Positions 1 to 64,000 of a DNA stretch of 64,000 nucleotides are shown piece after piece. This DNA is from Candidatus Goldiibacteriota bacterium. Its GTDB lineage: Bacteria > Oederibacteriota > PGYV01 > DYJU01. The stretch is from NCBI GenBank assembly GCA_938034975.1, contig CALHNI010000001.1:105807-169806 (forward strand). Direction: 5' to 3'. The translations under genes and the position numbers were made by a program. The notes below the pieces were generated by a model that saw nothing but the letters and a program-made list of their open reading frames with translations, did no database searches and had not been told where the DNA came from. How positions within the stretch are numbered: position 1 is the first letter of the stretch; every line of letters starts with the position of its first letter.

Positions 1-320
1 TAAACTTCTTTTTTATCCAGATTTAATTTAGAACTTAAAAAATCGGCAACTTTCATCTTATCTTTTATTTTTCTTGGACAGGCACAAATAGAAGCAGTTT
101 TTACATTAAAAGCAATTTTATTTCCTGTTCTGTCATATATATCACCGCGACCGATTTGCTGTTCAATTGTAGTCAAATGCATTTTTTGTGCTTTACTTTT
201 GAAAAAACTATATTGAATAATCTGAAGTTTAAAAAGTTGAATTAATATCAGTATAAAAGATAAAACAAATAATATAAAAACGAATATTATTGGAGCATTG
301 GAATTATTTACTTTATTCAT
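1..320 (-). CDS. ftsI: Penicillin-binding protein, FtsI-type transpeptidase, N-terminal fragment (runs off the window start)
   Basis: Own translation of the minus strand from ATG at 320-318 gives MNKVNNSNAPIIFVFILFVLSFILILIQLFKLQIIQYSFFKSKAQKMHLTTIEQQIGRGDIYDRTGNKIAFN... This is a TM anchor plus the RG.I.DR.G PBP-dimerisation motif. It follows mraZ-rsmH-ftsL order and overlaps the ftsL stop. It is absent from the ORF track because it is open-ended. Confidence 0.6.
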   Translation of the reverse strand, partial: MNKVNNSNAPIIFVFILFVLSFILILIQLFKLQIIQYSFFKSKAQKMHLTTIEQQIGRGDIYDRTGNKIAFNVKTASICACPRKIKDKMKVADFLSSKLNLDKKEV

Positions 321-690
321 TTTCGTCTGTTTTATTAAATGATAAATTTTTAAAAAATTTACTGCTTTTATTTATAATAAATATTTCATCTGCCGCTGGT
401 ATTTTAAAACCATATTTTTCACATGCTATCTGTTCTATTTTTTTGGAAGATATCATCATCCGGTACTCAGCTTCAAGTTTTTGATTTTCAGCTTTTAATT
501 TATTTACTTTTTCTTTTAAGTCATTGTTTATTTTAAAATCAATTTTATTTGTTTGCACGCAAAGCCAGGCATAAATGAAAAGAGGAATAAAAATAATAAA
601 AAATTTACCTATATTCTTTGGCGTATGTTTAACTTCTGTGAAACTATACGAATAATTCCTTAAAAATCTTTTTGAATTAATATAATTCAT
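313..690 (-). CDS. ftsL: Cell division protein FtsL / septum-formation initiator-like (single TM plus coiled coil)
   Basis: 125 aa with an N-terminal TM (FFIIFIPLFIYAWLCV) followed by a coiled coil (KEKVNKLKAENQKLEAEY). It lies between rsmH and ftsI. Confidence 0.5.
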   Translation of the reverse strand: MNYINSKRFLRNYSYSFTEVKHTPKNIGKFFIIFIPLFIYAWLCVQTNKIDFKINNDLKEKVNKLKAENQKLEAEYRMMISSKKIEQIACEKYGFKIPAADEIFIINKSSKFFKNLSFNKTDENE

Positions 691-704
691 TTTTCCCTTC
701 TTTT

Positions 705-1640
705 TTAAATTATTTTTTCTGCTGCCCTAAGTTTTGCACTTCTTGCCCTTGGATTTTCTTTTATTTCATCTGCCATAGGCACAACTGGTTTTTCAGTTAA
801 AACATTTATTGTTTTTTTATGTCCACATACACATGGCAACTTTTTATTTTCACATATACAATCCTTGGATTCCTTATTAAAAAAATTCTTTATAATTCTA
901 TCCTCTAGAGAATGAAAACTTATGATAACTATCCTGCCTCCTTTTTTTAATAGCTTAATTGATTTCTCTATACTGACTTTTAAATTTTCCAGTTCATTAT
1001 TTACCGCAATCCTCAATGCCTGAAAAACCCTGGTTGCAGGATTTATCTTTTCTTTTATTTTTTTTACCTTTTTTATAACTTCCAAAAGTTCCTTTGTTGT
1101 ATTTATTGGCCTTGACTTTACAATTTCATGGGCAATTCTTTTATAATATCTTTCCTCTCCAAACTCTTTTATAATTTGGGCAATCTCTGATTCTTTATAA
1201 TAATTCACTATATCAAAAGCGGTCAATTCTGTATCCTTATCCAAACGCATATCAAGTCTGCCTTCCTTTAAAAAACTAAATCCTCTTTCTGCCTTTTCCA
1301 AATGCATACTTGAGACACCTAAATCATATAATATTCCGTCAATTTCATTTATATCAAGCTGTTTTAAAATAACATCTATACTTTTAAAATTTCCTTTTAC
1401 CGGAATAAAGTTTTTAAAATCTTTCAGGATAGAAATTGCTATTTTTAAACTTTCCTCATCACAATCAATCCCTATAACTTTTGAATCTTCTTTAATCCGT
1501 TTTAATATTTCTTTGGAATGACCACCTAACCCCAAAGTTGCATCAACCCATATTCCTTTTTTCTTTTCTTCAATATCCAAATAAAAAATACTTTCCTTTA
1601 AAAGAACTGATTTATGTAAAAAATTATATGAGGTTTTCAA
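705..1640 (-). CDS. rsmH: 16S rRNA (cytosine1402-N4)-methyltransferase RsmH
   Basis: 311 aa with HKSVLLKE, DATLGLGGHS, DLGVSS.HL and SFHSLEDRIIK motifs, in dcw-cluster context. Confidence 0.95.
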   Translation of the reverse strand: MKTSYNFLHKSVLLKESIFYLDIEEKKKGIWVDATLGLGGHSKEILKRIKEDSKVIGIDCDEESLKIAISILKDFKNFIPVKGNFKSIDVILKQLDINEIDGILYDLGVSSMHLEKAERGFSFLKEGRLDMRLDKDTELTAFDIVNYYKESEIAQIIKEFGEERYYKRIAHEIVKSRPINTTKELLEVIKKVKKIKEKINPATRVFQALRIAVNNELENLKVSIEKSIKLLKKGGRIVIISFHSLEDRIIKNFFNKESKDCICENKKLPCVCGHKKTINVLTEKPVVPMADEIKENPRARSAKLRAAEKII

Positions 1641-1965
1641 ATTTTTTTATTGCCTCTTCTTCAGAGTCAAAAAATTCAAATTCCCCACAATAACCAGCAT
1701 AGATAAAAAGATTTGAAATATAATCGTTGGCACAAATAATTTTTATATCCCCGCCTAAATTTCTTACCCTTTCTTTTCTTTCGTTTAAATATTCTATTCC
1801 ACTTACATTTATATGAGTCACCTTTGAAAAATCAAGAATAAAGAAAAAATTTTCTTTTTCAATAAATGATGTTATAATCCCTTTTAACGCCAGTATATCT
1901 TCAAGATCAATATCCCCTTTCAAAATAAGAATTACTACTTTTTTAGTTTTGGTCGCTACAGCCAT
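1624..1965 (-). CDS. STAS-domain protein (anti-sigma-factor antagonist, SpoIIAA-like)
   Basis: Start trimmed to the ATG at 1965, which is preceded by aaaggaggtaatcaa. The product is about 113 aa (MAVATKTKKVVILILKGDIDL...FILDFSKVTHINVSGIEYL...) with the typical STAS layout. It overlaps the rsmH start by 17 nt. Confidence 0.7.
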   Translation of the reverse strand: MAVATKTKKVVILILKGDIDLEDILALKGIITSFIEKENFFFILDFSKVTHINVSGIEYLNERKERVRNLGGDIKIICANDYISNLFIYAGYCGEFEFFDSEEEAIKKFENLI

Positions 1966-1978
1966 TTGATTACCTCCT

Positions 1979-2419
1979 TTAATTATTATCCAGAGTATTT
2001 TTATCCCAGAGTTCAATTCTGTATTTTCTTCCTATAAAAATAACTTCTTTTTTTATACCTGCATATTCTTTTAATTTTTGCGGTATTATAATTCTTCCGC
2101 TTTTATCCATATTCACCTGATAGGTAAATCTCATTTTTTTTCTGATACGTGTATCTTTATTTGAATCCAGTTGTCCCTCCCAATATTCCTTCATTTCTTT
2201 TTCTTCATACTCCATTGCAATTTTACTCCATTTACTTATATGGAAAATATCAATATACTTTTTACCATCAGCTGTTTCTGATGCAGTTAAAATAAGACAT
2301 CTGCTTGTTTGTGGATCTGAAGACATCTCTATATCTTTTTTAAATTTTGCTGGTATATTAACTCTTTCTTTATCATCTAATATATGCTCATAACTTCCTA
2401 TAAAACCTATTTCCTGCAT
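1979..2419 (-). CDS. mraZ: Transcriptional regulator MraZ
   Basis: 146 aa with two SpoVT/AbrB-like halves (LDDKERVNIPAKF and MDKSGRIIIPQKL). It is the first gene of the dcw cluster. Confidence 0.9.
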   Translation of the reverse strand: MQEIGFIGSYEHILDDKERVNIPAKFKKDIEMSSDPQTSRCLILTASETADGKKYIDIFHISKWSKIAMEYEEKEMKEYWEGQLDSNKDTRIRKKMRFTYQVNMDKSGRIIIPQKLKEYAGIKKEVIFIGRKYRIELWDKNTLDNN

Positions 2420-2444
2420 ACAAATACCTCTTTTACAATATTAA

Positions 2445-2510
2445 CCCACTTTAACACCTAATAACCCACTTTACGGGCAAATTATACCCTATTTATCCCA
2501 CTTTTGTCAA
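2445..2510 (-). promoter_or_regulatory. mraZ promoter (TTGACA-N18-TATAAT) with phased GTGGG MraZ-box-like repeats
   Basis: Minus strand reads TTGACAaaaGTGGGataaataGGGTATAATttgcccgtaaaGTGGGttattaggtgttaaaGTGGGttaat. The -35 is at 2510-2505 and the -10 at 2486-2481. GTGGG boxes are at 2501-2497, 2469-2465 and 2449-2445, in roughly 10-bp phase. Confidence 0.6.
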
Positions 2511-2650
2511 TATAAATATAATACTTTTATTAAATAAATTACTTTAAAAATATGGTGTTTTTTTAAATGATTAAAAAATATAAACTAACTTAATGGAAAA
2601 ATTCAATGAAATTTGTTTTTTTAGGACTGAAGTAAACAAAATTGTAAAGT

Positions 2651-2831
2651 TCGTAAAAACGCGTTTTTACGGAAAAACAAAATTTTTTTATTAGTTTTAT
2701 TTAATAAATTTTTATATTTATAATGCTTTAATTTGTGTTGTTTTAAATATTTTATTTTTTTTATATTATATATTATTTTTGTGTTTTTTTCTCCTGAAAA
2801 CCGCAATCTTTTAATAAATCCGATTTTCAGG
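2651..2831 (+). repeat. Family-B hairpin-ended miniature repeat, copy B1 (181 bp)
   Basis: The left end carries the perfect 20-nt palindrome cgtaaaaacgcgtttttacg (2652-2671). The right end is ctcctgaaaaccg...cgattttcagg. The centre matches B3 and B6 (gtgttgttttaaatattttatt). Confidence 0.75.
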
Positions 2832-2849
2832 TTCAGGATAAATTTAATA

Positions 2850-3509
2850 TTATTTTAAAAAATAATTAATTTTAATAAAAATTTTTTTAACTAAAATAAA
2901 TATCCCCAAAAATGAGTTTTTTATAAAATAAATAAAATTTATTTTTTCAGATAATAAAGATAATATAAAAACAATTATTATTAAATTCATAAAAAATATA
3001 AATGACAGAGAAAATACAATATTGCTATCTTCTTTTAAATCGCTCTGGCTCTGCCTTAAAGAGTGTAAAGTCAGGGCAATATGAAAAGAAAGTGAAGAAC
3101 CAATAAAAAATGCTATAAAGGGGTAAAATTTTTTATCTGCGATAAGATATATGAGTATAAAAATAAAGGTGTATAAAGGAAAAAAATATGGTGCAAGTGA
3201 AATTAAAAAATTTGATTTGTTAATTACAACTTTTCCACCGTTTTCTGAAACCTCAATCTTTTTTGTTTTACCACCAAACAAAAATGCCCATAACATATGA
3301 GTTAATTCATGGCTCATAACGTGAATAAAAACAGGCTTGTAAAATACTATATGAACAATTAAATACACAGCAAATCCAAGTATAAAAAAAAATTCAATTT
3401 TTGTTGTTATTGAATAATTTTTAAATATTTTTATAAATTCCATTAAAGCAGATAATGAAAACAGTAAAAAAAAACCTGTCAAAAACAAATAGATTATTTT
3501 TTTTAACAT
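2850..3509 (-). CDS. Polytopic membrane protein with HExxH motif (putative zincin-type membrane metallopeptidase)
   Basis: 219 aa with about 6 predicted TM segments and an SHELTHMLW (HExxH) motif. It is the last gene of the adhesin/PilT operon. Confidence 0.45.
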   Translation of the reverse strand: MLKKIIYLFLTGFFLLFSLSALMEFIKIFKNYSITTKIEFFFILGFAVYLIVHIVFYKPVFIHVMSHELTHMLWAFLFGGKTKKIEVSENGGKVVINKSNFLISLAPYFFPLYTFIFILIYLIADKKFYPFIAFFIGSSLSFHIALTLHSLRQSQSDLKEDSNIVFSLSFIFFMNLIIIVFILSLLSEKINFIYFIKNSFLGIFILVKKIFIKINYFLK

Positions 3510-3518
3510 CTAATGATA

Positions 3519-5795
3519 TTATCCGAGGTCCTTTAATTTTGCAATTCTTTCGTTTAATTCTTCTAATCTTTTTTTTGCACTTAAATGTTCCGGATCAATT
3601 TTTAATATTGTCTCAAATTTTTCCTTTGCTTCTTTTAATTTATTCTGTTCATAAAGGTCAATTCCGATTTTATACATCTGCTGGAGTTCCTGTTCAACAA
3701 GCGGTTTTATATCTCTTAAATATTTAAGTGCAAATTCATTGGTTGGATCAATTTTTAATATTTCATTAATTTTTTCCAAAGTATCAATTATCCTGTTATT
3801 CCTGTAATATGCGTCTACTTTTTCCATAAGATCTTCCAGACGTTTTTTTAAAATTTCTTTTGCCTTTTCCAGGTAATCTTTTAATTTCTTTTCCAATGGC
3901 CTTTTCTCAATAGCTTTTTTCCATTCTTTTATTGCTGTTATAAAATCTTCTTCTAAAAATTTCACAAGTCCTTTTTGAAACGCTTCTGCTGTTATTGCTG
4001 ATTCTACATCTGTTCCACCGAAAGTTTCTGCCATCAGATTATTATAAACTTCGTCGTATTTTTGTTTTATTTTTTCCTCATTTGGATTTAAATTTAACGC
4101 ACGTTTTAAATACGAAATTGCTTCCAGAGCATTTCCCGCATTAAATGCCTCTACTCCTTTGTTAAATAATTCTTCCTGTTCTTTTTTCCCGGCTATCTCT
4201 TTTAATTTTTGTTTTGCACTCTCAATATACGTTATTGCATATGAGTTATTTGGTTCTATTTTTAAAATTTCCTGCCATTTTTTTATAGCTTCTTCTATTT
4301 TTCCTGTTTTATAAATCTCCACCCCTTCATTTAGCAAATTGGTTATATTACCAACAACCTGAATTTTTTCTTCAGCGCTTTTAATATATGCCTTAAGTTG
4401 GGCATTATCCGGATCCAAATTTAACCCTTCCTGCCATTTAACAATTGCTCCTTTTATATTACCCTTTTTATAAATATTTAACCCCTCTAACATTATTGCC
4501 TTTATCTGTTCCTGAAACTGTTCACTATTTAATTTTTGCTGAATCATCTCAAAAGCTTTTGCTATTTCCTGATTATCAGGATATTTACTTCTTAATTTAC
4601 TGTAAAATTCATAAGCTTCCTTGTAATTTCCTGCTGATAATAAAGATCTTCCCTGTTTTAACTGGTTTTCAAATTCTTTTTTTGTTTGTTCTTTGAGCAT
4701 ACTATCCAGTATTGATTGCGCCGATGCTTTGCTTGATGATATACCTTTTAAAGCAAGGTCAATTTCCTGTTGAGATGTTGCATTTTTCTTTGCTTCTTCC
4801 AAAGTTATAAGCCCCTTTTTATAAAGTGATATTAATGACTGGTCAAAAGTTTGCATCCCAAATTGTCCACCATCCCTTATTAAATCCTTTATTGAATTTA
4901 ATTTTAATTCTTCTATATATCCACTCACAGTTGGCGTTACAACCATGATTTCAACAGCAGGAACACGACCCGCTCCATCTGCTTTTGCAACAAGCCGTAA
5001 CGATATAACAGCACGTAATGCATCTGCAAGTTGTATCGCAATCTGACGTTGTTGTTCTTTAGGAAAAAAATCAAGTATCCTGTTGATCGTCTGTATGGTG
5101 TCTATCGTATGCAAAGTAGAAAAAACCATATGTCCTGTTTCAGCTGCACTTATCGCTGTTGCCACGGTTTCTTTATCTCTCATTTCTCCGATTAAAATTA
5201 CATCAGGATCCTGTCGCAAAACATATTTTAAAGCAGTTGAAAAATTTTCAGTATCAAGTCCTACTTCCCTTTGCGATATGCTTGCTTTTTTATCCGAATG
5301 AACAAATTCAATTGGGTCCTCTATTGTAACTATATGACAATTATAATTTTCATTTATTTTATCAATCATTGCAGCAAGAGTTGTTGATTTTCCTGTACCT
5401 GTTGCTCCTGTTACCAAAACCAAACCACGCGGATAAAGAGCAATTTCATTTAATATCACAGGTAAATTTAATTCTTCTAATGTTGGTATCTTAATCGGTA
5501 TTGCTCTTAAGACAACTTCCAACTTTCCCATCTGCCTGAATGCATTCGCCCTGAATCTTGCAACACCTTCCAAATTATACGCAGCATCAATTTCATTTGA
5601 TTCTTCAAATTTTTTTCTTTGTTTTTCATCCAATATGAAATATATTGCTTCTTTTAAATCACTATTTGATAATATGCTCATATCAAGCGGTAAAAGTTTC
5701 CCATCAATTCTTAAAAGCGGTGGTCTTCCTTCTTTTAAATGCAAATCCGATGCTCTTTTTTCTATCATTAAATGCAAAAGGTCTTTAATGTTCAT
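3519..5795 (-). CDS. pilT: PilT-family type IV pilus retraction ATPase fused to a roughly 400-aa C-terminal TPR-like repeat region
   Basis: 758 aa. Residues 1 to about 345 look like PilT (ASDLHL, Walker A GATGTGKSTT, Walker B-type ILIGEMRD, then HMVFSTLHT). The remainder is 6-7 repeats of the type IYK.G.I..AI.KWQE.L.I.P.N. Confidence 0.85.
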   Translation of the reverse strand: MNIKDLLHLMIEKRASDLHLKEGRPPLLRIDGKLLPLDMSILSNSDLKEAIYFILDEKQRKKFEESNEIDAAYNLEGVARFRANAFRQMGKLEVVLRAIPIKIPTLEELNLPVILNEIALYPRGLVLVTGATGTGKSTTLAAMIDKINENYNCHIVTIEDPIEFVHSDKKASISQREVGLDTENFSTALKYVLRQDPDVILIGEMRDKETVATAISAAETGHMVFSTLHTIDTIQTINRILDFFPKEQQRQIAIQLADALRAVISLRLVAKADGAGRVPAVEIMVVTPTVSGYIEELKLNSIKDLIRDGGQFGMQTFDQSLISLYKKGLITLEEAKKNATSQQEIDLALKGISSSKASAQSILDSMLKEQTKKEFENQLKQGRSLLSAGNYKEAYEFYSKLRSKYPDNQEIAKAFEMIQQKLNSEQFQEQIKAIMLEGLNIYKKGNIKGAIVKWQEGLNLDPDNAQLKAYIKSAEEKIQVVGNITNLLNEGVEIYKTGKIEEAIKKWQEILKIEPNNSYAITYIESAKQKLKEIAGKKEQEELFNKGVEAFNAGNALEAISYLKRALNLNPNEEKIKQKYDEVYNNLMAETFGGTDVESAITAEAFQKGLVKFLEEDFITAIKEWKKAIEKRPLEKKLKDYLEKAKEILKKRLEDLMEKVDAYYRNNRIIDTLEKINEILKIDPTNEFALKYLRDIKPLVEQELQQMYKIGIDLYEQNKLKEAKEKFETILKIDPEHLSAKKRLEELNERIAKLKDLG

Positions 5796-5819
5796 TATGA
5801 AAATCCCTCTAATTTAATT

Positions 5820-6821
5820 TTAAAAAGACATCGTTACCCCAAAACGATGGATTGAATTGGTCAGAAGTATTTTTAGATATTGCTGATATGTATAATCAAT
5901 AGAAAAACCTTCCATATAGATACTTCCGCCTCCTGAGATGATATATGCGTCATTTTTCTGATCAATTGAAATACCTCCGCGTAATGCAACTTTTTTAATC
6001 TGCTCCATTTGATTCAAATCAACTGCATATTCCAACCCGGCATTATAAAATTCTATCTCAGGGGAGCCTTTGTCATTTTCCAACAATTTTACTTCGCCTA
6101 TTATTAAAAAGTTATTTGTTATTCCATAATAAAAACCGCCTTTTAATATGAATGGAAGTTCTTCTTTTAAACCTGCCTGCCAGTTTAATTGATTTAAAAT
6201 ATTCTGTGCCATTATTCCCAGATTTAAATTTTCTTTTACGGCAAACATCAAAGCAGCATCCAGTCCATAACCTGAAGCTCCAATTTTTTGCCCAGAAAGA
6301 GTTAAACTGCTGTTTATTGCCATATACTTTGCATTTAATCCAATTGATAATTTCGGATATTTATATTTGTTTAATCCTAAAAATTTATCAATCTGGTATG
6401 CCCATGAAACGACTATTACATATTCATTCCAGTTATTATCAGAATCTCCTGTGAAATCTCCAGCAATATTTACAGTTGTGTAATTTAAAGCAGCTCCGAT
6501 TGCACCATATCCGGACAAATCACCCTGCGCATAACTGAGTAAATATTTTGAAATCTTGCCAGCAGAAGCAATGTCAAAAAGAGATGGTATATAAGTAAAA
6601 CTTAAACTTTTGGCTTTCGGATCAAAAAGCGACATGGCAGCAGGATTATAAATTGCCGCATTTGCATCATTTGCAAGCGCTGTAAATGCACCCCCCAAAC
6701 CAGCTGCTTTTGTCGCATCATAACCCTCTGAAAAACTGCCACCTAAAAAATTAGATTCCGCATAAATTGAAGTAAAAATTATTATTATTGCAAAATAAAT
6801 TTTTAAAAATTTTTTAATCAT
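5820..6821 (-). CDS. Outer-membrane beta-barrel protein, PorV/PorQ-like
   Basis: 333 aa with a signal peptide and an N-terminal AAGLGGAFTALANDANAAIYNPAAM motif typical of PorV/PorQ/UPF0164-type barrels. It has alternating beta-strand character and ends in F. Confidence 0.55.
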   Translation of the reverse strand: MIKKFLKIYFAIIIIFTSIYAESNFLGGSFSEGYDATKAAGLGGAFTALANDANAAIYNPAAMSLFDPKAKSLSFTYIPSLFDIASAGKISKYLLSYAQGDLSGYGAIGAALNYTTVNIAGDFTGDSDNNWNEYVIVVSWAYQIDKFLGLNKYKYPKLSIGLNAKYMAINSSLTLSGQKIGASGYGLDAALMFAVKENLNLGIMAQNILNQLNWQAGLKEELPFILKGGFYYGITNNFLIIGEVKLLENDKGSPEIEFYNAGLEYAVDLNQMEQIKKVALRGGISIDQKNDAYIISGGGSIYMEGFSIDYTYQQYLKILLTNSIHRFGVTMSF

Positions 6822-6835
6822 TTGTTATTTCTCCG

Positions 6836-9800
6836 TTATCTGTTTATTACTATCATTCTCGTTTTCATTATTTCTGAATCTGTTTTCTTTATTGATATTT
6901 TCATTATATAAAGTCCATTTTTTAAATTAGCACCTTTATCATTTTTGCCATCAAATAAAAAATATGCTAAATTAACAGGAGTTATACCACCAAGCCAGGT
7001 GTAATTGTAAAAATAAGAAGCATCTTTTGGATAATTTATTGTTCTTACAAGTGTGCCATATAAATTATAAATATTTATTTTTATTTCTTTTGCCTCAGTG
7101 AGGTTTTCAAGATATATACCATCTTTATCATAAAAATAAATTACTGCATTTCCCTTTTCAGGATTAAATACTTTATCACTTCTTAAATCATCAGTATACT
7201 TTTTAATCGCAACAATTGTTGGCGGAACAGAATACAAAAGTGCAAAAATTGTGCCTTGCGCAAGGTTCGTTATTGTTGCTTCTATGTAATGGTCCGAACC
7301 ACTCATTACAGGATTACTTATATTTGTTATCCTGTTCCATGTGACACCGTCATAATACCATAAAGTTAAATCATTTTCAGTGAGTTTTAAATTATTAAGT
7401 ATTGCAATATCAGTATTTGTATAATGCATTCTTAATGTTGCTGAACATAAAGTCGGATTAAAAGTCAATGGCATATTCTGGGCTGTAAAACTTACTGCTG
7501 TTGCTATTAAAGCATAAGTCCCAGGTGGAGATGGTGGAGAAGAGACAGCAGTTACTGTTATACTTTTAGGTGAAATTGTATTGCCCATTGAATTTACAAT
7601 CCCTGATGTTGTTTCAGTAAAAACAGAAATTATCATATAGGTAGTTGAATTTTCTCCTGTTCCGGAAAGATTTATATAAGTAATCCCTGCTGTTGTAATA
7701 TAAAATGTATATGAATAAACACCTGAATACCCGTTTTGTGAAACAACACTGACAAAAACAGTATAATTACCATCTGATAATACTGTATTTGGAGTAAAAA
7801 CCAATAAATTTGTTCCTGTTGTATGCACAACACTGCCATTTACATAATTACCTGTTGTATTATTTCTAACTGTTATGGTAGAAAGTGTCCAATCAACATC
7901 AGATGAACCACCGGGTATTACTGTGGCATTAATTTTTGACACAAGAAAATTTATCTGTGTGGATGTTGATGGTGAAAGTTCATTTGTCGTTCCTGATGGC
8001 GACTGAACCGATAAATTTGTAACAACAGGAATTGATGTGTCTTTTATATCAAAAGTAAATGTTTTTGATTGTCCTATATTATAATTTGCATCAACAGGCA
8101 CAACTGTATAAGAATAACGACCACCAATTGTCAGATTATTATCCGGTATATAATAAATTTCCCAGGATTTAGTTCCCGGATTACCTGCATTCCATGCAAC
8201 CCTTCCAGGTACAGGATTGCCATAAGGATCTTTCAATGTAAATGTAGAAAGGTTGGTAGGACCTGCGCCAACCCCTTCATCAGTTATCATTACTTTTAAA
8301 TAATTTGATGGTCCAAGAACATTGGGTTCAACAATTGAACCATCTGATGGATATTCAGAATAAGGAACTATTTGTGGTGGTGTTGTATCAGGTAAAGGAA
8401 CTCCAGGATCCTGTTCTACAATAAAAGAACACGTTCTCTGCGAAGAACTTAAACCATAACCTCGTTCATCACTTATAATATTATAACTTTCATCTTCAAA
8501 ATAACTTGGCATTACGTGCAATTTATAATAACTCAATGTTTTTGTTGTTCCGCCACAATCTACTGTTTCCTGCCAGATATAAGATGCTGTGTCCTCACAA
8601 TATATTGGTAAAATATATTTACCAACAAGAATACCCCTTACAGCACCAATATATACTCCTGGTGATATTGATTTAGAATAAAAAATGAAATCTGCACTCA
8701 TTTTAAAAACACCATCATCATAAGTCCCATCTGTAAAAGAATTAAAAAATGCCATATCCCAGTCATTATCTTTATCATCATCACCTTTTGTATAAACAGT
8801 TAATGTATCGCCAGAGCATAAATCCACAGGTAGATCAGGACCTGCATAAACATTACCACTCATTGCCAGCAAATCAGCAAATTGTGGAAATGTTATATCT
8901 TTATAAGATAAATCCATATCATAATTAGATGAAGAATCTTTTTTGAAAGTTTCAACCAGACCACCGGAGCTATTATAGATTTTCACATCATGATAAAGCC
9001 ATGGATAATTCCTATAATCATGACTTATGCCAGGAGTTTCTCCAAGTGTATAATTAAATCCAAGATTTGCAAGATTCTGACGGGTTGCATTTTTCAACTC
9101 CGAATTAACCTTTAATCTTACTATAGTCATTGGCACCCCAACATTTGTGTATTTTGCGTCAATTGAATAAATATCTGTCCATATTTGAACAGTAGTTAAC
9201 TTTAAAGGGCCAGTATAACTTCTTCCTGTATTTCCTGCAGAATCAGTAATTTCAAAAGCATACGTAAAATCTCCATCTGTTTGCATTGTTCCTGAATTAC
9301 TCAGTCCATCCCATAAAATCGGCTGATTAAACCCATAATAACCAGTAGCAGAAAGAGTTTTTATAGTAACACTATTATAAAAAATATTAAGCTTAACTGA
9401 ACAATTTTCAGTAAGGTAATAATAAAACTGTAAAAGTTCTGTCTCTGGGTTGTATGGATTTGGACTTGCATTAACCAGTTCAATTGAAGGTCTTATTCCA
9501 TCTATTGATAATTTTGACGGGCTGATAAAACCATCATTACTGGCTTTTATATTACTAACCGCAAAATGTCCTACAACAGATGCGTTTTTTAAATTAAACT
9601 TATATGATTCCCTTACAAGAAATTTTGTATTATAAACTCCATCACCAGCAACTGTATCATTATGTAATGTCATATCTCCATCATCAAATAAAAGTATTCC
9701 ATAGATAGAAGTTCCTATATCTATTGAAGCATCACCGCCTGTAATCATACTTCCTTCTGCAACCGAAAAAGAAGAATATTGTAATGTTAAATAATCAGCA

Positions 9801-10186
9801 CAATTTTTGCCTGCTTTTAGGGTTGCATTATTTATCATCAAAGTATTCTGGGACGCATTTAAAGGATTGGGTGTATAGGTTGTTATTTCCCATGTTCTTT
9901 CACCATCATAAACATACATAAATCCAGGAAAAGAACCCGGGAAACTCGGACTATAAAGATAAATAGCAGATGCTGTAATGGTTGCCACTGTAACATCAGT
10001 ATATGATTTTGTAATGTCAACTGCTGCTAATCTGAAATAAATATAATCACCTATTTTAGCGGTCTGAGCAGTAGGAGTAATTGTATGGTCAAGCGAAGTT
10101 ATTACATATACTGAAAATACATTTGATTTTAAAATAAAAAGAATAAAAAAAGCACTTAACAAAAGTTTCTTTACATATTCCTTCAA
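6836..10186 (-). CDS. Large secreted surface protein with Ig-like and FlgD-Ig domains and a T9SS-type C-terminal sorting-like domain
   Basis: 1116 aa with a TTG start (10186-10184) preceded by AGGAGG, and a signal peptide. There is an internal FlgD-Ig-like segment (SPNPYNPETE...WDGLSNSG) and DT(T/S)(P/I)P Ig-domain boundaries. The C-terminus (INIYNLYGTLVRTI...FDGKNDKGANLKNGLYIMKI...) resembles Por_Secre_tail/FlgD-Ig. Confidence 0.7.
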   Translation of the reverse strand: MKEYVKKLLLSAFFILFILKSNVFSVYVITSLDHTITPTAQTAKIGDYIYFRLAAVDITKSYTDVTVATITASAIYLYSPSFPGSFPGFMYVYDGERTWEITTYTPNPLNASQNTLMINNATLKAGKNCADYLTLQYSSFSVAEGSMITGGDASIDIGTSIYGILLFDDGDMTLHNDTVAGDGVYNTKFLVRESYKFNLKNASVVGHFAVSNIKASNDGFISPSKLSIDGIRPSIELVNASPNPYNPETELLQFYYYLTENCSVKLNIFYNSVTIKTLSATGYYGFNQPILWDGLSNSGTMQTDGDFTYAFEITDSAGNTGRSYTGPLKLTTVQIWTDIYSIDAKYTNVGVPMTIVRLKVNSELKNATRQNLANLGFNYTLGETPGISHDYRNYPWLYHDVKIYNSSGGLVETFKKDSSSNYDMDLSYKDITFPQFADLLAMSGNVYAGPDLPVDLCSGDTLTVYTKGDDDKDNDWDMAFFNSFTDGTYDDGVFKMSADFIFYSKSISPGVYIGAVRGILVGKYILPIYCEDTASYIWQETVDCGGTTKTLSYYKLHVMPSYFEDESYNIISDERGYGLSSSQRTCSFIVEQDPGVPLPDTTPPQIVPYSEYPSDGSIVEPNVLGPSNYLKVMITDEGVGAGPTNLSTFTLKDPYGNPVPGRVAWNAGNPGTKSWEIYYIPDNNLTIGGRYSYTVVPVDANYNIGQSKTFTFDIKDTSIPVVTNLSVQSPSGTTNELSPSTSTQINFLVSKINATVIPGGSSDVDWTLSTITVRNNTTGNYVNGSVVHTTGTNLLVFTPNTVLSDGNYTVFVSVVSQNGYSGVYSYTFYITTAGITYINLSGTGENSTTYMIISVFTETTSGIVNSMGNTISPKSITVTAVSSPPSPPGTYALIATAVSFTAQNMPLTFNPTLCSATLRMHYTNTDIAILNNLKLTENDLTLWYYDGVTWNRITNISNPVMSGSDHYIEATITNLAQGTIFALLYSVPPTIVAIKKYTDDLRSDKVFNPEKGNAVIYFYDKDGIYLENLTEAKEIKINIYNLYGTLVRTINYPKDASYFYNYTWLGGITPVNLAYFLFDGKNDKGANLKNGLYIMKISIKKTDSEIMKTRMIVINR

Positions 10187-10210
10187 AAATTCCCTCCTGA
10201 ATCTTTTTCT

Positions 10211-10469
10211 GGTAGTGTGAAAAGTTTTAACGCTTTTTACTTAAAAATCCTTTTATTCATATACTTATGTTGCCTTTGTTCCCCCTTTATCAAAGGGGGA
10301 TGATTTTAGGGGGATTTACATCCATTATCTTTTTCTCGCTTTCTTTTAATTTAAAATCTCCCCTACTCCCTCTTTATAAAAGAGGGATAAATGTATATTA
10401 TTTTCTATACTTTTAGTATATATTTTAATCTCTGCCTTCTTTATTTTTCATAGAACTTTTCACATTACC
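10211..10469 (-). mobile_element. Family-A MITE, copy A4 (short form, 259 bp)
   Basis: On the minus strand it starts ggtaatgtgaaaagtt and ends aacttttcacactacc. It is flanked by an 8-bp direct repeat ctttttct at 10203-10210 and 10470-10477. It is near-identical in layout to copy A3. Confidence 0.85.
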
Positions 10470-10490
10470 CTTTTTCTCTTTATTTTTTAA

Positions 10491-10518
10491 ATAATAGCAC
10501 ATTTTTATAAAAAGTCAA
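10491..10518 (-). promoter_or_regulatory. Candidate sigma70-type promoter (TTGACT-N16-TATTAT) upstream of A4 and the 1116-aa gene
   Basis: Minus strand reads gcTTGACTttttataaaaatgtgcTATTATttaaa. A start here would place the A4 element in the 5' UTR. Confidence 0.4.
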
Positions 10519-10775
10519 GCAGAGATAAAATTGCCAAAATATTCAGTAACTTGTATAAAAATTGATTTAATAAAGTTTCTTTGGAATTTTTCTCTCGCAT
10601 CCTCAAATCTTCATAGTTATATTTTTTCTTTTATTACCGCAACCTTATAGTGCACTTGTATAAAATTTCGCAGGCATAAAGTCTGCACCTACATCGTTTT
10701 ATTTTTATTTCTCCTATTAGCAAAGGGGGACTAAAGGGATTCCCTGCACCTTCGCCTGTCAATTTTTTATTTAAA

Positions 10776-10936
10776 CTTGAAAATCGTTAGGAAATTACGA
10801 TTTTCAGGAGAAAAAAATAAAATATATTAAAAAACTTATAAAACAACACTTATGTTTTATTATTTATTTTAAAAGCTGACGAATAAAAGTAATGCGTCAT
10901 AAAAATAAAAACGCATTTTCTAATGCGTTTTTACGG
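10776..10936 (-). repeat. Family-B repeat, copy B2 (161 bp, inverted orientation)
   Basis: The reverse complement reads ccgtaaaaacgcattagaaaatgcgttttt...gtgttgtttt...ctcctgaaaatcgtaatttcctaacgattttcaag. Confidence 0.75.
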
Positions 10937-11138
10937 TATGATATTGGCATTTTATATATTTTTAATTTATGCTGAAGTAATTTTTTTTCATTGAGATTTA
11001 AAAATTAAATTATAAATTTACTAACGAGAAATTCTTTAATGCTATCTAAAATCCACACCCTATTACCAATAGTATTATTAATCAAATATTTTTACACCTC
11101 AAAAACAAAATTTTCACATTTTTATTATTAAAAATATC

Positions 11139-11168
11139 TTGTGTTTTATATTAAATAAATTGTATAAT
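11139..11168 (+). promoter_or_regulatory. Candidate promoter (TTGTGT-N18 with TG-extended TATAAT) for the 11234 gene
   Basis: cTTGTGTtttatattaaataaatTGTATAATaatg lies about 65 nt upstream of the AGGAGG-ATG at 11234. Confidence 0.35.
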
Positions 11169-11233
11169 AATGTAAACTTATTTATTAAATTAAACGTCAT
11201 AAATAAAAAAATAAAAAAAAGGAGGTTTTAATT

Positions 11234-11839
11234 ATGAAAAAATTTTGGATTTTAATTGCCGGTTTTATGTTTTTGTTTTTATCAAATCTTTCTTATTCTT
11301 ATGTCCCTGAAAACACACAGGAAAATTCTTTTGAAGAAAAAATTATAAATCAGTTTAAGGAAGTTACAAATCTTGTAAAAGAAGGAATAAAAGCAATAAA
11401 ACAGGAAATCGTCCAATCATCCTATGGTTCTGAAAGAAAAACAACTTTGGAAGGCGAATCTGTAAAAGAAAGTGAAGCAGGTGGCGAAGAAGTAACATCA
11501 AAAGAAGTCCTGTATTATGAACCAAAAGAAGAAATCTATGAAGCAAAAGAAATTATGGATGAAATTTTAATATGGATTTCTATGTATAGAACCACAAATG
11601 GAGAAGATGTAATAACTTTTAAAAAATTAAAAGAATATATTAATCAGAAAAATAAATATTTAAATAAACTCATATCTGCTTTAAAATACGAAAAGAACAA
11701 TAAAGATTCTGTTATAGAATACAAACGCAAAATAGAAAAAACAGACAAAGATTTTAACCGCTATTTAAAAAGATTAAAAGGAAAAATTGAACTCATAGAA
11801 GGTAAACCATTACCAGAACCAAAAGATAATGATAAATAA
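11234..11839 (+). CDS. Hypothetical secreted protein, charged and coiled-coil-rich
   Basis: 201 aa with a strong RBS (aaaggagg) and a signal peptide (MKKFWILIAGFMFLFLSNLSYS). No recognisable domain. Confidence 0.5.
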   Translation: MKKFWILIAGFMFLFLSNLSYSYVPENTQENSFEEKIINQFKEVTNLVKEGIKAIKQEIVQSSYGSERKTTLEGESVKESEAGGEEVTSKEVLYYEPKEEIYEAKEIMDEILIWISMYRTTNGEDVITFKKLKEYINQKNKYLNKLISALKYEKNNKDSVIEYKRKIEKTDKDFNRYLKRLKGKIELIEGKPLPEPKDNDK

Positions 11840-12488
11840 TCAAAATATAGATGAAATAATAAAAAAAGTAAAAAAAAGCATAAAAAAATATGAAGAGCCG
11901 GTTCTTGAAAAATTTAATAAAAAATTAAATTCACCTTATTGGGTATTGATATCCTGTTTACTTTCTTTAAGGACAAAAGATGAAATAACTGAAAAAGTAA
12001 TTAAAAATCTCTATAAAATCGCTAAAACCCCGGAACAAATACTTAAATTGCCTTTAGCCAAATTAAAAAAAATTATTTTTAAGACAGGTTTTTATAACAA
12101 CAAAGCAAAAACAATTAAAAATGTTACAAAAAAAATATTAAATGATTTTAAAGGAAAAGTTCCTGATACGCTTGATGATTTATTGTCTTTACCCGGTGTT
12201 GGCAGAAAAACTGCAAATCTTGTTTTAACAGTTGCTTATAATAAAATGGGCATATGCGTTGACACACACGTGCATAAAATTTTTAACCGCTGGGGTTATG
12301 TCAAAACAAATACCCCGGATGAAACAGAAATGAAATTAAGGGAAAAACTACCAGAAAAATACTGGAAAAAAATTAATAATTTTCTTGTTTTATTTGGTCA
12401 AAATATCTGTGTTCCTGTTTCTCCTTTTTGCTCTTTATGCCCTGTTAATTTAAAATGCCCTAAAATTGGAGTTAAAAGACATCGTTAA
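11829..12488 (+). CDS. nth: Endonuclease III (DNA glycosylase/AP lyase)
   Basis: 219 aa with HhH-GPD (LLSLPGVGRKTANLVL, VDTHV) and a C-terminal 4Fe-4S cluster loop, CVPVSPFCSLCPVNLKC (C-x6-C-x2-C-x5-C). Confidence 0.9.
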   Translation: MINNQNIDEIIKKVKKSIKKYEEPVLEKFNKKLNSPYWVLISCLLSLRTKDEITEKVIKNLYKIAKTPEQILKLPLAKLKKIIFKTGFYNNKAKTIKNVTKKILNDFKGKVPDTLDDLLSLPGVGRKTANLVLTVAYNKMGICVDTHVHKIFNRWGYVKTNTPDETEMKLREKLPEKYWKKINNFLVLFGQNICVPVSPFCSLCPVNLKCPKIGVKRHR

Positions 12489-12514
12489 AATCTTAAAATA
12501 TTTTATTATATTAT

Positions 12515-12677
12515 GAATGCCAATAAATAAATTTTTATTTTTTTAACACATTACTTTATTCACACGTTTTTTTATTTAAAATAAAGAACAAGTGTTGTTT
12601 TAAATATTTTATTGTTTTTAAAATATATTTTTTTTGTTTTTTCCTGAAAATCTCAATATTTTAATGCGATTATCAAG
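12515..12677 (+). repeat. Family-B repeat, copy B3 (left hairpin deleted, right hairpin degenerate)
   Basis: It shares a 45-bp identical core with B6 (aaaataaagaacaagtgttgttttaaatattttattg) and the aatgccaata left flank with B2. It ends cctgaaaatctc...gcgattatcaag. Confidence 0.6.
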
Positions 12678-12683
12678 TATTTT

Positions 12684-13067
12684 TTAATCTTTTATTCCTT
12701 TGCAAAAAGTTTTTACATATTCCAGTTCTGTTTTTTCTTTTAATATACCATCCCAAAAAGGAAAAGTTCTGCATTGTTTTGGTCTTACAGAATAAATTCT
12801 ACATTTATTATTTTCAAGAAATATGCAGGATGATTCTTTTGCTCCTTTTAATACCCTGCCTGCAAATAAAATCCATTGAGTATATTTTCTTTTAAAATCA
12901 AAATAGTATAATTTAAGATAATCTGCAATCTTATGGGCTTCTGTTTTTGATATATGGATAAATCCAGGTGCTCTGCAGCAATTACCACATTGCTGGCATG
13001 CAAATTTTATTTTTATACCCTCTTTTAAATCCATCAACTCAACTCCTTTTTTTTTACATAAATTCAT
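12684..13067 (-). CDS. YkgJ-family cysteine-cluster protein (CxxCxxCC)
   Basis: 127 aa with a CQQCGNCCRAPG motif plus downstream C..C residues typical of the YkgJ/UPF0153 family. Confidence 0.7.
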   Translation of the reverse strand: MNLCKKKGVELMDLKEGIKIKFACQQCGNCCRAPGFIHISKTEAHKIADYLKLYYFDFKRKYTQWILFAGRVLKGAKESSCIFLENNKCRIYSVRPKQCRTFPFWDGILKEKTELEYVKTFCKGIKD

Positions 13068-14245
13068 TTAAAATTTATTTTTTCCAATATAGAAACTGCT
13101 TCTATATGGTCTGTCTGCGGAAACATGTCAAAAATTGCAACTTCCCGAATGTTGTATTTTTCTAATAGTAAAGAAATATCTTTTATCATTTGTTCCGGGT
13201 TACAGGAAATATAAAATAATTTTTGTGGTAAAATTTCATTTATCATTTTCAATGAATTTTTATGTATGCCTGCTCTTGGTGGATCCGCTATCATGATAGT
13301 TTTTTTATCTTTTATTATATCTAAAATTACTCCTGGTTTTGAATCTTCAACCATAATAACTTCGGCATTTGATATATTATTTACTTTTAAATTTTTTTCA
13401 GCGCAGGATAAACTTATACTACTGTTATCTGCTATTATTATTTTTTTTGTTTTTTGATGAAGGAAAATTCCAAAAGTCCCTATTCCGCCATAAAAATCAA
13501 CCAGCAAATCATATTCATCTTTTATCTTTTCTTTTAAAAACTCCATAATATCTTCTGTAACTTTTGAATTATTCTGAAAAAACCCCTGTGAATGATAAAA
13601 ATATGAAACGCCTTTTAATCTTTCCTGTAATATATCATTCCCTTTTATTATTTCATAATCACAGATTGAACTTAAATCCGAATTATATTTAACATAACCA
13701 AGCAATATATTATCGGCACCTGATTTTTTGCAGTATTCAAATAATATTTCTTTTTGTTCGTTTAATTTTTCAGAATTTTTGTTTAAAATAAAAGTTATTG
13801 TGCTTACATTTAAATAATACGATGCCCTTATAACCGCATACCGCAATGTTCCAACTCTTTTCTTTATATCAAAAACATCCAATTTATCTTTATTACCATA
13901 AAACCAATTATTAATATCTTTTAGTAAAAAATTTATTTTTTCATTTGCGATAAAACATTCCTTTACAGGAACGAGTTTATAAAATTTTCCCTTTTCTCTT
14001 AATGAAAGCCCATTTTCAGAAAATGCAAAATCCATCCTATTTCTGTAAAAATACTCATCTTTAAAAAATACTTTTATTTCAGGTAAATGCTTTATTTTTT
14101 TTGTTGCAAATAAAAATTTTAATTTTTCTTTTTTTAAATTGAGCTGTTCAAAATAATCAACCGCAAGTAATGAACACCCGCCACATTTATTATTTAATCT
14201 GCAAATTGCCGTTCTTTGCATATTGCATTTCAACCAGGTGGCCAT
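13064..14245 (-). CDS. RNA (uracil-5)-methyltransferase, RlmD/TrmA family
   Basis: 393 aa with an N-terminal Cys cluster (C..NKCGGCSL), a SAM fold (DFYGGIGTFG) and DPPRAG and YISCNP motifs. Confidence 0.8.
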   Translation of the reverse strand: MATWLKCNMQRTAICRLNNKCGGCSLLAVDYFEQLNLKKEKLKFLFATKKIKHLPEIKVFFKDEYFYRNRMDFAFSENGLSLREKGKFYKLVPVKECFIANEKINFLLKDINNWFYGNKDKLDVFDIKKRVGTLRYAVIRASYYLNVSTITFILNKNSEKLNEQKEILFEYCKKSGADNILLGYVKYNSDLSSICDYEIIKGNDILQERLKGVSYFYHSQGFFQNNSKVTEDIMEFLKEKIKDEYDLLVDFYGGIGTFGIFLHQKTKKIIIADNSSISLSCAEKNLKVNNISNAEVIMVEDSKPGVILDIIKDKKTIMIADPPRAGIHKNSLKMINEILPQKLFYISCNPEQMIKDISLLLEKYNIREVAIFDMFPQTDHIEAVSILEKINFK

Positions 14246-14574
14246 GCCATCTTTCTTCCACCTAAAAGATGGAGATGAAGGTGAAAAACTGCCTGCCCAG
14301 CATTTTTATTGGTATTAAAAACTGTTCTATAACCATCCGCGCTTATATTTTTTTCATGTGCGATTTTCTTTGCAACTAAAAACATTTTACCAATTAAATC
14401 TTTATCCTGTTCTGTAATTTCATTTAAATTTTCTATATGTTTTGCCGGAATAATCAAAATATGCACTGGTGCCTGCGGATTAATATCTTCAAATGCCATT
14501 ATCTCATCATCTTCATACACAACCTTTGATTTTATTTCCTTCCTGAAAATTTTACAAAAAAGACAATCCGTCAT
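14230..14574 (-). CDS. HIT-family nucleotide hydrolase (HinT-like)
   Basis: 114 aa with CLFCKI, an NPQAPVHILIIPK-like segment and the histidine triad HLHLHLLGG. Confidence 0.9.
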   Translation of the reverse strand: MTDCLFCKIFRKEIKSKVVYEDDEIMAFEDINPQAPVHILIIPAKHIENLNEITEQDKDLIGKMFLVAKKIAHEKNISADGYRTVFNTNKNAGQAVFHLHLHLLGGRKMAWPPG

Positions 14575-14589
14575 ATTTTATCCCTCCTT

Positions 14590-15822
14590 TCATAATATAT
14601 CTGCTATGGCTTTATCACCGTTTAAATCTGTTATTAACACGGATATTAAATTTCCGGATAAGTTAATGTTTCCTTTTAAAATTGTTTTTATATAATTTTC
14701 TGTATATCCTTCTTTATAACCATTTTTTATTGTATTTTCTACAAGAACTGTTCTTTTTAATCCAATATTCTTTTTTATAAATTCTTTTTCTTTTTCTTTA
14801 CCTAATAAAATCAATTTTTTTACTCTTTGCTTTTTAATTTCTTCTTTTACTTTATCCTGCATTTTTTCTGCCACTGTTCCATTCCTGTCAGAATAAGAAA
14901 AAATATGCAATCTTGTCAATGGTATATTTTTAACGAAATCAAAAGTATTTTGAAACTCTTTTTCACCTTCACCGGGAAACCCAGCTATAATATCAGTTGT
15001 TATTCCTGCATAGGGTATCTTTTTTATTATATAGTTACATTTTTTTTCATAAAATGAAACTGTATAATTTCTGTTCATAAGTTTTAATATTTTATCATCT
15101 CCACTTTGCATTGAAAGATGAAAATGTGGACATATTTTATCCTGATTATCAGCAATAAAATCTATGATTTTTTCTGTAAGTTCAACAGGACCTATTGAAC
15201 TTAATCTTATTCTTGCATTATTCAGTAATTTAACCGACTCTTTTAATAGGTCAATTATATTTTTTTCGCCATAAAGCCCAAGATTAATACCTGTAAATAC
15301 AATTTCTTTAAATCCTATATTTAAAAAACTCTTTAATTCCGCCAAAACTTCTTCTTTATTTTTTATTTTTATTTTACTTCCCCTCACATAAGGAACAATG
15401 CAATAAGAACAAAACTTGTTACAACCTTCTTCAATTTTGATAAATGCTTTATTTTTATGTGCAAATTTAATAAAACTATTTTTTTGACTTATATCTTCTT
15501 TATTAAAAATCCAGTCGGGATAAAAATTTACATCAAATTTTTTTTCATTTGGAATTATCAAGTCAACATTATTTCTTATTTCTTTTAAATCATTTTTTGT
15601 AAGGCAACCTGTTAAAATTACTTTTTTGTTTTTGTCCTTTTTTATCTGTTTTATTTTTTTAAGAATTTCTTTGTCTATTTTGCTTGTAACTGTGCATGTG
15701 TTTATTATAAAAATATCCGGCGAATCAGATTCTTTTAATCCTTTTTCTGCCAGAACCTGTTTTAAAATTTCTGTATCATATTGATTTGCTTTACAACCAT
15801 AAGTTAAAAAACAGGTCTTCAC
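14590..15822 (-). CDS. mtaB: Radical-SAM methylthiotransferase, MtaB-like (tRNA ms2t6A)
   Basis: 410 aa with a UPF0004 N-domain (TYGCKANQYDTE), a radical-SAM CNKFCSYCIVP motif and a TRAM-like C-terminus. Confidence 0.75.
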   Translation of the reverse strand: MKTCFLTYGCKANQYDTEILKQVLAEKGLKESDSPDIFIINTCTVTSKIDKEILKKIKQIKKDKNKKVILTGCLTKNDLKEIRNNVDLIIPNEKKFDVNFYPDWIFNKEDISQKNSFIKFAHKNKAFIKIEEGCNKFCSYCIVPYVRGSKIKIKNKEEVLAELKSFLNIGFKEIVFTGINLGLYGEKNIIDLLKESVKLLNNARIRLSSIGPVELTEKIIDFIADNQDKICPHFHLSMQSGDDKILKLMNRNYTVSFYEKKCNYIIKKIPYAGITTDIIAGFPGEGEKEFQNTFDFVKNIPLTRLHIFSYSDRNGTVAEKMQDKVKEEIKKQRVKKLILLGKEKEKEFIKKNIGLKRTVLVENTIKNGYKEGYTENYIKTILKGNINLSGNLISVLITDLNGDKAIADIL

Positions 15823-17021
15823 TTAGTAAACTCTTCTATATTAATATTTATTCTTTCTATTTCGTTATTTAAAGTAAAAACTTCTGCATTAAGGTCAAGC
15901 CCTGTGCGTGTAAGAAATGTTTTTTTAACTTTACTTTCAACCTGTTCAATCTTATCCTTTTCAATAATTGCAACTACCGAACCATCCAAACCATAATTTA
16001 TCAGACGAACCGCTTTTACTTCTGGTGCATCCTGGGTTATATCAACAAGAATTTCATTTTCTTCGTCAACTAATTCTAATCTGTTTTTCAGATTTTTCTC
16101 TGACTCATTAATCAGGTCAACAAATTGCTGAATATTACCATTTTGCAGTGCTTTTTTCGCATTTTCCACTCTTTCATTTTCTGAAATAAAATAAGCACAA
16201 CGCTTTCTCTGCTGAATAGTTAAATGGCTTCTTAACTCATCAAACTGCTCCATATTTAAATTATGTAACCCTTCAATTTTTGGGTCAATTCTATTGAGTA
16301 TTTCTACTGCTTCTTTTGTTTCCTGAAATATCTTTTTTGTTTTTTCTTCTATATTTTTTTTCTTAATGCCTGAACTAAAAACAATAAAACACAGATTTCC
16401 CAAATCAATTTTAATACTTTCTGTAATTTTATTAAAACCATCGTAATAGGTAAGATGCCCCTTTTTGGCAATAATTGCAGGTATATATTTTTCTCCACTC
16501 TTTTCTTTTGCCAAAAATTTTTTTTCACTTTCTACACAAACATCGGCAATTTCAATATCAGAAAGTTCCCAATCATTAAACTTCTGGGAAATATCAATTA
16601 TACCTATTTCTAATGCTTCATTACTATTTGCATTGAAAAGGTCAGAAATTTTATTATCAATATAAACATTCATTCCGCTCACCTTTTTTGATAATCCTTC
16701 AAGCATAAAAAGAACTCCGCTCATGAAATTCGCCCAACCGTTTTCTTCCCTGAATTGTGGTTCATTTAAGGAAATTCTTATTTTTTCATTGTATTTTTGA
16801 GAATAAAAATTAACTATTCTGTCTCCATCTTTTCTCTTTTGTGCGAGAACCAATACGCTTTCATCAATAGGAGCTGAAATTACCTTGCCTTTGTTGTATT
16901 TGAAAATATCTCCAAGTATCTGGACACTTCCAGGAACTTTAACCCCTGTTATCAAATTACCCTTTTTTTCAAAAACCTGAAAAAAATTTTTTACTTCGTT
17001 AAACATTGTTTTCTGCAACAT
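15819..17021 (-). CDS. Galactokinase-fold (GHMP) homologue with degenerate catalytic motifs
   Basis: 400 aa, colinear with GalK. VPGSVQILGDIFKYNKG aligns with APGRVNLIGEHTDYNDG and FISENERVENAKKAL with HVVTENART. RLINYGLDGSVVAI aligns with RMTGGGFGGC. The GHMP P-loop PxGxGLSSSA is absent. Confidence 0.55.
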   Translation of the reverse strand: MLQKTMFNEVKNFFQVFEKKGNLITGVKVPGSVQILGDIFKYNKGKVISAPIDESVLVLAQKRKDGDRIVNFYSQKYNEKIRISLNEPQFREENGWANFMSGVLFMLEGLSKKVSGMNVYIDNKISDLFNANSNEALEIGIIDISQKFNDWELSDIEIADVCVESEKKFLAKEKSGEKYIPAIIAKKGHLTYYDGFNKITESIKIDLGNLCFIVFSSGIKKKNIEEKTKKIFQETKEAVEILNRIDPKIEGLHNLNMEQFDELRSHLTIQQRKRCAYFISENERVENAKKALQNGNIQQFVDLINESEKNLKNRLELVDEENEILVDITQDAPEVKAVRLINYGLDGSVVAIIEKDKIEQVESKVKKTFLTRTGLDLNAEVFTLNNEIERININIEEFTK

Positions 17022-17035
17022 TTTCTCTCCTTTTA

Positions 17036-18802
17036 TTAAATTTTTATTTTATCAATATACTGACTTAATGGTTTATCTGAAAGGGTTTCTCTTAAAACTT
17101 CATCAAGCGTAGTTATACCCATTTTCATTATTTTTATTGCTGATTCTCTTATTGTCATCATTCCCATATCCCATGCAACACGCTTTAATTCATTTAAGCT
17201 GCCTTTTTTAAATATGACTTCTCTTATTTTCATATTTATTGGTAATACTTCATAGGCAGCTATTCTTCCTTTATAACCTGTATAATGACAATTCGGGCAT
17301 CCTCTTCCTTCATAATATTCAGAACCTTCTAACAACTCAGGCGGAATTCCATATTTTTTTGCTTTTAAAAAATCTATTTCTTTTATTTTTTCCTTACAAT
17401 TTTCACATATACGCCTGACCAACCTTTGTGATATTGAAATTAAAACAGAAGAACCAACATATATAGGGTCAATTCCCATATCAACAAGACGTGTTATTGT
17501 TGTTGGCGCATCATTGGTATGCAAAGTAGAAAGAACAAGATGTCCTGTTAATGCTGCCTTAATTGCAATTGATGCTGTTTCTTCATCCCTTATTTCTCCA
17601 ACAAGCATTACATCAGGGTCTTGCCTTAAAAATGCGCGTAATACATTTGCAAAAGTAAGCCCGGCTGCAGGATTTACCTGTATCTGAATAATATGCGGCA
17701 ATCTGTATTCCACCGGATCTTCAACTGTTAATATATTATCATGCGGGTCATTTATATGAGATAAAGCACCATAAACTGTTGTTGTTTTACCACAGGCAGT
17801 AGGTCCAGTAATTAAAATCATTCCATATGGATTCTGAAGTGCTTTTTCCAGTTCTCTTTGTTGTTCTTCAAACAGACCTAAATCTTTTAAAGCAAGACTC
17901 TGAGCTTCCTGATTTATAATACGCATCACAATATTTTCTCCCCATATAGAAGGGACAACAGAGACACGGAGGTCAACTTCTTTATTATTGGAAAGTTTAA
18001 ATTTAACCCTTCCGTCCTGTGGTAATCTTTTCTCAATTATATTCATCCCTGCCATAAGCTTTATTCTTGAAGCCAGAGGTTTTTTAAATTGAATTTTAGG
18101 CGGTGGCATCTCCACCAAAGCACCATCTATCCTGTATCTTAAAACGATCTTTTTTTCATAAGGATTGATATGTATATCCGATGCCCTTTTTCTGACTGCA
18201 TCTTCAATGATATAATTTACATATTTAACAACAGGACTGTGTTCTCCTTCGATATCTTCTTCTACGCCTTCTTCTTCTTTTATTTTTAATTCTTCCTCAA
18301 TAATTTCTATATCTCCTGTTGTGTCTCCTATATTTTTTAATGTTTCATCCAATGTTGAAGAACCCAAATAATATTTTTCCAAAGCAGCATTTAATGCGCT
18401 GTCAGTTGTTACAACAAAACTTATATCTTCATCTTCTCCAAGGTTAAGTTCGTATTTTAAATTACTCTGCAATGAAGGGTCCAGTGGATTTGATGTAGCA
18501 AAAATTATTTTTCCTGGCTTTTTTTCAATTGGGATAATTTTATATTTTTGGGCAATATCCTTTGATAAAATTTTTATTACTTCTTCTTCAATATGCAAAA
18601 TACCAACATCCACAAATTTTGTTCCAACCTGCAAAGCCAGAAAATGATATAAAACATCCTCTGTTATATATCCTAATTTTACCAAAATAACACCTAAGGA
18701 TTCGCTTGTTTTTTCCTGCTCTGATATTGCTTTATCAAGCTGCTCTTCTGTTATCATGCCTTCTTCTAATAATATTTCGCCTAATTTTTTCTGTTCATTC
18801 AT
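17036..18802 (-). CDS. PilB/GspE-family type IV filament assembly ATPase with MshEN-type N-terminus (copy 2)
   Basis: 588 aa. The N-terminus has KLGEILLEEGMITEEQLDKAISEQ and LGVILVKLGYITEDVLYHFLALQ. Walker A is GPTACGKTTT. Other motifs are VGEIRD, LVLSTLHTNDA and the tetra-Cys CENC...CPNC. Confidence 0.9.
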   Translation of the reverse strand: MNEQKKLGEILLEEGMITEEQLDKAISEQEKTSESLGVILVKLGYITEDVLYHFLALQVGTKFVDVGILHIEEEVIKILSKDIAQKYKIIPIEKKPGKIIFATSNPLDPSLQSNLKYELNLGEDEDISFVVTTDSALNAALEKYYLGSSTLDETLKNIGDTTGDIEIIEEELKIKEEEGVEEDIEGEHSPVVKYVNYIIEDAVRKRASDIHINPYEKKIVLRYRIDGALVEMPPPKIQFKKPLASRIKLMAGMNIIEKRLPQDGRVKFKLSNNKEVDLRVSVVPSIWGENIVMRIINQEAQSLALKDLGLFEEQQRELEKALQNPYGMILITGPTACGKTTTVYGALSHINDPHDNILTVEDPVEYRLPHIIQIQVNPAAGLTFANVLRAFLRQDPDVMLVGEIRDEETASIAIKAALTGHLVLSTLHTNDAPTTITRLVDMGIDPIYVGSSVLISISQRLVRRICENCKEKIKEIDFLKAKKYGIPPELLEGSEYYEGRGCPNCHYTGYKGRIAAYEVLPINMKIREVIFKKGSLNELKRVAWDMGMMTIRESAIKIMKMGITTLDEVLRETLSDKPLSQYIDKIKI

Positions 18803-18824
18803 AAAATATATCCCTCTTTCATTT

Positions 18825-20534
18825 TTAACCTTCTGCTTCTGCTGTAACTCTGATTATCTCTTCAGAAGTTGTAATCCCATTTTTCCATTTTTCTAAAGCC
18901 ACACTTCTTAATGTTCTCATTCCATCCTTTTCTGCCTGTTTTCTTATCTCATTAAGGTCTGCCCTTTTAAATACCAGTTCTGCCAATTCCGGGGTCATAG
19001 GCATTATTTCATATATGGCAACTCTTCCTTTATAACCTGATCCACTGCAAGCTGGACAGCCTTCCCCAACATAAAGTGTTGCATTTTTAATGAAATCTCT
19101 TGTTATCTGTAGTTTTTGAAGTTCATCATCATCCGGGACATATTCTTTTTTACATTTCTGACAAACTTTTCTCATAAGTCGTTGTGCCACAACTATTCTT
19201 AATGCCGAACCAACATAAATCGGATCTATCCCCATGTCAATTAACCTCATTATAGTGGATGGTGCATCATTTGTATGTAAAGTGGAAAATAAAAGATGCC
19301 CGGTTAATGCAGCTTTAATTGCAATATCTGCTGTTTCTTTATCCCTGATTTCTCCGACCATCATTATATTCGGGTCCTGCCTTAAAACAGCCCTCAAAGC
19401 AACTGAAAAATCAAAATTTATTTCATGATTCATCTGTATTTGAATTATACCAGGCAATTGATATTCAACAGGATCTTCAAGAGTCATTATATTTCTTGAT
19501 ACATCATTAATTGTGGAAAGAGCTGAATAAAGTGTAGTTGTTTTACCGCTTCCTGTAGGTCCTGTATGTAAAATAAGTCCATATGGCGACTGAATTGCAT
19601 CTTTGTAAATTTCAAGTTCCTTTGGTTCAAAACCAAGTTTAGAAAGATCAAGCATAAGTCCTTCCTGGTCCAAAATTCGCATTACTACATTTTCGCCATA
19701 TATACTTGGTAATACAGATACCCTTAGGTCAATTATTTTATTTTGAACCTTAATTTTTATTCTTCCGTCCTGAGCTCTTCTTTTCTCCATAATATCCATA
19801 CGCGACATAACCTTTATTCTTGAAACAATTGCATTCCTGTATTGTTTGGGTGGTGATTTTTGTGTTTGCAAGACTCCATCAATCCTGTATCTTACAACCA
19901 TATTTTTAGGAAAAGGATTCAAATGAATATCTGATGCTCGCAATCTTACGGCATCTGCAATTAAAGCATTTGTAATTTTTATAACTGGTGCATCATTTTC
20001 AGTATAACCGCCTTCTTCTATCATATCTTCTTCTTTAAAATCAGTAGAATCGGTTCCTTTTAATATTTCTTTCAAACTCTCATCAACTTGTAATTTTTCC
20101 GAAATACCATAATACATATTTAAAGCATTTTTAATTGCTGATTCTGTGGCAACCACAAATTTTATTTCCATTTCTTTGGGCAATAAAACTTTTTCTCTTA
20201 GTTTTAAGATCAGGTGTTCATCAGGTTCTGATGTTGCAAAAACAATTGTATTATCCGTCTTCTCATAAGGAATAATACTAAACTCTTCTGCAACTTCTTT
20301 TTTAATCATTTTGATAAGTTCATCAGGTATGGTTTTATCCATAAAATCAACATAATCAACCCCAAACTGTATTGCAAGGAAATAAAATAATGCATCTTCT
20401 GTAATTGCTCCCATTCTTACCAAAATACGACCAAGTGGTTCTCCGGTTTTTTGTTGTTCATCTATTGCCTGCTTCAATTGCTCCTCTGTTATAAGATTTT
20501 CTTCTCTTAACAAATCACCTAATCTTTTCGCCAT
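18825..20534 (-). CDS. PilB/GspE-family type IV filament assembly ATPase with MshEN-type N-terminus (copy 1)
   Basis: 569 aa. The N-terminus has RLGDLLREENLITEEQLKQAIDEQ and LGRILVRMGAITEDALFYFLAIQ. Walker A is GPTGSGKTTT. Other motifs are VGEIRD, LLFSTLHTNDA and CQKC...CPAC. Confidence 0.9.
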   Translation of the reverse strand: MAKRLGDLLREENLITEEQLKQAIDEQQKTGEPLGRILVRMGAITEDALFYFLAIQFGVDYVDFMDKTIPDELIKMIKKEVAEEFSIIPYEKTDNTIVFATSEPDEHLILKLREKVLLPKEMEIKFVVATESAIKNALNMYYGISEKLQVDESLKEILKGTDSTDFKEEDMIEEGGYTENDAPVIKITNALIADAVRLRASDIHLNPFPKNMVVRYRIDGVLQTQKSPPKQYRNAIVSRIKVMSRMDIMEKRRAQDGRIKIKVQNKIIDLRVSVLPSIYGENVVMRILDQEGLMLDLSKLGFEPKELEIYKDAIQSPYGLILHTGPTGSGKTTTLYSALSTINDVSRNIMTLEDPVEYQLPGIIQIQMNHEINFDFSVALRAVLRQDPNIMMVGEIRDKETADIAIKAALTGHLLFSTLHTNDAPSTIMRLIDMGIDPIYVGSALRIVVAQRLMRKVCQKCKKEYVPDDDELQKLQITRDFIKNATLYVGEGCPACSGSGYKGRVAIYEIMPMTPELAELVFKRADLNEIRKQAEKDGMRTLRSVALEKWKNGITTSEEIIRVTAEAEG

Positions 20535-20541
20535 TAAAGAA

Positions 20542-21642
20542 TTACCTCATTTTATAAAATAAATCTTTTTCTTTTGCATTTAATTTTCTGTATAAAAATT
20601 CCTTGCCACGTATCACATAAAAATAAGGCGGATAAGCAACCCTGAGTCCTTTTTCATTAAATTTTATATTTCCTGTTGCTCCTTCAAATTCTTCTGTAAT
20701 TAAACATTCTTTAAGTAAACCTGATTCTATTTTACCTTTATCCAGACAATATTGAATAATATTAACCGTATCAAAAATAAATGGCAACTTAGCATCAGTG
20801 CCTTTGTGGGTTTCATTATATTTTTCAAGGAAACTCCGCATCTTTTTTAAAGAATAAAGTGAAGGTGGCACAGAAAGAACAAAATGTGCTCCTTGAGAGC
20901 CATCTTTTGCTTTTTTAATAAATTCTTTATTGCAAATATCTGATATGGAAGAAAAATCAGCACCCACGTTTAACTCCCTTGATTGTTTTGCAATTAAAGA
21001 AGCCTGTTCCATTAATCCAGCAAAAAATATTGTATTTACTTTTAATTCTCTTAACCTTATCAAAATCGTCTCAAAATCTTTTCTTTCTGCGTCAACACTC
21101 CTGAAATATCCAACAGATGCTTTATTCTTTAAAACAGTATCCTTGTATGCCTCAGCTATCTTTAAAAATTCATCATATCCATCGGTGTAAAGTATTGCAA
21201 AATTTCTTTTCTGTAAAACAGAAATTTGTATTCTGCATAAAATCCTTGCCAGATCCAGATTTGATGGCGCAATCCTGAATATGTTTTTTTTATCATCAAT
21301 ACTTAAATATTCAGTTCCTATTAAAAAAACAGGAATATCATCTATATTTTCAAGAACTTTTTTATGCTTTTCCAAAATTATACCGGTAATTGCAATTAAA
21401 TTTTTTTCATGTTTTATATTATCAACCAGATTTTCATCATCTTCAAAAAATTTTTTTTGTAGTTCATAATTTTCTGTTTTTTTATTTATATCCTCTAAAA
21501 GTAAAGAAAGCGCATCATATAAATTAGAAGAATTAGTTGATAAAGAATTACCTATAAATCCTATTGTATATGTTGGCTTTGCCTCTAATGTAATATTTGA
21601 TAACATTACCAAAATGGTTATTAAAACCATCTTGACTTTCAT
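20542..21642 (-). CDS. Periplasmic substrate-binding protein, type-1 (Leu/Ile/Val-binding-like) fold
   Basis: 366 aa with a signal peptide. The alternating beta-alpha pattern and motifs (IGFIG, IFRIAPS, FAILYTD) are reminiscent of Peripla_BP_6. No permease or ATPase partner is adjacent. Confidence 0.5.
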   Translation of the reverse strand: MKVKMVLITILVMLSNITLEAKPTYTIGFIGNSLSTNSSNLYDALSLLLEDINKKTENYELQKKFFEDDENLVDNIKHEKNLIAITGIILEKHKKVLENIDDIPVFLIGTEYLSIDDKKNIFRIAPSNLDLARILCRIQISVLQKRNFAILYTDGYDEFLKIAEAYKDTVLKNKASVGYFRSVDAERKDFETILIRLRELKVNTIFFAGLMEQASLIAKQSRELNVGADFSSISDICNKEFIKKAKDGSQGAHFVLSVPPSLYSLKKMRSFLEKYNETHKGTDAKLPFIFDTVNIIQYCLDKGKIESGLLKECLITEEFEGATGNIKFNEKGLRVAYPPYFYVIRGKEFLYRKLNAKEKDLFYKMR

Positions 21643-21678
21643 AATTCCTCCAAACTTTTTATTTTCTTAAATAGTAAT

Positions 21679-21706
21679 ATTATACCAATTACCCTCGTAT
21701 TGTCAA
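21679..21706 (-). promoter_or_regulatory. Near-consensus sigma70 promoter (TTGACA-N16-TATAAT) for the 8-gene minus-strand operon
   Basis: Minus strand reads TTGACAatacgagggtaattggTATAATattac, about 35 nt upstream of the GGAGG-ATG at 21642. Confidence 0.6.
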
Positions 21707-21721
21707 TACAGGTAGAATTAA

Positions 21722-21932
21722 CCGTAAAAACGCGTTAGAAATTGCGTTTTTATGGAAAAACAAACTGTTTTTATCATTTTTATTTAATAAATTTTCATTT
21801 TTATAATGCATTACTTTTATTCACCTGTTTTTTAATTTTAAAAACAAATACACTCTTAAAATTCTTATTTGTTTATAAACCTTTTTATATATTTTCTCTT
21901 TTCCACTGAAAAACGCTAATGCGTTTTTCAGG
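21722..21932 (+). repeat. Family-B repeat, copy B4 (211 bp) flanked by a 9-bp direct repeat
   Basis: The sequence reads ccgtaaaaacgcgttagaaattgcgtttttatgg...ccactgaaaaacgctaatgcgtttttcagg. It is flanked by tagaattaa at 21713-21721 and 21933-21941, or 13 nt if the preceding cagg is counted. Confidence 0.8.
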
Positions 21933-21945
21933 TAGAATTAAATCC

Positions 21946-21973
21946 TTGAACTTATTTCTTAATTTGATATATT
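21946..21973 (+). promoter_or_regulatory. Candidate serS promoter (TTGAAC-N16-TATATT)
   Basis: ccTTGAACttatttcttaatttgaTATATTtat lies about 35 nt upstream of the aaggag-ATG at 22010. Confidence 0.45.
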
Positions 21974-22009
21974 TATATTAAAAAAAATTTAACAAAATAA
22001 GGAGAATAT

Positions 22010-23287
22010 ATGATTGATATAAAATTTATCAGAGAAAACAAAGAATTTGTTAAAAACGAAATTTCCAAAAAAAATATTGATCCTGTCATTATTGATGAAA
22101 TATTTAATATTGATATTAAAAGAAGGGAAAAAATTCAGGAAGTAGAAAATTTAAAAGCAGAAAATAATAAAGCATCAGGCGAAATTGCAAGATTAAAAAA
22201 AGAAGGGAAAAATACAGAAGATTTAATTAAATCAATGAAAGAAGTATCTGAAAAAATTAAAAAATTAGACGAAGAACTTGCGTTAATTGAAGATGAATTC
22301 AATAAAAAAATGCTTTTTGTGCCAAATATTCCTCATCAAAGTGTTCCTTATGGAAAAGACGAAAAATCCAATTTAGTTGTAAAAGAGTATGGCGAAAAAC
22401 CAAAATTTAATTTCAAACCAAAACCTCATTGGGAAATTGCAGAATACCTTGATATCCTTGATGATAAAAGAGCTGCTAAAATAACAGGAGCAAGATTCAC
22501 CATGTATAAAGGAATGGGATCTCTTTTGGAACGCGCATTAATAAATTTTATGCTTGATGTTCAGACAAAAGAACATGGATATACAGAAATAATACCGCCT
22601 TTACTTGTAAATCGGGATACAATGACTGGAACAGGGCAATTGCCCAAACTCGAAGATGATATGTTTAAAGTTGTTGATCCTGATTATTTTTTAATCCCTA
22701 CAAGTGAAGTTCCACTTATAAACATACATAAAGATGAAATTTTAAAAGAAAAAGATTTGCCGTTAAAATATACTGCATATACCCCTTGTTTCAGAAAAGA
22801 AGCAGGTTCATATGGAAAAGATATGAAAGGTATTGTGAGATTGCATCAATTCAATAAAGTTGAATTGATAAAATTTTCTTTACCGGATACATCCTATGAT
22901 GAACTTGAAAAATTATTAAACGACGCAGAAGAAATTTTAAAAAGATTAAATTTGCATTATCGGGTTGTATTATTATGCACGGGCGATATGAGCTTTGCAT
23001 CTGCAAAAACTTATGATATAGAAGTATGGCATTCAGGCACAGAGAGATTCTGGGAAACTTCTTCATGCAGCAATTGCACTGATTTTCAGGCAAGACGCGC
23101 AAGAATAAAATACAGGGCAAAAGATGGCAAATCATATTTTGTCCATACTTTAAATGGCTCTGGCTTGGCAACCTCCAGATTATTGCCTGCTATTTTAGAA
23201 AATTATCAGACAGAAAATATGGAAGTTATCATACCAGAAGTTTTACGGAGTTATATGGGTGGAATTGACAAAATAACAAAAAAATAG
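22010..23287 (+). CDS. serS: Seryl-tRNA synthetase
   Basis: 425 aa with an N-terminal coiled-coil arm and class II motifs (FRKEAGS, GDMSFASAKTYDIEVW, TLNGSGLATSR). Confidence 0.95.
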   Translation: MIDIKFIRENKEFVKNEISKKNIDPVIIDEIFNIDIKRREKIQEVENLKAENNKASGEIARLKKEGKNTEDLIKSMKEVSEKIKKLDEELALIEDEFNKKMLFVPNIPHQSVPYGKDEKSNLVVKEYGEKPKFNFKPKPHWEIAEYLDILDDKRAAKITGARFTMYKGMGSLLERALINFMLDVQTKEHGYTEIIPPLLVNRDTMTGTGQLPKLEDDMFKVVDPDYFLIPTSEVPLINIHKDEILKEKDLPLKYTAYTPCFRKEAGSYGKDMKGIVRLHQFNKVELIKFSLPDTSYDELEKLLNDAEEILKRLNLHYRVVLLCTGDMSFASAKTYDIEVWHSGTERFWETSSCSNCTDFQARRARIKYRAKDGKSYFVHTLNGSGLATSRLLPAILENYQTENMEVIIPEVLRSYMGGIDKITKK

Positions 23288-23320
23288 TATAGTTAATGCA
23301 AATTTACAGGAGGTTCTTAC

Positions 23321-23536
23321 ATGGAAAACAAAGAAAAACCTCAACAAACGATTAAAAAAAATAAAGCAGGACTATATATTATTGGAATATCTATACTGAT
23401 TTTAATTTTAGGTTATTATACTTTAACCAAAGTTAATGCAGATGCATCTAACTGGCAGGGAGTTGTAGCACCTATCTTAATAATAGGTGGATATATAACA
23501 ATAGCAATCGGAATCTTGGTTGGCTGGGATGAGTAA
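23321..23536 (+). CDS. Small membrane protein (2 TM), unknown function
   Basis: 71 aa with RBS aggagg 7 nt upstream and two hydrophobic helices. Confidence 0.4.
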   Translation: MENKEKPQQTIKKNKAGLYIIGISILILILGYYTLTKVNADASNWQGVVAPILIIGGYITIAIGILVGWDE

Positions 23537-23565
23537 AATAATATTTATTGTGCGTTAAACAAAGC

Positions 23566-23652
23566 GGAGGGCTAGTCCTAACTGGTAAGGCGTCTGACTT
23601 GAAATCAGATGGGAGCAATCCCATGCGGGTTCGAATCCTGCGCCCTCCGCCA
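23566..23652 (+). tRNA. tRNA-Ser (anticodon TGA), class II with long variable arm, encoded CCA
   Basis: Hand-folded. The acceptor is ggagggc/gccctcc and the anticodon stem tctga/tcaga with loop cTTGAaa. The variable stem is tggga/tccca, the T-loop is ttcgaat, and the 3' end is gCCA. Confidence 0.9.
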
Positions 23653-23722
23653 ATTTATTTTAAAATAAAATTATGCTCATTTGATTTAAATTAAACAAAT
23701 TATATATTAAATAATTTTTTGC

Positions 23723-23814
23723 GGAAAGGTGGCCGAGTGGCTGAAGGCAGCTGCCTGCTAAGCAGTTGGCCTGGGCAACTGGGCTCGCGGGTTCGAATCC
23801 CGCCCTTTCCGCCA
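23723..23814 (+). tRNA. tRNA-Ser (anticodon GCT), class II, encoded CCA
   Basis: Hand-folded. The acceptor is ggaaagg/cctttcc and the D-arm gcc-gagtggctgaa-ggc. The anticodon loop is ctGCTaa, the T-arm gcggg-ttcgaat-cccgc, and the 3' end is gCCA. Confidence 0.9.
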
Positions 23815-23837
23815 GTTTTTTAAAGGAGAAAAATCTT

Positions 23838-24758
23838 ATGCATATTTTTGGCCCTGTATCTTCCAGACGCCTTGGATTATCCCTTGGCATTGATTTAATT
23901 GGACAAGTTAAAACTTGCAATTTAAATTGTATTTATTGTGAACTTTTCAGAACTAAAAATTTATCAGTTAAAAGAAAAATTTTTGTCAAAACTGAAAAAG
24001 TAATTAATGACTTAAAAAAATTTCTTTTAAAAAAACAAAAAATTGATTATATAACCATCTCAGGCAATGGCGAACCAACCCTTGCTTTAAATTTAGGTGA
24101 AGTTATATCTAAAATAAAAAAAATAACAAATATAAAAGTTGCTGTAATAACAAATGGAACACTTTTATTCAATAAAAATGTAAGAAACAACTTAAAAAAA
24201 GCAGATGTTGTTTTACCTTCTTTAGATGCAGGCACAGAAAAAACTTTTTTAAAAGTAAACCGACCTTATAAAGATTTTAATTTTAATAAAATGGTAAAAG
24301 GACTCATTACCTTTTCAAAAGAATATAAAGGAAAAATCTGGCTTGAAATAATGCTTGTTAAAAATATAAATGACAATGAAAATGAATTAAAAAGCATAAA
24401 AAAAATCATTGATAGACTTCATAACATTGAAAAAATACAATTAAATACCGTAGTTCGGGCTGGTTCTGAAAAAAACGCATGCGCTGTAAGCGAAAAAAAA
24501 TTAAAAAAATTAAAAAATATATTCGGAAACAAAGCAGAAATTATATCTGGTTTTAAAAACAAAAAAATAAAAAAATTTAACAATCTAAAACAGCAGATAC
24601 TGGATATTATCAGGTTCCGGCCTGTAACTTTTGAAGAATTAAAAAAAAGTATTGAACAAAATCCAAATTTATTAAGAAAAAAATTAAACGAACTATTTAA
24701 AGAAAAAATGATTTTAAAAATAAAACATAACAAAACAATATTTTTTAAAGGAAAATGA
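23838..24758 (+). CDS. Radical SAM protein (CxxxCxxC; COG0731-like)
   Basis: Start trimmed to the ATG at 23838 (RBS aaaggag), because the longer track ORF overlaps tRNA-Ser. It has MHIFGPVSSRRLGLSLGIDL and CNLNCIYCE motifs and a C-terminal wHTH-like tail. Confidence 0.75.
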   Translation: MHIFGPVSSRRLGLSLGIDLIGQVKTCNLNCIYCELFRTKNLSVKRKIFVKTEKVINDLKKFLLKKQKIDYITISGNGEPTLALNLGEVISKIKKITNIKVAVITNGTLLFNKNVRNNLKKADVVLPSLDAGTEKTFLKVNRPYKDFNFNKMVKGLITFSKEYKGKIWLEIMLVKNINDNENELKSIKKIIDRLHNIEKIQLNTVVRAGSEKNACAVSEKKLKKLKNIFGNKAEIISGFKNKKIKKFNNLKQQILDIIRFRPVTFEELKKSIEQNPNLLRKKLNELFKEKMILKIKHNKTIFFKGK

Positions 24759-25612
24759 AAACTTATCCCGAGTGTTTATCATGTCTTTTAAAGCAAACTA
24801 TACAAACAGTTAAATTTGCCAAAGTTAAAAATAAATTACAGCAAAAAACAATCAAATTTATAGAAAAAAATTTTTTACCCTATGTAAATCTTTCCTTTTG
24901 CCCGCCCAAAATAAGCAGAAATATGCATATTAAAATAAAAAATTTAATCAAAGTCAACGACCCTTATGTTCATGTTAAAATTAAATATAATAAAATTGCA
25001 ATGTCACTATATAAATCCCTTAAAAACAAAATAAAAAAATCTGACGATAAACTTTTGACAGCAATTAAAATTGCTGTTGCTGGAAATATAATTGATTTTG
25101 GCGCACAACTTACATTTGATATAAAAAAAGATCTATCTGATGTTCTTAATAAAAATTTTGCCATATTTGATTATAAAAAATTAAAACAAAAATTAAAATC
25201 AGTCAAAGATATATTATATCTTGCTGATAATACAGGCGAAACTATTTTTGATAGAATTTTAATAGAACAATTAATAGAAACTTATAATTCTTCAGTTATT
25301 TATGCTGTAAAAGAAAAGCCAATTTTAAATGATGCAACTTTTGAAGATGCTGTTTTTGCAGGTATTGATAAATATGCACAAATTATATCCTGTGGCGCTG
25401 ATTCACCCGGCATTGTTCTTGAATATTGCAATAAGGAATTTTTAAAAATTTTTAATAAATCAAAACTCATAATAAGCAAAGGTCAGGGAAATTTTGAAGC
25501 GCTTGATAAAATAAAAAAGCCAATATTCTTTTTATTTAAAATTAAATGTGATGTTGTTTCTGATTATATGAACCTGCCTGTCGGAAGCATAATATTAAAA
25601 AGTAATTTATAA
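24755..25612 (+). CDS. DUF89 / ARMT1-like damage-control phosphatase family protein
   Basis: 285 aa with an N-terminal ECLSCLLKQ and LADNTGETIFD and SKGQGNFE motifs characteristic of DUF89. It overlaps the upstream gene by 4 nt. Confidence 0.7.
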   Translation: MKTYPECLSCLLKQTIQTVKFAKVKNKLQQKTIKFIEKNFLPYVNLSFCPPKISRNMHIKIKNLIKVNDPYVHVKIKYNKIAMSLYKSLKNKIKKSDDKLLTAIKIAVAGNIIDFGAQLTFDIKKDLSDVLNKNFAIFDYKKLKQKLKSVKDILYLADNTGETIFDRILIEQLIETYNSSVIYAVKEKPILNDATFEDAVFAGIDKYAQIISCGADSPGIVLEYCNKEFLKIFNKSKLIISKGQGNFEALDKIKKPIFFLFKIKCDVVSDYMNLPVGSIILKSNL

Positions 25613-25617
25613 TTTTT

Positions 25618-26367
25618 TTAAATTTTTGTTTTCTCCCATAATTTTAGCATTTCTTTTTCGCTCATACCAGCATATAATTTTTTTTCTATTTTTTTAAATC
25701 TTTTTATGAATTTATCATTTGTTTTATGAAGCGCGTCCTCCGGGTCTATCTTATTATAATAAGCCAAAGCAGCAATTATAAATAATAAATCCCCTATTTC
25801 CTCTTTTAATGCTTTTTTATTTTTAATTGCTTCTTTTACTTCTAAAAATTCCTCATTTATTTTTTTTAAAATACTTTTATTTTCATTCCAGGAAAAACCT
25901 GCACTTTTTGCTTTACTTATAAGACGCCTTGCCCTTAACAAAGAAGGCAATGCATATGGAACGCCATCAAGTATTGATGACCGATTTTTTTCATTTTTCT
26001 TTTCTTTTTCCCAAAAAATCCTTACATGCCAGTCCTTTTTAAGCCCTTTTTTATCTGCAAAAACATGTGGATGTCTTTGCACCAATTTTTGATTTAATTT
26101 TTTTATAACATCATAAATATCAAATTTCCCATTTTCCTTTGCAATCTGGCAATGAAAAACAACCTGCAATAAAAGATCGCCAAGTTCCTCTGTTATATCT
26201 TCTTTTTTATTTTTATTAAAAGCTTCAATTAATTCATATGTTTCTTCCAATAAATATGGCAGTATGGTTTTATGCGTTTGTTTTTTATCCCATGGACAAC
26301 CATTTTTCCCACGTAATTTTTCCATTATTTTAATAAGTGTCTGAAATTCACTTTTTTTATTTTTCAT
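25618..26367 (-). CDS. mazG: Nucleoside triphosphate pyrophosphohydrolase MazG
   Basis: 249 aa with tandem MazG domains (GCPWDKKQTH, EETYELIEA, EELGDLLLQVVFH, EEIGDLLF). Confidence 0.9.
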   Translation of the reverse strand: MKNKKSEFQTLIKIMEKLRGKNGCPWDKKQTHKTILPYLLEETYELIEAFNKNKKEDITEELGDLLLQVVFHCQIAKENGKFDIYDVIKKLNQKLVQRHPHVFADKKGLKKDWHVRIFWEKEKKNEKNRSSILDGVPYALPSLLRARRLISKAKSAGFSWNENKSILKKINEEFLEVKEAIKNKKALKEEIGDLLFIIAALAYYNKIDPEDALHKTNDKFIKRFKKIEKKLYAGMSEKEMLKLWEKTKI

Positions 26368-28510
26368 CTGTAGCCTTTTTTAAAAATAATAAGATAAAAA
26401 TTAAAATAAAACATAAAATTATGGTAATTTTTATTCCAATTGCCGGAACTAAAACAACAGATACCATAAATGCACCTGTTGCACCTCCCAAAAGGTCAAT
26501 GCCATATAAAAATGAGGCATTTACCTGTCTGGCTATTATTGTATAAGTTGCCCCTGTAAAAAATCCTATATTGAACAAGTAAAATAAAATCAGTATAAAA
26601 TTTAGATTTTTAATTGTTAAAATAATTAAAATATTTATAAATAAAGCAGAGATAATAATTTTATTAATATCAATATTTTTCATAAAAGCAAATAAACAAC
26701 CAGCCACAATTCCAGCCATAAAAACAGCAAAAAGCAATCCAATTATCTGGTAAATATAACCGTAAACACTTTGAAATAAAAAAATCAGAACCATTTGTAA
26801 AACTATTGCTGTAAAACTTATTATAAACATATTTATATAAAAATTTAATTTTTTTTTTAATTCTTCTGATTTTATTAAAAAATTAAAAATAACTATAAAA
26901 AACAAAAACATTATTATTGTTTTTAATATGTTAAAATTATTTTTAAAATAAAAAAAATCAGATAAAATACCATAAAAGCAGGCAGATGGTGAATAAACAG
27001 TATTTAATCTCACTTTTGTTTTTTCCAATAGATTTTCAATATATTGTCTTTTTTCTGTATTTAAAATTTTTTCAAGATATTTTCTGTTAAAAGTAGGTAT
27101 TTCAACTTTTTCTTCGGATATTCTTGACAAAACATATTCCGGAGTAATATTTATTTTATTTTCACAGCATAAAAAATACAATGACTCACCAGGAATTAAA
27201 AACACATTATTAAAAACTGATTTTATTGTTTTATAAACAGAACTTAATCCGTATAATATATTTTTATCTATATAATTTTCACCTGCTTTTAAAGAAAATA
27301 CTAAAATTCCTTCATCTTTTAAATATTTTTTTAGAATTTCAAAAAATTCTTTTGTATAATACCTTGTTGATGCTAATGTTCCTTCAAGCGTTATATTAAG
27401 TATCATTGTATCAAATTTTTCATTTATTAAATTATTTTTTAAATAATAAACAGCATCACCATAATAAAAATTTATTTTTTCCTTGTGTTTTATATCCTGT
27501 TCAAAAAATTTTTTTAACACTTTGGCTTCTTCGTTATCATTTTCAATGTAAAATATTTTCCTTGTTGTTTTGTAATTTAAAATCTCTTCCAGCATCCCGG
27601 TATAACCGCCATTTATCAGTAAAATTTTTTCATTTTGGTCATGAGTTAAAATTGCCCATCCGGTAAATTCTTTGTTTCTTTCATCTGGTTTTGAATAATG
27701 TAAAATTCCATTTGAATATACATTATAAACATTATTTTCTTTTGTGATTGTTATTTTGGATGTTTTAAGTTCTTTATTAAAAAGAATTGTTTTTTTTAAA
27801 AAATTAAAATCCAAACTTTTTTTATCTAATTTTTGATTTACATTTATTATAAGCGGCAAAAGATATAAAATAAGAATAAATGTTAAAATCATTTGCAATT
27901 TGATATTTTTCCAACTTTCGCTATGAAAAATAACATAAATTACTACTATATTTATTATACCAATCCAGTAAATAAGAATAAAATTCGGGATATTTCCAAC
28001 TAAAAAAAATGTATAAATAACCCCGGCAGAAATTGCTCCAAGAGCCTCAAATAAATAAAGTAAAGAAAAATATTTTTTTAAATCATATTTTCTTAAAAAC
28101 TCAATTATAAAAGAAAAATTAATGGTTAATAAAAAATTAATAGGAAAAAATACTATTATTGTAATTAACATTGCATCCCATATATTTAATATAATCTCTT
28201 GCGGAATACCAATTGCTGTCTTTATAACCCTTGTAAATAAAATCATCAAAAGAACAGTTATTATTGATAATACCGGCAAAATAATCATTGAATAAAAAAT
28301 TTTTTTTAAAGAAGAATCTTTTATAAATTTTTCATAAAAAAAAGTTCCCGCAAAAGCACCTGATAAAAGCCATGAAAATAGTATTATACCAAGCACTAAT
28401 TCATTTGCATAAACCTGACTTAGTATCTCCCTGAATAGAATAATCTGACTTAACATTGCAGAGATGCCATTTAAAAAAACTAATATTATTAGTTTAAAAA
28501 ATATGTTCAT
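26357..28510 (-). CDS. Fused polytopic-membrane / spermidine-synthase-like protein
   Basis: 717 aa. About 7 N-terminal TM segments are followed by a central SAM-fold region (ILLINGGYTGMLEEIL, DTMILNI) resembling SpeE, then more C-terminal TM segments. Confidence 0.65.
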   Translation of the reverse strand: MNIFFKLIILVFLNGISAMLSQIILFREILSQVYANELVLGIILFSWLLSGAFAGTFFYEKFIKDSSLKKIFYSMIILPVLSIITVLLMILFTRVIKTAIGIPQEIILNIWDAMLITIIVFFPINFLLTINFSFIIEFLRKYDLKKYFSLLYLFEALGAISAGVIYTFFLVGNIPNFILIYWIGIINIVVIYVIFHSESWKNIKLQMILTFILILYLLPLIINVNQKLDKKSLDFNFLKKTILFNKELKTSKITITKENNVYNVYSNGILHYSKPDERNKEFTGWAILTHDQNEKILLINGGYTGMLEEILNYKTTRKIFYIENDNEEAKVLKKFFEQDIKHKEKINFYYGDAVYYLKNNLINEKFDTMILNITLEGTLASTRYYTKEFFEILKKYLKDEGILVFSLKAGENYIDKNILYGLSSVYKTIKSVFNNVFLIPGESLYFLCCENKINITPEYVLSRISEEKVEIPTFNRKYLEKILNTEKRQYIENLLEKTKVRLNTVYSPSACFYGILSDFFYFKNNFNILKTIIMFLFFIVIFNFLIKSEELKKKLNFYINMFIISFTAIVLQMVLIFLFQSVYGYIYQIIGLLFAVFMAGIVAGCLFAFMKNIDINKIIISALFINILIILTIKNLNFILILFYLFNIGFFTGATYTIIARQVNASFLYGIDLLGGATGAFMVSVVLVPAIGIKITIILCFILIFILLFLKKATDEK

Positions 28511-28947
28511 ATCTTATGTATTCCTCCGGGAGGCACATCAAAAATTTTTTTCATATCAAATTTAACCCATATTCTGTAAATCAAAAAATAACCAAATGGT
28601 TTTGTATTATTTGAAAACTGGTCTGGCAAAATATGAAAAAGATACGAAATAGAAAAAACAACAGGAAAAACATAATTATTCATAAAAAATCCAGTTATAA
28701 AAGCAATCGGAATATATTCATAAGCATGAAAAAAAAGATACATTTTTTTAAAATCTCCCAAATAAGATTTTATAAAAAGATGTTTTAAATCAAATTTTTT
28801 TTCTTCTCTCACATAATCATAAATATGATCAATGTCAAGTAAAACCCCTATGCAAAACGAAAAAAAGAAATAAAAATAGGACTTGGTAAAATAAAGAATT
28901 GCCAAACTTACAGGTGTTGATATTGCAATGTGATGTTCAAGTTTCAT
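28507..28947 (-). CDS. Small membrane protein, possibly YdjM/DUF457-like metal-dependent hydrolase
   Basis: 146 aa with an N-terminal EHH motif, LLDIDH and 3-4 TM segments. The assignment is weak. Confidence 0.35.
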   Translation of the reverse strand: MKLEHHIAISTPVSLAILYFTKSYFYFFFSFCIGVLLDIDHIYDYVREEKKFDLKHLFIKSYLGDFKKMYLFFHAYEYIPIAFITGFFMNNYVFPVVFSISYLFHILPDQFSNNTKPFGYFLIYRIWVKFDMKKIFDVPPGGIHKI

Positions 28948-30310
28948 CTTTTATAAATTTTCTGGCATTTATTATCTGATTATTTATGCTTTTTTCTGAT
29001 GTTGAACCATACGTTTGTTTGGAATTAACAGAATCTTCTGCATTTAATAATTTATATATGTCTTTATCAAAATACTTGGAAATATTTTTTAATTCATTTT
29101 CTGTTAAATCTTTTAAACTTTTATTATGTTTAACACAATAGGCAATTAATTGACCTGTGATGAAATGTGCATCTCTGAATGGAAGCCCTTTTTTTACCAA
29201 AAGATCCACAATATCAACAGCAAACATATACGACTTATTTATATTCCTTGTAATTATTTCTGTATTAAATTTAATATTTTTAATAAATTTTTCTATTATT
29301 AATAAAATACTTTTCATTTCATCAACAGCATCAAATAAAGGTTTTTTATCTTCCTGCATATCTTTATTATATGACATCGGAATTCCTTTTAGCATAACAA
29401 AAATTGAAATAAGATAACCGTAAAACAGACCAGTTTTTCCACGTATCAACTCTGCTATATCCGGATTTTTTTTATTTGGCATAATACTGCTTCCTGTTGC
29501 AAAAGAATCATCAATTTCTATATATGAAAATTCATTTGAATTAAAAATAATAATGTCCTCGGCTAAACGTGATAAATGAGTTGCTGTAATTGCAGTAAAG
29601 TATAAAAATTCAGTTATAAACCCTCTATCAGAAACAGCATCCATACTGTTTTCAGTAATACCTTTAAAGCCAAGTTCTTTTGCAATATATAATCTATCAA
29701 GATTAAACCCAATTCCGGCAAGCGCACCTGAACCTAATGGTGAGTGATCCATCCTTTTTTCTATAAATATTAAAAGTTCATAGTCCCTTTTTAACTTCTG
29801 AAAATAACACAACAACCAATGGGAAACCGATATTATCTGTGCCTGCTGTAAATGAGTATACCCAGGCATAAAATTTTTCCTATTCTTTTCTGCAAGTGAT
29901 AAAATTGTTTTTAATAAATTTAATAATAATTTTTTTATCATTTTTATTTCTTCTTTTAAGAATAACTTTTCGTCAGTTGCAATAAGGTCATTTCTGCTTC
30001 TGCCTGTATGTAATTTTTTCCCAGTATTACCTATTAATTTTGTAAGTTCAATTTCAACTGCTGAATGAACATCTTCGTATTTTGACCAGTTAATTTTTTT
30101 TTCTTTTTTTAACAATAACTTTAAACCTGAAATGATTTTATTTTTTTCTTCGTTTGATATTATTTTTGCCTTATAAAGTGCTTTTGCATGGGCAATACTG
30201 GCCAAAATATCATATTTAAATAATCTTTTATCAAAACTTACAGAAGCATTAAATTTTTCTGCATCTTTATCTAAATGCTTTTTTATCCTGCCGTCCCAAA
30301 CTTTTTTCAT
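28937..30310 (-). CDS. argH: Argininosuccinate lyase
   Basis: 457 aa with [16 protein letters not shown] and [12 protein letters not shown] signature motifs. Confidence 0.95.
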
Positions 30311-31527
30311 TTTTTCTCCTCCATATAATTTTTTCTTTTACCAGTGAGTTTGATCTGCAAACCAAATAAATTTATAAAACCTTCTGCGTCTTTTTGTGAA
30401 TACACCTCCTCTTTTTCAAAAGTTGCATATTTTTCACTGTAAAGTGAAAAAGGCGATCTTTTTGAAACAGGTATTATATTTCCTTTTAATAATTTTAATT
30501 TGACTTTACCTGTTACAAATTCCTGAGTTTTATCTATAAAGGCACTTAAAGCCTCCCTTAATGGAGAAAACCACATACCATAATAAATGAGTTCAGAAAA
30601 TTTTATAGCCACTTGTTGTTTAAAATGTAAAGTTTCCCTATCCAGCGTTATCTCTTCAAGACATGAATGAGCCGTATATAAAATTGTTCCACCTGGTGTT
30701 TCATAAACTCCTCTTGATTTTATGCCAACCAACCTGTTTTCAACCATATCCACAAGACCTATGCCATGCTTTGCCCCATAATAATTTAATTTATACATAA
30801 TGTCAAGCAAATTCATTTTTCTGTTATTTATTGCAACAGGTTCTCCTTTTATAAATTCAACAGTTATAAACTCTGCTTTATTTTGTGCTTTTTCAATACT
30901 TTTTATTTTTTTAAGTATGTTATCTGGGGGTTCTTTTTCAGGATTTTCAAGAATTCCGCCTTCATGTGATATATGAAATAAATTATCATCTTCTGAATAT
31001 GGTTTGCTTTTAGTTACAGGAACCGGTATATTATGTGCTTTTGCATATTCCATTGCTTCTGTTCTTGATTTTATATTCCACTCACGCCATGGTGCAATTA
31101 TTTTTATATCAGGTGATAATGCTTTATAGGTTAATTCAAATCTGACCTGATCATTTCCTTTCCCTGTGGCACCATGTGCTACTGCATCTGCATTTTCTTT
31201 TTTTGCAATCTCTATCTGTGTTTTTGCAATTAATGGCCTTGCAATAGATGTGCCCATTAAATATTTACCTTCATAAACTGCTCCTGATTTTATCATGGGG
31301 ATTATATATTCGCTTACGAATTCTTCTCTCTTATCAATTACATAAACCTTATCAGCACCGCTGGACTTTGCTTTGTTTTTAATTTTATTAAAATCATCGT
31401 CTTGTCCAATATTTACACAACAAGCAATTACCTCACATCCATAATTTTCCTTTAACCATGGAACTATGATTGAAGTATCAAGACCTCCAGAATAAGCAAG
31501 AACAACTTTTTTAATTTTACTATTCAT
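30307..31527 (-). CDS. argG: Argininosuccinate synthase
   Basis: 406 aa with AYSGGLDTS and [13 protein letters not shown] motifs. Confidence 0.95.
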
Positions 31528-31547
31528 TATCGTCTCCTTAAAAATTA

Positions 31548-31754
31548 CCGTAAAAACGCGTTAGAAAAAGCATTTTTACGAGAATATAAAATATGTCTTT
31601 TTGGTTTAATAATTTCTTATTTTTATAGCACATTACTTTAATTCACCTGTTTTTTAATTTTAAAAACATGTTCACTCTTAAAATTCTTATTTGTTTATAA
31701 ACCTTTTTTTATATTTTCTCCTTTCCGCTGAAAAACGCTAATGCGTTTTTCGGG
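31548..31754 (+). repeat. Family-B repeat, copy B5 (207 bp)
   Basis: The sequence reads ccgtaaaaacgcgttagaaaaagcatttttacg...ccgctgaaaaacgctaatgcgtttttcggg. The centre is near-identical to B4. Confidence 0.8.
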
Positions 31755-31769
31755 ACTATTAATCTTTTA

Positions 31770-31797
31770 TTGAATTTTTATTTATTCTTTGTATAAT
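31770..31797 (+). promoter_or_regulatory. Candidate tmk-operon promoter (TTGAAT-N16, TG-extended TATAAT)
   Basis: aTTGAATttttatttattctTTGTATAATgta lies about 35 nt upstream of the gaggag-ATG at 31834. Confidence 0.5.
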
Positions 31798-31833
31798 GTA
31801 AAAACCTAAAATAAATCAGAGGAGTTATTTATA

Positions 31834-32457
31834 ATGCCAGGGAAAATAATTGTTTTTGAAGGTGTAGAAGGAACAGGAAAGACCACAATTGCCAGAAAAT
31901 TATTTAAATATATGATAAATAAAGGGAAAAAGGCAATATTTTTGCGTGAGCCAGGAGGCACAGAAATATCCGAAAAAATAAGAAAAATACTGCTTGATTG
32001 TAAAAACAAAAATATAAGCAAAAAAACAGAGTTTTTACTTTATCTAGCAAGCCGTTCCCAGCTTATTTTTGAAAAAATAAGGAAACTTTTAAAAAAAAAT
32101 TATTTAATAATTCTTGATAGATTTTATCTTGCAACAATTGTTTATCAGGGATATGCAAGAGGTCTTGATATAAAATTTATAAAAGCCATTAATAATTTTG
32201 TGATTGAAGATATGAAACCACACCTTACAATAATTCTGGACGCTTCTTTGGATACAATATATAAAAGAATTAAAAAAAGAAAAATTATAAACAGAATTGA
32301 TAAAGAATCAGTTTTTTTTCACAAAAAAGTAAGAGATGGATATCTAAAAGAATATAAAAAATTAAAAAATTGTTATCTTATAAATACCGAAAATAAAACT
32401 GTAAATCAGGTTTTTGAAATGACTTTAAAAATTTTGAATAATAAGAAATTATTATGA
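31834..32457 (+). CDS. tmk: Thymidylate kinase
   Basis: 207 aa with P-loop FEGVEGTGKTT, and REPGGT and DRF motifs. Confidence 0.9.
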   Translation: MPGKIIVFEGVEGTGKTTIARKLFKYMINKGKKAIFLREPGGTEISEKIRKILLDCKNKNISKKTEFLLYLASRSQLIFEKIRKLLKKNYLIILDRFYLATIVYQGYARGLDIKFIKAINNFVIEDMKPHLTIILDASLDTIYKRIKKRKIINRIDKESVFFHKKVRDGYLKEYKKLKNCYLINTENKTVNQVFEMTLKILNNKKLL

Positions 32458-33521
32458 GCATAAAAGATATTATCGGGAATCAACAGGCAAAAGAAACAAT
32501 GCTTTCAATCATAAGGACTGGAAAGTTGGGAGCAGCTTATATTTTTTCTGGCGAAGAAAATACAGGAAAAAGTTTTGCGGCTGTTCAATTTTCAAAAGCG
32601 TTAAACTGCAGGGCACTATTAAAAGATGGTGATTGCTGTGACAGATGCGAAAATTGTTTAACAATTGAAAAAGTTATTCTGAATTTGGATGAAAATTTTA
32701 ATACGCAAAATCCTCATCCTGATATTTTATATATAGATACTGAAAAAGCAAAATTGTCAATTGAACTTGTTCGTGATGCATTAAAATCTGCAAATGCAAT
32801 AAAAACTGTTTATTTGAGAAAAAAAATTGTTATCATAAAAGATGCTGAGAGAATGACAATTGATGCATCAAATTCAATATTAAAGGAATTAGAAGAACCA
32901 AAATCCGATGTTGTTATTATTTTAATTTGCAACAATATAGAATCAATACTTCCTACTATTATATCCAGATGTTATAATATAGCTATAAAAAGGGCTAGTA
33001 TAAATGAAATAAAAGAAAAAATATTAATTATAAAACCAGGAATTGATGAAAAATTAGCAGAAAAAATGGCAATTTATTCAGAAGGTAAAATTGGCTTGGC
33101 TTTAAATTATGATAAGGTTAAAAAAAATTATGAGGAAGTTGTAGAAATTTTTAAAATTCTGAATTTGAAAACAGATAATGTTGAATTGATATTTAATAAA
33201 ATAGAAGAACTGGAATTAAAATACAAAAGCGAAAAAGCAGAAAAAGTTTCAGGTGCAACGAGAAATTTTTTAATTGAAAATTTGAAGATGCTCGCGTATA
33301 TTTATAAGGATTTATTACATGCAATAACAGGTGTAGATAATTATTTTGAAAACAAATATCCTTTTAAATTAGATGAATATAAGGAATTTACTCCTGAAAA
33401 AATACTTAAAATATTATTTTTAATAAAAAATGCATACTATGATTTGGAAGCAAATGCAAATGTGGGTTTACTTTTAAATTCTTTATTTTTCAATATAAGA
33501 AAGGTGGTAAGAACAGAATGA
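32454..33521 (+). CDS. holB: DNA polymerase III delta-prime subunit
   Basis: 355 aa with AYIFSGEENTGKS, a Zn-module (C...CCDRCENC) and an SRC motif (IISRC). Confidence 0.8.
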   Translation: MSIKDIIGNQQAKETMLSIIRTGKLGAAYIFSGEENTGKSFAAVQFSKALNCRALLKDGDCCDRCENCLTIEKVILNLDENFNTQNPHPDILYIDTEKAKLSIELVRDALKSANAIKTVYLRKKIVIIKDAERMTIDASNSILKELEEPKSDVVIILICNNIESILPTIISRCYNIAIKRASINEIKEKILIIKPGIDEKLAEKMAIYSEGKIGLALNYDKVKKNYEEVVEIFKILNLKTDNVELIFNKIEELELKYKSEKAEKVSGATRNFLIENLKMLAYIYKDLLHAITGVDNYFENKYPFKLDEYKEFTPEKILKILFLIKNAYYDLEANANVGLLLNSLFFNIRKVVRTE

Positions 33522-34270
33522 TAGAAGTTATTGGTGTAAAATTCAAAGATGATGAAAAAATTTATTATTATAATCCGAATAAAATGAGTTTTGAAAAAGG
33601 TGAAAAGTGTCTTGTAGAAACAGCAGGCCGGGATTGTGAAGCAGAAGTTGTTTTATCCAACTTTTATATAGAGCCGGATAAAATATATGCCCCATTAAGA
33701 AACGTGCTTACGTATTTAACTGATAAAAAAGAACTTTTTGAACAAAAAAAGCAAAGATTAGAGAAAAAGGCATGGGAGTTCTGTGCAAAAAGGATAGAAG
33801 TGAGAAATTTGCCTATGCGGCTTATTGATGTTAAATACACAGAGGACTTAAAAAAAGTTACTTTTTTCTTTGTGGCAGAAAACAGAGTTGATTTCAGAGA
33901 ACTTTTAAAGGATCTTGTAAGGACATTAAAGGTAAAAATTGAGTTGCGACAGATAAGCAGGAGAGAGTATGCAAAAAAGATAGGCGGTATTGGAATTTGC
34001 GGACTTGAGTGTTGTTGTAAGAATTTTTTAAAAAATTTTAATCCGATTACGATAAAAATGGCAAAAGTCCAGGGTTTACCTTTAAATCCTTCAAAAATAT
34101 CCGGAATATGTGGTAGATTATTATGTTGCCTTGCCTATGAAAAATATGAAACATCCGTTAAACCTATAATTCAACAGATTGAACCTGAAGAGGGTGAAAT
34201 AACCCAGTTATTTGAAGATGAACAAACCGATATTATTGTTGAAACAGATGTTAACTGGCAGGATGATTAG
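33518..34270 (+). CDS. ricT: PSP1-domain protein (RicT/YaaT-like)
   Basis: 250 aa with PSP1 C-terminal domain features and a Cys-rich GICGLECCC...CGRLLCCL segment. It sits in the conserved position after holB. Confidence 0.8.
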   Translation: MIEVIGVKFKDDEKIYYYNPNKMSFEKGEKCLVETAGRDCEAEVVLSNFYIEPDKIYAPLRNVLTYLTDKKELFEQKKQRLEKKAWEFCAKRIEVRNLPMRLIDVKYTEDLKKVTFFFVAENRVDFRELLKDLVRTLKVKIELRQISRREYAKKIGGIGICGLECCCKNFLKNFNPITIKMAKVQGLPLNPSKISGICGRLLCCLAYEKYETSVKPIIQQIEPEEGEITQLFEDEQTDIIVETDVNWQDD

Positions 34271-34298
34271 ATAATTTAAAAATATAAGGAGAAATTCA

Positions 34299-35834
34299 TT
34301 GGAAAAATTTTATGTAACAGCAGCTATACCATATCCAAATTCTGAACCGCATATAGGACACGCGTATGAACACGTGATGGTTGATGTTATAGCCCGTTAT
34401 CAGCGTTTAAAAGGTAAAAAAGTTTTTTTATCAATAGGCTCAGATGAAAACAGTATAAAAGTATATAACAGTGCCAAAAAATTAAACAAAGATCCTAAAC
34501 AATTCTGTGATGAACTTGCAACAATTTATAAAAACCTATGGAAAAAATACAAAATTACAAATACTGATTTTATCCAGACAACAGAAGAAAGACATAAGAA
34601 AGGCGTTATGAAAATTTTTAAAAAAATGATGGATAATGGAGATATATATAAAGGTGTATATGAAGGATGGTATTGTAAATCATGTGAAGCATTTTTAAAT
34701 GAAAATGAATTGGATGAAGAAAAAAATTGTCCGGTTCACAAAACCAGGCCTGATTGGTTAAAAGAGGAGAATTATTTTTTGAAAGTATCAAAATATACTG
34801 ATAGATTGATAAAATATATAGAAGAAAATCCTGATTTTTTACAGCCAGAGATAAGAAAGAATGAAATTTTAAGTATGCTTAAAACTGGTTTTAAGGACGT
34901 GAGTGTTTCAAGACAATTTTTACCCTGGGGAATTCCTATGCCAGGCGTTGAAAATCAGACAATTTATGTGTGGTTTGATGCTTTAACAAATTATATTACA
35001 GTTTTAAATTATGGTTCAGATGAAAAACTATTTAATGAGTTCTGGCCAGCGGATGTTCATATAATAGGTAAAGATATTATTAAATTTCATATGATAATAT
35101 GGCCTGTGATGCTTATGTCCGCAGGATTACCTTTACCTAAAAAAGTTTTTTCCCATGGTTTTTTATTAAATAAAGGTGAAAAAATGTCAAAAACACGCGG
35201 AAATATTGTTGACCCGAATAATCTTGCTGATGTTTTTGGAGTGGATGTTATCCGTTATTTTTTTATGGCTCATATTGTTAATGGATTTGATGGTGAATTT
35301 TCAGAAGAAGAAATAATAAAAAGATATAATGTTGACCTTGCAAATGATTTTGGAAATTTGATAAATCGTTCATTAAATATGATTGAAAAATACTGTGAAG
35401 CAAAGGTCCCTTCATTTGATGAAACCACAAAAGATGAGAAAATGAATAGCATTATAAATGAAATAGAAAAATTATTTGAAAAATTTGATAATTTAATGGA
35501 AAAATTTGATTTTTCCAATGCGATAGCACTGATTTTTAAATTGATAAATTCAGCAAATAAACTTATTGAAGATGAGGCCCCATGGAACCTTTACAAAGTA
35601 GGTAATATTAAAAAATTAAATTCGGTTCTTTTTTTACTTGTAGAAGTAATACGAATCGCTTCAGTTGCTTTATTGCCAATAATGCCTGATACTTCAAAAA
35701 AAGTATGGGAAAAAATAGGGATTAATTATAATGAAAATAAATTATTGATAAAGGATGAAATGAGATTTGGTATAATAAAAGAAGGGATTAGAGTAAATAA
35801 AGGAGAACCTTTATTTCCACGTATAAAAGAATAA
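34299..35834 (+). CDS. metG: Methionyl-tRNA synthetase (short form)
   Basis: 511 aa with a TTG start after aaggag, HIGH-type motif PHIGHAYE, KMSKT-type motif KMSKTRGN and a Zn knuckle (CKSC...CPVH). Confidence 0.95.
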   Translation: MEKFYVTAAIPYPNSEPHIGHAYEHVMVDVIARYQRLKGKKVFLSIGSDENSIKVYNSAKKLNKDPKQFCDELATIYKNLWKKYKITNTDFIQTTEERHKKGVMKIFKKMMDNGDIYKGVYEGWYCKSCEAFLNENELDEEKNCPVHKTRPDWLKEENYFLKVSKYTDRLIKYIEENPDFLQPEIRKNEILSMLKTGFKDVSVSRQFLPWGIPMPGVENQTIYVWFDALTNYITVLNYGSDEKLFNEFWPADVHIIGKDIIKFHMIIWPVMLMSAGLPLPKKVFSHGFLLNKGEKMSKTRGNIVDPNNLADVFGVDVIRYFFMAHIVNGFDGEFSEEEIIKRYNVDLANDFGNLINRSLNMIEKYCEAKVPSFDETTKDEKMNSIINEIEKLFEKFDNLMEKFDFSNAIALIFKLINSANKLIEDEAPWNLYKVGNIKKLNSVLFLLVEVIRIASVALLPIMPDTSKKVWEKIGINYNENKLLIKDEMRFGIIKEGIRVNKGEPLFPRIKE

Positions 35835-35837
35835 AAT

Positions 35838-36599
35838 ATGATAATAGATACACATATACATATATGCGATGAAAGATACGACCAAGATAGAGAAAATATG
35901 TTAAAAAATGCAGAAAAAGAAGGTGTATTAAAGTTTATCAATATAGGAGCTGAAATAAAAGAAAATACAAAGGTTGCTCAATATGAAAGGCATGGGGTTT
36001 ATAAATCTTTTGGAATACATCCGCATTATATAGATGTATTTGATGATAATGAATTTGATAAAATAAAAAATTATTTGAAGAAATCAAAAGATGTTGTTGC
36101 GGTTGGAGAAATTGGACTTGATTTTTTCAAAAATGAAATGCCTGCTGATTTACAGATAAGTATTTTTAAAAAAATGCTTAATCTGGCAAAGGATTTTAAT
36201 CTGCCTGTTATAATTCATAGCAGGGAAGCGCATAAAGAAGTTTATGATATCTTAAAAGAATTTAAAATGCCGCGTCAAGGTGTTATTCACTGTTTTACAG
36301 GTGATAAAGAAACAGCTCAAAAATTTATTGACATCGGATTTTTACTTGGCATAGGTGGAGTTGTGACTTTCCCAAATGCGGGTATTTTAAAAGAAACAGT
36401 AAAATATGTTGGAATTGATTTTTTTATTCTTGAAACTGATGCGCCGTATCTTGCACCGCAACAAGTTCGTGGAAAAAGAAACGAACCTGTTTATTTGAAA
36501 TATGTTGTAAAAGAAATAGCAATTTTGAAACAAATGACAGAAGAAAAAGTAAAAACAGCAACATCTTATAATGCAGAAAAATTGTTTAGTCTGAAATAA
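35838..36599 (+). CDS. tatD: TatD-family metal-dependent DNase/hydrolase
   Basis: 253 aa with IDTHIH, GEIGLD, IHSR, GVIHCF and ETDAPYL motifs. Confidence 0.9.
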   Translation: MIIDTHIHICDERYDQDRENMLKNAEKEGVLKFINIGAEIKENTKVAQYERHGVYKSFGIHPHYIDVFDDNEFDKIKNYLKKSKDVVAVGEIGLDFFKNEMPADLQISIFKKMLNLAKDFNLPVIIHSREAHKEVYDILKEFKMPRQGVIHCFTGDKETAQKFIDIGFLLGIGGVVTFPNAGILKETVKYVGIDFFILETDAPYLAPQQVRGKRNEPVYLKYVVKEIAILKQMTEEKVKTATSYNAEKLFSLK

Positions 36600-36633
36600 T
36601 ATTTAAAAAATTTTTACTTATGGAGGGTGGAAT

Positions 36634-37647
36634 ATGTTAAAGGAATACATAAAACTACTGGTGGATTACAAAGATCTTGATAAAGACCAGATGAAAAATG
36701 CAATGAATGCAATAATGGAAGGTAAAGTAAGTGAACCGCAGATGTCAGCTTTTTTAACAGCATTAAGGATGAAAGGAGAAACAGTTGATGAAATTGTTGC
36801 AGCGGCAGAAGTAATGAGAGAAAAAGCAGAAAAAATAGAATTTAAAAGCAATATAATATTAGATACCTGTGGAACAGGCGGAGATATGTCGCATACTTTT
36901 AATATTTCAACTGCTTCTGCAATAATTGCTGCTTCTGCTGGTATAACAGTTGCAAAACATGGAAACCGTGGGATGACCAGTTTATCAGGAAGTGCTGATA
37001 TATTAAAAGCGCTTGGGGTTAACATAGAACTTACGCCGGAAAAAATAAAAAATTGTCTTAAAAAAGCAGGTATTGCTTTTTTATTTGCACCAGGATGTCA
37101 TAAAGCAATGAAATATGCCATGCCGGTAAGAAAAGAAATAGGAATAAGAACAATATTTAATATTTTAGGTCCGCTTATTAATCCTGTAAAAAATACACAC
37201 CATTTAATGGGTGTCTTTTCTGAAAGTTTAACTGAAAAAATAGCAAATGTTTTAAAAAAAATGGGATTAAAACATGCTGCTGTTATCTGTGGCAAAGGCA
37301 ATGTTGATGAAATAATTTTATGGGGAGATACCAAAATAAGCGAATTAAAAAATGGTAAAGTAAAGACATTCAGAATACACCCCAAAGATTTTGGAATTAA
37401 AAAAAGCCCTTTATCTGCTGTAAAAGGTGGAACGCCTGAAGAAAATGCAAATATATTAAAAGAAATACTTGAAAACAAAAGAAAAGATGCATATTATGAT
37501 ATAATTGTATTAAACAGTGGTTTTGCTCTTTATATAGCTGATTTTGTAAAAACGATAAAAGAGGGAATTAAATCAGCAAAAGAATTAATAGAAAGCGGTA
37601 AGGCACTTTCCAAATTAAAACAATTTATTGAATGTTCAAATGAGTAA
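36634..37647 (+). CDS. trpD: Anthranilate phosphoribosyltransferase
   Basis: 337 aa with DTCGTGGD, KHGNR and FNILGPLINP motifs. Confidence 0.95.
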   Translation: MLKEYIKLLVDYKDLDKDQMKNAMNAIMEGKVSEPQMSAFLTALRMKGETVDEIVAAAEVMREKAEKIEFKSNIILDTCGTGGDMSHTFNISTASAIIAASAGITVAKHGNRGMTSLSGSADILKALGVNIELTPEKIKNCLKKAGIAFLFAPGCHKAMKYAMPVRKEIGIRTIFNILGPLINPVKNTHHLMGVFSESLTEKIANVLKKMGLKHAAVICGKGNVDEIILWGDTKISELKNGKVKTFRIHPKDFGIKKSPLSAVKGGTPEENANILKEILENKRKDAYYDIIVLNSGFALYIADFVKTIKEGIKSAKELIESGKALSKLKQFIECSNE

Positions 37648-37672
37648 TATTTAAATTAAGGAGGATGAAAAG

Positions 37673-38470
37673 ATGAATTTTATAAAAAAAATAATAAAAA
37701 ATAAAAAAGATGAAATAAAAATAAAAAAAGAAAATATTACCATAGATATGATGTTAAAAGAAATAATGAAATCCCCTGCAAATAGAAATTTCAGGGATAT
37801 TTTTGAATATAATGATTTTTCAATTATAGGAGAAATAAAGAAAAAGTCACCTTCTGCTGGAACTTTAAAGAGCCGTATAAATATAAAAAACATAGTAAAA
37901 ATTTATGAAGAAGCAGGTATAAATGCTCTTTCAATTGTGACTGATAAGAAATATTTTGACGGAAATACTGATTTTATTGCAGAAGCAAAAAAATATTCAA
38001 CTTTGCCTGTTTTAAGGAAAGATTTTATCATAGATGAATATCAGATATATGAATCGCGGCTTGTAAAAGCAGATGCTATATTATTAATTGCAGCAATTTT
38101 AGATGGTAAACAATTAAGTGCTTTTGTTAAAAAAGCAAGATTTTTAAATATGACACCCATAGTTGAGGTTCATACAAAAGAAGAAGTTAAAAAAGCTGTA
38201 CGAAGCAGTGCGGAAATTATTGGCATAAACACCAGAGATCTTAAAACTTTTAAAACAGATTTGAATATAATAAAAAGACTTGCCAGGGTTATTCCCAAAG
38301 ACAGAATAATAATATGTGAAAGCGGAATTAAAAAACCCGAGGATATAAAGGAAATTTTAATTGATGAAAGAATAAAGGGTGTTTTAATAGGAACAATGTT
38401 TATGACTGCCAAAGAAGAAAAAATAAAAAGTTATACAGAAAAGATCATGGATATTGTAAATTCAAGATAA
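37673..38470 (+). CDS. trpC: Indole-3-glycerol phosphate synthase
   Basis: 265 aa with IGEIKKKSPS, LRKDFIID.YQI and GINTRDL motifs. Confidence 0.9.
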   Translation: MNFIKKIIKNKKDEIKIKKENITIDMMLKEIMKSPANRNFRDIFEYNDFSIIGEIKKKSPSAGTLKSRINIKNIVKIYEEAGINALSIVTDKKYFDGNTDFIAEAKKYSTLPVLRKDFIIDEYQIYESRLVKADAILLIAAILDGKQLSAFVKKARFLNMTPIVEVHTKEEVKKAVRSSAEIIGINTRDLKTFKTDLNIIKRLARVIPKDRIIICESGIKKPEDIKEILIDERIKGVLIGTMFMTAKEEKIKSYTEKIMDIVNSR

Positions 38471-39124
38471 ATGGAATATTTCCCGAAAATAAAGATTTGT
38501 GGCATAACTAATTTAAATGATGCCAGGTTAGCCATGAAAAATAAAACTGATATTATTGGCTTTATTTTTGCTAAAAGTCCACGGCAGATAAAAATAAATG
38601 AAGCAAAAAAAATTATAAAAAATATATGTAATTTAAAATATGCCGGTGTTTTTGTAAATGAAAAAACAAAAAAAATAAACAATTTGATAAAAACTTTAAA
38701 ACTTGATTTTGTTCAATTGTGTGGCGAAGAAAAAATAAAAGATATAAAAAAAATTAAAAATACTGAAATAATAAAAGTGATAAGGCCAAGAACTAAAAAA
38801 GAATTGATAAACAAAATAAAAAAATATAAAAATCATGTAGATTACTTTTTACTTGATACTTATAAAAAGGGAATTTATGGAGGAACAGGAGAAAAATTTA
38901 ACTGGGATTTTATCAATGTGATTAAAAAGTCAAAAAAACCCTATTTTGTCGCGGGTGGAATAAAACCTGAAAATATAAAGGAATTATTGATAAAATATAA
39001 GCCATATGCCATAGACGTTAATTCAGGCATAGAAAAAAGTTATGGTAAAAAGTCAGAAAAAAAGATAAAATTGTTATTTAAAAAAATAAAAGAGGCAGTA
39101 AAGCTAATAAAAAAGGAGAATTAA
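38471..39124 (+). CDS. trpF: Phosphoribosylanthranilate isomerase
   Basis: 217 aa with KICGIT, QLCG, GGTG..F.W and AGGI motifs, in trp operon context. Confidence 0.85.
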   Translation: MEYFPKIKICGITNLNDARLAMKNKTDIIGFIFAKSPRQIKINEAKKIIKNICNLKYAGVFVNEKTKKINNLIKTLKLDFVQLCGEEKIKDIKKIKNTEIIKVIRPRTKKELINKIKKYKNHVDYFLLDTYKKGIYGGTGEKFNWDFINVIKKSKKPYFVAGGIKPENIKELLIKYKPYAIDVNSGIEKSYGKKSEKKIKLLFKKIKEAVKLIKKEN

Positions 39125-39130
39125 AAAAGA

Positions 39131-40306
39131 ATGCTTCCTGATAAAAAAGGATTTTTTGGCAGATTCGGTGGCAAATTTGCTCCTGAGACATTACGGGCTT
39201 TAATTGATGATTTGGAATATCAATATGAAAAAGCCAAAAAGGATAAAAAATTTAAAGAAGAATTAAATTATTATTTAAAAAATTATATTGGCAGGCCTAC
39301 ACCACTTTATTTTGCAAAAAGATTAACCAAATATTTGGGAAAGGGAAAAATTTATTTAAAGAGGGAAGATTTATGTCATACAGGCGCTCATAAGATAAAT
39401 AATACAATCGGTCAGATTTTACTGGCCAAGCGTCTTGGTAAAAAAAGAATAATAGCAGAGACAGGTGCGGGACAGCATGGAGTTGCAACAGCAACAGTTG
39501 CTGCCCTTTTCGGAATGGAATGCTGCATTTATATGGGAGAAGAAGATATAAAAAGACAATCTTTAAATGTTTACAGGATGGAATTACTTGGTGCAAAAGT
39601 TATTCCGGTAAAATCAGGCAGTAAAACATTAAAGGATGCTTTAAATGAAGCAATAAGGGATTGGCTTAAAAATGTTGATACAACATTTTATATAATTGGT
39701 TCTGTTGCTGGTTTTCACCCTTATCCTGCTATGGTAAGAGATTTTCAATCGGTAATCGGCATTGAAACAAAAAAACAAATTATAAAACTTGAAGGTAGAT
39801 TACCTGATATTTTAATCGCCTGTGTTGGTGGTGGGTCAAATTCAATTGGTCTTTTTTATCCTTTTTTAAAATATGAAAAAATAAAAATGTATGGAGTTGA
39901 AGCAGCTGGTTTGGGACTTAATACAGGAAGACATGCAGCATCTTTAGAAAAAGGCAAGATTGGCATTTTGCATGGAGCAAAAACTTATGTATTACAGGAT
40001 AAAAATGGGCAAATAAAAGAAACTCATTCCATAGCCGCAGGACTTGATTATCCAGGGGTCGGTCCTGAACATAGTTATTTAAAAGAAACAGGCAGAGTAA
40101 AATATGCGTCTGTAACAGATAAAGAGGCATTAGATGCATTTAAATTATTATCAGAAAAAGAAGGAATAATTCCTGCTCTTGAATCTTCGCATGCAATTGC
40201 ATACATTAAAAAATTAAAACCAAATAAAAATAATATAATAGTTATAAATTTATCCGGTAGGGGCGATAAAGATATAAATACAGTATTTAAAGCAGGACAA
40301 ACATGA
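39131..40306 (+). CDS. trpB: Tryptophan synthase beta chain
   Basis: 391 aa with [26 protein letters not shown] and LSGRGDKD motifs. Confidence 0.95.
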
Positions 40307-41097
40307 ATAGATTATATAATCTTGAAAAACAGAATAAGAAACATTTGATAATTTATCTCATGGCAGGAGATCCAGATCTTAAAACAACAGAAAAATTAAT
40401 TTATCTTCTTGATAAGATTGGAGTTTCAGTAATTGAATTAGGAGTCCCTTTTTCTGACCCGATTGCTGATGGTGTAACGATACAAAAAGCCGGTGACAGA
40501 GCATTAAAGCAGGGAATTAATTTAAAAAAAGTTTTTTTGCTTATGAAGAAAGTAAGAAAAAAAGTAAATGTTCCTATTGTGCTTATGACTTATTATAACA
40601 TTATTTTTAATTTTGGAATAAAAAAATTTATAATAGAATCAAAAAAATCAGGTATAGATGGTGCCATAATTCCGGATCTTCCTTTTGATGAAGAAAGCGA
40701 AATTTATGATTTGGCAGTTAAAAATGATTTTTGTATTATTTATCTTGTTTCGCCAACCAATACAATTTCAAGAACCAAAAAAATAGTAGAAAAAAGCATG
40801 GGTTTTGTGTATTATATTCTTGTTAAAGGAGTAACAGGAATAAATAATAAAAGATCATCGTTTGATTTTAGGCATTTAAAGATTTTAAGAAAATTTTCTA
40901 AAAAACCAATTTTTGCAGGTTTTGGAGTTTCAATGCCACATGAGGTAAAAGAAATTTTAAGATACTTTGATGGAGTTATTATTGGAAGTGCTTTTGTAAA
41001 TATTATTGAAAAATATGGCAATAAAACAGAAAAATTATTAAAAGAATGTAAAAAATTTGTTTGTAAATTTTTAACTGGGGTTAAGAATGCCAGGTAA
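40303..41097 (+). CDS. trpA: Tryptophan synthase alpha chain
   Basis: 264 aa with [14 protein letters not shown] and GFG(V/I)S motifs. It overlaps trpB by 4 nt. Confidence 0.9.
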
Positions 41098-42769
41098 CAA
41101 GAAAAATAAAATAATTAAAAAATCAGATAAGAAAAACAATCAGAATAATTTGCAAAAATATTTAGAAGAAATTAATTTAATGCAAAAAAAAATAGGGATA
41201 TTAAATGAAGTTGTAAAAGTAACAAGTCAGAATTTTGATATAAATAAAATACTTGGTAGATTTCTTGATATTACATTAGAAGTTGTAGGTGCTGATGCCG
41301 GTTCCATACTTTTAATAGATAAAAATTCAGACACTCTTTATTTTGCTGTTGCCCGTGGCAGCAAAGCAGAAAAATTAAAGGATTATAAATTAACAATTGG
41401 AGAAGGCATTGCCGGCTGGGTTGCCCAATCAGGGAAATCAGTAATAACACCGGATGTTAAAAAGGATAAAAGATTTGCTTCTAAAATAAGCAAGGAAATA
41501 AAATATCCAACCAAAAATATTATTTGTGCACCATTAAGATTTGAAGAAGAAGTTCTCGGTGTCATAGAACTTATAAATAAAAAAGGAAATGGGGTTTTTA
41601 ATGAAGATGACCTTGAAATACTTGAAATTTTTACACCATATATTGGTGTAATTATAAAAAACGCCCAGTTATTTATTGAAAACAGAAAAAAGATAGAGAG
41701 ACTGGAACACCTTATTGAAATTACAAAGTTTGTAAATTCCACCTTGAATCTTGATGCGCTTTTAAACAGGATGCTTGAAATTTCAACAGATGTTTTAAAT
41801 GCAGAGGCAGGTTCAATTCTTTTGCTTGATGAAGAAAAAGATGAACTTGTATTTGCTGCAGCAACAGGTGAAAAAAGTGATAAAATAAAAGAAATAAGAG
41901 TGCCGGTAGGTGAAGGTGTTGTGGGTTGGGTTGCCAGGGAAGATAAAGATGTATTAATTGCTGATGCCCAGAACGATCCGAGATTTTTTAAAAAAGCTGA
42001 TCAGAAAACAAAATTTAAAACAAAAACAATTGTTGCTGTTCCGCTTAAAACAAAAGAAAAATTGATAGGAGTTGTTGAAGTTCTTAATAAAAAAGATAAT
42101 TCATTATTTAATGAAGAAGATGTAAATTTACTTGAGGCACTTGCAAATCAGGCAGCTGTTGCAATTGAAAATGCAAAACTCTATGAAAATTTGAAGCAAT
42201 TATTTTTAAACACAGTAAAATCGCTTGCCGCTGCTATTGAAACAAAGGATATATATACACGCGGTCATTCTGAACGTGTAACCAAATATAGTATGATAAT
42301 AGGAGAAAAACTCGGTATTAAAGCAGAAGAACTTGAAAATTTACGACTGGCAGCTCTGTTACATGATATAGGGAAAATTGGTATAGATGAAAGTATTTTA
42401 AGAAAACCAGCAAAACTTTCAGCAACAGAATTTGAAGAGATAAAAAAGCATCCGATTTATGCAGCTAATATTCTGGAATCAATACCACAATTAAAAGAAA
42501 TAATACCAGTAGTAAAACACCATCATGAACGTTATGATGGACACGGCTATCCTTCTGCGCTCAAAGGAAATGAAATACCATATTTTTCAAGGATTATAGC
42601 AATAGCTGATACTTTTGATGCTATGTCATCAAATAGACCATACAGACAGGCATTACCCCTTGATATTTGTATTCAGGAAATAATAAATTGTTCGGGGACA
42701 CAATTTGACCCTGAAATTGCATTAGTTGCACATAAAGCATTAAAAGAACATTTTGAATCTAAAAAATAA
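41087..42769 (+). CDS. GAF-GAF-HD-GYP domain protein (predicted c-di-GMP phosphodiesterase)
   Basis: 560 aa with two GAF-like halves (GEGIAGWVAQSGK and GEGVVGWVAREDK), then HSERV, LHDIGK and HHERYDGHGYP. Confidence 0.85.
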   Translation: MPGNKKNKIIKKSDKKNNQNNLQKYLEEINLMQKKIGILNEVVKVTSQNFDINKILGRFLDITLEVVGADAGSILLIDKNSDTLYFAVARGSKAEKLKDYKLTIGEGIAGWVAQSGKSVITPDVKKDKRFASKISKEIKYPTKNIICAPLRFEEEVLGVIELINKKGNGVFNEDDLEILEIFTPYIGVIIKNAQLFIENRKKIERLEHLIEITKFVNSTLNLDALLNRMLEISTDVLNAEAGSILLLDEEKDELVFAAATGEKSDKIKEIRVPVGEGVVGWVAREDKDVLIADAQNDPRFFKKADQKTKFKTKTIVAVPLKTKEKLIGVVEVLNKKDNSLFNEEDVNLLEALANQAAVAIENAKLYENLKQLFLNTVKSLAAAIETKDIYTRGHSERVTKYSMIIGEKLGIKAEELENLRLAALLHDIGKIGIDESILRKPAKLSATEFEEIKKHPIYAANILESIPQLKEIIPVVKHHHERYDGHGYPSALKGNEIPYFSRIIAIADTFDAMSSNRPYRQALPLDICIQEIINCSGTQFDPEIALVAHKALKEHFESKK

Positions 42770-42785
42770 GGAAGGGGAATAAAAA

Positions 42786-43640
42786 ATGGCATGGTTCCAT
42801 AGACCTAAATATACAATTATAAGAAAAGTTCAAAAAACAGATACAAAAATTCCAGAAGGAATGTGGGTTAAATGTGATTCCTGCTCAGGAATTTTACTTA
42901 AAAAAGAACTGGATGATAATTTGAACGTATGCCCTAAATGTGGTTTTCACAACAGAATAAATGCAAAAAAACGTATTGAAATTACACTTGATTCTAATTC
43001 CTTTGTTGAAATGTGGCCTGATATTTTTTCGGTTGATTTTCTAAATTTTCCCCAATATAAAGAAAAACTTGAAAAATCAATGAAATCAACTGGTCTTTCA
43101 GAAGCAGTTATTGTCGGCACAGGTAAAATCAATGGTATGGATGTAGCAATTGGTGTTACTGATTTTAATTTTATGGGTGGGTCTTTAGGTTCTGTAATGG
43201 GTGAAAAAATTATCAGAATTATAGAACATGCTTATAAAGAAAATTTACCGCTCATAATAATTTCTGCGTCAGGAGGTGGAGCCAGAATGCATGAAGGTAT
43301 TATTTCGCTTATGCAGATGGCAAAAATTTCAGCTGGATTATCAAAAATTTATGATAAAAAATTACCATATATTTCAGTCTTAACAGACCCCACAGGTGGT
43401 GGGGTTACAGCTTCTTTTGCCATGCTTGGAGATGTAAATATTGCTGAACCAGGTGCCTTGATTATGTTTGCCGGACCAAGAGTTATAGAGCAGACCATAA
43501 AACAAAAATTACCCCCTGGATTTCAAAGATCTGAATTTTTATTAGAACACGGAATGATTGATATGATAGTTGAGAGAAAAAATCTAAAAAATACAATATT
43601 CAGTTTACTTTCAAAATTTACCGCCAATTTAAAAAAATAG
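42786..43640 (+). CDS. accD: Acetyl-CoA carboxylase carboxyltransferase beta subunit
   Basis: 284 aa with an N-terminal Zn ribbon (CDSC...CPKC) and GGSLG and SGGARMHEG motifs. Confidence 0.95.
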   Translation: MAWFHRPKYTIIRKVQKTDTKIPEGMWVKCDSCSGILLKKELDDNLNVCPKCGFHNRINAKKRIEITLDSNSFVEMWPDIFSVDFLNFPQYKEKLEKSMKSTGLSEAVIVGTGKINGMDVAIGVTDFNFMGGSLGSVMGEKIIRIIEHAYKENLPLIIISASGGGARMHEGIISLMQMAKISAGLSKIYDKKLPYISVLTDPTGGGVTASFAMLGDVNIAEPGALIMFAGPRVIEQTIKQKLPPGFQRSEFLLEHGMIDMIVERKNLKNTIFSLLSKFTANLKK

Positions 43641-43652
43641 TTTTTAATTAAA

Positions 43653-44918
43653 ATGCTATTAAAAAAATATAAATATTTTATATCTTATTTAAATGGATTA
43701 AATGAATTCAAATTTGATTACTCCCTTGAAAGAATAAAAAAAACCCTTCAAATATTAAAAAATCCACAAAATCATTATGATGTGATTCATATAACAGGTA
43801 GTAATGGAAAAGGTTCGGTTTGTATGTATATTTCATCAATTTTTGATGCGCATAAAATAAAAGTTGGAACTTATCTTTCGCCACATATAAAAGATGTTAG
43901 GGAAAGAATACTCATCAATTGCAAAAAGGTTAAAAAAAATTTTTTTTTATCTGCGGGATTAAAAGTAATTAAAATTTTAAATAAAAACAATATAAAATTG
44001 ACTTATTTTGAGTTTTTAACTGTTGTTGCTCTCCTTGTGTTTAAAAGTTTAAGGGTTAAAATTGCAGTAATAGAAGTTGGGCTTGGTGGAAGATACGATG
44101 CGACAAATCTTGATTATAAAAATAAACTATTAAGTGTAATAACTTCCATATCAAAAGAGCATACCAATTACCTTGGAAATACAGAAATGTCAATATTAAA
44201 AGAAAAAGCAGAGATAATAAAAAATTCAAAAGTTATATGTAATTTAAAAAAAGTAAAATTAAAAAATTATATTTTAGAAAAATACGGGGGAAAGGTTTAT
44301 TTTAATGACCATTTTTATAAATTAGAAAAATTTTATTATAAAGACAAATTTCTGTTTGTTGAGGTTTATGATAAAACATCAAAGGTTAAAAGAATATATA
44401 AAAGTAAAATGCTTGAAATCGCACAAATTGAAAATATACTGACGGTTCTTACTGCAATAAAGATATTAAAAAAAAAATTCAGGTTTACAGAGAAAAAAAT
44501 TAAGAGGTCTATTGAGAAGATGTTTTTATATGGGAGGTTGACATGGCATAAAAACGGTTATTATTTAAGTGTGGCACACAATCCTGAAGCTTTAAAAAAC
44601 ATGCTGATTTCAATAAATAAAATTTATCCCGATAAAAGTTTTTTATTTATTTTTTCTTTACTTAAAGATAAAAATATAAATAGAATTGCAAAAATAATCA
44701 GTTGTTATAAAAAAAAGATGAAAGTTATAATAACAAGTATTTATAATGAAAGAGCAATGGATATTAAAAAGATTAAAAAATATATGATAAAATATAAAGT
44801 AAAAAATTATGTTGTTAAAAATAATAAAGAAGCACTTAACTTTGCATATAAAATCAAGAAAAAAAATGATATAATAATAATTGGTGGTTCGTTTTATTTG
44901 ATAAAAAATTTTATTTAA
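43653..44918 (+). CDS. folC: Folylpolyglutamate synthase / dihydrofolate synthase
   Basis: 421 aa with Mur-ligase P-loop HITGSNGKGS, EVGLGGRYDATN and SKEH motifs. Confidence 0.8.
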   Translation: MLLKKYKYFISYLNGLNEFKFDYSLERIKKTLQILKNPQNHYDVIHITGSNGKGSVCMYISSIFDAHKIKVGTYLSPHIKDVRERILINCKKVKKNFFLSAGLKVIKILNKNNIKLTYFEFLTVVALLVFKSLRVKIAVIEVGLGGRYDATNLDYKNKLLSVITSISKEHTNYLGNTEMSILKEKAEIIKNSKVICNLKKVKLKNYILEKYGGKVYFNDHFYKLEKFYYKDKFLFVEVYDKTSKVKRIYKSKMLEIAQIENILTVLTAIKILKKKFRFTEKKIKRSIEKMFLYGRLTWHKNGYYLSVAHNPEALKNMLISINKIYPDKSFLFIFSLLKDKNINRIAKIISCYKKKMKVIITSIYNERAMDIKKIKKYMIKYKVKNYVVKNNKEALNFAYKIKKKNDIIIIGGSFYLIKNFI

Positions 44919-44942
44919 AATTTAATGGAGGTTAAAAGGTAT

Positions 44943-47590
<2,648 letters not shown>

Positions 47591-47639
47591 TAATGTATTC
47601 TTTTATACTATAATAAAAAAAAATTATCTAGGAGGCTAT

Positions 47640-48809
47640 ATGAAAATAGTTTTAGCAACAGAATCTTATTATCCAAATGTTGATGGCGGCGCTGTTATGG
47701 AGAGAAATTTATCGCATGAACTTGCAAGGCGGGGGCATAGCGTTACAATACTGGCACCTGCAAGAAGGTTTGAGGACTATGATGAAAAGGATGGCGATAC
47801 CACAATTGCAAGATTTAAGGCAATTACTTTCCCTACTTTGAGGGAGTATAAAGCAACGGTATTCCCATATAAATCAATTAAGAAACGACTTTATGAAATA
47901 AAACCGGATATTATTCATATACATAACCCATATATGATTGGAAGAGCCGCATTAAAGGTTGCAAGAGAATTAAACATTCCTGTCTTAGGAACCAACCATC
48001 TTATGCCGGAAAATTTTTTTATGCATGTTGCAAAATTTTCTTTTTTATACAAATTTTTAAAAGATTTTGGTTGGAAATTAATTGTGGATTTTTATAATAG
48101 ATGTGATTTTGTAACATCTCCGACACAGACAGCAGTTAATTTTCTTTTAGAAAATGGTTTGAAAGTTAAAAACAAACCACTATCAAATGGAATAAATTTA
48201 AACGTGTTTAAACCGGATAATTCGCCAGAAATTATAATAAAAAAATATAATATTCCTGATAAAAAGATAATTCTATATACAGGGAGGATAAGCGGTGAAA
48301 AAAGTTTACCTGTTTTAGTAAGAGCGTTTAAATACATAAGGGATAAAGGGTATGATTATCATTTGGTTTTTGCAGGAGCAGGCAGAGAGTTGCCAAATAT
48401 AAAAAAACTTGTAAATAAACTGGGTTTAACTGATTTTGTTACATATATTGGTTTTCTTGAAAAAAATGAGTTTCCTTCTGTATATACAATGGCAGATGTT
48501 TTTGCCATACCTTCAACTGCTGAGTTGCAATCCATTGTTGTTATGGAAGCCATGGCGTCTGGTCTGCCAGTTGTTGCAGCAAATAGCGGAGCTTTACCTG
48601 AACTGGTAGGTGATATGGATAATGGCTTTTTATTTGAACCAGGTAATTATCAGGAGATGGGAGAAAAACTAATAAAAGTGCTTGAAGATGAAGAACTATA
48701 TAAAAAGTTCAGCAGGAAAAGTCTTGAAAAAATAGAAAAACATAATTTTATGAATATAGTAACAGAAGTTGAGAATCTATATAAAAATTTGATAGAAAAA
48801 AAGATTTAA
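47640..48809 (+). CDS. Glycosyltransferase family 4 (GT-B)
   Basis: 389 aa with an N-terminal Y.PNVDGGA, LYTGRIS.EK and E..S.VVMEAMASGLPVVA motifs. Confidence 0.8.
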   Translation: MKIVLATESYYPNVDGGAVMERNLSHELARRGHSVTILAPARRFEDYDEKDGDTTIARFKAITFPTLREYKATVFPYKSIKKRLYEIKPDIIHIHNPYMIGRAALKVARELNIPVLGTNHLMPENFFMHVAKFSFLYKFLKDFGWKLIVDFYNRCDFVTSPTQTAVNFLLENGLKVKNKPLSNGINLNVFKPDNSPEIIIKKYNIPDKKIILYTGRISGEKSLPVLVRAFKYIRDKGYDYHLVFAGAGRELPNIKKLVNKLGLTDFVTYIGFLEKNEFPSVYTMADVFAIPSTAELQSIVVMEAMASGLPVVAANSGALPELVGDMDNGFLFEPGNYQEMGEKLIKVLEDEELYKKFSRKSLEKIEKHNFMNIVTEVENLYKNLIEKKI

Positions 48810-48817
48810 TAAATATA

Positions 48818-50932
48818 ATGAAGACAATTTATCTTTCTTTTTTGTGGCATATGCACCAGCCATATTATAAGAATATTGAAACAAATAAATTCATTCTTCC
48901 CTGGGTAAGATTACATGGGGTGAAAGATTATTATGATATGGTGCATATTTTGCAAAAATACCATGGGATAAGACAAAATTTTAATCTTGTGCCTTCACTT
49001 TTGAAACAAATAGAAGAATATTTGGAAGGCACAACCGATATTTTTATGGATATGACATTAAAAAGGGCTCAGGATTTAAATGAGGACGAAAGAGTTTTTA
49101 TATTAAATAATTTTTTTATGGCTAACTGGAATACAATGGTTTATCCATATAAAAGATATTCTTTTTTACTTAAAAAAAGGGGAGAAAATACCAATCCTGA
49201 TGAAATAAGAAAAATACACAAAAATTTTTCAATTGATGAAATAAGAGACCTGCAAACCTGGTTTAATTTAACCTGGGTAGACAGTGATTTTTATAGTGTG
49301 TTTCCCGAACTAAAAAAATTAAAAGATAAAGAAGAAAATTTTTCTGAAGAAGAAAAAAAATTTGTTATTGATACCCACATCAAAATTTTACGTATGATAA
49401 TACCTGAATACAAAAGCATGCAGCAAAACGGAATTATAGAAATTTCAACGACTCCTTTTTATCATCCAATTTTACCCTTATTATGTAATTCAAAAATAGC
49501 AAAAGTTTCATTACCTGATTTACAAATTGATTTTGATTTTTCCTGTCCTGATGATGCAAAAGTTCAGGTTGAAAAAGCAATAAAATATTATGAGGAAAAA
49601 TTTGAAGTTAGACCATATGGTTTCTGGCCATCCGAAGGGTCTGTGAGTGATGAAGTAATAGATATATTTATAAAAAACAATATAAAATGGATAGCAACGG
49701 ATGAAGATATTTTAAAAAAGACGCTTTCTGAAAATAATAATAACGAAGTTAATATTTACAAACCTTATTTGTTTAATAGCGATTCGGGGAATATTAATAT
49801 TTTTTTCAGAAATCATTATTTATCTGATTTGATTAGTTTTACCTATCAATCCTGGAATACAAATGATGCCATCAATCATTTTATTTCAGAGATACAAAAA
49901 ATCGGAGAAAATAGCAAAGATAATATATGTCACATAAGTGTAATTTTGGATGGTGAAAATGCCTGGGAATATTATCCTAATGATGGTAAAGAATTTTTAA
50001 ACGGCCTTTATGAAAGTTTTAAAGAAAGTAAAAATATAAAACTTATAACTCTTAATGAAGCAACACAAATTTTTAAAGATAAACAGATTCTTACAAAAAT
50101 TTTTCCTGGTTCATGGATAAATCATGATTTTTATATCTGGATAGGGCATAAGGATGACAGAAAGGCATGGCAATTATTAAAAATGACAAGGGATGATTTA
50201 ATCAAAAAAAACATACAGGATAAAGAAATTTTAAAGAAAGCATGGGAAGAAATTTATATAGCGGAAGGAAGCGACTGGAATTGGTGGTATGGCGATGATC
50301 ATTCATCAAAAAATGATGCTGAATTTGATAATCTTTTCAGATTACATCTTATGAATGTATATAAACTTATAAATGAACCAATTCCGGATATTTTATATAT
50401 GCCGATTACAAAAGCAGATAGGACATTTTTTTTACAGCCATCAAAATTTATATATCCGGAGATAGACGGAGTAATAACTAATTTTTTTGAATGGCGGGGA
50501 GCAGGCGTTTATGATTTCTCTTATGAAGGAACTATGCATAATTTAGATAGGTATACAAATTCGCTTTATTATGGATTTAACACAGAAAATTTTTATATAC
50601 GGATTGATTTTTTAAATAAAAAATTTTTAAAAGAAGATATTTTGGAAATTAAATTTATTTCAGAAAAAGAAACAGGGACAATAAAAATAAATTTATCAGA
50701 TTTACAGATAAAATCAGATATTGATTTAAAAGATGTTTTATTAAATTTTAAGGATATAATGGAGATAAAAATACCATTTGAAAATATTAAAAGGTTTGTC
50801 AATAATAACGAAATAAGTTTTATCGGATTTATAAAAAGAGCAGAAAACCTGATTGAAAAGTTGCCTGAAAAAGGTGCAGTAAAAATACAGGTTCCTGAAA
50901 AAGATTTTGAACTTTATAACTGGGTAGTTTAA
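48818..50932 (+). CDS. Glycoside hydrolase family 57 protein (alpha-amylase / 4-alpha-glucanotransferase type)
   Basis: 704 aa with HMHQPYY, WPSEGSVS, DGENAWEYY and EGSDWNWWYG motifs characteristic of GH57. Confidence 0.8.
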   Translation: MKTIYLSFLWHMHQPYYKNIETNKFILPWVRLHGVKDYYDMVHILQKYHGIRQNFNLVPSLLKQIEEYLEGTTDIFMDMTLKRAQDLNEDERVFILNNFFMANWNTMVYPYKRYSFLLKKRGENTNPDEIRKIHKNFSIDEIRDLQTWFNLTWVDSDFYSVFPELKKLKDKEENFSEEEKKFVIDTHIKILRMIIPEYKSMQQNGIIEISTTPFYHPILPLLCNSKIAKVSLPDLQIDFDFSCPDDAKVQVEKAIKYYEEKFEVRPYGFWPSEGSVSDEVIDIFIKNNIKWIATDEDILKKTLSENNNNEVNIYKPYLFNSDSGNINIFFRNHYLSDLISFTYQSWNTNDAINHFISEIQKIGENSKDNICHISVILDGENAWEYYPNDGKEFLNGLYESFKESKNIKLITLNEATQIFKDKQILTKIFPGSWINHDFYIWIGHKDDRKAWQLLKMTRDDLIKKNIQDKEILKKAWEEIYIAEGSDWNWWYGDDHSSKNDAEFDNLFRLHLMNVYKLINEPIPDILYMPITKADRTFFLQPSKFIYPEIDGVITNFFEWRGAGVYDFSYEGTMHNLDRYTNSLYYGFNTENFYIRIDFLNKKFLKEDILEIKFISEKETGTIKINLSDLQIKSDIDLKDVLLNFKDIMEIKIPFENIKRFVNNNEISFIGFIKRAENLIEKLPEKGAVKIQVPEKDFELYNWVV

Positions 50933-50956
50933 ATGATAAGTAGTTTTTAATTTTTA

Positions 50957-51383
50957 GATAATGTGAAAAGTTCTATGAAAAAGAAAGAAGTCAGAGATTA
51001 AAATATATACTAAAAGTATAGAAAATAATATACATTTCCCCCTCTTTTAAAAAGAGGAGGCAGGCGAGATTTAAAAATAATGAATCAAATTTCCCAGAAA
51101 TCTCCTTTTTACAAAGTGGTAGAAAAAAAGAAAGAGGAGGAAAATCGCTCTTAGTCTCCCTTTTGCAAAGGGGGAGAAAAAAAATAAGAATAAGAATAAA
51201 AAATTCCTCTCTTTAATAAAGAGGGGTTAGTGGAGATTTTAAATTAAAAGAGAGCGAGAAAAAGAGAATGGATGTATGTAAATCCGCCTAAATCCTTCTT
51301 TGATAAAGGTGGAACAAAAGGCAACCAAAGTATATGAATAAAAGGATTTTTAAGTGAAAAGCGTTAAAACTTTTCACAATACC
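50957..51383 (+). mobile_element. Family-A MITE, copy A1 (long form, 427 bp)
   Basis: It starts gataatgtgaaaagtt and ends aacttttcacaatacc. It is flanked by the 8-bp direct repeat aattttta at 50949-50956 and 51384-51391. Confidence 0.85.
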
Positions 51384-51407
51384 AATTTTTATGGCAGGAG
51401 GAAAAAT

Positions 51408-52685
51408 ATGAAAGTGCTTGTTGTAGGAAGTGGTGGCAGAGAACATGCATTAACGTGGACAATTTCTAAAAATAAAGATATTAAAAAAATTTATTGTGCG
51501 CCGGGAAATGCAGGGACAGAAGGTATAGCAGAAAACATTCCAATAAATGCTGAAGATATTGATGAATTATTAAAATTTGCAGAAGAAAAAAATATAGATC
51601 TTACTGTTGTTGGTCCTGAAATACCTTTGATTAACGGTATTGTTGACATTTTTGAAGAAAAAGGATTAAAAATTTTTGGACCAGGTAAAGATGCAGCACA
51701 ATTAGAAGGGAGCAAGAGTTTTACAAAGAACCTGCTTAAAAAAAATAATATACCAACTGCTTTATTTTTGGAAACTGATTTGCCGGAAAAAGCAAAAGAA
51801 TTTATTATTAAAAATAAAAAATACCCTATTGTGATAAAAGCGGATGGTCCGGCAGCAGGTAAAGGCGTAATAATATGTGAAAATGAAAACCAGGCAATAA
51901 ATGCAATAGATGATATAATGATAAAAAAGATTTTTAAAGAAGCAGGTGAAAAAATTGTTATAGAAGAATTTTTAGAAGGAGATGAGGCAAGTATACTTGC
52001 TTTGACAGATGGAAATACAATTTATCCTTTACCACCTTCCCAGGATCATAAGAAAATTTTTGATGATGATAAAGGACCTAATACAGGAGGAATGGGGGCC
52101 TATGCTCCTACTCCGCTTATCAGCAAAGAACTTGAAAAAAAAATACTGGATAAAATTTTATATCCAACTTTAGATGGGTTAAAGCGTGAAGGTATAATTT
52201 ACAAAGGTATAATGTATGCAGGTCTTATGATATGTAACCAGGAACCTTATGTTCTTGAATATAATGTGAGATTCGGGGATCCTGAGACCCAGGCAGTTTT
52301 GCCGCTTTTAAAGTCAGATATTATTGATTTGTTTTTTTCATCAATAGATGGGAGTCTAAAAAATAAAAAACTGGAAATAGAAAATAAAGCAGCCATAAAT
52401 GTTGTCATAGCATCTGAAGGTTATCCCGGAAATTATGAAAAGGGAAAAGTCATAAAAGGTCTTGATGCATTTAAAGACAGACAGGATATAATTATATTCC
52501 ATGCCGGCACAAAAAGGCAGAATAATGATATTGTGACTGCTGGTGGTAGAGTATTAAATATTACAGCCATTGATAAAGATATAAAATCAGCAATTGAAAA
52601 AGTGTATAGTGAAATAAATAAAATAAGTTTTGAAGGAATGTATTATAGGACAGATATAGGAAAACGGGTATTTAAATATTTATAA
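51408..52685 (+). CDS. purD: Phosphoribosylamine-glycine ligase
   Basis: Start trimmed to the ATG at 51408 (RBS aggagg), because the longer track ORF begins inside the MITE. It has MKVLVVGSGGREHAL, an ATP-grasp region and NVRFGDPE. Confidence 0.95.
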   Translation: MKVLVVGSGGREHALTWTISKNKDIKKIYCAPGNAGTEGIAENIPINAEDIDELLKFAEEKNIDLTVVGPEIPLINGIVDIFEEKGLKIFGPGKDAAQLEGSKSFTKNLLKKNNIPTALFLETDLPEKAKEFIIKNKKYPIVIKADGPAAGKGVIICENENQAINAIDDIMIKKIFKEAGEKIVIEEFLEGDEASILALTDGNTIYPLPPSQDHKKIFDDDKGPNTGGMGAYAPTPLISKELEKKILDKILYPTLDGLKREGIIYKGIMYAGLMICNQEPYVLEYNVRFGDPETQAVLPLLKSDIIDLFFSSIDGSLKNKKLEIENKAAINVVIASEGYPGNYEKGKVIKGLDAFKDRQDIIIFHAGTKRQNNDIVTAGGRVLNITAIDKDIKSAIEKVYSEINKISFEGMYYRTDIGKRVFKYL

Positions 52686-52735
52686 AAATTATTGAATAAA
52701 AGCAAATCACACAAAAATGTGTAGAGATAATGTGA

Positions 52736-53126
52736 AAAGTTCTATGAAAAAGAAAGAAAACAGAGATTAAAATATATACAAAAAGTATTGAAAATAATAT
52801 ACATTTCCCCCTCTTTTAAAAAGAGGAGGCAGGGGAGATTTAAAAATAATGAATCAAATCCCCCAGAAATCTCCTTTTTACAAAGTGGTAGAAAAAAAAA
52901 GAGGAGGAAAATCGCTCTTAGTCTCCCTTTTGCAAAGTGGGAGAAAAAAATAAAAATAAGAATAAAAAATTCCTCTCTTTAATAAAGAGGGGTTTAAATT
53001 AAAAGAGAGCGAGAAAAAGATAATTGATGTATGTAAATCCGCCTAAATTCCCTTTTGATAAAGGGGGAACAAAGGCAAAATAAAAAGGATTTTTAAGTGA
53101 AAAGCGTTAAAACTTTTCACAATACA
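52736..53126 (+). mobile_element. Family-A MITE, copy A2 (long form, 391 bp)
   Basis: It has the same termini as A1. It is flanked by the direct repeat tgtgtaga at 52728-52735 and 53127-53134 (9 nt, atgtgtaga, if the junction base is counted). Confidence 0.88.
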
Positions 53127-53150
53127 TGTGTAGATTAAAGGAGGTTATCT

Positions 53151-53663
53151 ATGAAAGTTGCTATTGTTGTTGGCAGTGATTCTGATTTACCGGTTATTAA
53201 TGAAAGTATAAAAATGTTTGAAAAGTTCGGTATAAAAGTTTCAGTAAATATTGCTTCGGCGCATAGAACACCTGATAAAATAAAGAAAGTTTTAAAAGAA
53301 ACTGAAGATTGTGAAGTGATAATTGCAGCAGCAGGTATGGCAGCTCATCTTCCTGGCGTGATTGCTGCACAAACAATTAAACCTGTTATAGGTATTCCAA
53401 TGCAGGGTGGTGCATTAAATGGTATAGATGCACTTTTTTCCATAGCGCAGATGCCATCTGGTGTTCCGGTTGCTACGGTTGCAATAGGTAAGGCAGGCGC
53501 TATAAATGCAGCATTACTTGCTGTTGAAATACTCTCTTTAAAATATAATAAATTAAAAGACAAAATAAAAAAATACAGGAAAGAAATGGCAGATAGTATA
53601 AATACAAAAGATATAAAATTGCAAAAAATTGGTATAGAAAAATTTATTGCAGAATTAAAATAA
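53151..53663 (+). CDS. purE: 5-(carboxyamino)imidazole ribonucleotide mutase
   Basis: 170 aa with VGSDSD, SAHRTP and AGMAAHLPGV motifs. Confidence 0.95.
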   Translation: MKVAIVVGSDSDLPVINESIKMFEKFGIKVSVNIASAHRTPDKIKKVLKETEDCEVIIAAAGMAAHLPGVIAAQTIKPVIGIPMQGGALNGIDALFSIAQMPSGVPVATVAIGKAGAINAALLAVEILSLKYNKLKDKIKKYRKEMADSINTKDIKLQKIGIEKFIAELK

Positions 53664-54209
53664 ATGATTACTAATATAGTCAATATATTAAATAGAGGCG
53701 GAATTGTAATTTTACCAACTGATACTGTTTATGGCATTTTTGCGTTGAGCGATAACAAAAAAGCAATAAATAAAATTTATGATATTAAAAAAAGAGATTA
53801 TAAAAAACCATTACAAATTTTTTTACCGGATATAAAATCAATAAAAAAATATGCAATTATAAATAAAAATAACAAAAAATACATTGATAAATTTTTACCA
53901 GGAAAATATACATTGATTTTTAAAATACGTAAAAAAAATAAAAAAAAATTTATATTTTTAAAAGATGATACAATAGGTATCAGAGTTATAAAATACAGAG
54001 TGCTTAATGAGATTTTAAAAAAACTAAATAAACCACTTGCCGCAACAAGTGCAAATTTTTCAGGTGATAAAACGCCATGCAAATTCAGTGAAATTAATAA
54101 AAAAATTATTGAAAGTGTGGACTATTTTTTAAAAGATGATAGTGTGGTAAGTGGAAAACCATCAAGAGTAATTGATGTGTCAGGAAAGGAAATCAAAGTT
54201 TTGAGATAA
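53664..54209 (+). CDS. tsaC: L-threonylcarbamoyladenylate synthase, TsaC/YrdC type
   Basis: 181 aa with ILPTDTVYGI, KKRDYKKPL and LAATSAN.SG motifs. Confidence 0.8.
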   Translation: MITNIVNILNRGGIVILPTDTVYGIFALSDNKKAINKIYDIKKRDYKKPLQIFLPDIKSIKKYAIINKNNKKYIDKFLPGKYTLIFKIRKKNKKKFIFLKDDTIGIRVIKYRVLNEILKKLNKPLAATSANFSGDKTPCKFSEINKKIIESVDYFLKDDSVVSGKPSRVIDVSGKEIKVLR

Positions 54210-54288
54210 AAAAATTTATTTTTTATTAGCATTTTTTATATTTTCTTTTCTCAATAGCGTTTTAAAAAGGAATTTTTTCTATCACATC

Positions 54289-54463
54289 TCGTAAAAATAC
54301 GTAAGAAAACGCGTTTTTACTGGAAAACAAAATTTTTTATTATTTTTATAATGCATTATTTTTATTTGCCTGTTTTTTAATTTAAAATAAAGAACAAGTG
54401 TTGTTTTAAATATTTTATTGTTTTTTTTCTTCTGAAAATCGCGAACTTTTAAAGATTTTTAGG
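54289..54463 (+). repeat. Family-B repeat, copy B6 (175 bp)
   Basis: The sequence reads tcgtaaaaatacgtaagaaaacgcgtttttactgg...aaaataaagaacaagtgttgttttaaatattttattg...cttctgaaaatcgcgaacttttaaagatttttagg. Confidence 0.75.
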
Positions 54464-54476
54464 ACATAAAAATCAA

Positions 54477-54505
54477 TTGACAACAATAATATTATTTATT
54501 ATACT
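54477..54505 (+). promoter_or_regulatory. Strong sigma70-type promoter (TTGACA-N17-TATACT) for the tRNA-Phe/tRNA-Thr (and possibly rpsP) unit
   Basis: aaTTGACAacaataatattatttatTATACTtttt lies about 30 nt upstream of the tRNA-Phe 5' end. Confidence 0.6.
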
Positions 54506-54535
54506 TTTTTTAAAAAAAAAGCAGGAATTTATGGT

Positions 54536-54611
54536 GCCGAGATAGCTCAGTCGGTAGAGCGACAGACTGAAAATCTGTGCGTCGGCGGTTCGATTCCGTC
54601 TCTCGGCACCA
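54536..54611 (+). tRNA. tRNA-Phe (anticodon GAA), encoded CCA
   Basis: Hand-folded. The acceptor is gccgaga/tctcggc and the D-arm tagctcagtcggtagagc. The anticodon stem is acaga/tctgt with loop ctGAAaa, the T-loop is ttcgatt, and the 3' end is aCCA. Confidence 0.92.
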
Positions 54612-54625
54612 TTATTTAATTTTTT

Positions 54626-54701
54626 GCCGGCGTAGCTCAGTGGTTAGAGCAACGGTTTCGTAAACCGTAGGTCGTGCGTTCAAATCGCATCGCCGGCTCC
54701 A
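54626..54701 (+). tRNA. tRNA-Thr (anticodon CGT), encoded CCA
   Basis: Hand-folded. The acceptor is gccggcg/cgccggc and the D-arm tagctcagtggttagagc. The anticodon stem is acggt/accgt with loop ttCGTaa, the T-loop is ttcaaat, and the 3' end is tCCA. Confidence 0.92.
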
Positions 54702-54727
54702 GTTGTGAGGAATTTAACTAATTTTTA

Positions 54728-54986
54728 GATAATGTGAAAAGTTCTATGAAAAAGAAAGAAGGCAGAGATTAAAATATATACTCTAAAAGTATTGAAAATA
54801 ATATACATTATCCCCTCTTTAATAAAGAGGGGTTAGGGGAGATTTTAAATTAAAAGAGAGTTAGAAAAAGAGAATGGATGTGAATCCCCCTAAAATCCCC
54901 CTTTGATAAAAGGGGAACAAAGGCAAAAGAAGTATATGAATAAAAGGATTTTTAAGTGAAAAGGATAAAAAACTTTTCACAATACT
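54728..54986 (+). mobile_element. Family-A MITE, copy A3 (short form, 259 bp)
   Basis: It starts gataatgtgaaaagtt and ends aacttttcacaatact. It is flanked by aattttta (54720-54727) and aatttttt (54987-54994), a 7/8 match. Confidence 0.82.
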
Positions 54987-55010
54987 AATTTTTTAAGGAG
55001 GAGTTTTTTT

Positions 55011-55292
55011 ATGGCTGTTATTATGAGATTAAAGAGGATGGGTAGAGAAAAAGTTCCTTTTTTCAGGATTGTTATAGCAGATGATAGAAGATCAGCCAAA
55101 GGCGGCAGATATATTGAGGAAATTGGACATTATTATCCTGTAAAGAATTTGGTTAAGATTGATAATGAAAAGGCATCAATCTGGTTAAGCAAAGGTGTAA
55201 GAGTTTCAGAAACAGTAAAGGCGCTTTTGAAAAAAAATGGAATTTCTTTACCTGTAAAAAGTAAAAAAAAGAAAAAAGATAAACAAGAATGA
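55011..55292 (+). CDS. rpsP: 30S ribosomal protein S16
   Basis: 93 aa starting MAVIMRLKRMGREKVPFFRIVIADDRRSAKGGRYIEEIGHYYP. Confidence 0.95.
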   Translation: MAVIMRLKRMGREKVPFFRIVIADDRRSAKGGRYIEEIGHYYPVKNLVKIDNEKASIWLSKGVRVSETVKALLKKNGISLPVKSKKKKKDKQE

Positions 55293-55528
55293 AATTTTTA
55301 TTAAAAACTTTAATTGAATATTTAATAAAAGAAAAAAACAAATTGAAAATTATTGAACAAAAAGAAGATAATAATATTAAATATATTATTAAAGTTTCAA
55401 AAGATGATTTTAAAACAATCATCGGAAGAGAAGGAAAAACAATCAAGGCAATTAGAAATTTAGTTAATATAGCGGCACTGAACAAAGGAATTAAAAAAAA
55501 GATACCGGTTGAAATAATTGATGAATGA
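55289..55528 (+). CDS. KH-domain RNA-binding protein (YlqC/UPF0109 family)
   Basis: 79 aa with an IIGREGKTIKAIRNLV motif, in the conserved position after rpsP. Confidence 0.8.
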   Translation: MKFLLKTLIEYLIKEKNKLKIIEQKEDNNIKYIIKVSKDDFKTIIGREGKTIKAIRNLVNIAALNKGIKKKIPVEIIDE

Positions 55529-56268
55529 ATATTGATATTTTAACTATTTTTCCAGAGGTCTTTGACATTACCCTTAATTTTAGTATTATCAAAAGGGCAA
55601 AAGAGAAAAAAAAAGTTTTTTTTAAAATCATAAATATCAGAGATTTTGCAAAAGATAAACATAAAACAGTAGATGATGTGCCTTATGGTTGTCTTAATGG
55701 TATGGTTATGAAGATTGAGCCACTTTATGAAGCCATACAGAGTTTAAATTATGATAAAAAAATAAAAAATAAAATTATTTTGTTAAGTGCTGCAGGAAAA
55801 AAACTTAACCAGTGTAAACTCCGGGAATATTCAGAACTGGAAAATTTAGCCATAATCTGTGGCAGGTATGAAGGTGTAGATGAACGGATTTTAAATTATA
55901 TTGATGAGGAAATTTCAATAGGAGATTATGTTATAAGCGGTGGTGAATTTGCAGCACTTGTAATAATAGAAGGCATAACAAGACTTTTGCCAGGTGTTTT
56001 GGGAAATGAAGAATCACTGAAAAATGAATCATTTAATGAAGATATGCTTGATTTTCCACATTATACAAGGCCAAGAGAATTTAAAGGACTTAAAGTTCCA
56101 GATGTTTTATTCTCAGGTAATCATAAAAAAATAAAGGAGTGGTTGCGAAAGGCATCTATTAAAAAAACATACGAAAACCGACCTGAAATTCTAAAAGAAA
56201 TTAAACTTTCAAAAGAAGATATAGAATATTTAAATGAATTAAAGAAAGGAGAGAAAATAAATGAATAA
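55525..56268 (+). CDS. trmD: tRNA (guanine37-N1)-methyltransferase
   Basis: 247 aa with ILTIFPE, CGRYEGVDER, GDYVISGGE and YTRP motifs. Confidence 0.95.
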   Translation: MNIDILTIFPEVFDITLNFSIIKRAKEKKKVFFKIINIRDFAKDKHKTVDDVPYGCLNGMVMKIEPLYEAIQSLNYDKKIKNKIILLSAAGKKLNQCKLREYSELENLAIICGRYEGVDERILNYIDEEISIGDYVISGGEFAALVIIEGITRLLPGVLGNEESLKNESFNEDMLDFPHYTRPREFKGLKVPDVLFSGNHKKIKEWLRKASIKKTYENRPEILKEIKLSKEDIEYLNELKKGEKINE

Positions 56269-56713
56269 TATTATGGAATTAGTTTCAAAAAATTATTTAA
56301 AAAAAGGGAGAGATTTGAGTAAGATACCTATTGGTAGTAAAGTAAAAGTAAATACCAAGATAACAGAAGCCGGGAAAGAAAGGATTCAGACCTTTGAAGG
56401 TATAGTAATTGCAAAGCATGGGAGTGGAATAAATGCGACTTTTACAGTCAGAAAGATATGTGCAGGTGGTATTGGTGTAGAAAAAACTTTTCCATTACAT
56501 TCACCTGTTATTGAAAGTATAAAAATAGTAAAACAAGGTGAAACGAAAAGGGCAAAATTGTATTATTTAAGACAGACATTTGGCAGAAAAGCAAGGCGTG
56601 AATCCATGCGTTTTGATAAAGAAGCAACTAAAGAAGAAATAGAAAGTTTACATATGTATTCAGAAGAAAAAGAGGAAGTTAAAGAAAACGTAAAAACAGA
56701 AGAAAAGAAGTAG
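56261..56713 (+). CDS. rplS: 50S ribosomal protein L19 with acidic/Lys-rich C-terminal extension
   Basis: 150 aa with KERIQTFEGIVIAKHGSGINATFTVRK and AKLYYLR motifs, plus an extra tail of about 35 aa. Confidence 0.92.
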   Translation: MNNIMELVSKNYLKKGRDLSKIPIGSKVKVNTKITEAGKERIQTFEGIVIAKHGSGINATFTVRKICAGGIGVEKTFPLHSPVIESIKIVKQGETKRAKLYYLRQTFGRKARRESMRFDKEATKEEIESLHMYSEEKEEVKENVKTEEKK

Positions 56714-56734
56714 TTTTTTTTAAACATTATATAG

Positions 56735-57907
56735 ATGGAGAAAAAATATTTATTAGAAAGATTAATTTTCATTACCATCCTTTTTACTTTGGGGACTGTT
56801 TTTTCTGAAGTTTTTGTTAATATTTTTATATGGCGGCTGAAAAATGATTATTTTTTAATAATAACATACCTTTTTGCATGTTATTTAACAATACCTTTTA
56901 TATTTTATATTTCAGGCTATATCGGAATGTCGTTAGATAGAGTATGGATTTATAAAATCGGGATAATTTTTCATGCTTTATTTTATTTTTTAATATTGAT
57001 ATTTAATAAAAATATTACTTCTCACCTTATTGAATTAGGCATAATAAAAGGTATTGCAATGGGATTTTACTGGTTTGGTTATCATATATTAGTTTTTGAT
57101 TATACTGCAAAAGAAAACAGAGACTATTTTTATGCCAACCTTGCTATAATTTCTGCTGTTATTTCTTTGCTTGCGCCTTTTGCTGCTGGTTTTTTAATAA
57201 ACAGGTTTATTGATTATAAAGGTTATTATACAGTTTTTATAATATCCTCGTTATTTTTTATTTTTGCAGTTTACTTATCAACCAAACTTAAATCAGTGCC
57301 AATAAAAAAGCCATATAAAATAGAAGACCTTATTTTTACTAAAAATAAAAAATGGCGTGGAACAATGATAGCTTATTTTTTTCTGGCAGCCAAAGACACA
57401 ATTTCCATGTTTTTGATTTCAATATTGGTTTTTAAAGTTACAGGAAATGAGTTTTCCCTTGGTAAATACATATTTTTGGTATCAGGGATTACCATTGCAA
57501 CTTCATATTTTATCGGCAAATTTTCAAAGCCTGAAACAAGACATAGTTATGTTTTAGTAGGTAGCATTATTTATTTTCTTGCATGTATAATTTTAATTTA
57601 TAAGATAAATTTCCAGACATTAATTTTATATGGTATTTTTTCTGCAATAGCTGATTATTTAATAAGGATACCTTTATCTGCGTATGCGCTTGATATAATA
57701 AGCCTTGACGCAAATGCAAGTGAAAGGAAAATGGAATATATAGTTGCAAGAGATATACCCATTGCTTTGGGAAGGATAATAATACTTGTTGTATTTGCGA
57801 TTTTTTTACAATATATAAATGAATCCGCGGTTAAAGCAATAATTTTTATCATATCTTTCATGCCATATCTTATGTATAAAGCAATGTATAAACATCAAAA
57901 GGTTTAA
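56735..57907 (+). CDS. MFS-type transporter (about 12 TM)
   Basis: 390 aa, polytopic with two 6-TM halves. The substrate is unknown. Confidence 0.6.
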   Translation: MEKKYLLERLIFITILFTLGTVFSEVFVNIFIWRLKNDYFLIITYLFACYLTIPFIFYISGYIGMSLDRVWIYKIGIIFHALFYFLILIFNKNITSHLIELGIIKGIAMGFYWFGYHILVFDYTAKENRDYFYANLAIISAVISLLAPFAAGFLINRFIDYKGYYTVFIISSLFFIFAVYLSTKLKSVPIKKPYKIEDLIFTKNKKWRGTMIAYFFLAAKDTISMFLISILVFKVTGNEFSLGKYIFLVSGITIATSYFIGKFSKPETRHSYVLVGSIIYFLACIILIYKINFQTLILYGIFSAIADYLIRIPLSAYALDIISLDANASERKMEYIVARDIPIALGRIIILVVFAIFLQYINESAVKAIIFIISFMPYLMYKAMYKHQKV

Positions 57908-57968
57908 TAACTTATACTTTTAAAAATAGTATTAAAAATCCATTTAAATAAAATTTAAAAATTTATTA

Positions 57969-57997
57969 TTGACAAAAAAGCCATTTTATAATATAAA
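57969..57997 (+). promoter_or_regulatory. Sigma70-type promoter (TTGACA-N17-TATAAA) for the TPR/Tad-like locus
   Basis: attaTTGACAaaaaagccattttataaTATAAAttt lies about 25 nt upstream of the ATG at 58024. Confidence 0.55.
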
Positions 57998-58023
57998 TTT
58001 TTTATAAAATATAGAGGGTTTTT

Positions 58024-59367
58024 ATGAGAAAAAAATATATAAAAACATTATTTATAGTTTTCTTTATTACTATCTTTTTTAAGTATATCTTTTGTTTTGA
58101 TATAAAAACAAAACTTGAAGAATTATATTCGGCAGAAAAAAATTTTACCATTAAAAAACACATAAAATTAGCATTACAATACTATGAAAAGGGTTTTAAA
58201 AAAAGTTTTTTAGAAGAAATCAGGTTACTTGCCCAGATAAAAAGTGAATACAGGGATATTATTAGCCAGTTAGGGACAGAGTTTAATACCGATATGACTG
58301 ATAATGGTTTTAGTAATTCCTCCAATGAAAATAAAAAAAGTTTTCTTATAAACAAATTTGAAAAAGTTAATAAATATTATAAAGAAAGTAAATTATCAAA
58401 TGCAATTGTTGAATTGCAAAGTATTTTAGAATTGGATAAAGAAAACAAAACAGCAATACAGATGTTAAATAACATAAAAGAAGAAGAATTTGTTTTTGAT
58501 GATTCAAAGCCATTTCAGAATCTGGTTAAAGAATTATATGATAAAGGAATGGTTTTTTACAGAAAAGGGTCATATAAAGATGCAATTGAAAAATTTGAAA
58601 AAGCAAAAGAACTTGATCCAACAAATACTTTTGTGAAAAGATTTTTAAATTTATCCAGGGAAAGGTTAATAAATATTAAAAGAAAAGAAGACGAAGACAG
58701 ATTGATAGAAGAAGCAAATAAATTAAGGACAGAAGGAGAAATTAAAAAATCAAGAAGTTTATATGAAAAAGTTTATACCTATAATAAAAATAACAAACAG
58801 GCAGAATTTTATTTAAATGAATTTAACAGAATAAGTGATGAACTTTATAAAGAAGCCTTTGAACTTAAAAATAACGATAAATTAAAAGAAGCTTATAGTA
58901 AGGTAAAAGAAGCTTTGGAATTTAATGAAAAAAATTTTCCTGCCTCCAATCTTGAAAAAGAATTAAAGATGAAACTTGCTGTTTATAATGAAAGAGAGAG
59001 GATTCAGAAAAAAGTCAATCAACTATATAACAAAGGGGTATCATGTTTTGAAAAAGGAAATTATGAATGTGCATGCAAGTATTGGGAAGAAGTTCTTAAA
59101 ATAAATCCTGATGATGAACAGACAAAGAAAAATATTGAGATTGCAAAGGAAAGAGTTAAAGAATTTGAAATAAAAAAAGAAACAAAAATTAAAAAATTAA
59201 TTTCTGAGGCAGAAATTTTAATTGGTCAGGGATTACTTGAAAAAGCCAAAAGCAAATATGAATATGTTCTTAGGTTGGATGGCGATAATCTTAAGGCAAT
59301 ACAGGGAATAAAAAAGATAGAAGAATTAAATATGATAAAAGTGGGTGAAAAGATTGAAAAAAGATAA
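58024..59367 (+). CDS. TPR-repeat protein with N-terminal membrane anchor/signal
   Basis: 447 aa with N-terminal hydrophobic LFIVFFITIFFKYIFC. It has repeats such as FYRKGSYKDAIEKFEKAKELDPTN and CFEKGNYECACKYWEEVLKINPDD. Confidence 0.7.
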   Translation: MRKKYIKTLFIVFFITIFFKYIFCFDIKTKLEELYSAEKNFTIKKHIKLALQYYEKGFKKSFLEEIRLLAQIKSEYRDIISQLGTEFNTDMTDNGFSNSSNENKKSFLINKFEKVNKYYKESKLSNAIVELQSILELDKENKTAIQMLNNIKEEEFVFDDSKPFQNLVKELYDKGMVFYRKGSYKDAIEKFEKAKELDPTNTFVKRFLNLSRERLINIKRKEDEDRLIEEANKLRTEGEIKKSRSLYEKVYTYNKNNKQAEFYLNEFNRISDELYKEAFELKNNDKLKEAYSKVKEALEFNEKNFPASNLEKELKMKLAVYNERERIQKKVNQLYNKGVSCFEKGNYECACKYWEEVLKINPDDEQTKKNIEIAKERVKEFEIKKETKIKKLISEAEILIGQGLLEKAKSKYEYVLRLDGDNLKAIQGIKKIEELNMIKVGEKIEKR

Positions 59368-59509
59368 ATCTGCTCAGACAATTGTTGAATACATAATTAT
59401 TATTTCTTTTGTTTTTATTTTAAGTGTTCTTTTAACAAGATTTTTTTCTATTATGCTTGCAAATTTTTTAAAAAATTTTTTATTTATAATTTATTTGCCG
59501 GTGCCATAA
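59345..59509 (+). CDS. Candidate unannotated Flp-like small pilin ORF (54 aa, GTG or TTG start)
   Basis: Own translation gives (M)KRLKKDKSAQTIVEYIIIISFVFILSVLLTRFFSIMLANFLKNFLFIIYLPVP*. It carries the same [KS]xQxx[VL]E[YF] plus hydrophobic-helix signature as the four downstream Tad-type proteins. The RBS is weak and the ORF is below the track length cut-off. Confidence 0.4.
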   Translation: MKRLKKDKSAQTIVEYIIIISFVFILSVLLTRFFSIMLANFLKNFLFIIYLPVP

Positions 59510-59525
59510 AAAAGGAGGTGGGAAA

Positions 59526-59723
59526 ATGAAAAAAATTTTAAAAGGCAAAAAGGCGCAAGGATTGGTGGAGTATATACTTATCATTGCATTAATTGCGATT
59601 TTGGTTATTGGTGGGGTTAAATTATTTGGTGGGAAAGTCAAAAAATCTTTTAAAGATGCAGCAGAAACAATAAGCGAAGAAGTAAATACTAGTATTGAAA
59701 ATAAAGATGTAATTGAAGATTAA
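59526..59723 (+). CDS. flp: Flp/Fap-family pilin
   Basis: 65 aa with a strong RBS (aaggaggtg). The sequence MKKILKGKKAQGLVEYILIIALIAILVIGG has the typical Flp leader and hydrophobic helix. Confidence 0.8.
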   Translation: MKKILKGKKAQGLVEYILIIALIAILVIGGVKLFGGKVKKSFKDAAETISEEVNTSIENKDVIED

Positions 59724-59734
59724 GGACACAAAAA

Positions 59735-60289
59735 ATGACATACAACACAGGGAAAACAAAAGCACAAAGTTTGGTTGAATTTTGTTTAATTCTTCCGATT
59801 TTTCTTTTGTTTTCCCTGGGACTAATACAGTTTTCTCTTATAATATTTAATATATTCATGGTTAAATATACAGCATATATCTCAGGAAGAGTTGCTGTTG
59901 CTTATTACAATGCTGATGAAAAAATTGAAAATGCAAAACAGGCAGATAAAATTATGAAATTTATAATGTCTATATTAAATACAGAAGCGACTTTTTCTTT
60001 AAATACAGTTAAAAATATTTTGCTGAATTTTGTCATAGAAAAAATAGAAAAGAGCGAAATTGAAATAGAAAAAATTAATATTACAAATTCAAAAGAAAAA
60101 TATATAAACGTAAAAGTTAAATATTATATGCCATTAAAAGTTCCTTTTGTTAATAAAATTTTTGGATTTTTCAATAAAGATGAGGACATCGGTTATTTTA
60201 AAAAATTAATTTTATTCAAATTAAAAGAACCGCATTATCTGATAAAGGCAAATGCTGTAATGAGGTGTCCTTTTTATGAAGAAGAATAG
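59735..60289 (+). CDS. tadE: TadE-like pseudopilin
   Basis: 184 aa with an N-terminal KAQSLVEFCLILPIFLLFSLGLIQFS (TadE motif). Confidence 0.75.
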   Translation: MTYNTGKTKAQSLVEFCLILPIFLLFSLGLIQFSLIIFNIFMVKYTAYISGRVAVAYYNADEKIENAKQADKIMKFIMSILNTEATFSLNTVKNILLNFVIEKIEKSEIEIEKINITNSKEKYINVKVKYYMPLKVPFVNKIFGFFNKDEDIGYFKKLILFKLKEPHYLIKANAVMRCPFYEEE

Positions 60290-61361
60290 AATATTTAAAG
60301 AAAATTCCAGAGGCCAGATATTGGTTATGGCGATTTTTGTGTTTGTAATAATTTTTATTTTTGCTTTTCTTGTAATTGAAACAGGAAATTTAATTTATAA
60401 AAAAATTCATATACAAAATGCATGTGATTCAGCTGCTTTAGAAGGTGGTATATGGTATGCTAGAATATTAAATATAGTAGCGATAACAAATAAAATTTTA
60501 GCCGGAACTTATGTTGCTACATTTCTTTCATTTGGTATTTTAAAAAATAGTATTGACATGGTTCAAATTATTCAGGACTGGATTATAAATTTATCGCCTT
60601 ATTTTATTTGTGGTGCCGTTTTGCTTAATGGTCATCAGAATAAATTATTAAGTATTCCGCTTTTTAATAAAGAAGCCGGAGAAAATTCAATTAATAATTC
60701 ATTATCAGATTTTTCTTTTTCAAAAATTACTTCTTTGTTTCCTGATATTATTAATAATATAAATATTGAAAACGAAGTTTTTAATAAGATAAAAGAGTTT
60801 GCAAATTTAAATATGGATGGTGATTATTCTATTATACCAAATCTAAACTTAAAAAGACAAACAGCCGCAAGTATTTTAACAACAGAAGTCAGATATTATT
60901 ATAAAGAAAATAATGTTAAAAAATATGTTGATGCCAATAATGTGTCGTATAATCACAAAGCGAAAAGATGGCAGATAATAAATCCAATCCAAACTAAAAA
61001 TGGACCAAGAAGATATTTTGTAACCAGGGAAGTAGTGAATAAATATAATTTTAATGCTGATGAAAACAACCCTTTAAAAGCATTCATTGAAGAAAAAGGG
61101 CCACATTATATATGGGTAGGAAGCGTAAAAACCGGTAATGAATTTTTAATAGTAAAAAATTTATTTAAAGATGAAAAGAAAAAAAAGATTGAATCAAATA
61201 AATTTTTTATAACGATGTCAAAAGTCGTTGTAGATGGCGGTTCTATGGATGTCCATGATTTAAATGGCGCAAATTATTCGCCTAAATTTGAAAGAGCGGG
61301 TTTGCCTGTAAACATCGGAAATTTTGATGAAAAATTTTTAAGTAAATTCTTATTACATTAA
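60276..61361 (+). CDS. tadG: TadG-like (Tad N-terminal domain) pilus assembly protein
   Basis: 361 aa with SRGQILVMAIFVFVIIFIFAFLVIETGNLIYKKIHIQNACDSAALEGG, matching the TadE/G-like N-domain pattern. Confidence 0.7.
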   Translation: MKKNRIFKENSRGQILVMAIFVFVIIFIFAFLVIETGNLIYKKIHIQNACDSAALEGGIWYARILNIVAITNKILAGTYVATFLSFGILKNSIDMVQIIQDWIINLSPYFICGAVLLNGHQNKLLSIPLFNKEAGENSINNSLSDFSFSKITSLFPDIINNINIENEVFNKIKEFANLNMDGDYSIIPNLNLKRQTAASILTTEVRYYYKENNVKKYVDANNVSYNHKAKRWQIINPIQTKNGPRRYFVTREVVNKYNFNADENNPLKAFIEEKGPHYIWVGSVKTGNEFLIVKNLFKDEKKKKIESNKFFITMSKVVVDGGSMDVHDLNGANYSPKFERAGLPVNIGNFDEKFLSKFLLH

Positions 61362-61364
61362 ATT

Positions 61365-61850
61365 ATGAAAAACAAAAATAAATCTCAGGCACTTTTGGAA
61401 TTTGTTATTTTAATACCTTTATTGATATTTTTTTTTATTGGTATATGGCAATTTGCCAGTATTTTTATAACTAAAATTAAACTTGCCATTTTAGAAAGAG
61501 AAATAATGATGTATATAAATTCTGATATTGATGAAGAAGAAAAGGTGGATGAATTTATAAAAAGTTATGCTGAAATTGCAGGATTAAAGTATAATAATTT
61601 AAAAGTTGAATTTAAAGGCGGTTTTGGGCAAGCATTAAAAGGTAATATAATAACAAATTTATTTAATAAATTTATAAGTATCAGAGTTATAATAACATAT
61701 AAAGAAAAATTACTCCCCCCTTTTTCATTATTAGCCGGTAAAGAAAATATTGTTCTAACAACTGATTTGCATACTGCCCATGGTGGGAGTTTTAATTTAA
61801 CAGCTGAAAATTTAATAGAAAAAATTGTTAATATTTTTAATCAACAGTAA
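61365..61850 (+). CDS. tadE: TadE-like pseudopilin (second copy)
   Basis: 161 aa with an N-terminal KSQALLEFVILIPLLIFFFIGIWQFASIF. Confidence 0.72.
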   Translation: MKNKNKSQALLEFVILIPLLIFFFIGIWQFASIFITKIKLAILEREIMMYINSDIDEEEKVDEFIKSYAEIAGLKYNNLKVEFKGGFGQALKGNIITNLFNKFISIRVIITYKEKLLPPFSLLAGKENIVLTTDLHTAHGGSFNLTAENLIEKIVNIFNQQ

Positions 61851-61856
61851 ATAATT

Positions 61857-62594
61857 ATGAATAAATATAAATATTTTTTAATTTTAATAGTAATTTTATC
61901 ACCTTTTTTTTATGCTTTTATCTATGATGAAATACCAGGTTTAAATAATTTTGAAGGTTTTAAAGTTATTGGTTTTTCAAAAAATTCAGAATTTTTAATA
62001 AATGATAAAAAGATAAAATTAAAAACTTTTTTAACCGATAGCCATCAGGGGGATGTTATAGGTTATTATTTAAGTTATGCAAAGGAAAAAGATTTTGAGA
62101 TAATTGATAATCAATATATAAAAAATATGGCAAATATACTTTTAAAATACGAAAACTATTATTATAATCCTGATTTTGATTGTATATTTTACATTGATAA
62201 AAATAAAACAGGCAATTTGGTTATAGCATCAACAGTTTCAGATAAAACAAAAGTTATTTTCATGAAAATACCTGTTAATATAAATACAACCATAAATTTA
62301 AAGAAAATAAAAAATTTAAAATTACCCGATGAAATATCCGGTATTTTATATATGAAATTTTCTGAAGGTAAAAATAATTATACATCTTTTTATTATGGTA
62401 TTTTAAATACATCAAATTTTAATTTTGTGATAGGCAACTGGTTAAAAAAGTTAAAAGAAGAAAAATGGCAGATAACTGAATTAAATAGCAAAAATGAGAA
62501 TAACAAATTTTTATTTTTAAAAAAAAATAAAAATGAATATTTCATCACATTAACAATTATAGAAAGAAAATATTATTTAAGCATAATAGGATAA
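61857..62594 (+). CDS. Hypothetical exported protein within the Tad-like locus
   Basis: 245 aa with an N-terminal hydrophobic segment (YFLILIVILSPFFYAFI). No recognisable domain. Confidence 0.45.
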   Translation: MNKYKYFLILIVILSPFFYAFIYDEIPGLNNFEGFKVIGFSKNSEFLINDKKIKLKTFLTDSHQGDVIGYYLSYAKEKDFEIIDNQYIKNMANILLKYENYYYNPDFDCIFYIDKNKTGNLVIASTVSDKTKVIFMKIPVNINTTINLKKIKNLKLPDEISGILYMKFSEGKNNYTSFYYGILNTSNFNFVIGNWLKKLKEEKWQITELNSKNENNKFLFLKKNKNEYFITLTIIERKYYLSIIG

Positions 62595-62607
62595 AAAGGA
62601 GAAAAAA

Positions 62608-63375
62608 ATGAACTTTAAAGAATTAAAAACAGAAACAAAATTACTTTTAATTTCACTTTTATCTGGTTTGCTTGCTGCTTTATTAATTTATTTTTTTGTT
62701 TCGGAAAAAGAAAAATTTATTTTACAAAAAATTGAACCGGTAAAGGTTGTTGTTGCTGCCAAATATATTCCGGCATGGTCAGAAATTACAGAAGATATGG
62801 TTGATTTTGCGGACATGCCAAAAAACTGGGTAACCGATGCACATATTTTGGATCCTAAAAAAGCATTAAAAAAAGTCGCAATAGGACCATTTATAAAAAG
62901 CGAACCCATACTTATAAATAAAATTACAGAAAGAGGAGAAGAATTAAATACAGCAATTCCGCTCGGTTTAAGGGCGGTAAGTGTTGGAGTAAATGAAATA
63001 ACAGGAGTGAGTTATATGATAAAACCAGGTGATTATGTTGATTTAATACTTACTTATGAAGATTCCCGTGAAAAAAAATTATATACAGCAACTATCTTAC
63101 AGGCAATAAAAGTAATTGCGGTTGGTAATAATTTCAAAATGAAGGGAAAAGAAGAAATTTATTCAACCGTAACATTTGCAGTAAGTCCAGAAGAAGCAGA
63201 AATAATTACTTTTGCAAAAGAAAAAGGGAAAATAAACCTTGCGTTAAGGCCTATAGGTGACAGAACAGTTGAAAAAATAAGACAGGTTTCTTTTAATGAT
63301 ATACTTAATCAGATAAAAAAGACAGAAAAAGGGGAAGAAGAAAAATTTATTTTACAAAAAAGAGAAGAGTTTTAA
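62608..63375 (+). CDS. cpaB: Flp pilus assembly protein CpaB/RcpC
   Basis: 255 aa with an N-terminal TM, a SAF-like region, LRAVSVGVNEITGVSYMIKPGDYVDLILT and a LALRP motif. Confidence 0.8.
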   Translation: MNFKELKTETKLLLISLLSGLLAALLIYFFVSEKEKFILQKIEPVKVVVAAKYIPAWSEITEDMVDFADMPKNWVTDAHILDPKKALKKVAIGPFIKSEPILINKITERGEELNTAIPLGLRAVSVGVNEITGVSYMIKPGDYVDLILTYEDSREKKLYTATILQAIKVIAVGNNFKMKGKEEIYSTVTFAVSPEEAEIITFAKEKGKINLALRPIGDRTVEKIRQVSFNDILNQIKKTEKGEEEKFILQKREEF

Positions 63376-63379
63376 TTTA

Positions 63380-63916
63380 CTATTTTAAATTTTTAAAATC
63401 ATTTTCAAAAGTTTCTTTTGGCCTGTAGCCGATATAATTTTTAATTATGTTGCCATTTTTATCAATTATAAATGTTGTAGGAATACCACGAATACCACCA
63501 TATTTTTGTATAGTTATTTCATCTGCAAGTAAAACAGGATAGTTTATTTTAAATTCTTTTACAAAATTTTTAACTTTGGTTTCATTATCAATAGCAACTC
63601 CTATTATGGATAGACCTTCATTTTTATATTTTTTATAAAGTTCAACAAAAGAAGGAATTTCTGCTCTGCAAGGTGGGCACCAGGTTGCCCAGAAATTTAA
63701 AATAACAACTTTATCTTTAAAATCAGATAGTTTAATCTTTTTACCATTTATGTCGGATAATTCAAAGTCATAGGCAATTGTTGATACTGGTTCTGTTTTT
63801 GTTGGTTCATTCCGGACTGATTCAGAGGATTTTTTAATTTTTGTCTTTGATGAAAACAGAAAAAATATAAAAAGGAGAATTAAAATAATAATTAAATTCA
63901 GAATTTTTTTATTCAT
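63380..63916 (-). CDS. TlpA/ResA-like periplasmic thiol:disulfide oxidoreductase
   Basis: Start set at the ATG at 63916 (RBS aaagga). It has a signal anchor and a WATWCPPCRAEIP thioredoxin motif. Confidence 0.85.
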   Translation of the reverse strand: MNKKILNLIIILILLFIFFLFSSKTKIKKSSESVRNEPTKTEPVSTIAYDFELSDINGKKIKLSDFKDKVVILNFWATWCPPCRAEIPSFVELYKKYKNEGLSIIGVAIDNETKVKNFVKEFKINYPVLLADEITIQKYGGIRGIPTTFIIDKNGNIIKNYIGYRPKETFENDFKNLK

Positions 63917-64000
63917 GCAATTTCCTTTCATAAAATATTTATTTTGCAAAAAAATTTAAAAAACTAAACCACTGCGCAATTATAGTTAAACTACCTGTGA

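Follow-up and report, generated by a model that had tools for sequence, protein, structure and literature searches.

The conserved core of the four-gene locus studied here, which lies on the minus strand of a 64-kb stretch of Goldbacteria DNA (the window), consists of the first two genes only, encoding a large protein and a PorV-like barrel, and sequence comparisons indicate that this pair is a widespread gene cassette that apparently has not been described before. The reading that we favor, at a rough probability of 0.55, is that the locus encodes a cognate cargo/carrier pair for surface display, with the PilT-TPR protein encoded by the third gene being a co-expressed retraction or regulatory motor and the HExxH membrane protein encoded by the fourth being independent of the others.

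All four genes lie on the minus strand: that of the large protein (6836-10186, 1116 aa, TTG start), followed by those of the PorV-like barrel (5820-6821, 333 aa), the PilT-TPR fusion (3519-5795, 758 aa) and the HExxH protein (2850-3509, 219 aa), with successive gaps of 14, 24 and 9 nt in the ORF calls of the window. The initial annotation had described the same genes and gaps and had proposed a check of neighborhood conservation. The ORF coordinates bear out its description, and the adjacency is kept in relatives, with the order of the four genes preserved in 12 of 12 complete loci of the Goldbacteria clade, although the flanking genes differ. Loci with this order include L004, L007, L008, L009, L010, L012 and L014-L017, each flanked by unrelated genes; L013 and L009 are one and the same contig, and L011 is a 4.4-kb contig that carries only the 3' end of the PilT-TPR gene and the HExxH gene. 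Several Goldbacteria loci are labeled "Spirochaetia," and taxon labels of MAGs can be wrong. Full-length orthologues are 39-46% identical to the large protein, 43-48% to the barrel, 64-69% to PilT-TPR and 56-64% to the HExxH protein. These orthologues and the conserved order indicate that the four ORFs are real genes and exclude chance ORFs. Intergenic gaps across the 12 complete loci are mostly -4 to 50 nt, most Goldbacteria loci have -1 to 13 nt between the PilT-TPR and HExxH genes, and no conserved terminator was found between the barrel and PilT genes in the loci compared. The four genes are thus a real, tightly packed operon that is kept throughout the candidate phylum Goldbacteria.

Upstream, a promoter-like site on the minus strand (TTGACT-16-TATTAT with TG, at 10491..10518, ~305 nt upstream of the large gene) is a possible candidate for the operon promoter; it is a consensus match only, in a region where the total count of promoter-like sites does not exceed the shuffle expectation. 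Downstream of the four-gene unit lie mraZ, rsmH and ftsL, and a perfect sigma-70 consensus ahead of mraZ (TTGACA-18-TATAAT, 2481..2510, minus strand) marks the downstream unit boundary.

The large protein is most likely a secreted, all-beta, multi-Ig surface protein and the putative cargo of the adjoining barrel. Its TTG start is preceded by a strong Shine-Dalgarno sequence, AGGAGGG, and its N-terminus, MKEYVKKLLLSAFFILFILKSNVFS, resembles a signal peptide when judged by eye. The AF2 model (pLDDT 80.6) is composed solely of beta-sandwich domains, and Foldseek returns only generic multi-Ig matches for it; 24 full-length or near-full-length orthologues were found, all in the Goldbacteria clade. 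At the C-terminus, a FlgD_ig/T9SS-CTD-like beta-sandwich (CTD; aa ~1002-1116, 6839..7183, minus strand) scores as FlgD_ig (38.6 bits against a cut-off of 27, aa 1030-1066). Both this score, which answers a check set for the CTD by the initial annotation, and the all-beta model agree with the Ig-rich protein and FlgD-Ig/T9SS-like CTD proposed there. A profile of the CTD also matches the CTD of PorU (6za2_A, residues 1063-1154, E 4e-5), and the CTD alignment shows the conserved motifs NP..., IY..G.LVR and WDG.ND.G..V.NG.Y. Other models score lower: Por_Secre_tail (PF18962) gives 16.4 bits on the whole protein and 23.2 bits on the CTD alone, short of its cut-off of 27; CHU_C gives 17 bits on the isolated CTD (cut-off 27) and TIGR04131 15.2 bits on the protein (cut-off 35); Big_13 is sub-threshold, and TIGR04183 is not reported for the protein at E<=0.1.

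The barrel has a signal peptide and is of the 14-stranded FadL/PorV-fold outer-membrane type, as its previous assignment as PorV/PorQ-like had anticipated. The NCBIfam model PorV_fam (NF033709) aligns with it over model positions 14-326 of 326 but gives only 67.9 bits (cut-off 90), and the PorV equivalog scores 25.5 bits, far under its cut-off of 250; the PorP/SprF model TIGR03519 does not match. In a profile search, the sole PDB sequence hit is PorV (6h3i_F, E 9e-7). The AF2 model (14 strands, pLDDT 74.5) has FadL, PorV (8gl6_F, 18% identity) and TodX as its top Foldseek matches (E 1e-9), and an NPA-containing N-terminal motif is conserved.

The pairing of such proteins extends well beyond Goldbacteria, and the initial suggestion of a CTD cargo beside a PorV-type barrel emerges strengthened. 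Upstream sequence is available for 83 distant barrel ORFs. For 40 of them, the ORF just ahead of the barrel, in the same orientation, is 600 aa or longer, and at least 29 of the 83 (29 of those 40) have an upstream ORF that ends in a CTD-HMM match; in these distant cassettes the genes often overlap by 4 nt. Their taxon labels include Saganbacteria/Margulisiibacteriota, Elusimicrobiota, Neomarinimicrobiota (Marinimicrobia) and Cloacimonadota. Two of the loci (L090 and L091) encode homologues of both the large protein (HMM E 1e-64 and 1e-72) and the barrel, each over the full length, but neither PilT-TPR nor HExxH. In a high-GC lineage, a full-length orthologous pair lies between secA and aroA, again without the PilT-TPR and HExxH genes. 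Two further barrels (L099 and L100) reach 110 bits with PorV_fam, above its cut-off, and TIGR04183 (cut-off 23) gives 23.9 bits for the cargo tail of a Marinimicrobia cassette, just enough to pass, and 21.7 bits, nearly enough, for that of another related cassette. The Marinimicrobia cassettes adjoin a secretin and a T2SSB-like gene. In eight Goldbacteria loci, a second cassette, of a CTD protein and a barrel-TPR fusion, adjoins the module.

The third protein was described from the outset as a PilT ATPase with a TPR tail, and the profile matches confirm both parts. Residues 1-350 of its 758 (4746..5795, minus strand) form a PilT-family hexameric ATPase domain, which scores 469 bits with TIGR01420 pilT_fam (cut-off 319, aa 3-344) and can be aligned over its whole length (aa 3-349) with Thermus PilT (5fl3, E 8e-108). 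Compared with solved PilT, it keeps the catalytic motifs: GATGTGKST as Walker A, DPDVILIGEMRD as Walker B and TGHMVFSTLHT as His box. By these criteria, it is a genuine PilT-family ATPase. Lacking both a signal peptide and transmembrane segments, it is cytoplasmic. The tail of ~400 aa (aa 351-758; 3519..4745 with the stop codon, minus strand) is matched by multiple TPR families (aa 363-758), with designed TPR proteins as its only PDB matches. Full-length homology (31% identity, E 4e-72) links it with the tail of a 766-aa PilT-TPR group, and it is kept in both orthogroups, at 62% identity or more in Goldbacteria and ~45% in the 766-aa group. In another lineage, an orthologous fusion adjoins a che (chemotaxis) cluster.

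The fourth protein, as had been noted, is polytopic, with ~6-7 hydrophobic segments, and its HELTH motif (aa 67-71, nt 3297-3311) follows one of them. Peptidase_M50B (PF13398) scores 23.2 bits, below its cut-off of 26; one orthologue has a precomputed PF13398 match, and neither an NCBIfam match nor a PDB homologue was found. Residues H67, E68, H71, H143, D157 and E160 are invariant in the alignment. The candidate stretches that were examined yielded 573 confirmed relatives from many phyla, in unrelated gene neighborhoods and without the other three genes. We judge that this putative M50B-type protein is a widespread, independent neighbor that probably just rides on the shared transcript.

In a Pfam scan of nearly all window ORFs of at least 100 aa, we found neither T9SS core genes (SprA/Sov, PorK/L/M/N, PorU/Z) nor PilC/M/N/O/Q. 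Thus, the absences listed in the initial annotation stand, but it had overlooked two tandem PilB/GspE-type ATPases at 17036-20534, ~7 kb upstream of the operon, and TadE/TadG-like genes at 59.7-61.4 kb of the window.

How might these proteins act together? We suggest that the large protein is exported by Sec through the signal peptide at its N-terminus, and that its FlgD-Ig/T9SS-type CTD is recognized, by analogy with T9SS carriers, by the PorV/PorQ-family barrel encoded 14 nt downstream. On the same analogy, the CTD would be handed to the barrel in the outer membrane, and the barrel would then carry the large protein or keep it at the surface of the cell. Passage across the outer membrane would depend on a translocon whose gene lies outside the locus, perhaps a SprA-type channel encoded elsewhere in the genome, or on a different route. 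PilT-TPR would most likely be a pilus-retraction or regulatory motor co-expressed with the adhesin pair, with which it appears to have been lost in one lineage, and a role as engine of export seems less likely. The HExxH protein would merely share the transcript.

Three other explanations could account for the locus. It is possible, although we think it unlikely, that nothing here is new: a canonical T9SS would be encoded elsewhere in these genomes, with the large protein as an ordinary substrate, the barrel as a PorV/PorQ/PorP-type carrier paralogue, and PilT-TPR and the HExxH protein as unrelated neighbors. The matches of the CTD to Por_Secre_tail, CHU_C and the PorU CTD fit this explanation, as do the choice of PorV as the only PDB sequence hit of the barrel, the known placement of cognate carrier genes beside cargo in Flavobacterium (PMC9143113, PMC12618676), and the membership of Marinimicrobia and Cloacimonadota in the FCB group, where T9SS is reported. 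Both the window CTD and the window barrel, however, stay under the thresholds curated for T9SS families, and T9SS core genes are absent from the 64-kb window. Moreover, the searched literature places T9SS only in Bacteroidota or the FCB superphylum, and shows no link of PorV or T9SS to Goldbacteria, for which Elusimicrobia and Firestonebacteria are given as sibling groups (PMC7031533), or to these cassette phyla. A second explanation, that the barrel is a FadL-type transporter of hydrophobic molecules whose adjacency to the large protein is fortuitous, seems highly improbable. FadL and TodX do top the Foldseek list, Pfam Toluene_X matches weakly, and the conserved NPA-containing N-terminal motif is in keeping with such a transporter. 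But the sequence profiles choose PorV in the PDB and PorV_fam in NCBIfam over FadL, the window barrel is ~90 residues shorter than FadL, and its relatives recur, often with overlapping genes, right after CTD-bearing proteins in many phyla, which would be unexpected for a lipid transporter.

The remaining explanation, that of the initial annotation, makes the four proteins one machine, in which export, anchoring or release of the adhesin, through or at the PorV-like barrel, is driven or controlled by PilT-TPR, with the HExxH protein as an inner-membrane partner or processing protease. The phylum-wide conservation of the operon, with its tight or overlapping junctions, speaks for such a machine, and the secretin and T2SSB-like gene beside the Marinimicrobia cassettes provide a second link of T2SS/T4P type. 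An energizer is also conceptually required, since in T9SS transport energy must be spent to draw the complex of carrier and cargo away from the translocon (PMC10994853). Further, one locus nested in the Goldbacteria clade (L018) is missing exactly the genes for the large protein, the barrel and PilT-TPR, and this joint absence is the one piece of evidence for coupling of PilT-TPR to the pair; together with the strict retention of PilT-TPR in the operon throughout the phylum, it suggests more than an accidental neighborhood. The same locus, however, keeps the HExxH gene, and PilT-TPR and the HExxH protein are each found alone elsewhere. Orthologous pairs of large protein and barrel occur without PilT-TPR, and a PilT gene lies within 8 kb at none of 80 distant barrel loci. 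Finally, PilT-TPR is cytoplasmic, and its gene surroundings encode no PilC/M/N/O-like link across the envelope. Thus, we consider a single machine quite improbable and find no support for export powered by PilT. Of the PilT-driven adhesin module originally proposed, the conserved four-gene unit stands, but the role given to PilT-TPR and the HExxH protein comes down to adjacency in one phylum: beside the cassette, both are lineage-specific additions, seen only in Goldbacteria.

The display pair that we favor, with its accessory genes, can be compared with several known systems. The HExxH protein resembles the M50B, or site-2-protease-type, family (PF13398) in being polytopic, in the position of HExxH at the end of a transmembrane segment, and in its conserved downstream His, Asp and Glu, but it is sub-threshold for that family and lacks NCBIfam and PDB matches. 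PilT-TPR aligns over the full domain with the PilT/PilU type IVa ATPases (Thermus PilT 5FL3, Geobacter PilT 6OJX) and keeps their catalytic motifs, but it adds the ~400-aa C-terminal TPR tail, and its gene sits in an adhesin/barrel operon, away from pilus genes. The barrel shares with PorV (LptO; 6H3I, 8GL6) a 14-stranded FadL-type fold, at 18-19% identity in Foldseek alignments, and PorV_fam aligns with it end to end. PorV, which belongs to the T9SS translocon and binds type A CTDs via its extracellular loops (PMC10994853), is a general carrier of many substrates, whereas the window barrel appears dedicated, beside one cargo; it scores below the PorV_fam and PorV equivalog cut-offs and has no SprA partner in the 64-kb window. 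Carrier genes beside their cognate cargo have precedent in the literature (PMC9143113, PMC12618676, PMC10994853), and PorP/SprF-like barrels bind and anchor neighboring type B cargo (PMC9143113, PMC12618676). The window differs from these in that its barrel scores with the PorV/PorQ family and does not match TIGR03519, its CTD is best described as FlgD_ig or type A-like, with type B models sub-threshold, T9SS is not known from its host phylum, and its operon also carries the PilT-TPR ATPase and the HExxH protein. The barrel-TPR fusions of related cassettes, in turn, recall the PorP-PorE complex, in which PorE has a TPR module. The closest likeness is to SprB-SprF of Flavobacterium johnsoniae and PG1035-PorP of Porphyromonas gingivalis, where, as here, the gene of a large CTD surface protein directly precedes that of its own ~300-aa barrel. 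The gene order, the spacing (a cargo-to-barrel gap of 14 nt in the window and -4 to 50 nt in orthologues) and the one-cargo-one-barrel logic, known here from the genes, are the same.

Four ORFs on the minus strand encode a large CTD protein (6836–10186, 1116 aa, with a TTG start preceded by AGGAGGG), a barrel (5820–6821, 333 aa), a PilT-TPR protein (3519–5795, 758 aa), and an HExxH protein (2850–3509, 219 aa). They are separated by 14, 24, and 9 nt, the tight packing that the initial annotation had described, in an AT-rich region (GC ~22–34%). The large protein and the barrel both have a signal-peptide-like N terminus; inspection of the PilT-TPR N terminus revealed no signal peptide. Downstream, a 430-nt gap before mraZ contains a promoter with perfect sigma-70 consensus (TTGACA-18-TATAAT, 2510–2481, minus strand), and we therefore place the end of the operon at 2850, with the dcw genes (mraZ, a STAS gene, rsmH, and ftsL) beginning anew. 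The STAS-domain ORF (1624–2016, minus strand, 130 aa, TTG start) overlaps both of the genes that flank it, mraZ and rsmH, an uncommon arrangement where a dcw cluster begins. On its upstream side, the large gene adjoins ~1 kb without a credible ORF (10187–11233), which holds a hairpin with a 13-bp stem and a following T-run (10934–10905, minus strand); plus-strand genes lie beyond. An Rfam search found no RNA element within or near the operon, including this stretch. The barrel gene ends in a terminator-like hairpin (5849–5829); since 10 orthologous loci do not conserve this structure, it was rejected as an internal attenuator.

The C-terminal domain of the large protein, proposed earlier to be a T9SS-like sorting domain, scores as FlgD_ig above the cut-off (aa 1030–1066); matches to Por_Secre_tail, Big_13, and choice-of-anchor X all fall below theirs. 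A profile of 15 diverse CTDs carries the motifs NP.., IY..G.LVR, and WDG.ND.G..V.NG.Y; all 15 members match FlgD_ig, 10 match Por_Secre_tail, and 7 match CHU_C. Searched against the PDB, this profile matches PorU, the T9SS sortase, in its CTD (E 4e-5), along with FlgD Ig domains. The AF2 model of the large protein, computed with 23 orthologues as input (pLDDT 80.6), is all beta, a chain of Ig-like sandwiches, for which Foldseek returned only generic multi-Ig matches with TM below 0.15 and no enzyme or lectin domain. The barrel aligns end to end with the NCBIfam family PorV_fam, scoring 67.9 bits (cut-off 90), and a 16-sequence barrel profile has one match in the PDB, Flavobacterium PorV (E 9e-7). 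Its AF2 model has 14 strands and structurally matches FadL, PorV, and TodX. In an exhaustive profile search, the barrel superfamily is huge (10,631 representative clusters at E ≤ 1e-3) and the orthogroup tiny (7 clusters at E ≤ 1e-30).

The third protein scores 469 bits against TIGR01420, and its ATPase domain, followed by ~400 aa of TPRs, aligns end to end with Thermus PilT with Walker A, Walker B, and the His box intact. It is predicted to be cytoplasmic and looks like a working retraction ATPase. The fourth protein has ~6–7 hydrophobic segments and the invariant residues H67, E68, H71, H143, D157, and E160. It matches Peptidase_M50B just under the cut-off, and searches found no PDB relative and no NCBIfam family for it.

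PilT-TPR homologues of about 750–760 aa with 62–100% identity are assigned to Candidatus Goldbacteria/Goldiibacteriota wherever they are named. The four-gene adjacency is kept in these relatives: the same order occurs in every complete Goldbacteria locus retrieved, through either PilT-TPR (L004, L007, L008, and L009) or the HExxH protein (L010, L012, and L014–L017). Of the other retrieved loci, L013 is the same contig as L009 and L011 is a 4.4-kb fragment. Gene junctions are tight, and the flanks differ from locus to locus. Full-length identity to the window proteins is 39–46% for the large protein, 43–48% for the barrel, 64–69% for PilT-TPR, and 56–64% for the HExxH protein. Several of the operon-bearing MAGs (L011, L012, and L014–L017) are titled “uncultured Spirochaetia bacterium,” probably a taxonomic mislabel. 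In L009 (920–8918), three CTD proteins, namely a 576-aa CLIPPER-domain protein, an 866-aa SBBP/DUF5122 protein, and then the large protein, stand in a row upstream of a single barrel, an arrangement suggesting that several cargo proteins could share one barrel.

One further Goldbacteria locus, L018, lacks exactly the large-protein, barrel, and PilT-TPR genes and keeps the HExxH gene. There (7197–10666), an upstream trio consisting of an unknown gene, an M17 leucyl aminopeptidase gene, and a second unknown gene leads directly into the HExxH gene, which follows the gene normally 5′ of the large gene after 56 nt. Its M17 peptidase shares 70% identity with the L004 counterpart, and its HExxH protein is 65–67% identical to those of L004 and L014; L018 is therefore nested inside the Goldbacteria clade. 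The positive case for PilT-TPR travelling with the cassette of CTD protein and barrel consists of this single event, which also shows that the HExxH protein does not depend on the other three genes.

The wider distribution of the HExxH family points the same way. Among the candidate stretches examined, 573 matches were confirmed, in taxa including FCPU426, Firestonebacteria, Verrucomicrobiota (among them Akkermansia muciniphila), Nitrospirota, and Planctomycetota; in none of the 72 non-Goldbacteria loci examined do the other three operon genes lie beside it. In ~33 loci, mostly verrucomicrobial, a PTS-IIA(Ntr)-like (ptsN-like) gene and argS come next after it, a housekeeping context. The trio with the M17 peptidase is common near the HExxH gene in Goldbacteria and was not found outside the clade. 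We set both neighbourhoods aside as uninformative about function.

A metagenome scan with the two closest non-orthologous barrel sequences yielded 80 distant loci (L090–L169), with cluster names from Saganbacteria/Margulisiibacteriota, Elusimicrobiota, Neomarinimicrobiota, and Cloacimonadota. Two of them (L090 and L091, 65% GC) encode, immediately before the barrel, a protein homologous to the large protein over its full length (HMM E 1e-64 and 1e-72). The L090 pair sits between secA and aroA, with neither a PilT-TPR nor an HExxH gene. More broadly, of 83 distant barrel ORFs with upstream sequence, 40 are directly preceded on the same strand by an ORF of 600 aa or more, and in 29 of these 40 that ORF ends in a match to a CTD HMM built from Goldbacteria sequences only, commonly with a 4-nt stop/start overlap. 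At curated cut-offs, two of the barrels in distant cassettes pass PorV_fam and one cargo passes TIGR04183. No PilT homologue occurs within 8 kb in any of the 80 loci, and no recurrent ATPase was found downstream there. Thus, the conserved core of the operon is its first two genes only, and the earlier reading of these as cargo and PorV-type carrier is strengthened by the recurrence of the pair in distant lineages. The pair is a widespread cargo-carrier cassette that, judging by the literature searched, is apparently undescribed outside Bacteroidota and that occurs also in phyla without a known T9SS.

In other cassettes, the barrel itself is fused to TPRs, in a 912-aa form in Marinimicrobia and a 562–566-aa form in a second Goldbacteria cassette. 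The latter, a CTD protein gene and then the fusion gene, is convergent to the four-gene module in eight loci (L004, 13672–17730; L007, 15400–19441; L011; L012; and L014–L017) and absent from the window. Its cargo (777–843 aa) has a T9SS-like CTD that matches the PorU CTD (E 2e-9) and scores 21.7 bits against TIGR04183; its barrel-TPR fusion scores 82 bits against PorV_fam. A Neomarinimicrobiota cluster (L143, 11–11139; conserved also in L098, L112, L123, and L133) begins with a CHASE2-adenylate/guanylate cyclase and a T2SSB-like protein; these are followed in order by a 430-aa small secretin (STN+N0+Secretin), a 1371-aa FG-GAP cargo with a T9SS-type CTD, the 912-aa barrel-TPR fusion, and a conserved 148-aa protein. 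Besides this place upstream of the cargo in Marinimicrobia, a CHASE2-cyclase homologue occurs 3 kb away from the module in a single Goldbacteria genome; we take this as coincidence. The similarity of the PilT-TPR tail to the TPR tails of the barrel fusions (E 1e-10 to 1e-14) was likewise not accepted as a sign of a shared module, since it is no better than that to unrelated TPR proteins (3e-9 for the 447-aa TPR protein of the window and 3e-21 for one from FCPU426).

The initial annotation had proposed a module for adhesin export, anchoring, or release powered or regulated by a PilT-like motor. Of this, the cargo and PorV-like carrier stand; the PilT-driven machine, with the HExxH protein as a part, is unsupported. 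Direct energising of the cassette by PilT-TPR, the less likely possibility, would draw on the phylum-wide embedding of an apparently intact ATPase in the operon and on the joint loss in L018, but no envelope-spanning partner for such a role is encoded nearby. A second PilT-TPR orthogroup (766 aa, ~45% identity, tail homologous throughout at E 4e-72) is encoded directly after prmC and before a TPR-rich chemotaxis-type cluster (cheR, cheW, P-II protein, response regulators, cheC, cheD, and MCP; L005, 10001–22301, and L006), with no barrel or CTD protein gene beside it. Within the window, 7 kb from the operon, tandem PilB/GspE-type assembly ATPases (17036–18802 and 18825–20534, minus strand; 588 and 569 aa, T2SSE and MshEN domains) adjoin a GHMP-kinase-like gene and a periplasmic-binding-protein gene, with no PilC or pilin genes beside them; the initial annotation does not mention this pair. 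A plus-strand cluster at 58024–62594, ~50 kb from the operon, encodes the 447-aa TPR protein, TadE-like (184 aa) and TadG-like (361 aa) proteins, and two unknown ORFs, and resembles a section of a Tad/Flp-type pilus locus. The most economical reading is an adhesin co-expressed with a pilus-retraction or regulatory motor. The phylum-wide embedding of the PilT-TPR ATPase in such an operon is the one feature that could hint at a new way of energising outer-membrane events.

CTD signals and PorV/PorP-type carriers are regarded as hallmarks of Bacteroidota/FCB type IX secretion. Here, a translationally coupled cargo-carrier pair occurs in many uncultured phyla, some of them labelled outside FCB. 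This leaves two options: T9SS extends far beyond the taxa described for it, or the pair is a portable and older unit of surface display, able to use other export routes. In its boldest form, to which we give odds of roughly one in five, the large CTD protein and barrel would constitute an autonomous surface-display or secretion cassette working without T9SS across many diderm phyla, including the non-FCB Goldbacteria, Elusimicrobiota, and Margulisbacteria. Individual lineages would have added envelope or energy modules of their own: Goldbacteria a PilT-TPR ATPase, Marinimicrobia a small secretin and T2SSB-like protein, and others TPR domains fused to the barrel. If such a T9SS-independent cassette exists, the carriers and CTDs of T9SS would descend from, or specialise, a much older cargo-carrier system, and the Goldbacteria operon would be its first ATP-linked form. 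In practical terms, dark-matter genomes can be screened for a barrel directly 3′ of a CTD protein to predict surface adhesins and cognate pairs of carrier and cargo.

Goldbacteria have been described as siblings of Elusimicrobia and Firestonebacteria (PMC7031533), and the portions of the literature consulted place T9SS in Bacteroidota/FCB; our searches turned up no relevant paper linking Goldbacteria, Elusimicrobia, or Margulisbacteria with PorV, T9SS, or FlgD-Ig CTDs. T9SS, in which a carrier delivers or anchors cargo, is a close analogue for the large protein and barrel (PMC10994853, PMC9143113, PMC12618676), and we therefore read the two as a cognate cargo-carrier pair. By analogy with that system, the barrel would be the cognate carrier, and the large Ig-rich protein would be displayed on the cell surface.

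Follow-up and report, generated by a model that had tools for sequence, protein, structure and literature searches.

Six copies of a short repeat with hairpin termini are scattered over the window (the whole 64,000-nucleotide stretch of DNA analysed here), and they raise the question of what kind of element this repeat, family B, is, what has moved it, and what decided where its copies came to rest. Our analysis identifies family B as a lineage-specific, very abundant non-coding MITE of 160-215 bp. The explanation that we consider likely is that a DDE-type transposase acting in trans, which cuts its target with a stagger, moved the copies in a targeted way to positions upstream of existing promoters.

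Anatomy and distribution of family B

The six copies named in the original prediction were found in their predicted places by inspection of the sequence and by a genome-wide nhmmer census, which returned exactly these six loci in the window and none beyond them; all are intergenic. They are listed here with the direct repeat and the predicted promoters that flank B4.

2651-2831 (nhmmer 2654-2831), plus strand: B1, degenerate 'short' copy
10776-10936, minus strand: B2, 'short' copy, inverted
12532-12677, plus strand: B3, 5'-truncated 'short' copy, nhmmer model positions 50-186
21679-21706, minus strand: predicted host promoter, TTGACA-16-TATAAT (12/12, with TG)
21713-21721 (left) and 21933-21941 (right): direct repeat TAGAATTAA, 9 bp, flanking B4
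21722-21932, plus strand: B4, full-length 'long' copy, 211 bp, nhmmer model 1-211, score 188
21946-21973, plus strand: predicted serS promoter, TTGAAC-16-TATATT (with TG)
31548-31754, plus strand: B5, full-length 'long' copy
54289-54463 (nhmmer 54290-54463), plus strand: B6, full-length 'short' copy

As had been proposed from their central sequences, the copies belong to two subfamilies, one of ~211 bp ('long'; B4 and B5) and one of ~186 bp ('short'; B1, B2, B3 and B6), and B3 and B6 do have a block of ~45-46 identical nucleotides in common. The predicted hairpin termini are real: the terminal palindromes of B4 (left, 21722-21755; right, 21906-21932) fold as single-stranded DNA at -9.2 kcal/mol (z -4.8) and -12.4 kcal/mol (z -8.0), respectively, and the left end of B1 is the collapsed, perfect 20-nt palindrome already noted at 2652-2671. 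The left and right ends are also inverted repeats of each other (CCGTAAAAACGC versus CCTGAAAAACGC), again as predicted. The functional ends are 12-bp TIRs, 5'-CCGTAAAAACGC on the left and CCTGAAAA(A/T)CGC on the right, which are conserved across ~100 full copies; because each TIR is repeated in inverted orientation a few bases inward, every terminus forms a palindrome of 28-35 bp, and the element reads 5'-CC...GG-3' with terminal palindromes CCGTAAAAACGC...GCGTTTTT(AC/CA)GG. In B1 and B6, which are older copies, the termini have decayed. No window copy contains an ORF of 80 aa or more, an Rfam search of the window returned four tRNAs only and thus no known RNA family for family B, and the copies that were checked have no terminator-like sites. 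B1 lies downstream of a peptidase-M50B-like gene and upstream of mraZ, B3 lies between convergent nth-like and CxxCxxCC genes, and the left end of B5 is merely 20 nt from the argG start codon.

In the draft genome assembly (1.93 Mb, 84% complete), family B occupies ~266 loci on most contigs, which amounts to 42.4 kb or 2.2% of the sequence; ~108 copies are full-length (50 long, 58 short), 20 of 132 contig ends fall inside a copy, and ~260 copies lie beyond the window, whereas a genome with no further copies would have counted against the original prediction. The 9-bp direct repeat around B4 that the original prediction had singled out is present, although it is atypically long for a family whose norm is 5-6 bp, and the target-site duplication (TSD) of B6 has decayed to ACATC/ACATA, with four of five bases kept. 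The impression that TSDs are mostly absent holds for the window, where they are missing because the copies are old, but not for the genome, in which the TSD is 5-6 bp. Exact 5-mer flank matches occur at 15 of the 50 long and 14 of the 58 short copies (~0.9 expected from shuffled pairings), or at 29 of 108 overall (~27%) versus ~1.7 expected, which is ~17 times chance. Nested copies carry duplications of their own (TGCGA inside the hairpin of another copy at C31:19681; TTGAA in C18), and the search for empty sites in relatives was successful, as the same-genus genome G001 has exact empty sites in which the 5-bp target occurs once (C37:3241, TTTAA; C14:18178). These duplications and empty sites show that the target is cut with a stagger and, together with the copy number, they bear out the earlier view of family B as a mobile repeat that is dispersed and non-coding and has hairpin ends.

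None of 40 relatives, G001 among them, has the family; weak matches in G001, G011 and G015 proved to be AT-rich, partly coding DNA without hairpins, and scans for the pattern in GTDB genomes, JGI metagenome contigs, viral contigs and plasmids gave chance singletons or nothing. Copies consisting of a left half only were considered as ends of a longer element and are instead subfamily mosaics or truncations. Five apparent head-to-head dimers sharing one hairpin are best read as nested insertions, in which the alignment of the older, interrupted copy runs on into the hairpin palindrome of the inserted younger copy and so gives the appearance of a dimer; the nested reading was checked in detail at C15:16061-16478 only. 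Recombination between MITEs was also considered as the cause of an inversion of the serS block relative to G001, and is unsupported, as the other breakpoint has no copy.

The mobilising enzyme

The hairpin termini and scarce duplications had originally suggested a link to Y1 (IS200/IS605-type) transposases, that is, a palindrome-associated element moved as single-stranded DNA by an IS200/IS605 TnpA or a RAYT. Strong hairpins at both termini are indeed what such a mechanism would lead one to expect, and many old copies, including most of those in the window, show no visible duplication. However, single-strand Y1 transposition leaves no target-site duplication, whereas family B has an excess of 5-6-bp duplications and an exact empty site with its 5-bp target present once. 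Its ends are true TIRs, mutually inverted, unlike the asymmetric LE and RE of IS200/IS605, and the flank logo lacks the specific tetra- or pentanucleotide 3' of which such elements insert. The tnpA gene that the original prediction proposed to look for was not found either: a six-frame search of the assembly (84% complete) with the Pfam model Y1_Tnp (PF01797) gave no match at E <= 0.01, and the same model was positive in 6 of 14 control genomes. REP/BIME-RAYT systems and IS200/IS605 PATEs resemble family B as short intergenic palindromes at high copy number, but they lack a TSD and depend on a Y1 enzyme. We regard a Y1 mechanism as largely refuted and hardly credible.

As had been stated before, the window contains no visible mobilising gene, and no pair of family B TIRs in the assembly encloses a transposase, an absence that at 84% completeness is not proof. 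One candidate for an autonomous element, C10:21402-24165, turned out to be two degenerate copies that flank the gene of an ordinary secreted host protein (766 aa). HMMs of the ISLre2 and ISKra4 transposases had no match in the genome, no rve-type transposase was present in the assembly, and DDE_Tnp_1 matched a 35-aa scrap only. The only intact transposase family in the assembly is of the IS256 family (G000:C5:33469-34658, within the IS at C5:33348-34694). This IS is multi-copy, with at least eight ends at contig breaks, and at 10 of ~17 junctions it lies 14-18 nt upstream of a -35 box; its C5 copy has a flank match of 5 bp only (TTTAG), and two ~283-bp derivatives have none.

That this resident enzyme, and not a dedicated unseen one, has cross-mobilised family B is an alternative that we consider unlikely. 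It would draw on the sole intact transposase family of the assembly, and a multi-copy one, whose IS is itself placed upstream of promoters and is, like family B, missing from the sister species G001; if this IS makes the 8-bp duplication typical of its family, the cut on the promoter side would, as for family B, be ~8 bp from the -35 box. The ends of the IS (GGTAATGTAAAATAAATTGTGTAAA), however, are unlike those of family B, internal similarity is likewise lacking, and the terminal bases are opposite (5'-GG...CC-3' in the IS, 5'-CC...GG-3' in family B). Stagger length is normally fixed for a given transposase, and the family A MITEs, which have their termini in common with this IS, duplicate 8 bp, in contrast to the 5-6 bp of family B. 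Most likely, the cognate transposase of family B is unassembled or has been lost, and the IS256-family enzyme is the less likely mover. Neither an autonomous element nor a matching transposase was found, and the DDE class is deduced from the logic of the TIRs and TSDs; such an enzyme would act in trans and cut the target DNA with a stagger of 5 or 6 bp.

Spacing between element ends and host promoters

In four of the six window copies (B2, B4, B5 and B6), a -35-type hexamer lies 13-15 nt from an end of the element, the promoters here and below being consensus predictions. The original prediction had made no mention of this spacing. B4 has promoters on both sides: its left end is 15 nt from the -35 box of the minus-strand promoter at 21679-21706, which drives an eight-gene operon with a periplasmic-binding-protein gene in first place, and its right end is 13 nt from the -35 box of the serS promoter. 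The right end of B5 is 15 nt from the -35 box of a predicted tmk promoter (TTGAAT at 31770, TATAAT to 31797), and that of B6 is 13 nt from TTGACA (54477-54482)-17-TATACT, a predicted promoter serving two tRNA genes (54536-54698). At B2, the right end (10776) lies 13 nt from a minus-strand TTGACA (10762-10757); another repeated element follows this hexamer and no -10 box was scored. No adjacent promoter was found at B3, and none 13-15 nt from the ends of B1.

The same spacing recurs throughout the genome. The offset from element end to the start of the -35 box peaks at 13 (47 ends), 14 (32) and 15 (10), and each of the remaining offsets within 0-39 accounts for 0-5 ends. A predicted sigma-70 promoter at offsets 12-16 accompanies 93 of 358 ends, versus 6-10 in control windows, and 52 of the 108 full copies; exact TTGACA occurs at offsets 13-15 in 37 cases against a composition-based chance expectation of ~0.35. 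About half of the full copies, like B1 and B3, have no recognisable promoter at either end. In the flank logo only the -35 and -10 boxes are conserved and the bases adjoining the ends are not; as the spacer between end and -35 box is unconserved, the promoters are those of the host. Among TTGACA hexamers in non-coding DNA, 122 have a good -10 box, and 34 of these best intergenic promoters of the genome carry a copy (28%); of the 71 that lack such a box, 3 do (Fisher p = 2e-5). In the 'long' subfamily, promoters at offsets 13-15 are found at 36 of 93 left ends versus 10 of 65 right ends (p = 0.0014).

The offset also tracks the duplication: 11 of 14 cases with a 5-bp TSD have offset 13, and 4 of 7 with a 6-bp TSD have offset 14, which places the promoter-side cut ~8 bp upstream of the -35 box. 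In all four tandem cases, the younger copy has come to lie on the promoter side of the older one, with a spacer equal to its own 5-7-nt duplication, so that the same nucleotide was struck twice. At least six MITE-free orthologous sites in G001 keep their promoters, among them both promoters that flank B4, the serS one likewise upstream of serS. Family B thus sits at a fixed distance from pre-existing sigma-70-type promoters. Repeated hits at one nucleotide and the promoters kept at empty sites argue for targeting and not selection, and active target choice as the cause of the placement is strongly supported. Insertion at such a promoter would put the element end 13 nt (with a 5-bp duplication) or 14 nt (with a 6-bp one) from the -35 hexamer, the promoter-side cut being made ~8 bp upstream of it. 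The transposase may read the promoter by direct recognition of the -35/-10 DNA, or it may dock on RNA polymerase bound at the promoter, on sigma region 4 or on the alpha C-terminal domain.

Two explanations dispense with such targeting. Insertion might be nearly random in AT-rich intergenic DNA, with the spacing imposed afterwards by selection, either for a harmless position or for a T-tract or palindromic end that serves as UP-element or operator. Every copy is intergenic in a genome that is ~89% coding, a sure sign of purifying selection; the UP-element zone would take in the terminal GCGTTTTTACGG, placed at about -60 to -49; and half of the copies have no recognisable promoter alongside. 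Selection of this kind would nevertheless have to yield a precision of +/-1 nt with neighbouring offsets essentially empty, an offset that co-varies with duplication length, and independent re-insertions at the same nucleotide. The promoter association is moreover flat with copy age (the youngest third of copies are as promoter-associated as the oldest), an unrelated IS in the same genome is placed alike, and this kind of specificity is documented as a property of integration in TnGBS, ISLre2 and ISKra4 (PMC3942029). We therefore consider selection improbable as the source of the spacing, although part of the intergenic bias must come from selection against copies that landed in genes, and this part could be fully separated from target choice only with de novo insertion data. 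Far less plausible still is a conserved cis-regulatory cassette of a regulon (an operator, small RNA or terminator) that is not mobile DNA at all. Copies do adjoin promoters and their palindromic ends could bind a dimeric regulator, but the repeat is missing in G001 at orthologous loci with conserved promoters, the genes alongside have no function in common (serS, tmk, argG, tRNAs, mraZ, nth), and the duplications, nesting and truncation among copies, like the lack of Rfam matches and terminator-like sites, speak against it. Binding by a regulator that co-regulates these genes could still be a later, domesticated use of the element.

Relation to known elements and implications

Family B shares with the Correia/CREE elements of Neisseria, RUP, Nezha, Chunjie and MITEAba12 its small size, lack of coding sequence, TIRs, TSD, intergenic location and high copy number, as well as subfamilies, mosaics and nested copies. 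It is a non-coding element below ~600 bp with TIRs, a TSD and dispersed copies; of the usual MITE characters, a parent autonomous IS with the same ends is the one missing, and we know of no parent IS for it. To our knowledge, none of the other families named has TIRs doubled into terminal palindromes; the target duplicated by Correia elements is TA, and RUP inserts at targets of the IS630 type. Our literature search found no described MITE family at a fixed distance from a -35 box, and targeting by promoter distance has previously been described only for a few gene-carrying transposons.

Closest to family B are the Mutator-like DDE elements of the TnGBS ICEs, ISLre2 (p-MULT 3) and ISKra4 (p-MULT 4), whose integration sites lie upstream of sigma-A promoters (Brochet 2009; Guerillot 2014, PMC3942029). 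They insert 15-17 bp upstream of the -35 box and generate 8-9-bp duplications, and the terminal C of their 18-39-bp IRs is conserved; in the same 2014 survey, the IS256 family showed no promoter preference (PMC3942029). Family B resembles them in its fixed short distance to the -35 boxes of unrelated promoters (13-15 nt versus their 15-17 bp), in having promoters at either end, as do elements with near-symmetric IRs (the ISKra4 group, ISLbu1), and in the orientation bias that appears once the ends differ, as in the 'long' subfamily; in both, subtraction of the duplication length leaves ~8 bp between the -35 box and the promoter-side cut. It differs in being non-autonomous, in its 5-6-bp TSD in place of 8-9 bp, in its 12-bp TIRs doubled as palindromes ending ...GG-3', in the lack of an ISLre2 or ISKra4 transposase in its genome, and in its host, a Goldbacteria-like uncultured lineage. 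The co-resident IS256-family IS and family A are also lineage-specific, the IS being promoter-proximal, but their ends are unrelated to those of family B.

The 8-bp 'ruler' common to systems with different stagger is a concrete, testable clue from geometry, pointing to RNA polymerase at the promoter as a possible beacon. A tentative extension, which we think rather doubtful as yet, is that promoter-bound RNA polymerase, through sigma region 4 or the alpha C-terminal domain, positions all of these unrelated systems (family B, the IS256-family IS, TnGBS, ISLre2 and ISKra4), with strand transfer ~8 bp upstream of the -35 box.

For this lineage, family B explains many contig breaks and long intergenic spacers and marks ~90 predicted promoters, and its copies should not be annotated as regulatory RNAs or as REP elements. 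Only a handful of bacterial transposons are known to choose their landing sites by reading promoters; hundreds of MITE insertions, an unrelated IS256-family IS and a MITE-free sister species that supplies the empty sites together form a natural data set for the study of such targeting. If docking on a host factor is true, family B would be the first non-autonomous element known with such a 'ruler', and, with about a quarter of the strongest promoters occupied, its T-tract and palindromic ends, set in the UP-element zone, would modulate transcription genome-wide.

Structure, census and mobility of family B

The window is AT-rich (G+C ~28%) and its source genome is a draft of 1.93 Mb in 66 contigs, 84% complete. 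Reading of the intervals and their flanks bore out the structure proposed in the original prediction, in which six family B repeats carry a left terminus of CCGTAAAAACGC, a 10-nt loop and GCGTTTTTACGG, and a right terminus of CCTGAAAA(A/T)CGC, a loop and GCG(A/T)TTTTCAGG, the two termini being inverted repeats of each other. The collapsed 20-nt palindrome of B1, the missing left end of B3, the two core types (B4/B5 versus B1/B2/B3/B6) and the 9-bp repeat flanking B4 (13 nt if CAGG is counted) were likewise recovered. All six copies are intergenic, and the termini of B4, folded as single-stranded DNA, are far better than shuffles (z -4.8 and -8.0).

Family B copies in the window, with the distance from the element end outward to the start of the -35 box
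2651-2831: B1, old and damaged; no promoter at 13-15 nt
10776-10936, minus strand: B2, 13 nt from a TTGACA
12515-12677: B3, left end deleted, old and damaged; no promoter at 13-15 nt
21722-21932: B4, divergent promoters on either side, a perfect TTGACA-16-TATAAT at 15 nt and that of serS at 13 nt
31548-31754: B5, 15 nt from the tmk promoter
54289-54463: B6, 13 nt from the promoter of two tRNA genes

Beside the right end of B2, directly after the TTGACA, lies GGCGAAGGTGCAGGGAATCCCTTTAGTCC... (10468-10762, minus strand); a similar sequence follows a TTGCCA adjoining a family B copy on contig C10 near 19526, and it may represent either a further repeated element or a structured leader that entered just behind a -35 box. 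In the same-genus genome G001 (C61:13196-14886), the 1.7-kb block comprising serS, a tRNA and a small ORF (21946-23658 in the window) runs in the opposite direction; one breakpoint is the right edge of B4, and no repeat copy lies at the other (23659-23716). Just 20 nt separate the left end of B5 from the start codon of argG downstream of it (RBS GGAGA; 31527-31548), which leaves no room for an argG promoter between them, so that transcription of argG must start within the element or pass through it. Between ~22000 and 32000, GC skew and gene orientation switch from minus-strand genes with negative skew on the left to plus-strand genes with positive skew on the right, with the cumulative skew minimum near 31 kb, close to B5; this pattern is expected at a replication origin.

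The genome-wide census that had been proposed as a check revealed many further copies: blastn and nhmmer searches of the whole assembly gave ~266 non-overlapping loci, 152 of the short subfamily (model 186 nt) and 114 of the long one (211 nt), spanning 42.4 kb (2.2% of the genome). About 108 are full-length, and HMMs built from full-length genomic copies recovered the same six loci in the window and no others. Long copies match their own consensus at 85-95% identity, and divergence is greater among short ones; many copies are mosaic, truncated or nested, and family B itself carries no transposase gene. Copies contain 20 of the 132 contig ends, which makes family B a major reason for breaks in the assembly.

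The view of family B as a mobile repeat was confirmed by duplications, empty sites and nested insertions. Direct repeats border full-length copies (for example, TACTA, TGCGA, ATCCA, AAAAT and TTATA), and an exact 5-mer is shared by both flanks in 15/50 long and 14/58 short copies, where ~0.9 and ~0.8, respectively, are expected by chance when pairings are shuffled. Exact flank matches extend to at most 5 bp in 14 copies and 6 bp in 11, B4 alone reaches 9 bp, and nested family B insertions have duplications of their own. Family B was not found in 40 relatives, including G001, the only same-genus genome (1.53 Mb compared; 78-80% nucleotide identity in genes). When the joined flanks of each full copy were aligned against G001, 29 syntenic sites were obtained, several of which are clean empty sites. 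At C37:3241-3456, a copy with the duplication TTTAA, G001 is uninterrupted and has TTTAA once; C14:18178 behaves in the same way, and the site of C58:5437 is near-exact. Together, the flank duplications, the empty sites and the duplications of nested insertions establish that family B transposes with a 5-6-bp stagger, and its expansion is shown to be recent and confined to this lineage. Such a stagger is a hallmark of DDE-type enzymes, and Y1 single-strand transposases (IS200/IS605) leave no target duplication. The suggested Y1-type mobilisation is therefore not supported, given the stagger and the lack of any Y1_Tnp (Pfam) match in a six-frame search of the 84%-complete assembly.

Family B copies sit 13-14 nt upstream of -35 boxes that predate them

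TTGACA or its complement occurs at a constant distance outside many family B ends. Among 358 defined element ends, an exact outward TTGACA was found 37 times at offsets 13-15 (chance expectation ~0.35, a composition-based estimate), against just 8 occurrences over the remaining offsets between 0 and 59. By a full promoter criterion (-35 >=4/6, spacer 16-18, -10 >=4/6, sum >=9), the -35 box starts at offset 13 in 47 ends, 14 in 32 and 15 in 10, with 0-5 ends at each remaining offset from 0 to 39; offsets 12-16 hold a promoter in 93 of the 358 ends, versus 6-10 in control windows of equal width. At least one such end is present in 52 of the 108 full copies and both ends in five, and half of the copies have no recognisable promoter. 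Promoters adjoin ends in both orientations, and the long subfamily favours its left end (36/93 left versus 10/65 right ends, p = 0.0014). Because the 13-15 nt separating element from hexamer are not conserved, and a TG-extended -10 box and then ribosome-binding sites lie beyond it, the promoters are those of neighbouring host genes, not the element's. That they pre-exist insertion follows from the -35 and -10 boxes kept at MITE-free orthologous sites in G001, for both B4 promoters and at C5:34977, C11:30235, C13:34700, C13:24682 and C23:42543.

Selection certainly removes genic insertions, a crude coding mask covering 89% of the genome, but we do not think that it, rather than target choice, explains the fixed spacing. 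Placement is precise to +/-1 nt with neighbouring offsets empty, and the offset co-varies with duplication length (5 bp with offset 13 in 11/14 cases, 6 bp with offset 14 in 4/7), which indicates a constant ~8 bp between the promoter-side cut and the -35 box downstream of it, and a one-base shift of the distal cut. From young through middle to old thirds, promoter association is 9/16, 7/16 and 9/18 for long copies and 12/19, 9/19 and 6/20 for short copies, and thus does not rise with age in either subfamily. In all four evaluable tandem pairs (C16:5205, C16:6628, C3:8901 and C5:119088), the copy nearer the promoter is a younger long one, and the gap between it and the older short copy behind it consists precisely of the younger copy's 5-7-nt duplication, so that the same nucleotide was hit twice. 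We consider selection unable to yield this precision, covariation, age-independence and repeated use of one nucleotide; with the pre-existence of the promoters, these five results favour active target choice. Moreover, a non-coding TTGACA has a family B end at 13-15 nt in 34/122 cases with a good -10 box versus 3/71 without (odds ratio 8.8, p = 2e-5), which suggests that whole promoters, rather than bare hexamers, are read or retained. Occupancy reaches about 28% among the assembly's best consensus promoters.

Relation to known promoter-targeted elements

Integration upstream of promoters is documented for TnGBS ICEs, the ISLre2 family (p-MULT 3) and the ISKra4 group (p-MULT 4), whose insertions lie 15-17 bp ahead of sigma-A -35 boxes and have 8-9-bp direct repeats; asymmetry of their IRs sets orientation, and symmetric IRs give promoters on both sides (PMC3942029). 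Family B has the same kind of target and likewise uses both orientations, with the left-end bias of its long subfamily, and the promoter-side cut lies ~8 bp from the -35 box in both (16 - 8 in p-MULT; 13 - 5 or 14 - 6 in family B). Unlike these elements, it has 5-6-bp duplications, 12-bp TIRs doubled into palindromes that end in GG-3', and it encodes no transposase. We would class it as a MITE with a parent that is not among the elements found, and no MITE with such promoter targeting was described in the literature searched. As the main explanation, we regard it as highly probable that family B is a promoter-docking MITE.

Mechanistically, a DDE transposase would act in trans on family B, a non-coding TIR element, with the promoter recognised via RNA polymerase, sigma or the alpha C-terminal domain, or by direct reading of -35/-10 DNA. 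The outer and inner copies of the doubled TIR could provide two transposase-binding sites per end or mimic an IR-IR junction. The element may also alter promoter strength, as the terminal GCGTTTTTACGG would fall at about -60 to -49.

The transposase and the resident IS256-family element

No pair of family B ends in the assembly encloses a transposase, and the hairpin was not found in other GTDB species, JGI metagenome contigs, viral contigs or plasmids. The assembly contains no ISLre2 or ISKra4 transposase and no rve, and only a 35-aa scrap of DDE_Tnp_1. The IS256 family gave one real match, an intact gene of 419-426 aa at C5:33469-34658 (PF00872, E = 3e-97; NF033543, 336 bits), but it is improbable that this enzyme cross-mobilises family B, as the ends and interior of its IS have no similarity to family B and the stagger of the two systems probably differs. 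We favour a dedicated enzyme for family B, present or past, that is unassembled or lost.

The IS256-family IS (C5:33348-34694, locus L033/L035) is 1,347 bp long, with IRs GGTAATGTAAAATAAATTGTGTAAA and GGTAATGTCAATAATTTTGTGTAAA. At least eight further ends lie at contig breaks (C29, C35, C40, C50, C18, C12, C41, C25, C22, C52 and C65), and ~283-bp deletion derivatives are present. The IS was not found in G001, and its nearest relatives elsewhere have only 25-36% identity. The first 8-9 nt of its ends recur in the window's family A MITEs, listed here.

Family A MITEs in the window, with ends GATAATGTGAAAAG... / GGTATTGTGAAAAG...
10210-10467: family A copy
50949-51391: family A copy, with the 8-bp duplication AATTTTTA
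52717-53167: family A copy
54719-55027: family A copy

Family A duplications are 8 bp, and on these common ends and the duplication AATTTTTA, family A is probably a non-autonomous derivative or partner of the IS. At C17:58950-59057, a lone right hairpin of family B type directly adjoins (0 nt apart) a 74-nt IS256-family IRR fragment, followed by a promoter and a family A copy, so that three mobile-element families are piled up at one promoter.

The IS256-family IS is itself promoter-proximal: 7/8 IRL and 3/~9 IRR junctions have TTGAC(A/T/C)-17-TATAAT 14-18 nt outside the end, with mutually unrelated flanks between end and promoter. Some 10 of the 17 junctions are thus promoter-proximal, and IRL is mostly the nearest end. 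The 2014 p-MULT survey found the IS256 family (p-MULT 1) to lack a preference for promoters (PMC3942029), and a promoter-proximal IS256-family IS may merit attention.

Follow-up and report, generated by a model that had tools for sequence, protein, structure and literature searches.

Family A, a miniature inverted-repeat element located immediately before start codons in a Candidatus Goldiibacteriota bacterium

Four copies of one non-coding sequence, here called Family A, lie in the 64-kb stretch of DNA that was analysed (the window), and our results show that Family A is a real, previously uncatalogued MITE family, ordinary in kind. The initial annotation of this DNA had proposed a non-autonomous DNA transposon (MITE), and this interpretation is supported by every generic feature of such elements that was tested: the copies have terminal inverted repeats (TIRs), are bracketed by target-site duplications (TSDs), measure only 259-427 bp, hold no conserved ORF, are dispersed over unrelated loci, are missing from the corresponding sites of relatives and have a fifth, complete counterpart in another species. 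Taken as a whole, with its inferred parts included, the account of Family A as a non-autonomous DNA transposon is in our view very likely to be right. Two regularities absent from the initial annotation are added here: the orientation is strict, and the spacing to the start codon of the gene that follows is fixed.

Copies, ends and target-site duplications

The four non-coding, TIR-bounded copies described initially were read directly and aligned, and all of them are present. The earlier coordinates were exact for c1, c2 and c4, but copy c3 starts at 52726 and not at 52736, which makes it 401 and not 391 bp long, and its left duplication, formerly placed at 52728-35, lies at 52718-25, a slip of 10 nt. 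The copies, with the TIRs of c2 and the duplications of all four, are:

10211 to 10469, minus strand: c1, a short-form copy of 259 bp that is inverted within the window and belongs to the 5' UTR of the gene for a 1116-aa FlgD_ig-domain protein (TTG start at 10186, minus strand)
50957 to 51383, plus strand: c2, a long-form copy of 427 bp that separates a GH57 gene (stop at 50932) from purD (ATG at 51408)
52726 to 53126, plus strand: c3, a long-form copy of 401 bp that separates purD (stop at 52685) from purE (ATG at 53151)
54728 to 54986, plus strand: c4, a short-form copy of 259 bp that separates tRNA-Thr (end at 54698) from rpsP (ATG at 55011)
50957 to 50972, plus strand: left 16-bp TIR of c2, GATAATGTGAAAAGTT
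51368 to 51383, minus strand: right 16-bp TIR of c2, whose reverse complement is GGTATTGTGAAAAGTT
50949 to 50956, no strand: left TSD of c2, AATTTTTA
51384 to 51391, no strand: right TSD of c2, AATTTTTA, followed by tggc-AGGAGG-aaaaat-ATG
52718 to 52725 and 53127 to 53134: duplication of c3, TGTGTAGA
54720 to 54727 and 54987 to 54994: duplication of c4, AATTTTTA on the left and AATTTTTT on the right
10203 to 10210 and 10470 to 10477: duplication of c1, CTTTTTCT

The perfect 11-bp TIR core reported earlier, TGTGAAAAGTT, is exact at all eight ends, and the full TIR extends to 16 bp, G[G/A]TA[A/T]TGTGAAAAGTT, gapless between the ends once the terminal base that had been left as N is included. The 64 kb contain exactly eight instances of the 11-mer, each of them an element end; with one mismatch allowed it is found at 14 sites, against 4.5 expected. 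Pairwise identity within the family is 90-94%, reaching 96.7% between c2 and c3. An nhmmer profile of Family A recovered exactly these four copies from the window and neither another copy nor a fragment. Extension past the window ends brought no additional copy either; the extending contigs end in a different repeat family.

The presence of 8-bp duplications around each copy was likewise borne out. The flanking 8-mers are aattttta/aattttta in c2, tgtgtaga/tgtgtaga in c3, aattttta/aatttttt in c4 and ctttttct/ctttttct in c1, matching at 8/8 positions in c1, c2 and c3 and at 7/8 in c4, while the chance of an 8/8 match is 2e-4 per site at random window positions and 1e-3 for AT-rich 8-mers alone. 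The copy outside the window, found in a Ca. Calidifonticultor MAG (L002), carries a flanking duplication as well (tataaaaa/tataaaaa, 8/8). In c3, c4 and the L002 copy there is ambiguity about the terminal base and the register of the duplication (8 or 9 bp): the last base of c3 (A) and of c4 (T) would equally serve to open a 9-bp duplication (9/9 and 8/9). This ambiguity is without effect on the conclusions.

Mis-drawn boundaries, or segmental duplications of a conserved intergenic unit, could in principle imitate such an element, and two copies (c2 and c4) do share the flanking 8-mer AATTTTTA. However, the 8-mers at c1, c3 and the L002 copy are different, and in the alignment of the four copies the sequence outside the 8-mers is unrelated, the downstream GGAGG excepted. 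Since the flanks past the 8-mers do not align across copies, the boundaries hold. The orthologous sites are, in addition, empty in relatives, and we regard the absence of any element as extremely improbable.

The search for empty sites that the initial annotation had suggested found all four window insertion sites unoccupied in relatives of conserved gene order, and Family A is absent from all of those relatives' contigs. Contigs with PurD homologues 85%, 84% and 79% identical retain the order GH57-purD-purE-sua5. The GH57-purD spacer, the site of c2, measures 17-18 nt in L011 and L013-L016, and the purD-purE spacer, the site of c3, measures 24 nt in L012 and 12 nt in L013-L016, at the two positions where the window has inserts of 427 and 401 bp. 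The c4 site is empty in L021, L022 and L023, whose RpsP homologues are 78-79% identical; the order tRNA-Phe, tRNA-Thr, rpsP is kept there, and the spacers upstream of rpsP (38-41 nt) align to the window flanks after removal of the element and one 8-mer. The c1 site is empty in L024, L025 and L026, and in homologues of the 1116-aa protein (85%, 74%) a conserved TTGACT-16-TAT(G/T)AT promoter is followed by a short leader. Because these relatives are 74-85% identical at protein level, 'empty' refers to absence of the element from the orthologous spacer and not to a base-perfect pre-insertion site, although at rpsP it is roughly that.

In the 84% relative (L012) the GH57-purD spacer is 245 nt long and holds an unrelated insert at 254-498 with (GCTGATT)n-type short tandem repeats. 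As this insert differs from Family A, the spacer was struck independently by another kind of sequence. Within the window, three of the four copies fill three successive eligible spacers within 4 kb (50949-54994: purD, purE and rpsP), and the two long-form copies, c2 and c3, are neighbours as well as the most alike, which is suggestive of local hopping for the clustered c2, c3 and c4.

Position and orientation before start codons

The right end of the element lies 24 nt from the start codon in each of the four window copies and 25 nt from it in the L002 copy. When the final conserved base of ...CACA[A/C]TAC serves as the reference, the spacing is 25, 25, 25, 25 and 26 nt, whichever terminal-base assignment is used. 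The layout consists of the element, the 8-bp duplication, ~5 nt, GGAG(G), ~6 nt and the start codon, which places the right end ~13 nt upstream of GGAGG, and all complete copies (5/5) are in sense orientation with the downstream gene.

All complete copies are situated within a transcribed 5' leader or an intercistronic spacer: c2 and c3 are within an operon, c4 is behind two tRNAs with a strong upstream promoter, and c1 stands between a conserved promoter and the Shine-Dalgarno motif (SD). The promoter of c1 is:

10491 to 10518, minus strand: host promoter-like TTGACT-16-TATTAT, 21 nt upstream of the c1 left end

TTGACT-16-TATGAT is found in L024 and L025, and since the upstream promoter is conserved in element-free relatives, c1 should be transcribed in the leader. 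Upstream of tRNA-Phe/tRNA-Thr, a sigma-70-like promoter, TTGACA-17-TATACT (11/12), is located at 54477-54505 of the window and is conserved in L021 at ~5720-5750, which implies read-through of the rpsP operon across c4.

Under a conservative uniform null over tolerated positions, that is, positions at which neither the SD nor the upstream feature is disturbed (19 to 45 per site), the probability of all four window copies falling at one offset is ~2e-5. For a sample of five copies, the fixed position could stem either from a choice of target site guided by the ribosome-binding region or from selection after insertion. A target preference for an AT-rich stretch directly 5' of the SD, read as a DNA motif, is favoured, because the shared offset is this improbable even among tolerated positions. 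The element or its transposase would then pick its targets relative to the translation-initiation region and in one orientation, with an 8-bp staggered cut whose 3' edge falls ~5 bp upstream of GGAGG, 24 nt before the start codon; we put this joint claim forward tentatively and with considerable reserve. One possibility, if targeting does take place, is that an activity binding the internal AAAG(A)GG(A/G)G repeats also recognises the GGAGG motif. Such a targeting step has no precedent in the bacterial MITE and IS reviews consulted, which contain no description of a MITE or IS aimed at ribosome-binding regions.

The orientation may be set by the asymmetric ends of the element or by later selection. 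Sites with a terminator-like hairpin and T-run are mainly on the minus strand of the element, and the opposite orientation would for this reason probably be polar on essential genes; a single orientation would then have been kept because the reverse places these signals before such genes. The same opposite-strand signals could, however, purge the other orientation of a MITE that has no special targeting, enters any AT-rich 8-mer and owes its offset and orientation to purifying selection in a compact genome and to small-sample luck. Room for insertion is consistent with this account, which we consider possible but rather doubtful: the median upstream spacer in the window is 8 nt, just 18 of 59 genes have one of at least 24 nt (four of these 18 being occupied), and c1, between its conserved promoter and its SD, has ~19 tolerated positions, all in a sample of five. 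Selection of this kind, on the other hand, accounts for the orientation and for a lower limit on the distance, yet leaves unexplained why 4/4 copies agree to the nucleotide, and the copy from a different species is positioned at 25 nt.

Interior of the element and its predicted RNA

Going beyond the initial annotation, Family A falls into two length classes, short and long, which differ by a hairpin block of 153-167 nt. The parts conserved in the family are a left arm of ~100 nt and a right arm of ~120 nt, between which the extra block is placed in c2 and c3. The interior features are:

51071 to 51237, plus strand: long-form-specific block of c2 (167 nt), corresponding to 52840-52992 in c3 (153 nt), with three extra C-rich/G-rich hairpins, located by alignment
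51354 to 51377, plus strand: right-end local hairpin of c2, GTGAAAAG-N8-CTTTTCAC

The interior hairpins are of the type YCCCYCTTT-loop-AAAGRGGGR; short copies have two of them, long copies five, and the motif is confined to the elements (21/21 of its matches in the window). The right-end hairpin amounts to an extra, inner copy of the TIR core that is inverted relative to the right TIR, and the ends are asymmetric because only the right one carries this additional copy. It is intact in c2, c3 and c4 and degraded in c1 and in the L002 copy.

Comparison of the ORFs agreed with the initial annotation on the lack of coding capacity, as no ORF is conserved between copies in any of the four, and none of the seven element ORFs is present in the protein collection or was ever called as a protein. 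A search of the window with Rfam 15 gave only tRNAs at the gathering score and no family for the element; at E<=1, the sole overlap with an element was a chance-level mir-320 match in c2 at 51145-51189 (20.7 bits vs gathering 55.5, E=0.29). The element's interior yielded no strong conserved promoter; its best match (9/12) is ATGAAA-18-TAAAAT in c2, c3 and c4. An outward hybrid promoter, with its -35 (TTCACA) in the right TIR, was considered and rejected, since the matching -10 position falls on the SD.

The predicted RNA fold of the element is better than that of shuffles, with z = -4 to -5. Together with the sense orientation of all copies, their location in transcribed leaders and their fixed distance from the start codon, this would suit a domesticated cis-regulatory leader, once mobile and now kept as an RNA that controls translation or stability of the downstream gene by means of the TIR stem, SD-like and anti-SD-like hairpins and the right-end hairpin, which ends at about -31. 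The hairpin arms do resemble AAAGGAGG / CCUCCUUU by inspection. However, the downstream genes are functionally unrelated (purD, purE, rpsP, the gene of the secreted FlgD_ig-domain protein and pta), relatives do without the element, there is no Rfam match, and the right-end hairpin is not maintained in c1 and L002. Covariation analysis of 3 to 5 near-identical copies gave a single compensatory pair vs several broken pairs, and with copies so few and so alike this amounts to no evidence of selection on RNA structure. Domestication is thus unlikely, and as MITE copies the elements would now be passively co-transcribed as structured 5' leaders.

Transposase, known systems and other genomes

For a MITE of this kind, a DDE-type transposase encoded elsewhere would bind the 16-bp ends, cut the target with an 8-bp stagger and join the element to it, and gap repair would then generate the 8-bp duplication. 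That the window itself holds no transposase, as stated initially, was confirmed by Pfam/NCBIfam scans, which found no transposase or integrase domain in the window ORFs; the window genes are housekeeping only. A search for an autonomous element with Family A ends, which had been suggested along with a comparison of the TIR, found none in the window, the relatives' loci, the viral collection, the plasmids or the genome and metagenome left-end matches listed, and the comparison gave partial matches to the ends of IS26 and IS1.

Judged by the sequence of the ends, the 8-bp duplication and the GG...TG tips would fit IS6, IS1 or IS1595, and the transposase may belong to one of these families. IS1 has ends of the type GGnnnTG and duplications of 8-9 bp, and IS1595-group elements have 8-bp repeats. 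Family A ends agree with the verified IS1 IRR in their first 7 nt, GGTAATG, but at 12/23 positions overall, and no IS1-type transposase was found for Family A. Members of the IS6 family have 8-bp repeats, and their IRs, 15-20 bp long, show GG tips together with cTGTt/caaa motifs; two MITEs of 227 and 336 bp are reported for the family (PMC7986276). Family A qualitatively resembles IS6/IS26 in its 8-bp direct repeat, the length and G-G tips of its IR, the TGT at positions 6-8 followed by an A-run, as in GGTAATGTGAAAAGTT, and a size in the range of those two MITEs. The verified IS26 IR is nevertheless matched at just 8/14 positions, the GG tip is intact in 3/8 Family A ends, no IS6-type transposase was found for Family A, and IS6 is not known to target ribosome-binding regions.

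Mobility of another type, either REPIN/PATE-like by a Y1 transposase (RAYT or IS200/IS605) or as a BOX-like recombining repeat, has been weighed on account of the hairpin-rich interior, a Y1_Tnp ORF in a relative, the PATE-like appearance of a second repeat family of the window and a modular length variation that recalls BOX elements (PMC3049150). We find it very improbable, because Y1-mobilised elements such as REP/REPIN or IS200/IS605-type PATE have neither TIR nor TSD and every Family A copy has both. Pneumococcal BOX (boxA-boxB(n)-boxC) does share conserved ends, variable internal modules, length classes, transcription in intergenic positions and stable folds with Family A (PMC3049150), but Family A varies by one block instead of by tandem boxB count and has clear 8-bp TSDs and a longer TIR.

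Among the prokaryotic MITEs, Nezha, Correia/nemis, RUP and MITEAba12 have in common with Family A the TIRs, short TSDs, a size of 50-800 bp, the absence of a transposase and the intergenic location, as well as stable predicted folds, co-transcription with neighbours and evidence from empty and filled sites (PMC3184786; PMC11602168; PMC3049150). The Family A sequence is unrelated to any that was encountered, with no Rfam family and no match in the plasmid or viral collections, and its TSD is 8 bp long, whereas TA is typical of Correia and RUP. For Nezha, Correia/nemis, RUP and MITEAba12 the reviews consulted do not describe the strict orientation and constant spacing to the start codon that Family A shows. 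Neisseria REP2 and the Borrelia IR repeats also occur immediately upstream of ORFs (PMC3184786). In contrast to Family A, REP2 has no TIRs and has its own promoter, RBS and ATG (PMC3184786), and the Borrelia repeats have their own RBS and ATG and no TIRs; the RBS and start codon behind Family A are those of the host; they form no part of the element, and relatives have them at their empty sites. The mycobacterial interspersed repetitive units (MIRUs) are similarly intercistronic, within polycistronic mRNAs, and backed by empty and filled sites (PMC3184786), but they are 40-100 bp long, with ~4-bp direct repeats, small ORFs overlapping the flanking genes and tandem arrays.

A search for the 22-nt left end among 185,579 species-representative genomes led, among the matches listed, only to the Ca. 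Calidifonticultor daggyaiensis MAG. Its contig L002 (JACVJA010000006.1) holds the complete copy of 269 bp mentioned above, which brings the complete copies known to five, four in the window and one in this other species. A scan of JGI metagenomes with the 19-nt left end gave at least six loci, mainly chance matches; L006/L009 (one sequence listed twice) and L010 were rejected as chance 19-mers, and L008 is a relative whose contig ends within the left arm of the element, with one left end. No viral contig matched in a scan with both element ends, and BLASTN of the element against plasmids gave noise alone. Short-read contigs of the same organism, 100% identical to the window, break within the right arm of copies c3 and c4, which is what a multi-copy repeat should cause.

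The same MAG has a variant element at 3080-3440 of contig L001, with three direct repeats of AAAAGTTCTnTGAAA within its left 200 nt; a normal left arm and first hairpin come next, and the contig stops just past a possible ATG. This variant could be a nested or composite copy, and its AAAAGTTCTnTGAAA repeats are the sole hint of multiple transposase-binding sites. Two further loci, L005 1230-1421 and L007 1-161 (minus strands; 55% GC, two JGI samples), have an exact 27-nt match to the c1 left end. About 150 nt further they read ...TTCTTTTGATAATACC, then 8+5 nt and GGAGG, so that the right end is loosely similar and 13 nt before GGAGG; the flanking 8-mers match at 5/8 positions and the stop codon of the upstream ORF is inside the match. 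These loci may be a distant relative of Family A in an unrelated host or a coincidence, and were left out of the evidence.

The host belongs to an uncultured, 28% GC, hot-spring-associated lineage, for which Family A is a routine addition to the catalogue, of use mainly as a strain marker and, given the breaks in short-read contigs, as a warning for assembly and annotation. Should the fixed position prove general, Family A would be a natural system for placing structured leaders before genes and a new case of how DDE elements choose their targets; the question would then arise how essential operons (purD-purE, rpsP-trmD-rplS) tolerate structured leader inserts of 260-430 nt. If the targeting is true, it would represent a MITE/IS system directed to 5' leaders with specificity for site and orientation, a mode undescribed in the bacterial MITE/IS reviews consulted.

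A second repeat family, unrelated to Family A and common to the window and the Ca. Calidifonticultor MAG, has copies of ~200 nt at 2640-2830, 12520-12690, 21720-21950, 31545-31770 and 54290-54430 of the window and at 5095-5310 of L002. Its ends are different palindromes, CCGTAAAAACGCG...CGCGTTTTTACGG at the left end and CCTGAAAAYCGC...GCGATTTTCAGG at the right; a TIR is lacking, and the anatomy resembles that of IS200/IS605-derived palindrome-associated elements. The short-read contigs L017 and L018 break in this family. In L013, the relative with 79% PurD identity, a Y1_Tnp ORF with a Bac_DnaA_C match and an IS3-type rve ORF are located at 5053-6006 and 2126-2908, a few kb upstream of the empty purD sites; an enzyme of the kind of this Y1 protein could be responsible for mobilising the second repeat family.

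Follow-up and report, generated by a model that had tools for sequence, protein, structure and literature searches.

The closest described systems to the repeat family reported here are the TnGBS ICEs with the ISLre2 elements (p-MULT 3) and the ISKra4 group (p-MULT 4), whose Mutator-like DDE transposases target sigma-A promoters (PMC3942029). These elements insert in one orientation, with the right inverted repeat (IR) 16 bp (15-17 bp) upstream of the -35 hexamer; they are flanked by 8-9-bp duplications and have IRs of 18-39 bp that end in C, the orientation being ascribed to IR asymmetry (PMC3942029). The usual distance of ISLre2 and ISKra4 elements from genes is 50-250 bp (PMC9208149). The repeat analyzed here, termed family A, comes from a 64,000-nt stretch of DNA (the window; GCA_938034975.1, CALHNI010000001.1:105807-169806) and resembles these elements in being oriented, in lying at a fixed distance upstream of an expression signal that is left intact, with its right IR toward the gene, and in having 8-9-bp direct repeats, a terminal C and dissimilar IRs, although its IRs, of ~16-20 bp, only just reach the range of 18-39 bp. 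It differs from TnGBS/ISLre2 in that the signal is the Shine-Dalgarno (SD)/start-codon region rather than a -35 box, in that it lies 13 bp from the hexamer and 25 nt from the start codon, i.e. within what is inferred to be a co-transcribed leader, and in being a non-coding MITE without a linked transposase. TnGBS/ISLre2 are, moreover, elements of Firmicutes, whereas the family-A host belongs to an uncultured, very AT-rich lineage with Ca. Goldbacteria as its nearest named relatives (the closest matches for both PurD and BamA, at ~65-67%). Because no promoter fits the 25-nt gap, the defining ISLre2 feature, the -35 spacing, is lacking; family A behaves like a promoter-targeting p-MULT element but cannot be filed as one.

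Integration at a set distance from a gene is also known from Ty3, which inserts at Pol III start sites, from Dictyostelium TRE, which inserts ~48 bp upstream of tRNA genes, and from Tn7, which inserts at attTn7. As is proposed for family A, these represent 'safe-haven' integration in a fixed orientation with the gene spared; their enzymology, however, is different, involving dedicated targeting proteins or host factors, and none of them uses a translation-initiation site as its reference. Correia/NEMIS in Neisseria, ERIC/IRU in enterobacteria and Yersinia, and RUP/BOX/SPRITE in the pneumococcus are short non-coding repeats, rich in hairpins, with terminal inverted repeats (TIRs); they are intergenic or intercistronic, are often transcribed with their neighbours and have orientation-dependent effects. 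Unlike family A, MITEs of the Correia/ERIC/RUP type target generic short sites (e.g. TA) and lie at broadly distributed distances from start codons, and our literature searches found no such family described with a single-nucleotide SD/start register. Mycobacterial MIRUs are intercistronic, operon-oriented and in a fixed relation to the neighbouring stop and start codons, but they are 40-100-bp tandem units without TIRs or target-site duplications (TSDs), act through overlapping small ORFs and do not represent insertions of a transposon at a set distance from an SD. The pneumococcal RUP, BOX and SPRITE families are apparently covered by PMC3049150. The original prediction that no SD-referenced MITE has been described agrees with full-text literature searches, which returned no MITE or IS with an SD- or start-codon-referenced register, TnGBS/ISLre2 being a close conceptual precedent (PMC3942029). 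On the basis of these searches, the nearest known concept is promoter-referenced targeting.

BLAST within the window finds exactly four family-A copies, located upstream of purD, purE, rpsP and the gene for a 1116-aa surface protein (Table 1). The gene identities rest on GARS domains (Pfam) for purD, an AIRC domain for purE, a Ribosomal_S16 domain for rpsP and Ig-like domains (Pfam FlgD_ig/Big_13) for the 1116-aa protein. On alignment of the four copies the borders are sharp, with conservation running from G[A/G]TAATGTGAAAAGTTCTATG to ...AACTTTTCACA[A/C]TAC; all four have the right terminus ...CTTTTCACA[A/C]TAC, the last 30 nt being AGTGAAAAGCGTTAAAACTTTTCACA[A/C]TAC, and beyond the borders the flanks share nothing except AGGAG. 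The elements end G...C and, in all five copies now known (including the one described below), have imperfect TIRs, the left end, G[A/G]TAATGTGAAAAGTT, agreeing with the reverse complement of the right end at 14-16 of 20 positions. The two ends are asymmetric in that the right one has an additional subterminal hairpin, GTGAAAAG-N8/9-CTTTTCAC. Each copy has its own, locus-specific TSD pair of 8-9 bp, identical over 9/9 positions at purE and in the fifth copy and over 8/9 at purD, rpsP and the surface-protein gene. There is no coding capacity, with stops in all six frames, and the G+C content of the elements is ~30%, that of the window being 28%. Family A is therefore a MITE, i.e. a non-autonomous DDE-type transposon derivative, of 258-426 nt, in agreement with the original prediction of MITE insertions with TSDs: TIRs, TSDs, small size without coding sequence, dispersed copies and empty orthologous sites in relatives are all observed.

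Table 1. Positions of the family-A copies, their duplications, the gaps to the downstream start codons and comparison sites. Positions refer to the window unless stated otherwise.
Feature	Position	Strand	Context and evidence
Family-A MITE, long form, 426 nt	50957-51382	+	Between GH57 gene (stop 50932) and purD; alignment, BLAST, TIR 15/20
Family-A MITE, long form, 400 nt	52726-53125	+	Between purD (stop 52685) and purE; alignment
Family-A MITE, short form, 258 nt	54728-54985	+	Between tRNA (54626-54698) and rpsP; alignment
Family-A MITE, short form, 258 nt	10212-10469	-	Upstream of 1116-aa Ig-domain protein gene (6836-10186, minus)
Family-A copy in contig L006	2300-2557 (contig)	sense to downstream gene	Between bamA and next gene
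Left TSD, purD site, TAATTTTTA	50948-50956	+	8/9, last 8 = 8/8, against 51383-51391
Left TSD, purE site, ATGTGTAGA	52717-52725	+	9/9 against 53126-53134
Left TSD, rpsP site, TAATTTTTA	54719-54727	+	8/9 against 54986-54994; TAATTTTT 8/8
Left TSD, surface-protein site, GAGAAAAAG	10470-10478	-	8/9, last 8 = 8/8, against 10203-10211
purD gap, 25 nt	51383-51407	+	Right TSD CAATTTTTA, tggc, AGGAGG (51396-51401), aaaaat, then ATG 51408
purE gap, 25 nt	53126-53150	+	Right TSD ATGTGTAGA, ttaa, AGGAGG (53139-53144), ttatct, then ATG 53151
rpsP gap, 25 nt	54986-55010	+	Right TSD TAATTTTTT, aagg, AGGAGT (54999-55004), tttttt, then ATG 55011
Surface-protein gap, 25 nt	10187-10211	-	Right TSD CAGAAAAAG, attc, AGGAGG (10198-10193), gaattt, then TTG 10186-10184
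Unoccupied SD-type AGGAG[G/T], examples	1978 (-), 11220 (+), 13047 (-), 23308 (+), 31820 (+), 37659 (+), 47630 (+), 59513 (+)		

The two long copies share an internal segment of ~167 nt (about 51071-51237 and 52840-52992) that is absent from the short copies in the alignment. The near-repeats G[C/T]G[A/G]AGATTT at the two borders of this segment, together with a second CCTCTTTAATAAAGAGG hairpin module within it, suggest an origin by internal duplication or by nested insertion. CTCCT, a candidate for anti-SD pairing, is present only in the long copies, and the purE copy has deletions of 11 and 12 nt. The divergence among copies (10-13%) indicates that they are not very recent.

In five of five copies, the element is in sense orientation and 25 nt separate its last conserved base (the C of TAC) from the start codon. 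The identical gap and orientation had been claimed for the four window copies; direct reading, the alignment and a script recount from copy borders and start codons all confirm the claim, and the fifth copy agrees. The common layout comprises 9 nt (the TSD), 4 nt, AGGAG[G/T], 6 nt and the start codon, with AGGAG at -12..-8 in all four window copies and a T directly before the start codon in all five. The finer division of the gap into 1 nt followed by an 8-bp TSD holds at purD, purE and the surface-protein gene (8/8 in each case) but fails at rpsP, where it gives only 7/8 and TAATTTTT directly abuts TAC; the TSD is better stated as 8-9 bp adjoining the right end. The rpsP site also differs in that its strongest SD is TAAGGAGG (54994-55001, with a 9-nt spacer), which is shifted 3 nt upstream relative to the others and overlaps the in-register AGGAGT. 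The strict invariant is thus the distance from right end to start codon, with AGGAG in register.

The fifth copy came to light when 185,579 representative genomes were scanned for the right-end pattern AAGGATTTTTAAGT-N12-20-TTTTCACA; of the five loci obtained, only one is a real family-A copy. It lies in contig CALINM010000190.1 (L006) of an uncultured-bacterium MAG and is complete, at 87-89% identity by BLAST. Its TSD is a perfect 9 bp, TTAATTTAA, overlapping the stop codon of bamA, the product of which is an Omp85 protein with five POTRA domains; on the right side the 9-bp TSD is followed by taaa, AGGAGG, ttttat and ATG, i.e. by the same 25-nt gap in sense orientation. Since the search pattern held no flank sequence, this copy tests the register rule without bias. 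The genes that flank it are absent from the window. We considered whether its BamA corresponds to a 758-aa ORF of the window, and rejected this because the proteins are unrelated; L006 is hence a separate locus.

Comparison with relatives indicates that the insertions are derived. In contigs L010-L017, with PurD proteins 78-85% identical to that of the window, the gene order is GT4-GH57-purD-purE-tsaC with spacers of 12-24 nt, the exception being L011, which has an unrelated insert upstream of purD. In L022, with a BamA 90% identical, the arrangement bamA-TAA-attaaaaAGGAGGttttttt-ATG-ompH is essentially the reconstructed empty site of L006. The orthologous purD, purE and bamA/ompH sites are empty and contiguous, and family-A sequence was not found in ~130 kb from the relatives (L010-L017, L022). 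In all of them AGGAGG is already present 5-7 nt before the start codon at purD, purE and ompH; the strong SD consequently pre-dates the insertion. The possibility that the element delivered the SD was rejected, since the TSD intervenes, the intervening bases are locus-specific and the relatives already have AGGAGG. The L011 insert (GCA_900174595.1, PurD 84% identical) is 245 nt long (254-498, between GH57 and purD) and starts with tandem TTGCTGA/TGGCAGG-like heptamers; it is without family-A similarity and without an obvious TSD. In L012 (PurD 79% identity), an rve-type (IS3-like) transposase gene and a Y1_Tnp (IS200/IS605-like) gene are present at 2126-2908 and 5053-6006, on the upstream side of the GH57-purD operon at a distance of a few kb; neither is linked to family-A ends.

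To assess chance, a null model was used in which the elements were removed, leaving 4142 intergenic positions of the window, i.e. 8284 position-and-orientation states; 22 of these give the observed geometry, so that p = 0.0027 per copy under random intergenic placement. The probability of the three further window copies matching the first is ~2e-8, and ~5e-11 when the L006 copy is added; orientation alone is weak evidence (five of five, 1/16 given the first). The original prediction that the shared offset and orientation do not reflect chance is supported by this comparison, which was run within the window and places the arrangement far beyond random expectation, as well as by the fifth copy being in register. 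Nor can constraints of space fix the position, because the register is identical in reconstructed spacers of 21 nt (L006), 39, 46 and 55 nt and in the ~750-nt intergenic region at the surface-protein gene.

Occupancy within the window is exclusive with respect to SD geometry. There are 43 AGGAG[G/T] hexamers, but N6 and a start codon follow only five. An element is present at four of the five, the remaining one (10073, +) being antisense inside the surface-protein coding sequence. All four intergenic AGGAG[G/T]-N6-start sites are occupied and, at least in the window, such sites look saturated. Of ~8-11 SD-type AGGAG[G/T] sequences in the window with spacers of 4, 7 or 8 nt, none carries an element (examples in Table 1). 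Taking eight feasible unoccupied sites, the Fisher probability for the association of occupancy with the 6-nt spacing is ~0.002. Because the other spacings are unoccupied, the register is tied to the combined geometry of SD and start codon rather than to AGGAG alone. The sample remains five copies, four from the window and one from L006, with no genome-wide distance distribution behind the register. No further family-A copy was found in ~10.5 kb beyond the window (Logan contigs L018, L020 and L021), and no decayed or misplaced copies or fragments were found in ~75 kb of this genome.

We consider it probable, although not established, that the register reflects oriented, fixed-distance target selection at integration, with the DNA of the ribosome-binding site (RBS) being read. 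On this proposal, family A would be moved by an unidentified helper transposase that chooses strong translation-initiation regions at the DNA level, and the right end would be joined 13 bp upstream of the AGGAG(G) hexamer, itself 6 nt before ATG or TTG; joining at a fixed distance from the hexamer would explain why the element always ends 25 nt before the start codon, facing the gene. Orientation would be set by the asymmetry of the ends, i.e. by the extra subterminal hairpin at the right end. The inserted element would become part of the 5' UTR or intercistronic RNA, and the downstream genes, including the essential rpsP operon, would stay expressed because the sense strand, although it has stable hairpins, is essentially without intrinsic terminators. 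The more specific proposal, that a transposase, with or without a host factor, recognizes AGGAG, the 6-nt spacer and the start codon and integrates 16 bp upstream of the start in a fixed orientation, we regard as evenly poised. Three points are inferences only: that integration, and not subsequent selection, sets the register, that the hexamer and start region are read by a domain of the transposase, and that the element is co-transcribed.

The original prediction had offered either SD/start-referenced targeting or the survival of one geometry as the cause; the evidence leans to the former, but five copies cannot formally separate the two. Supporting targeting are the filling of every intergenic AGGAG-N6-start site of the window, the emptiness of sites with other spacings and the constancy of the register across spacers, and, by analogy, the precedent for oriented insertion in Mutator-like prokaryotic transposases. 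Against it, in addition to the small sample and the failure to find a transposase or an autonomous partner, the reading of an asymmetric motif 13-28 bp from the joint would be unusual for simple IS transposases, and the 3-nt shift of the best SD at rpsP implies that a loose AGGAG suffices or that the start-codon region is what is measured. The 10-13% divergence also means that selection has had time to remove copies elsewhere.

The main alternative, which we consider unlikely but which is not excluded, is that insertion is AT-preferring and not RBS-specific, and that only this geometry persists, as the 3' part of the element acts as a leader at a fixed distance from SD and start codon. Such a leader might stabilize the mRNA as a 5' hairpin, provide a ribosome standby or enhance translation, or serve as a processing site. 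The divergence noted above leaves time for purifying selection, the genes concerned (rpsP, purD/E and the one after bamA) are either essential or strongly expressed, and family-A RNA is highly structured (z = -2.7, sense strand), with a hairpin ending 30 nt before the start codon, just outside a 30S footprint. Terminator-like hairpins are almost confined to the antisense strand (the single sense candidate is in the purE copy), and would make the opposite orientation polar, which could explain the fixed orientation. Functional selection, however, rarely enforces single-nucleotide spacing, yet the gap is exactly 25 nt in five of five copies, and selection leaves unexplained both the sole use, and the full occupancy in the window, of genes with a pre-existing AGGAG-N6-start. 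The absence of decayed or misplaced copies or fragments in the ~75 kb searched also counts against it. There is almost no covariation, with one compensatory pair in 58, but only three sequences were available and the result is uninformative. Nor is there a match to an Rfam family: over the window only tRNAs reach the gathering score, and on the elements at E <= 1 the only match is a chance one to mir-320 (20.7 bits), with no leader or riboswitch family.

With respect to expression, the junctions before purD and purE, before the rpsP-trmD-rplS operon and before the gene that follows bamA, originally of a few tens of nt, measure ~300-470 nt with the elements inserted. Because these downstream genes must stay expressed, it is inferred that the sense strand must allow read-through or supply transcription. 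No convincing -35/-10 pair for an outward promoter was found at the 3' end of the element; a weak sigma-70-like match (9/12) is present near its 5' end. A near-consensus sigma-70 promoter, TTGACA-17-TATACT, is present at 54477-54505 of the window, upstream of a pair of tRNA genes that are followed by the rpsP copy, from which it follows that the host uses canonical promoters; rpsP may be read through from this tRNA promoter across the element. At 51354-51407 of the window, a GTG of the terminal hairpin of the element is in frame with purD without an intervening stop. Mechanical ORF calling consequently adds 18 codons to purD (443 versus 425 aa), and family-A repeats can mislead start-codon annotation in this way.

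Much less well supported is the possibility that an ISLre2/TnGBS- or ISKra4-like transposase targets a -35-like hexamer and that, in an AT-rich genome, the RBS mimics this promoter signal. Family A has in common with the elements of such enzymes the 8-9-bp duplication, the terminal G...C, the asymmetric IRs, the oriented insertion with the right end facing the gene and a similar distance from junction to hexamer (+14..+19 here, compared with +17..+22 for -35 boxes); but a promoter cannot be accommodated in the 25 nt before the start codon, none of the hexamers found at +17..+22 (AGGAAA, AGGTTA, AGTTTT, AGGGAA and AGGTTT) is -35-like, and ISLre2/ISKra4 elements are typically 50-250 bp from the nearest gene (PMC9208149), so that we regard this explanation as highly improbable. 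That no transposon is involved, and that a regulatory leader or 'mobile promoter' was duplicated together with its RBS by recombination, or that the register is a sampling accident, is barely credible, since, although reused or mobile promoters are known before unrelated genes (PMC3575422) and weak sigma-70-like matches occur near the 5' end of the element, locus-specific 8-9-bp duplications flank the inverted-repeat ends, the 16 nt between duplication and start codon are unrelated among loci except for AGGAG, the orthologous sites in relatives are empty and contiguous, and the chance probability is ~1e-8 or lower. The findings given above contradict promoter mimicry as well as spread by recombination or chance.

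Neither a transposase nor an autonomous partner with family-A ends was found in the window, the right-end scans giving only the L006 copy and chance matches. The right-end pattern had a single, chance match in metagenome contigs and no match in viral contigs. BLAST of the element gave no match in plasmids and, in phages, only a 38-nt chance match to a Mannheimia phage, and a six-frame pseudo-protein query with a long copy found no relative among 5.8 billion proteins. The family-A ends gave no informative match to the IR sequences in the supplement of PMC3942029. The left end was also compared with the GGnnnTG consensus, being GGTAATG in the surface-protein copy and GATAATG in the others; for the right end to be compatible, the variable base has to be included. 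This consensus is that of IS1-family ends, which in the ISfinder description are associated with an 8-9-bp duplication. The family-A TSD is also 8-9 bp, and no IS1 transposase was seen with family A.

Short-read assemblies break at family-A repeats, i.e. exactly at gene starts. Logan contigs L001, L002, L009 and L021 of the same organism (ERR9287890, ERR9287621) begin ~30 nt inside the right end of an element, L021, with the rpsP-variant copy, beginning 26 nt inside it, and end 30 nt inside the left end of the next element. The occurrence of single-gene contigs starting 51-55 nt before an ATG is thus explained by breakage inside family-A ends, and this contig-end signature could be used for counting copies in Logan-type assemblies. 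Logan contigs also break at a second intergenic repeat family, of ~200 nt, observed in the window at 2640-2800, 10760-10960 (-), 12505-12650, 21700-21935, 31560-31760 and 54290-54430 and at the ends of L018 and L020. It has a CGTAAAAACGCGTTAGAAAANGCGTTTTTACGG hairpin and a second, terminator-like one, CCTGAAAA..(N)..TTTTCAGG, as well as a TTTTTATAATGCATTACTTTTATTCACCTGTTTTTTAATTT block that is conserved, and occupies promoter- or terminator-type intergenic regions, not RBSs.

The choice of target site largely decides whether a transposon harms its host or is tolerated by it. The known bacterial 'safe havens' include attTn7, tRNA genes, REP sequences, terminators and, in the case of TnGBS/ISLre2, the region immediately upstream of promoters; if targeting at integration is correct, the translation-initiation region would join this list, and 'RBS-homing' would constitute a previously undescribed target specificity. 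It would imply a natural protein module that reads Shine-Dalgarno/start geometry in DNA, and would provide a natural system in which one structured leader precedes many unrelated genes, of use in studies on the effects of 5' UTRs on translation and mRNA decay. For the organism, such targeting would make it understandable that junctions within operons, even one of only 21 nt, can be saturated by a repeat while essential genes such as rpsP are left unharmed, and family A would represent a mobile, structured 5' leader seeded before the best-translated genes of its genome.
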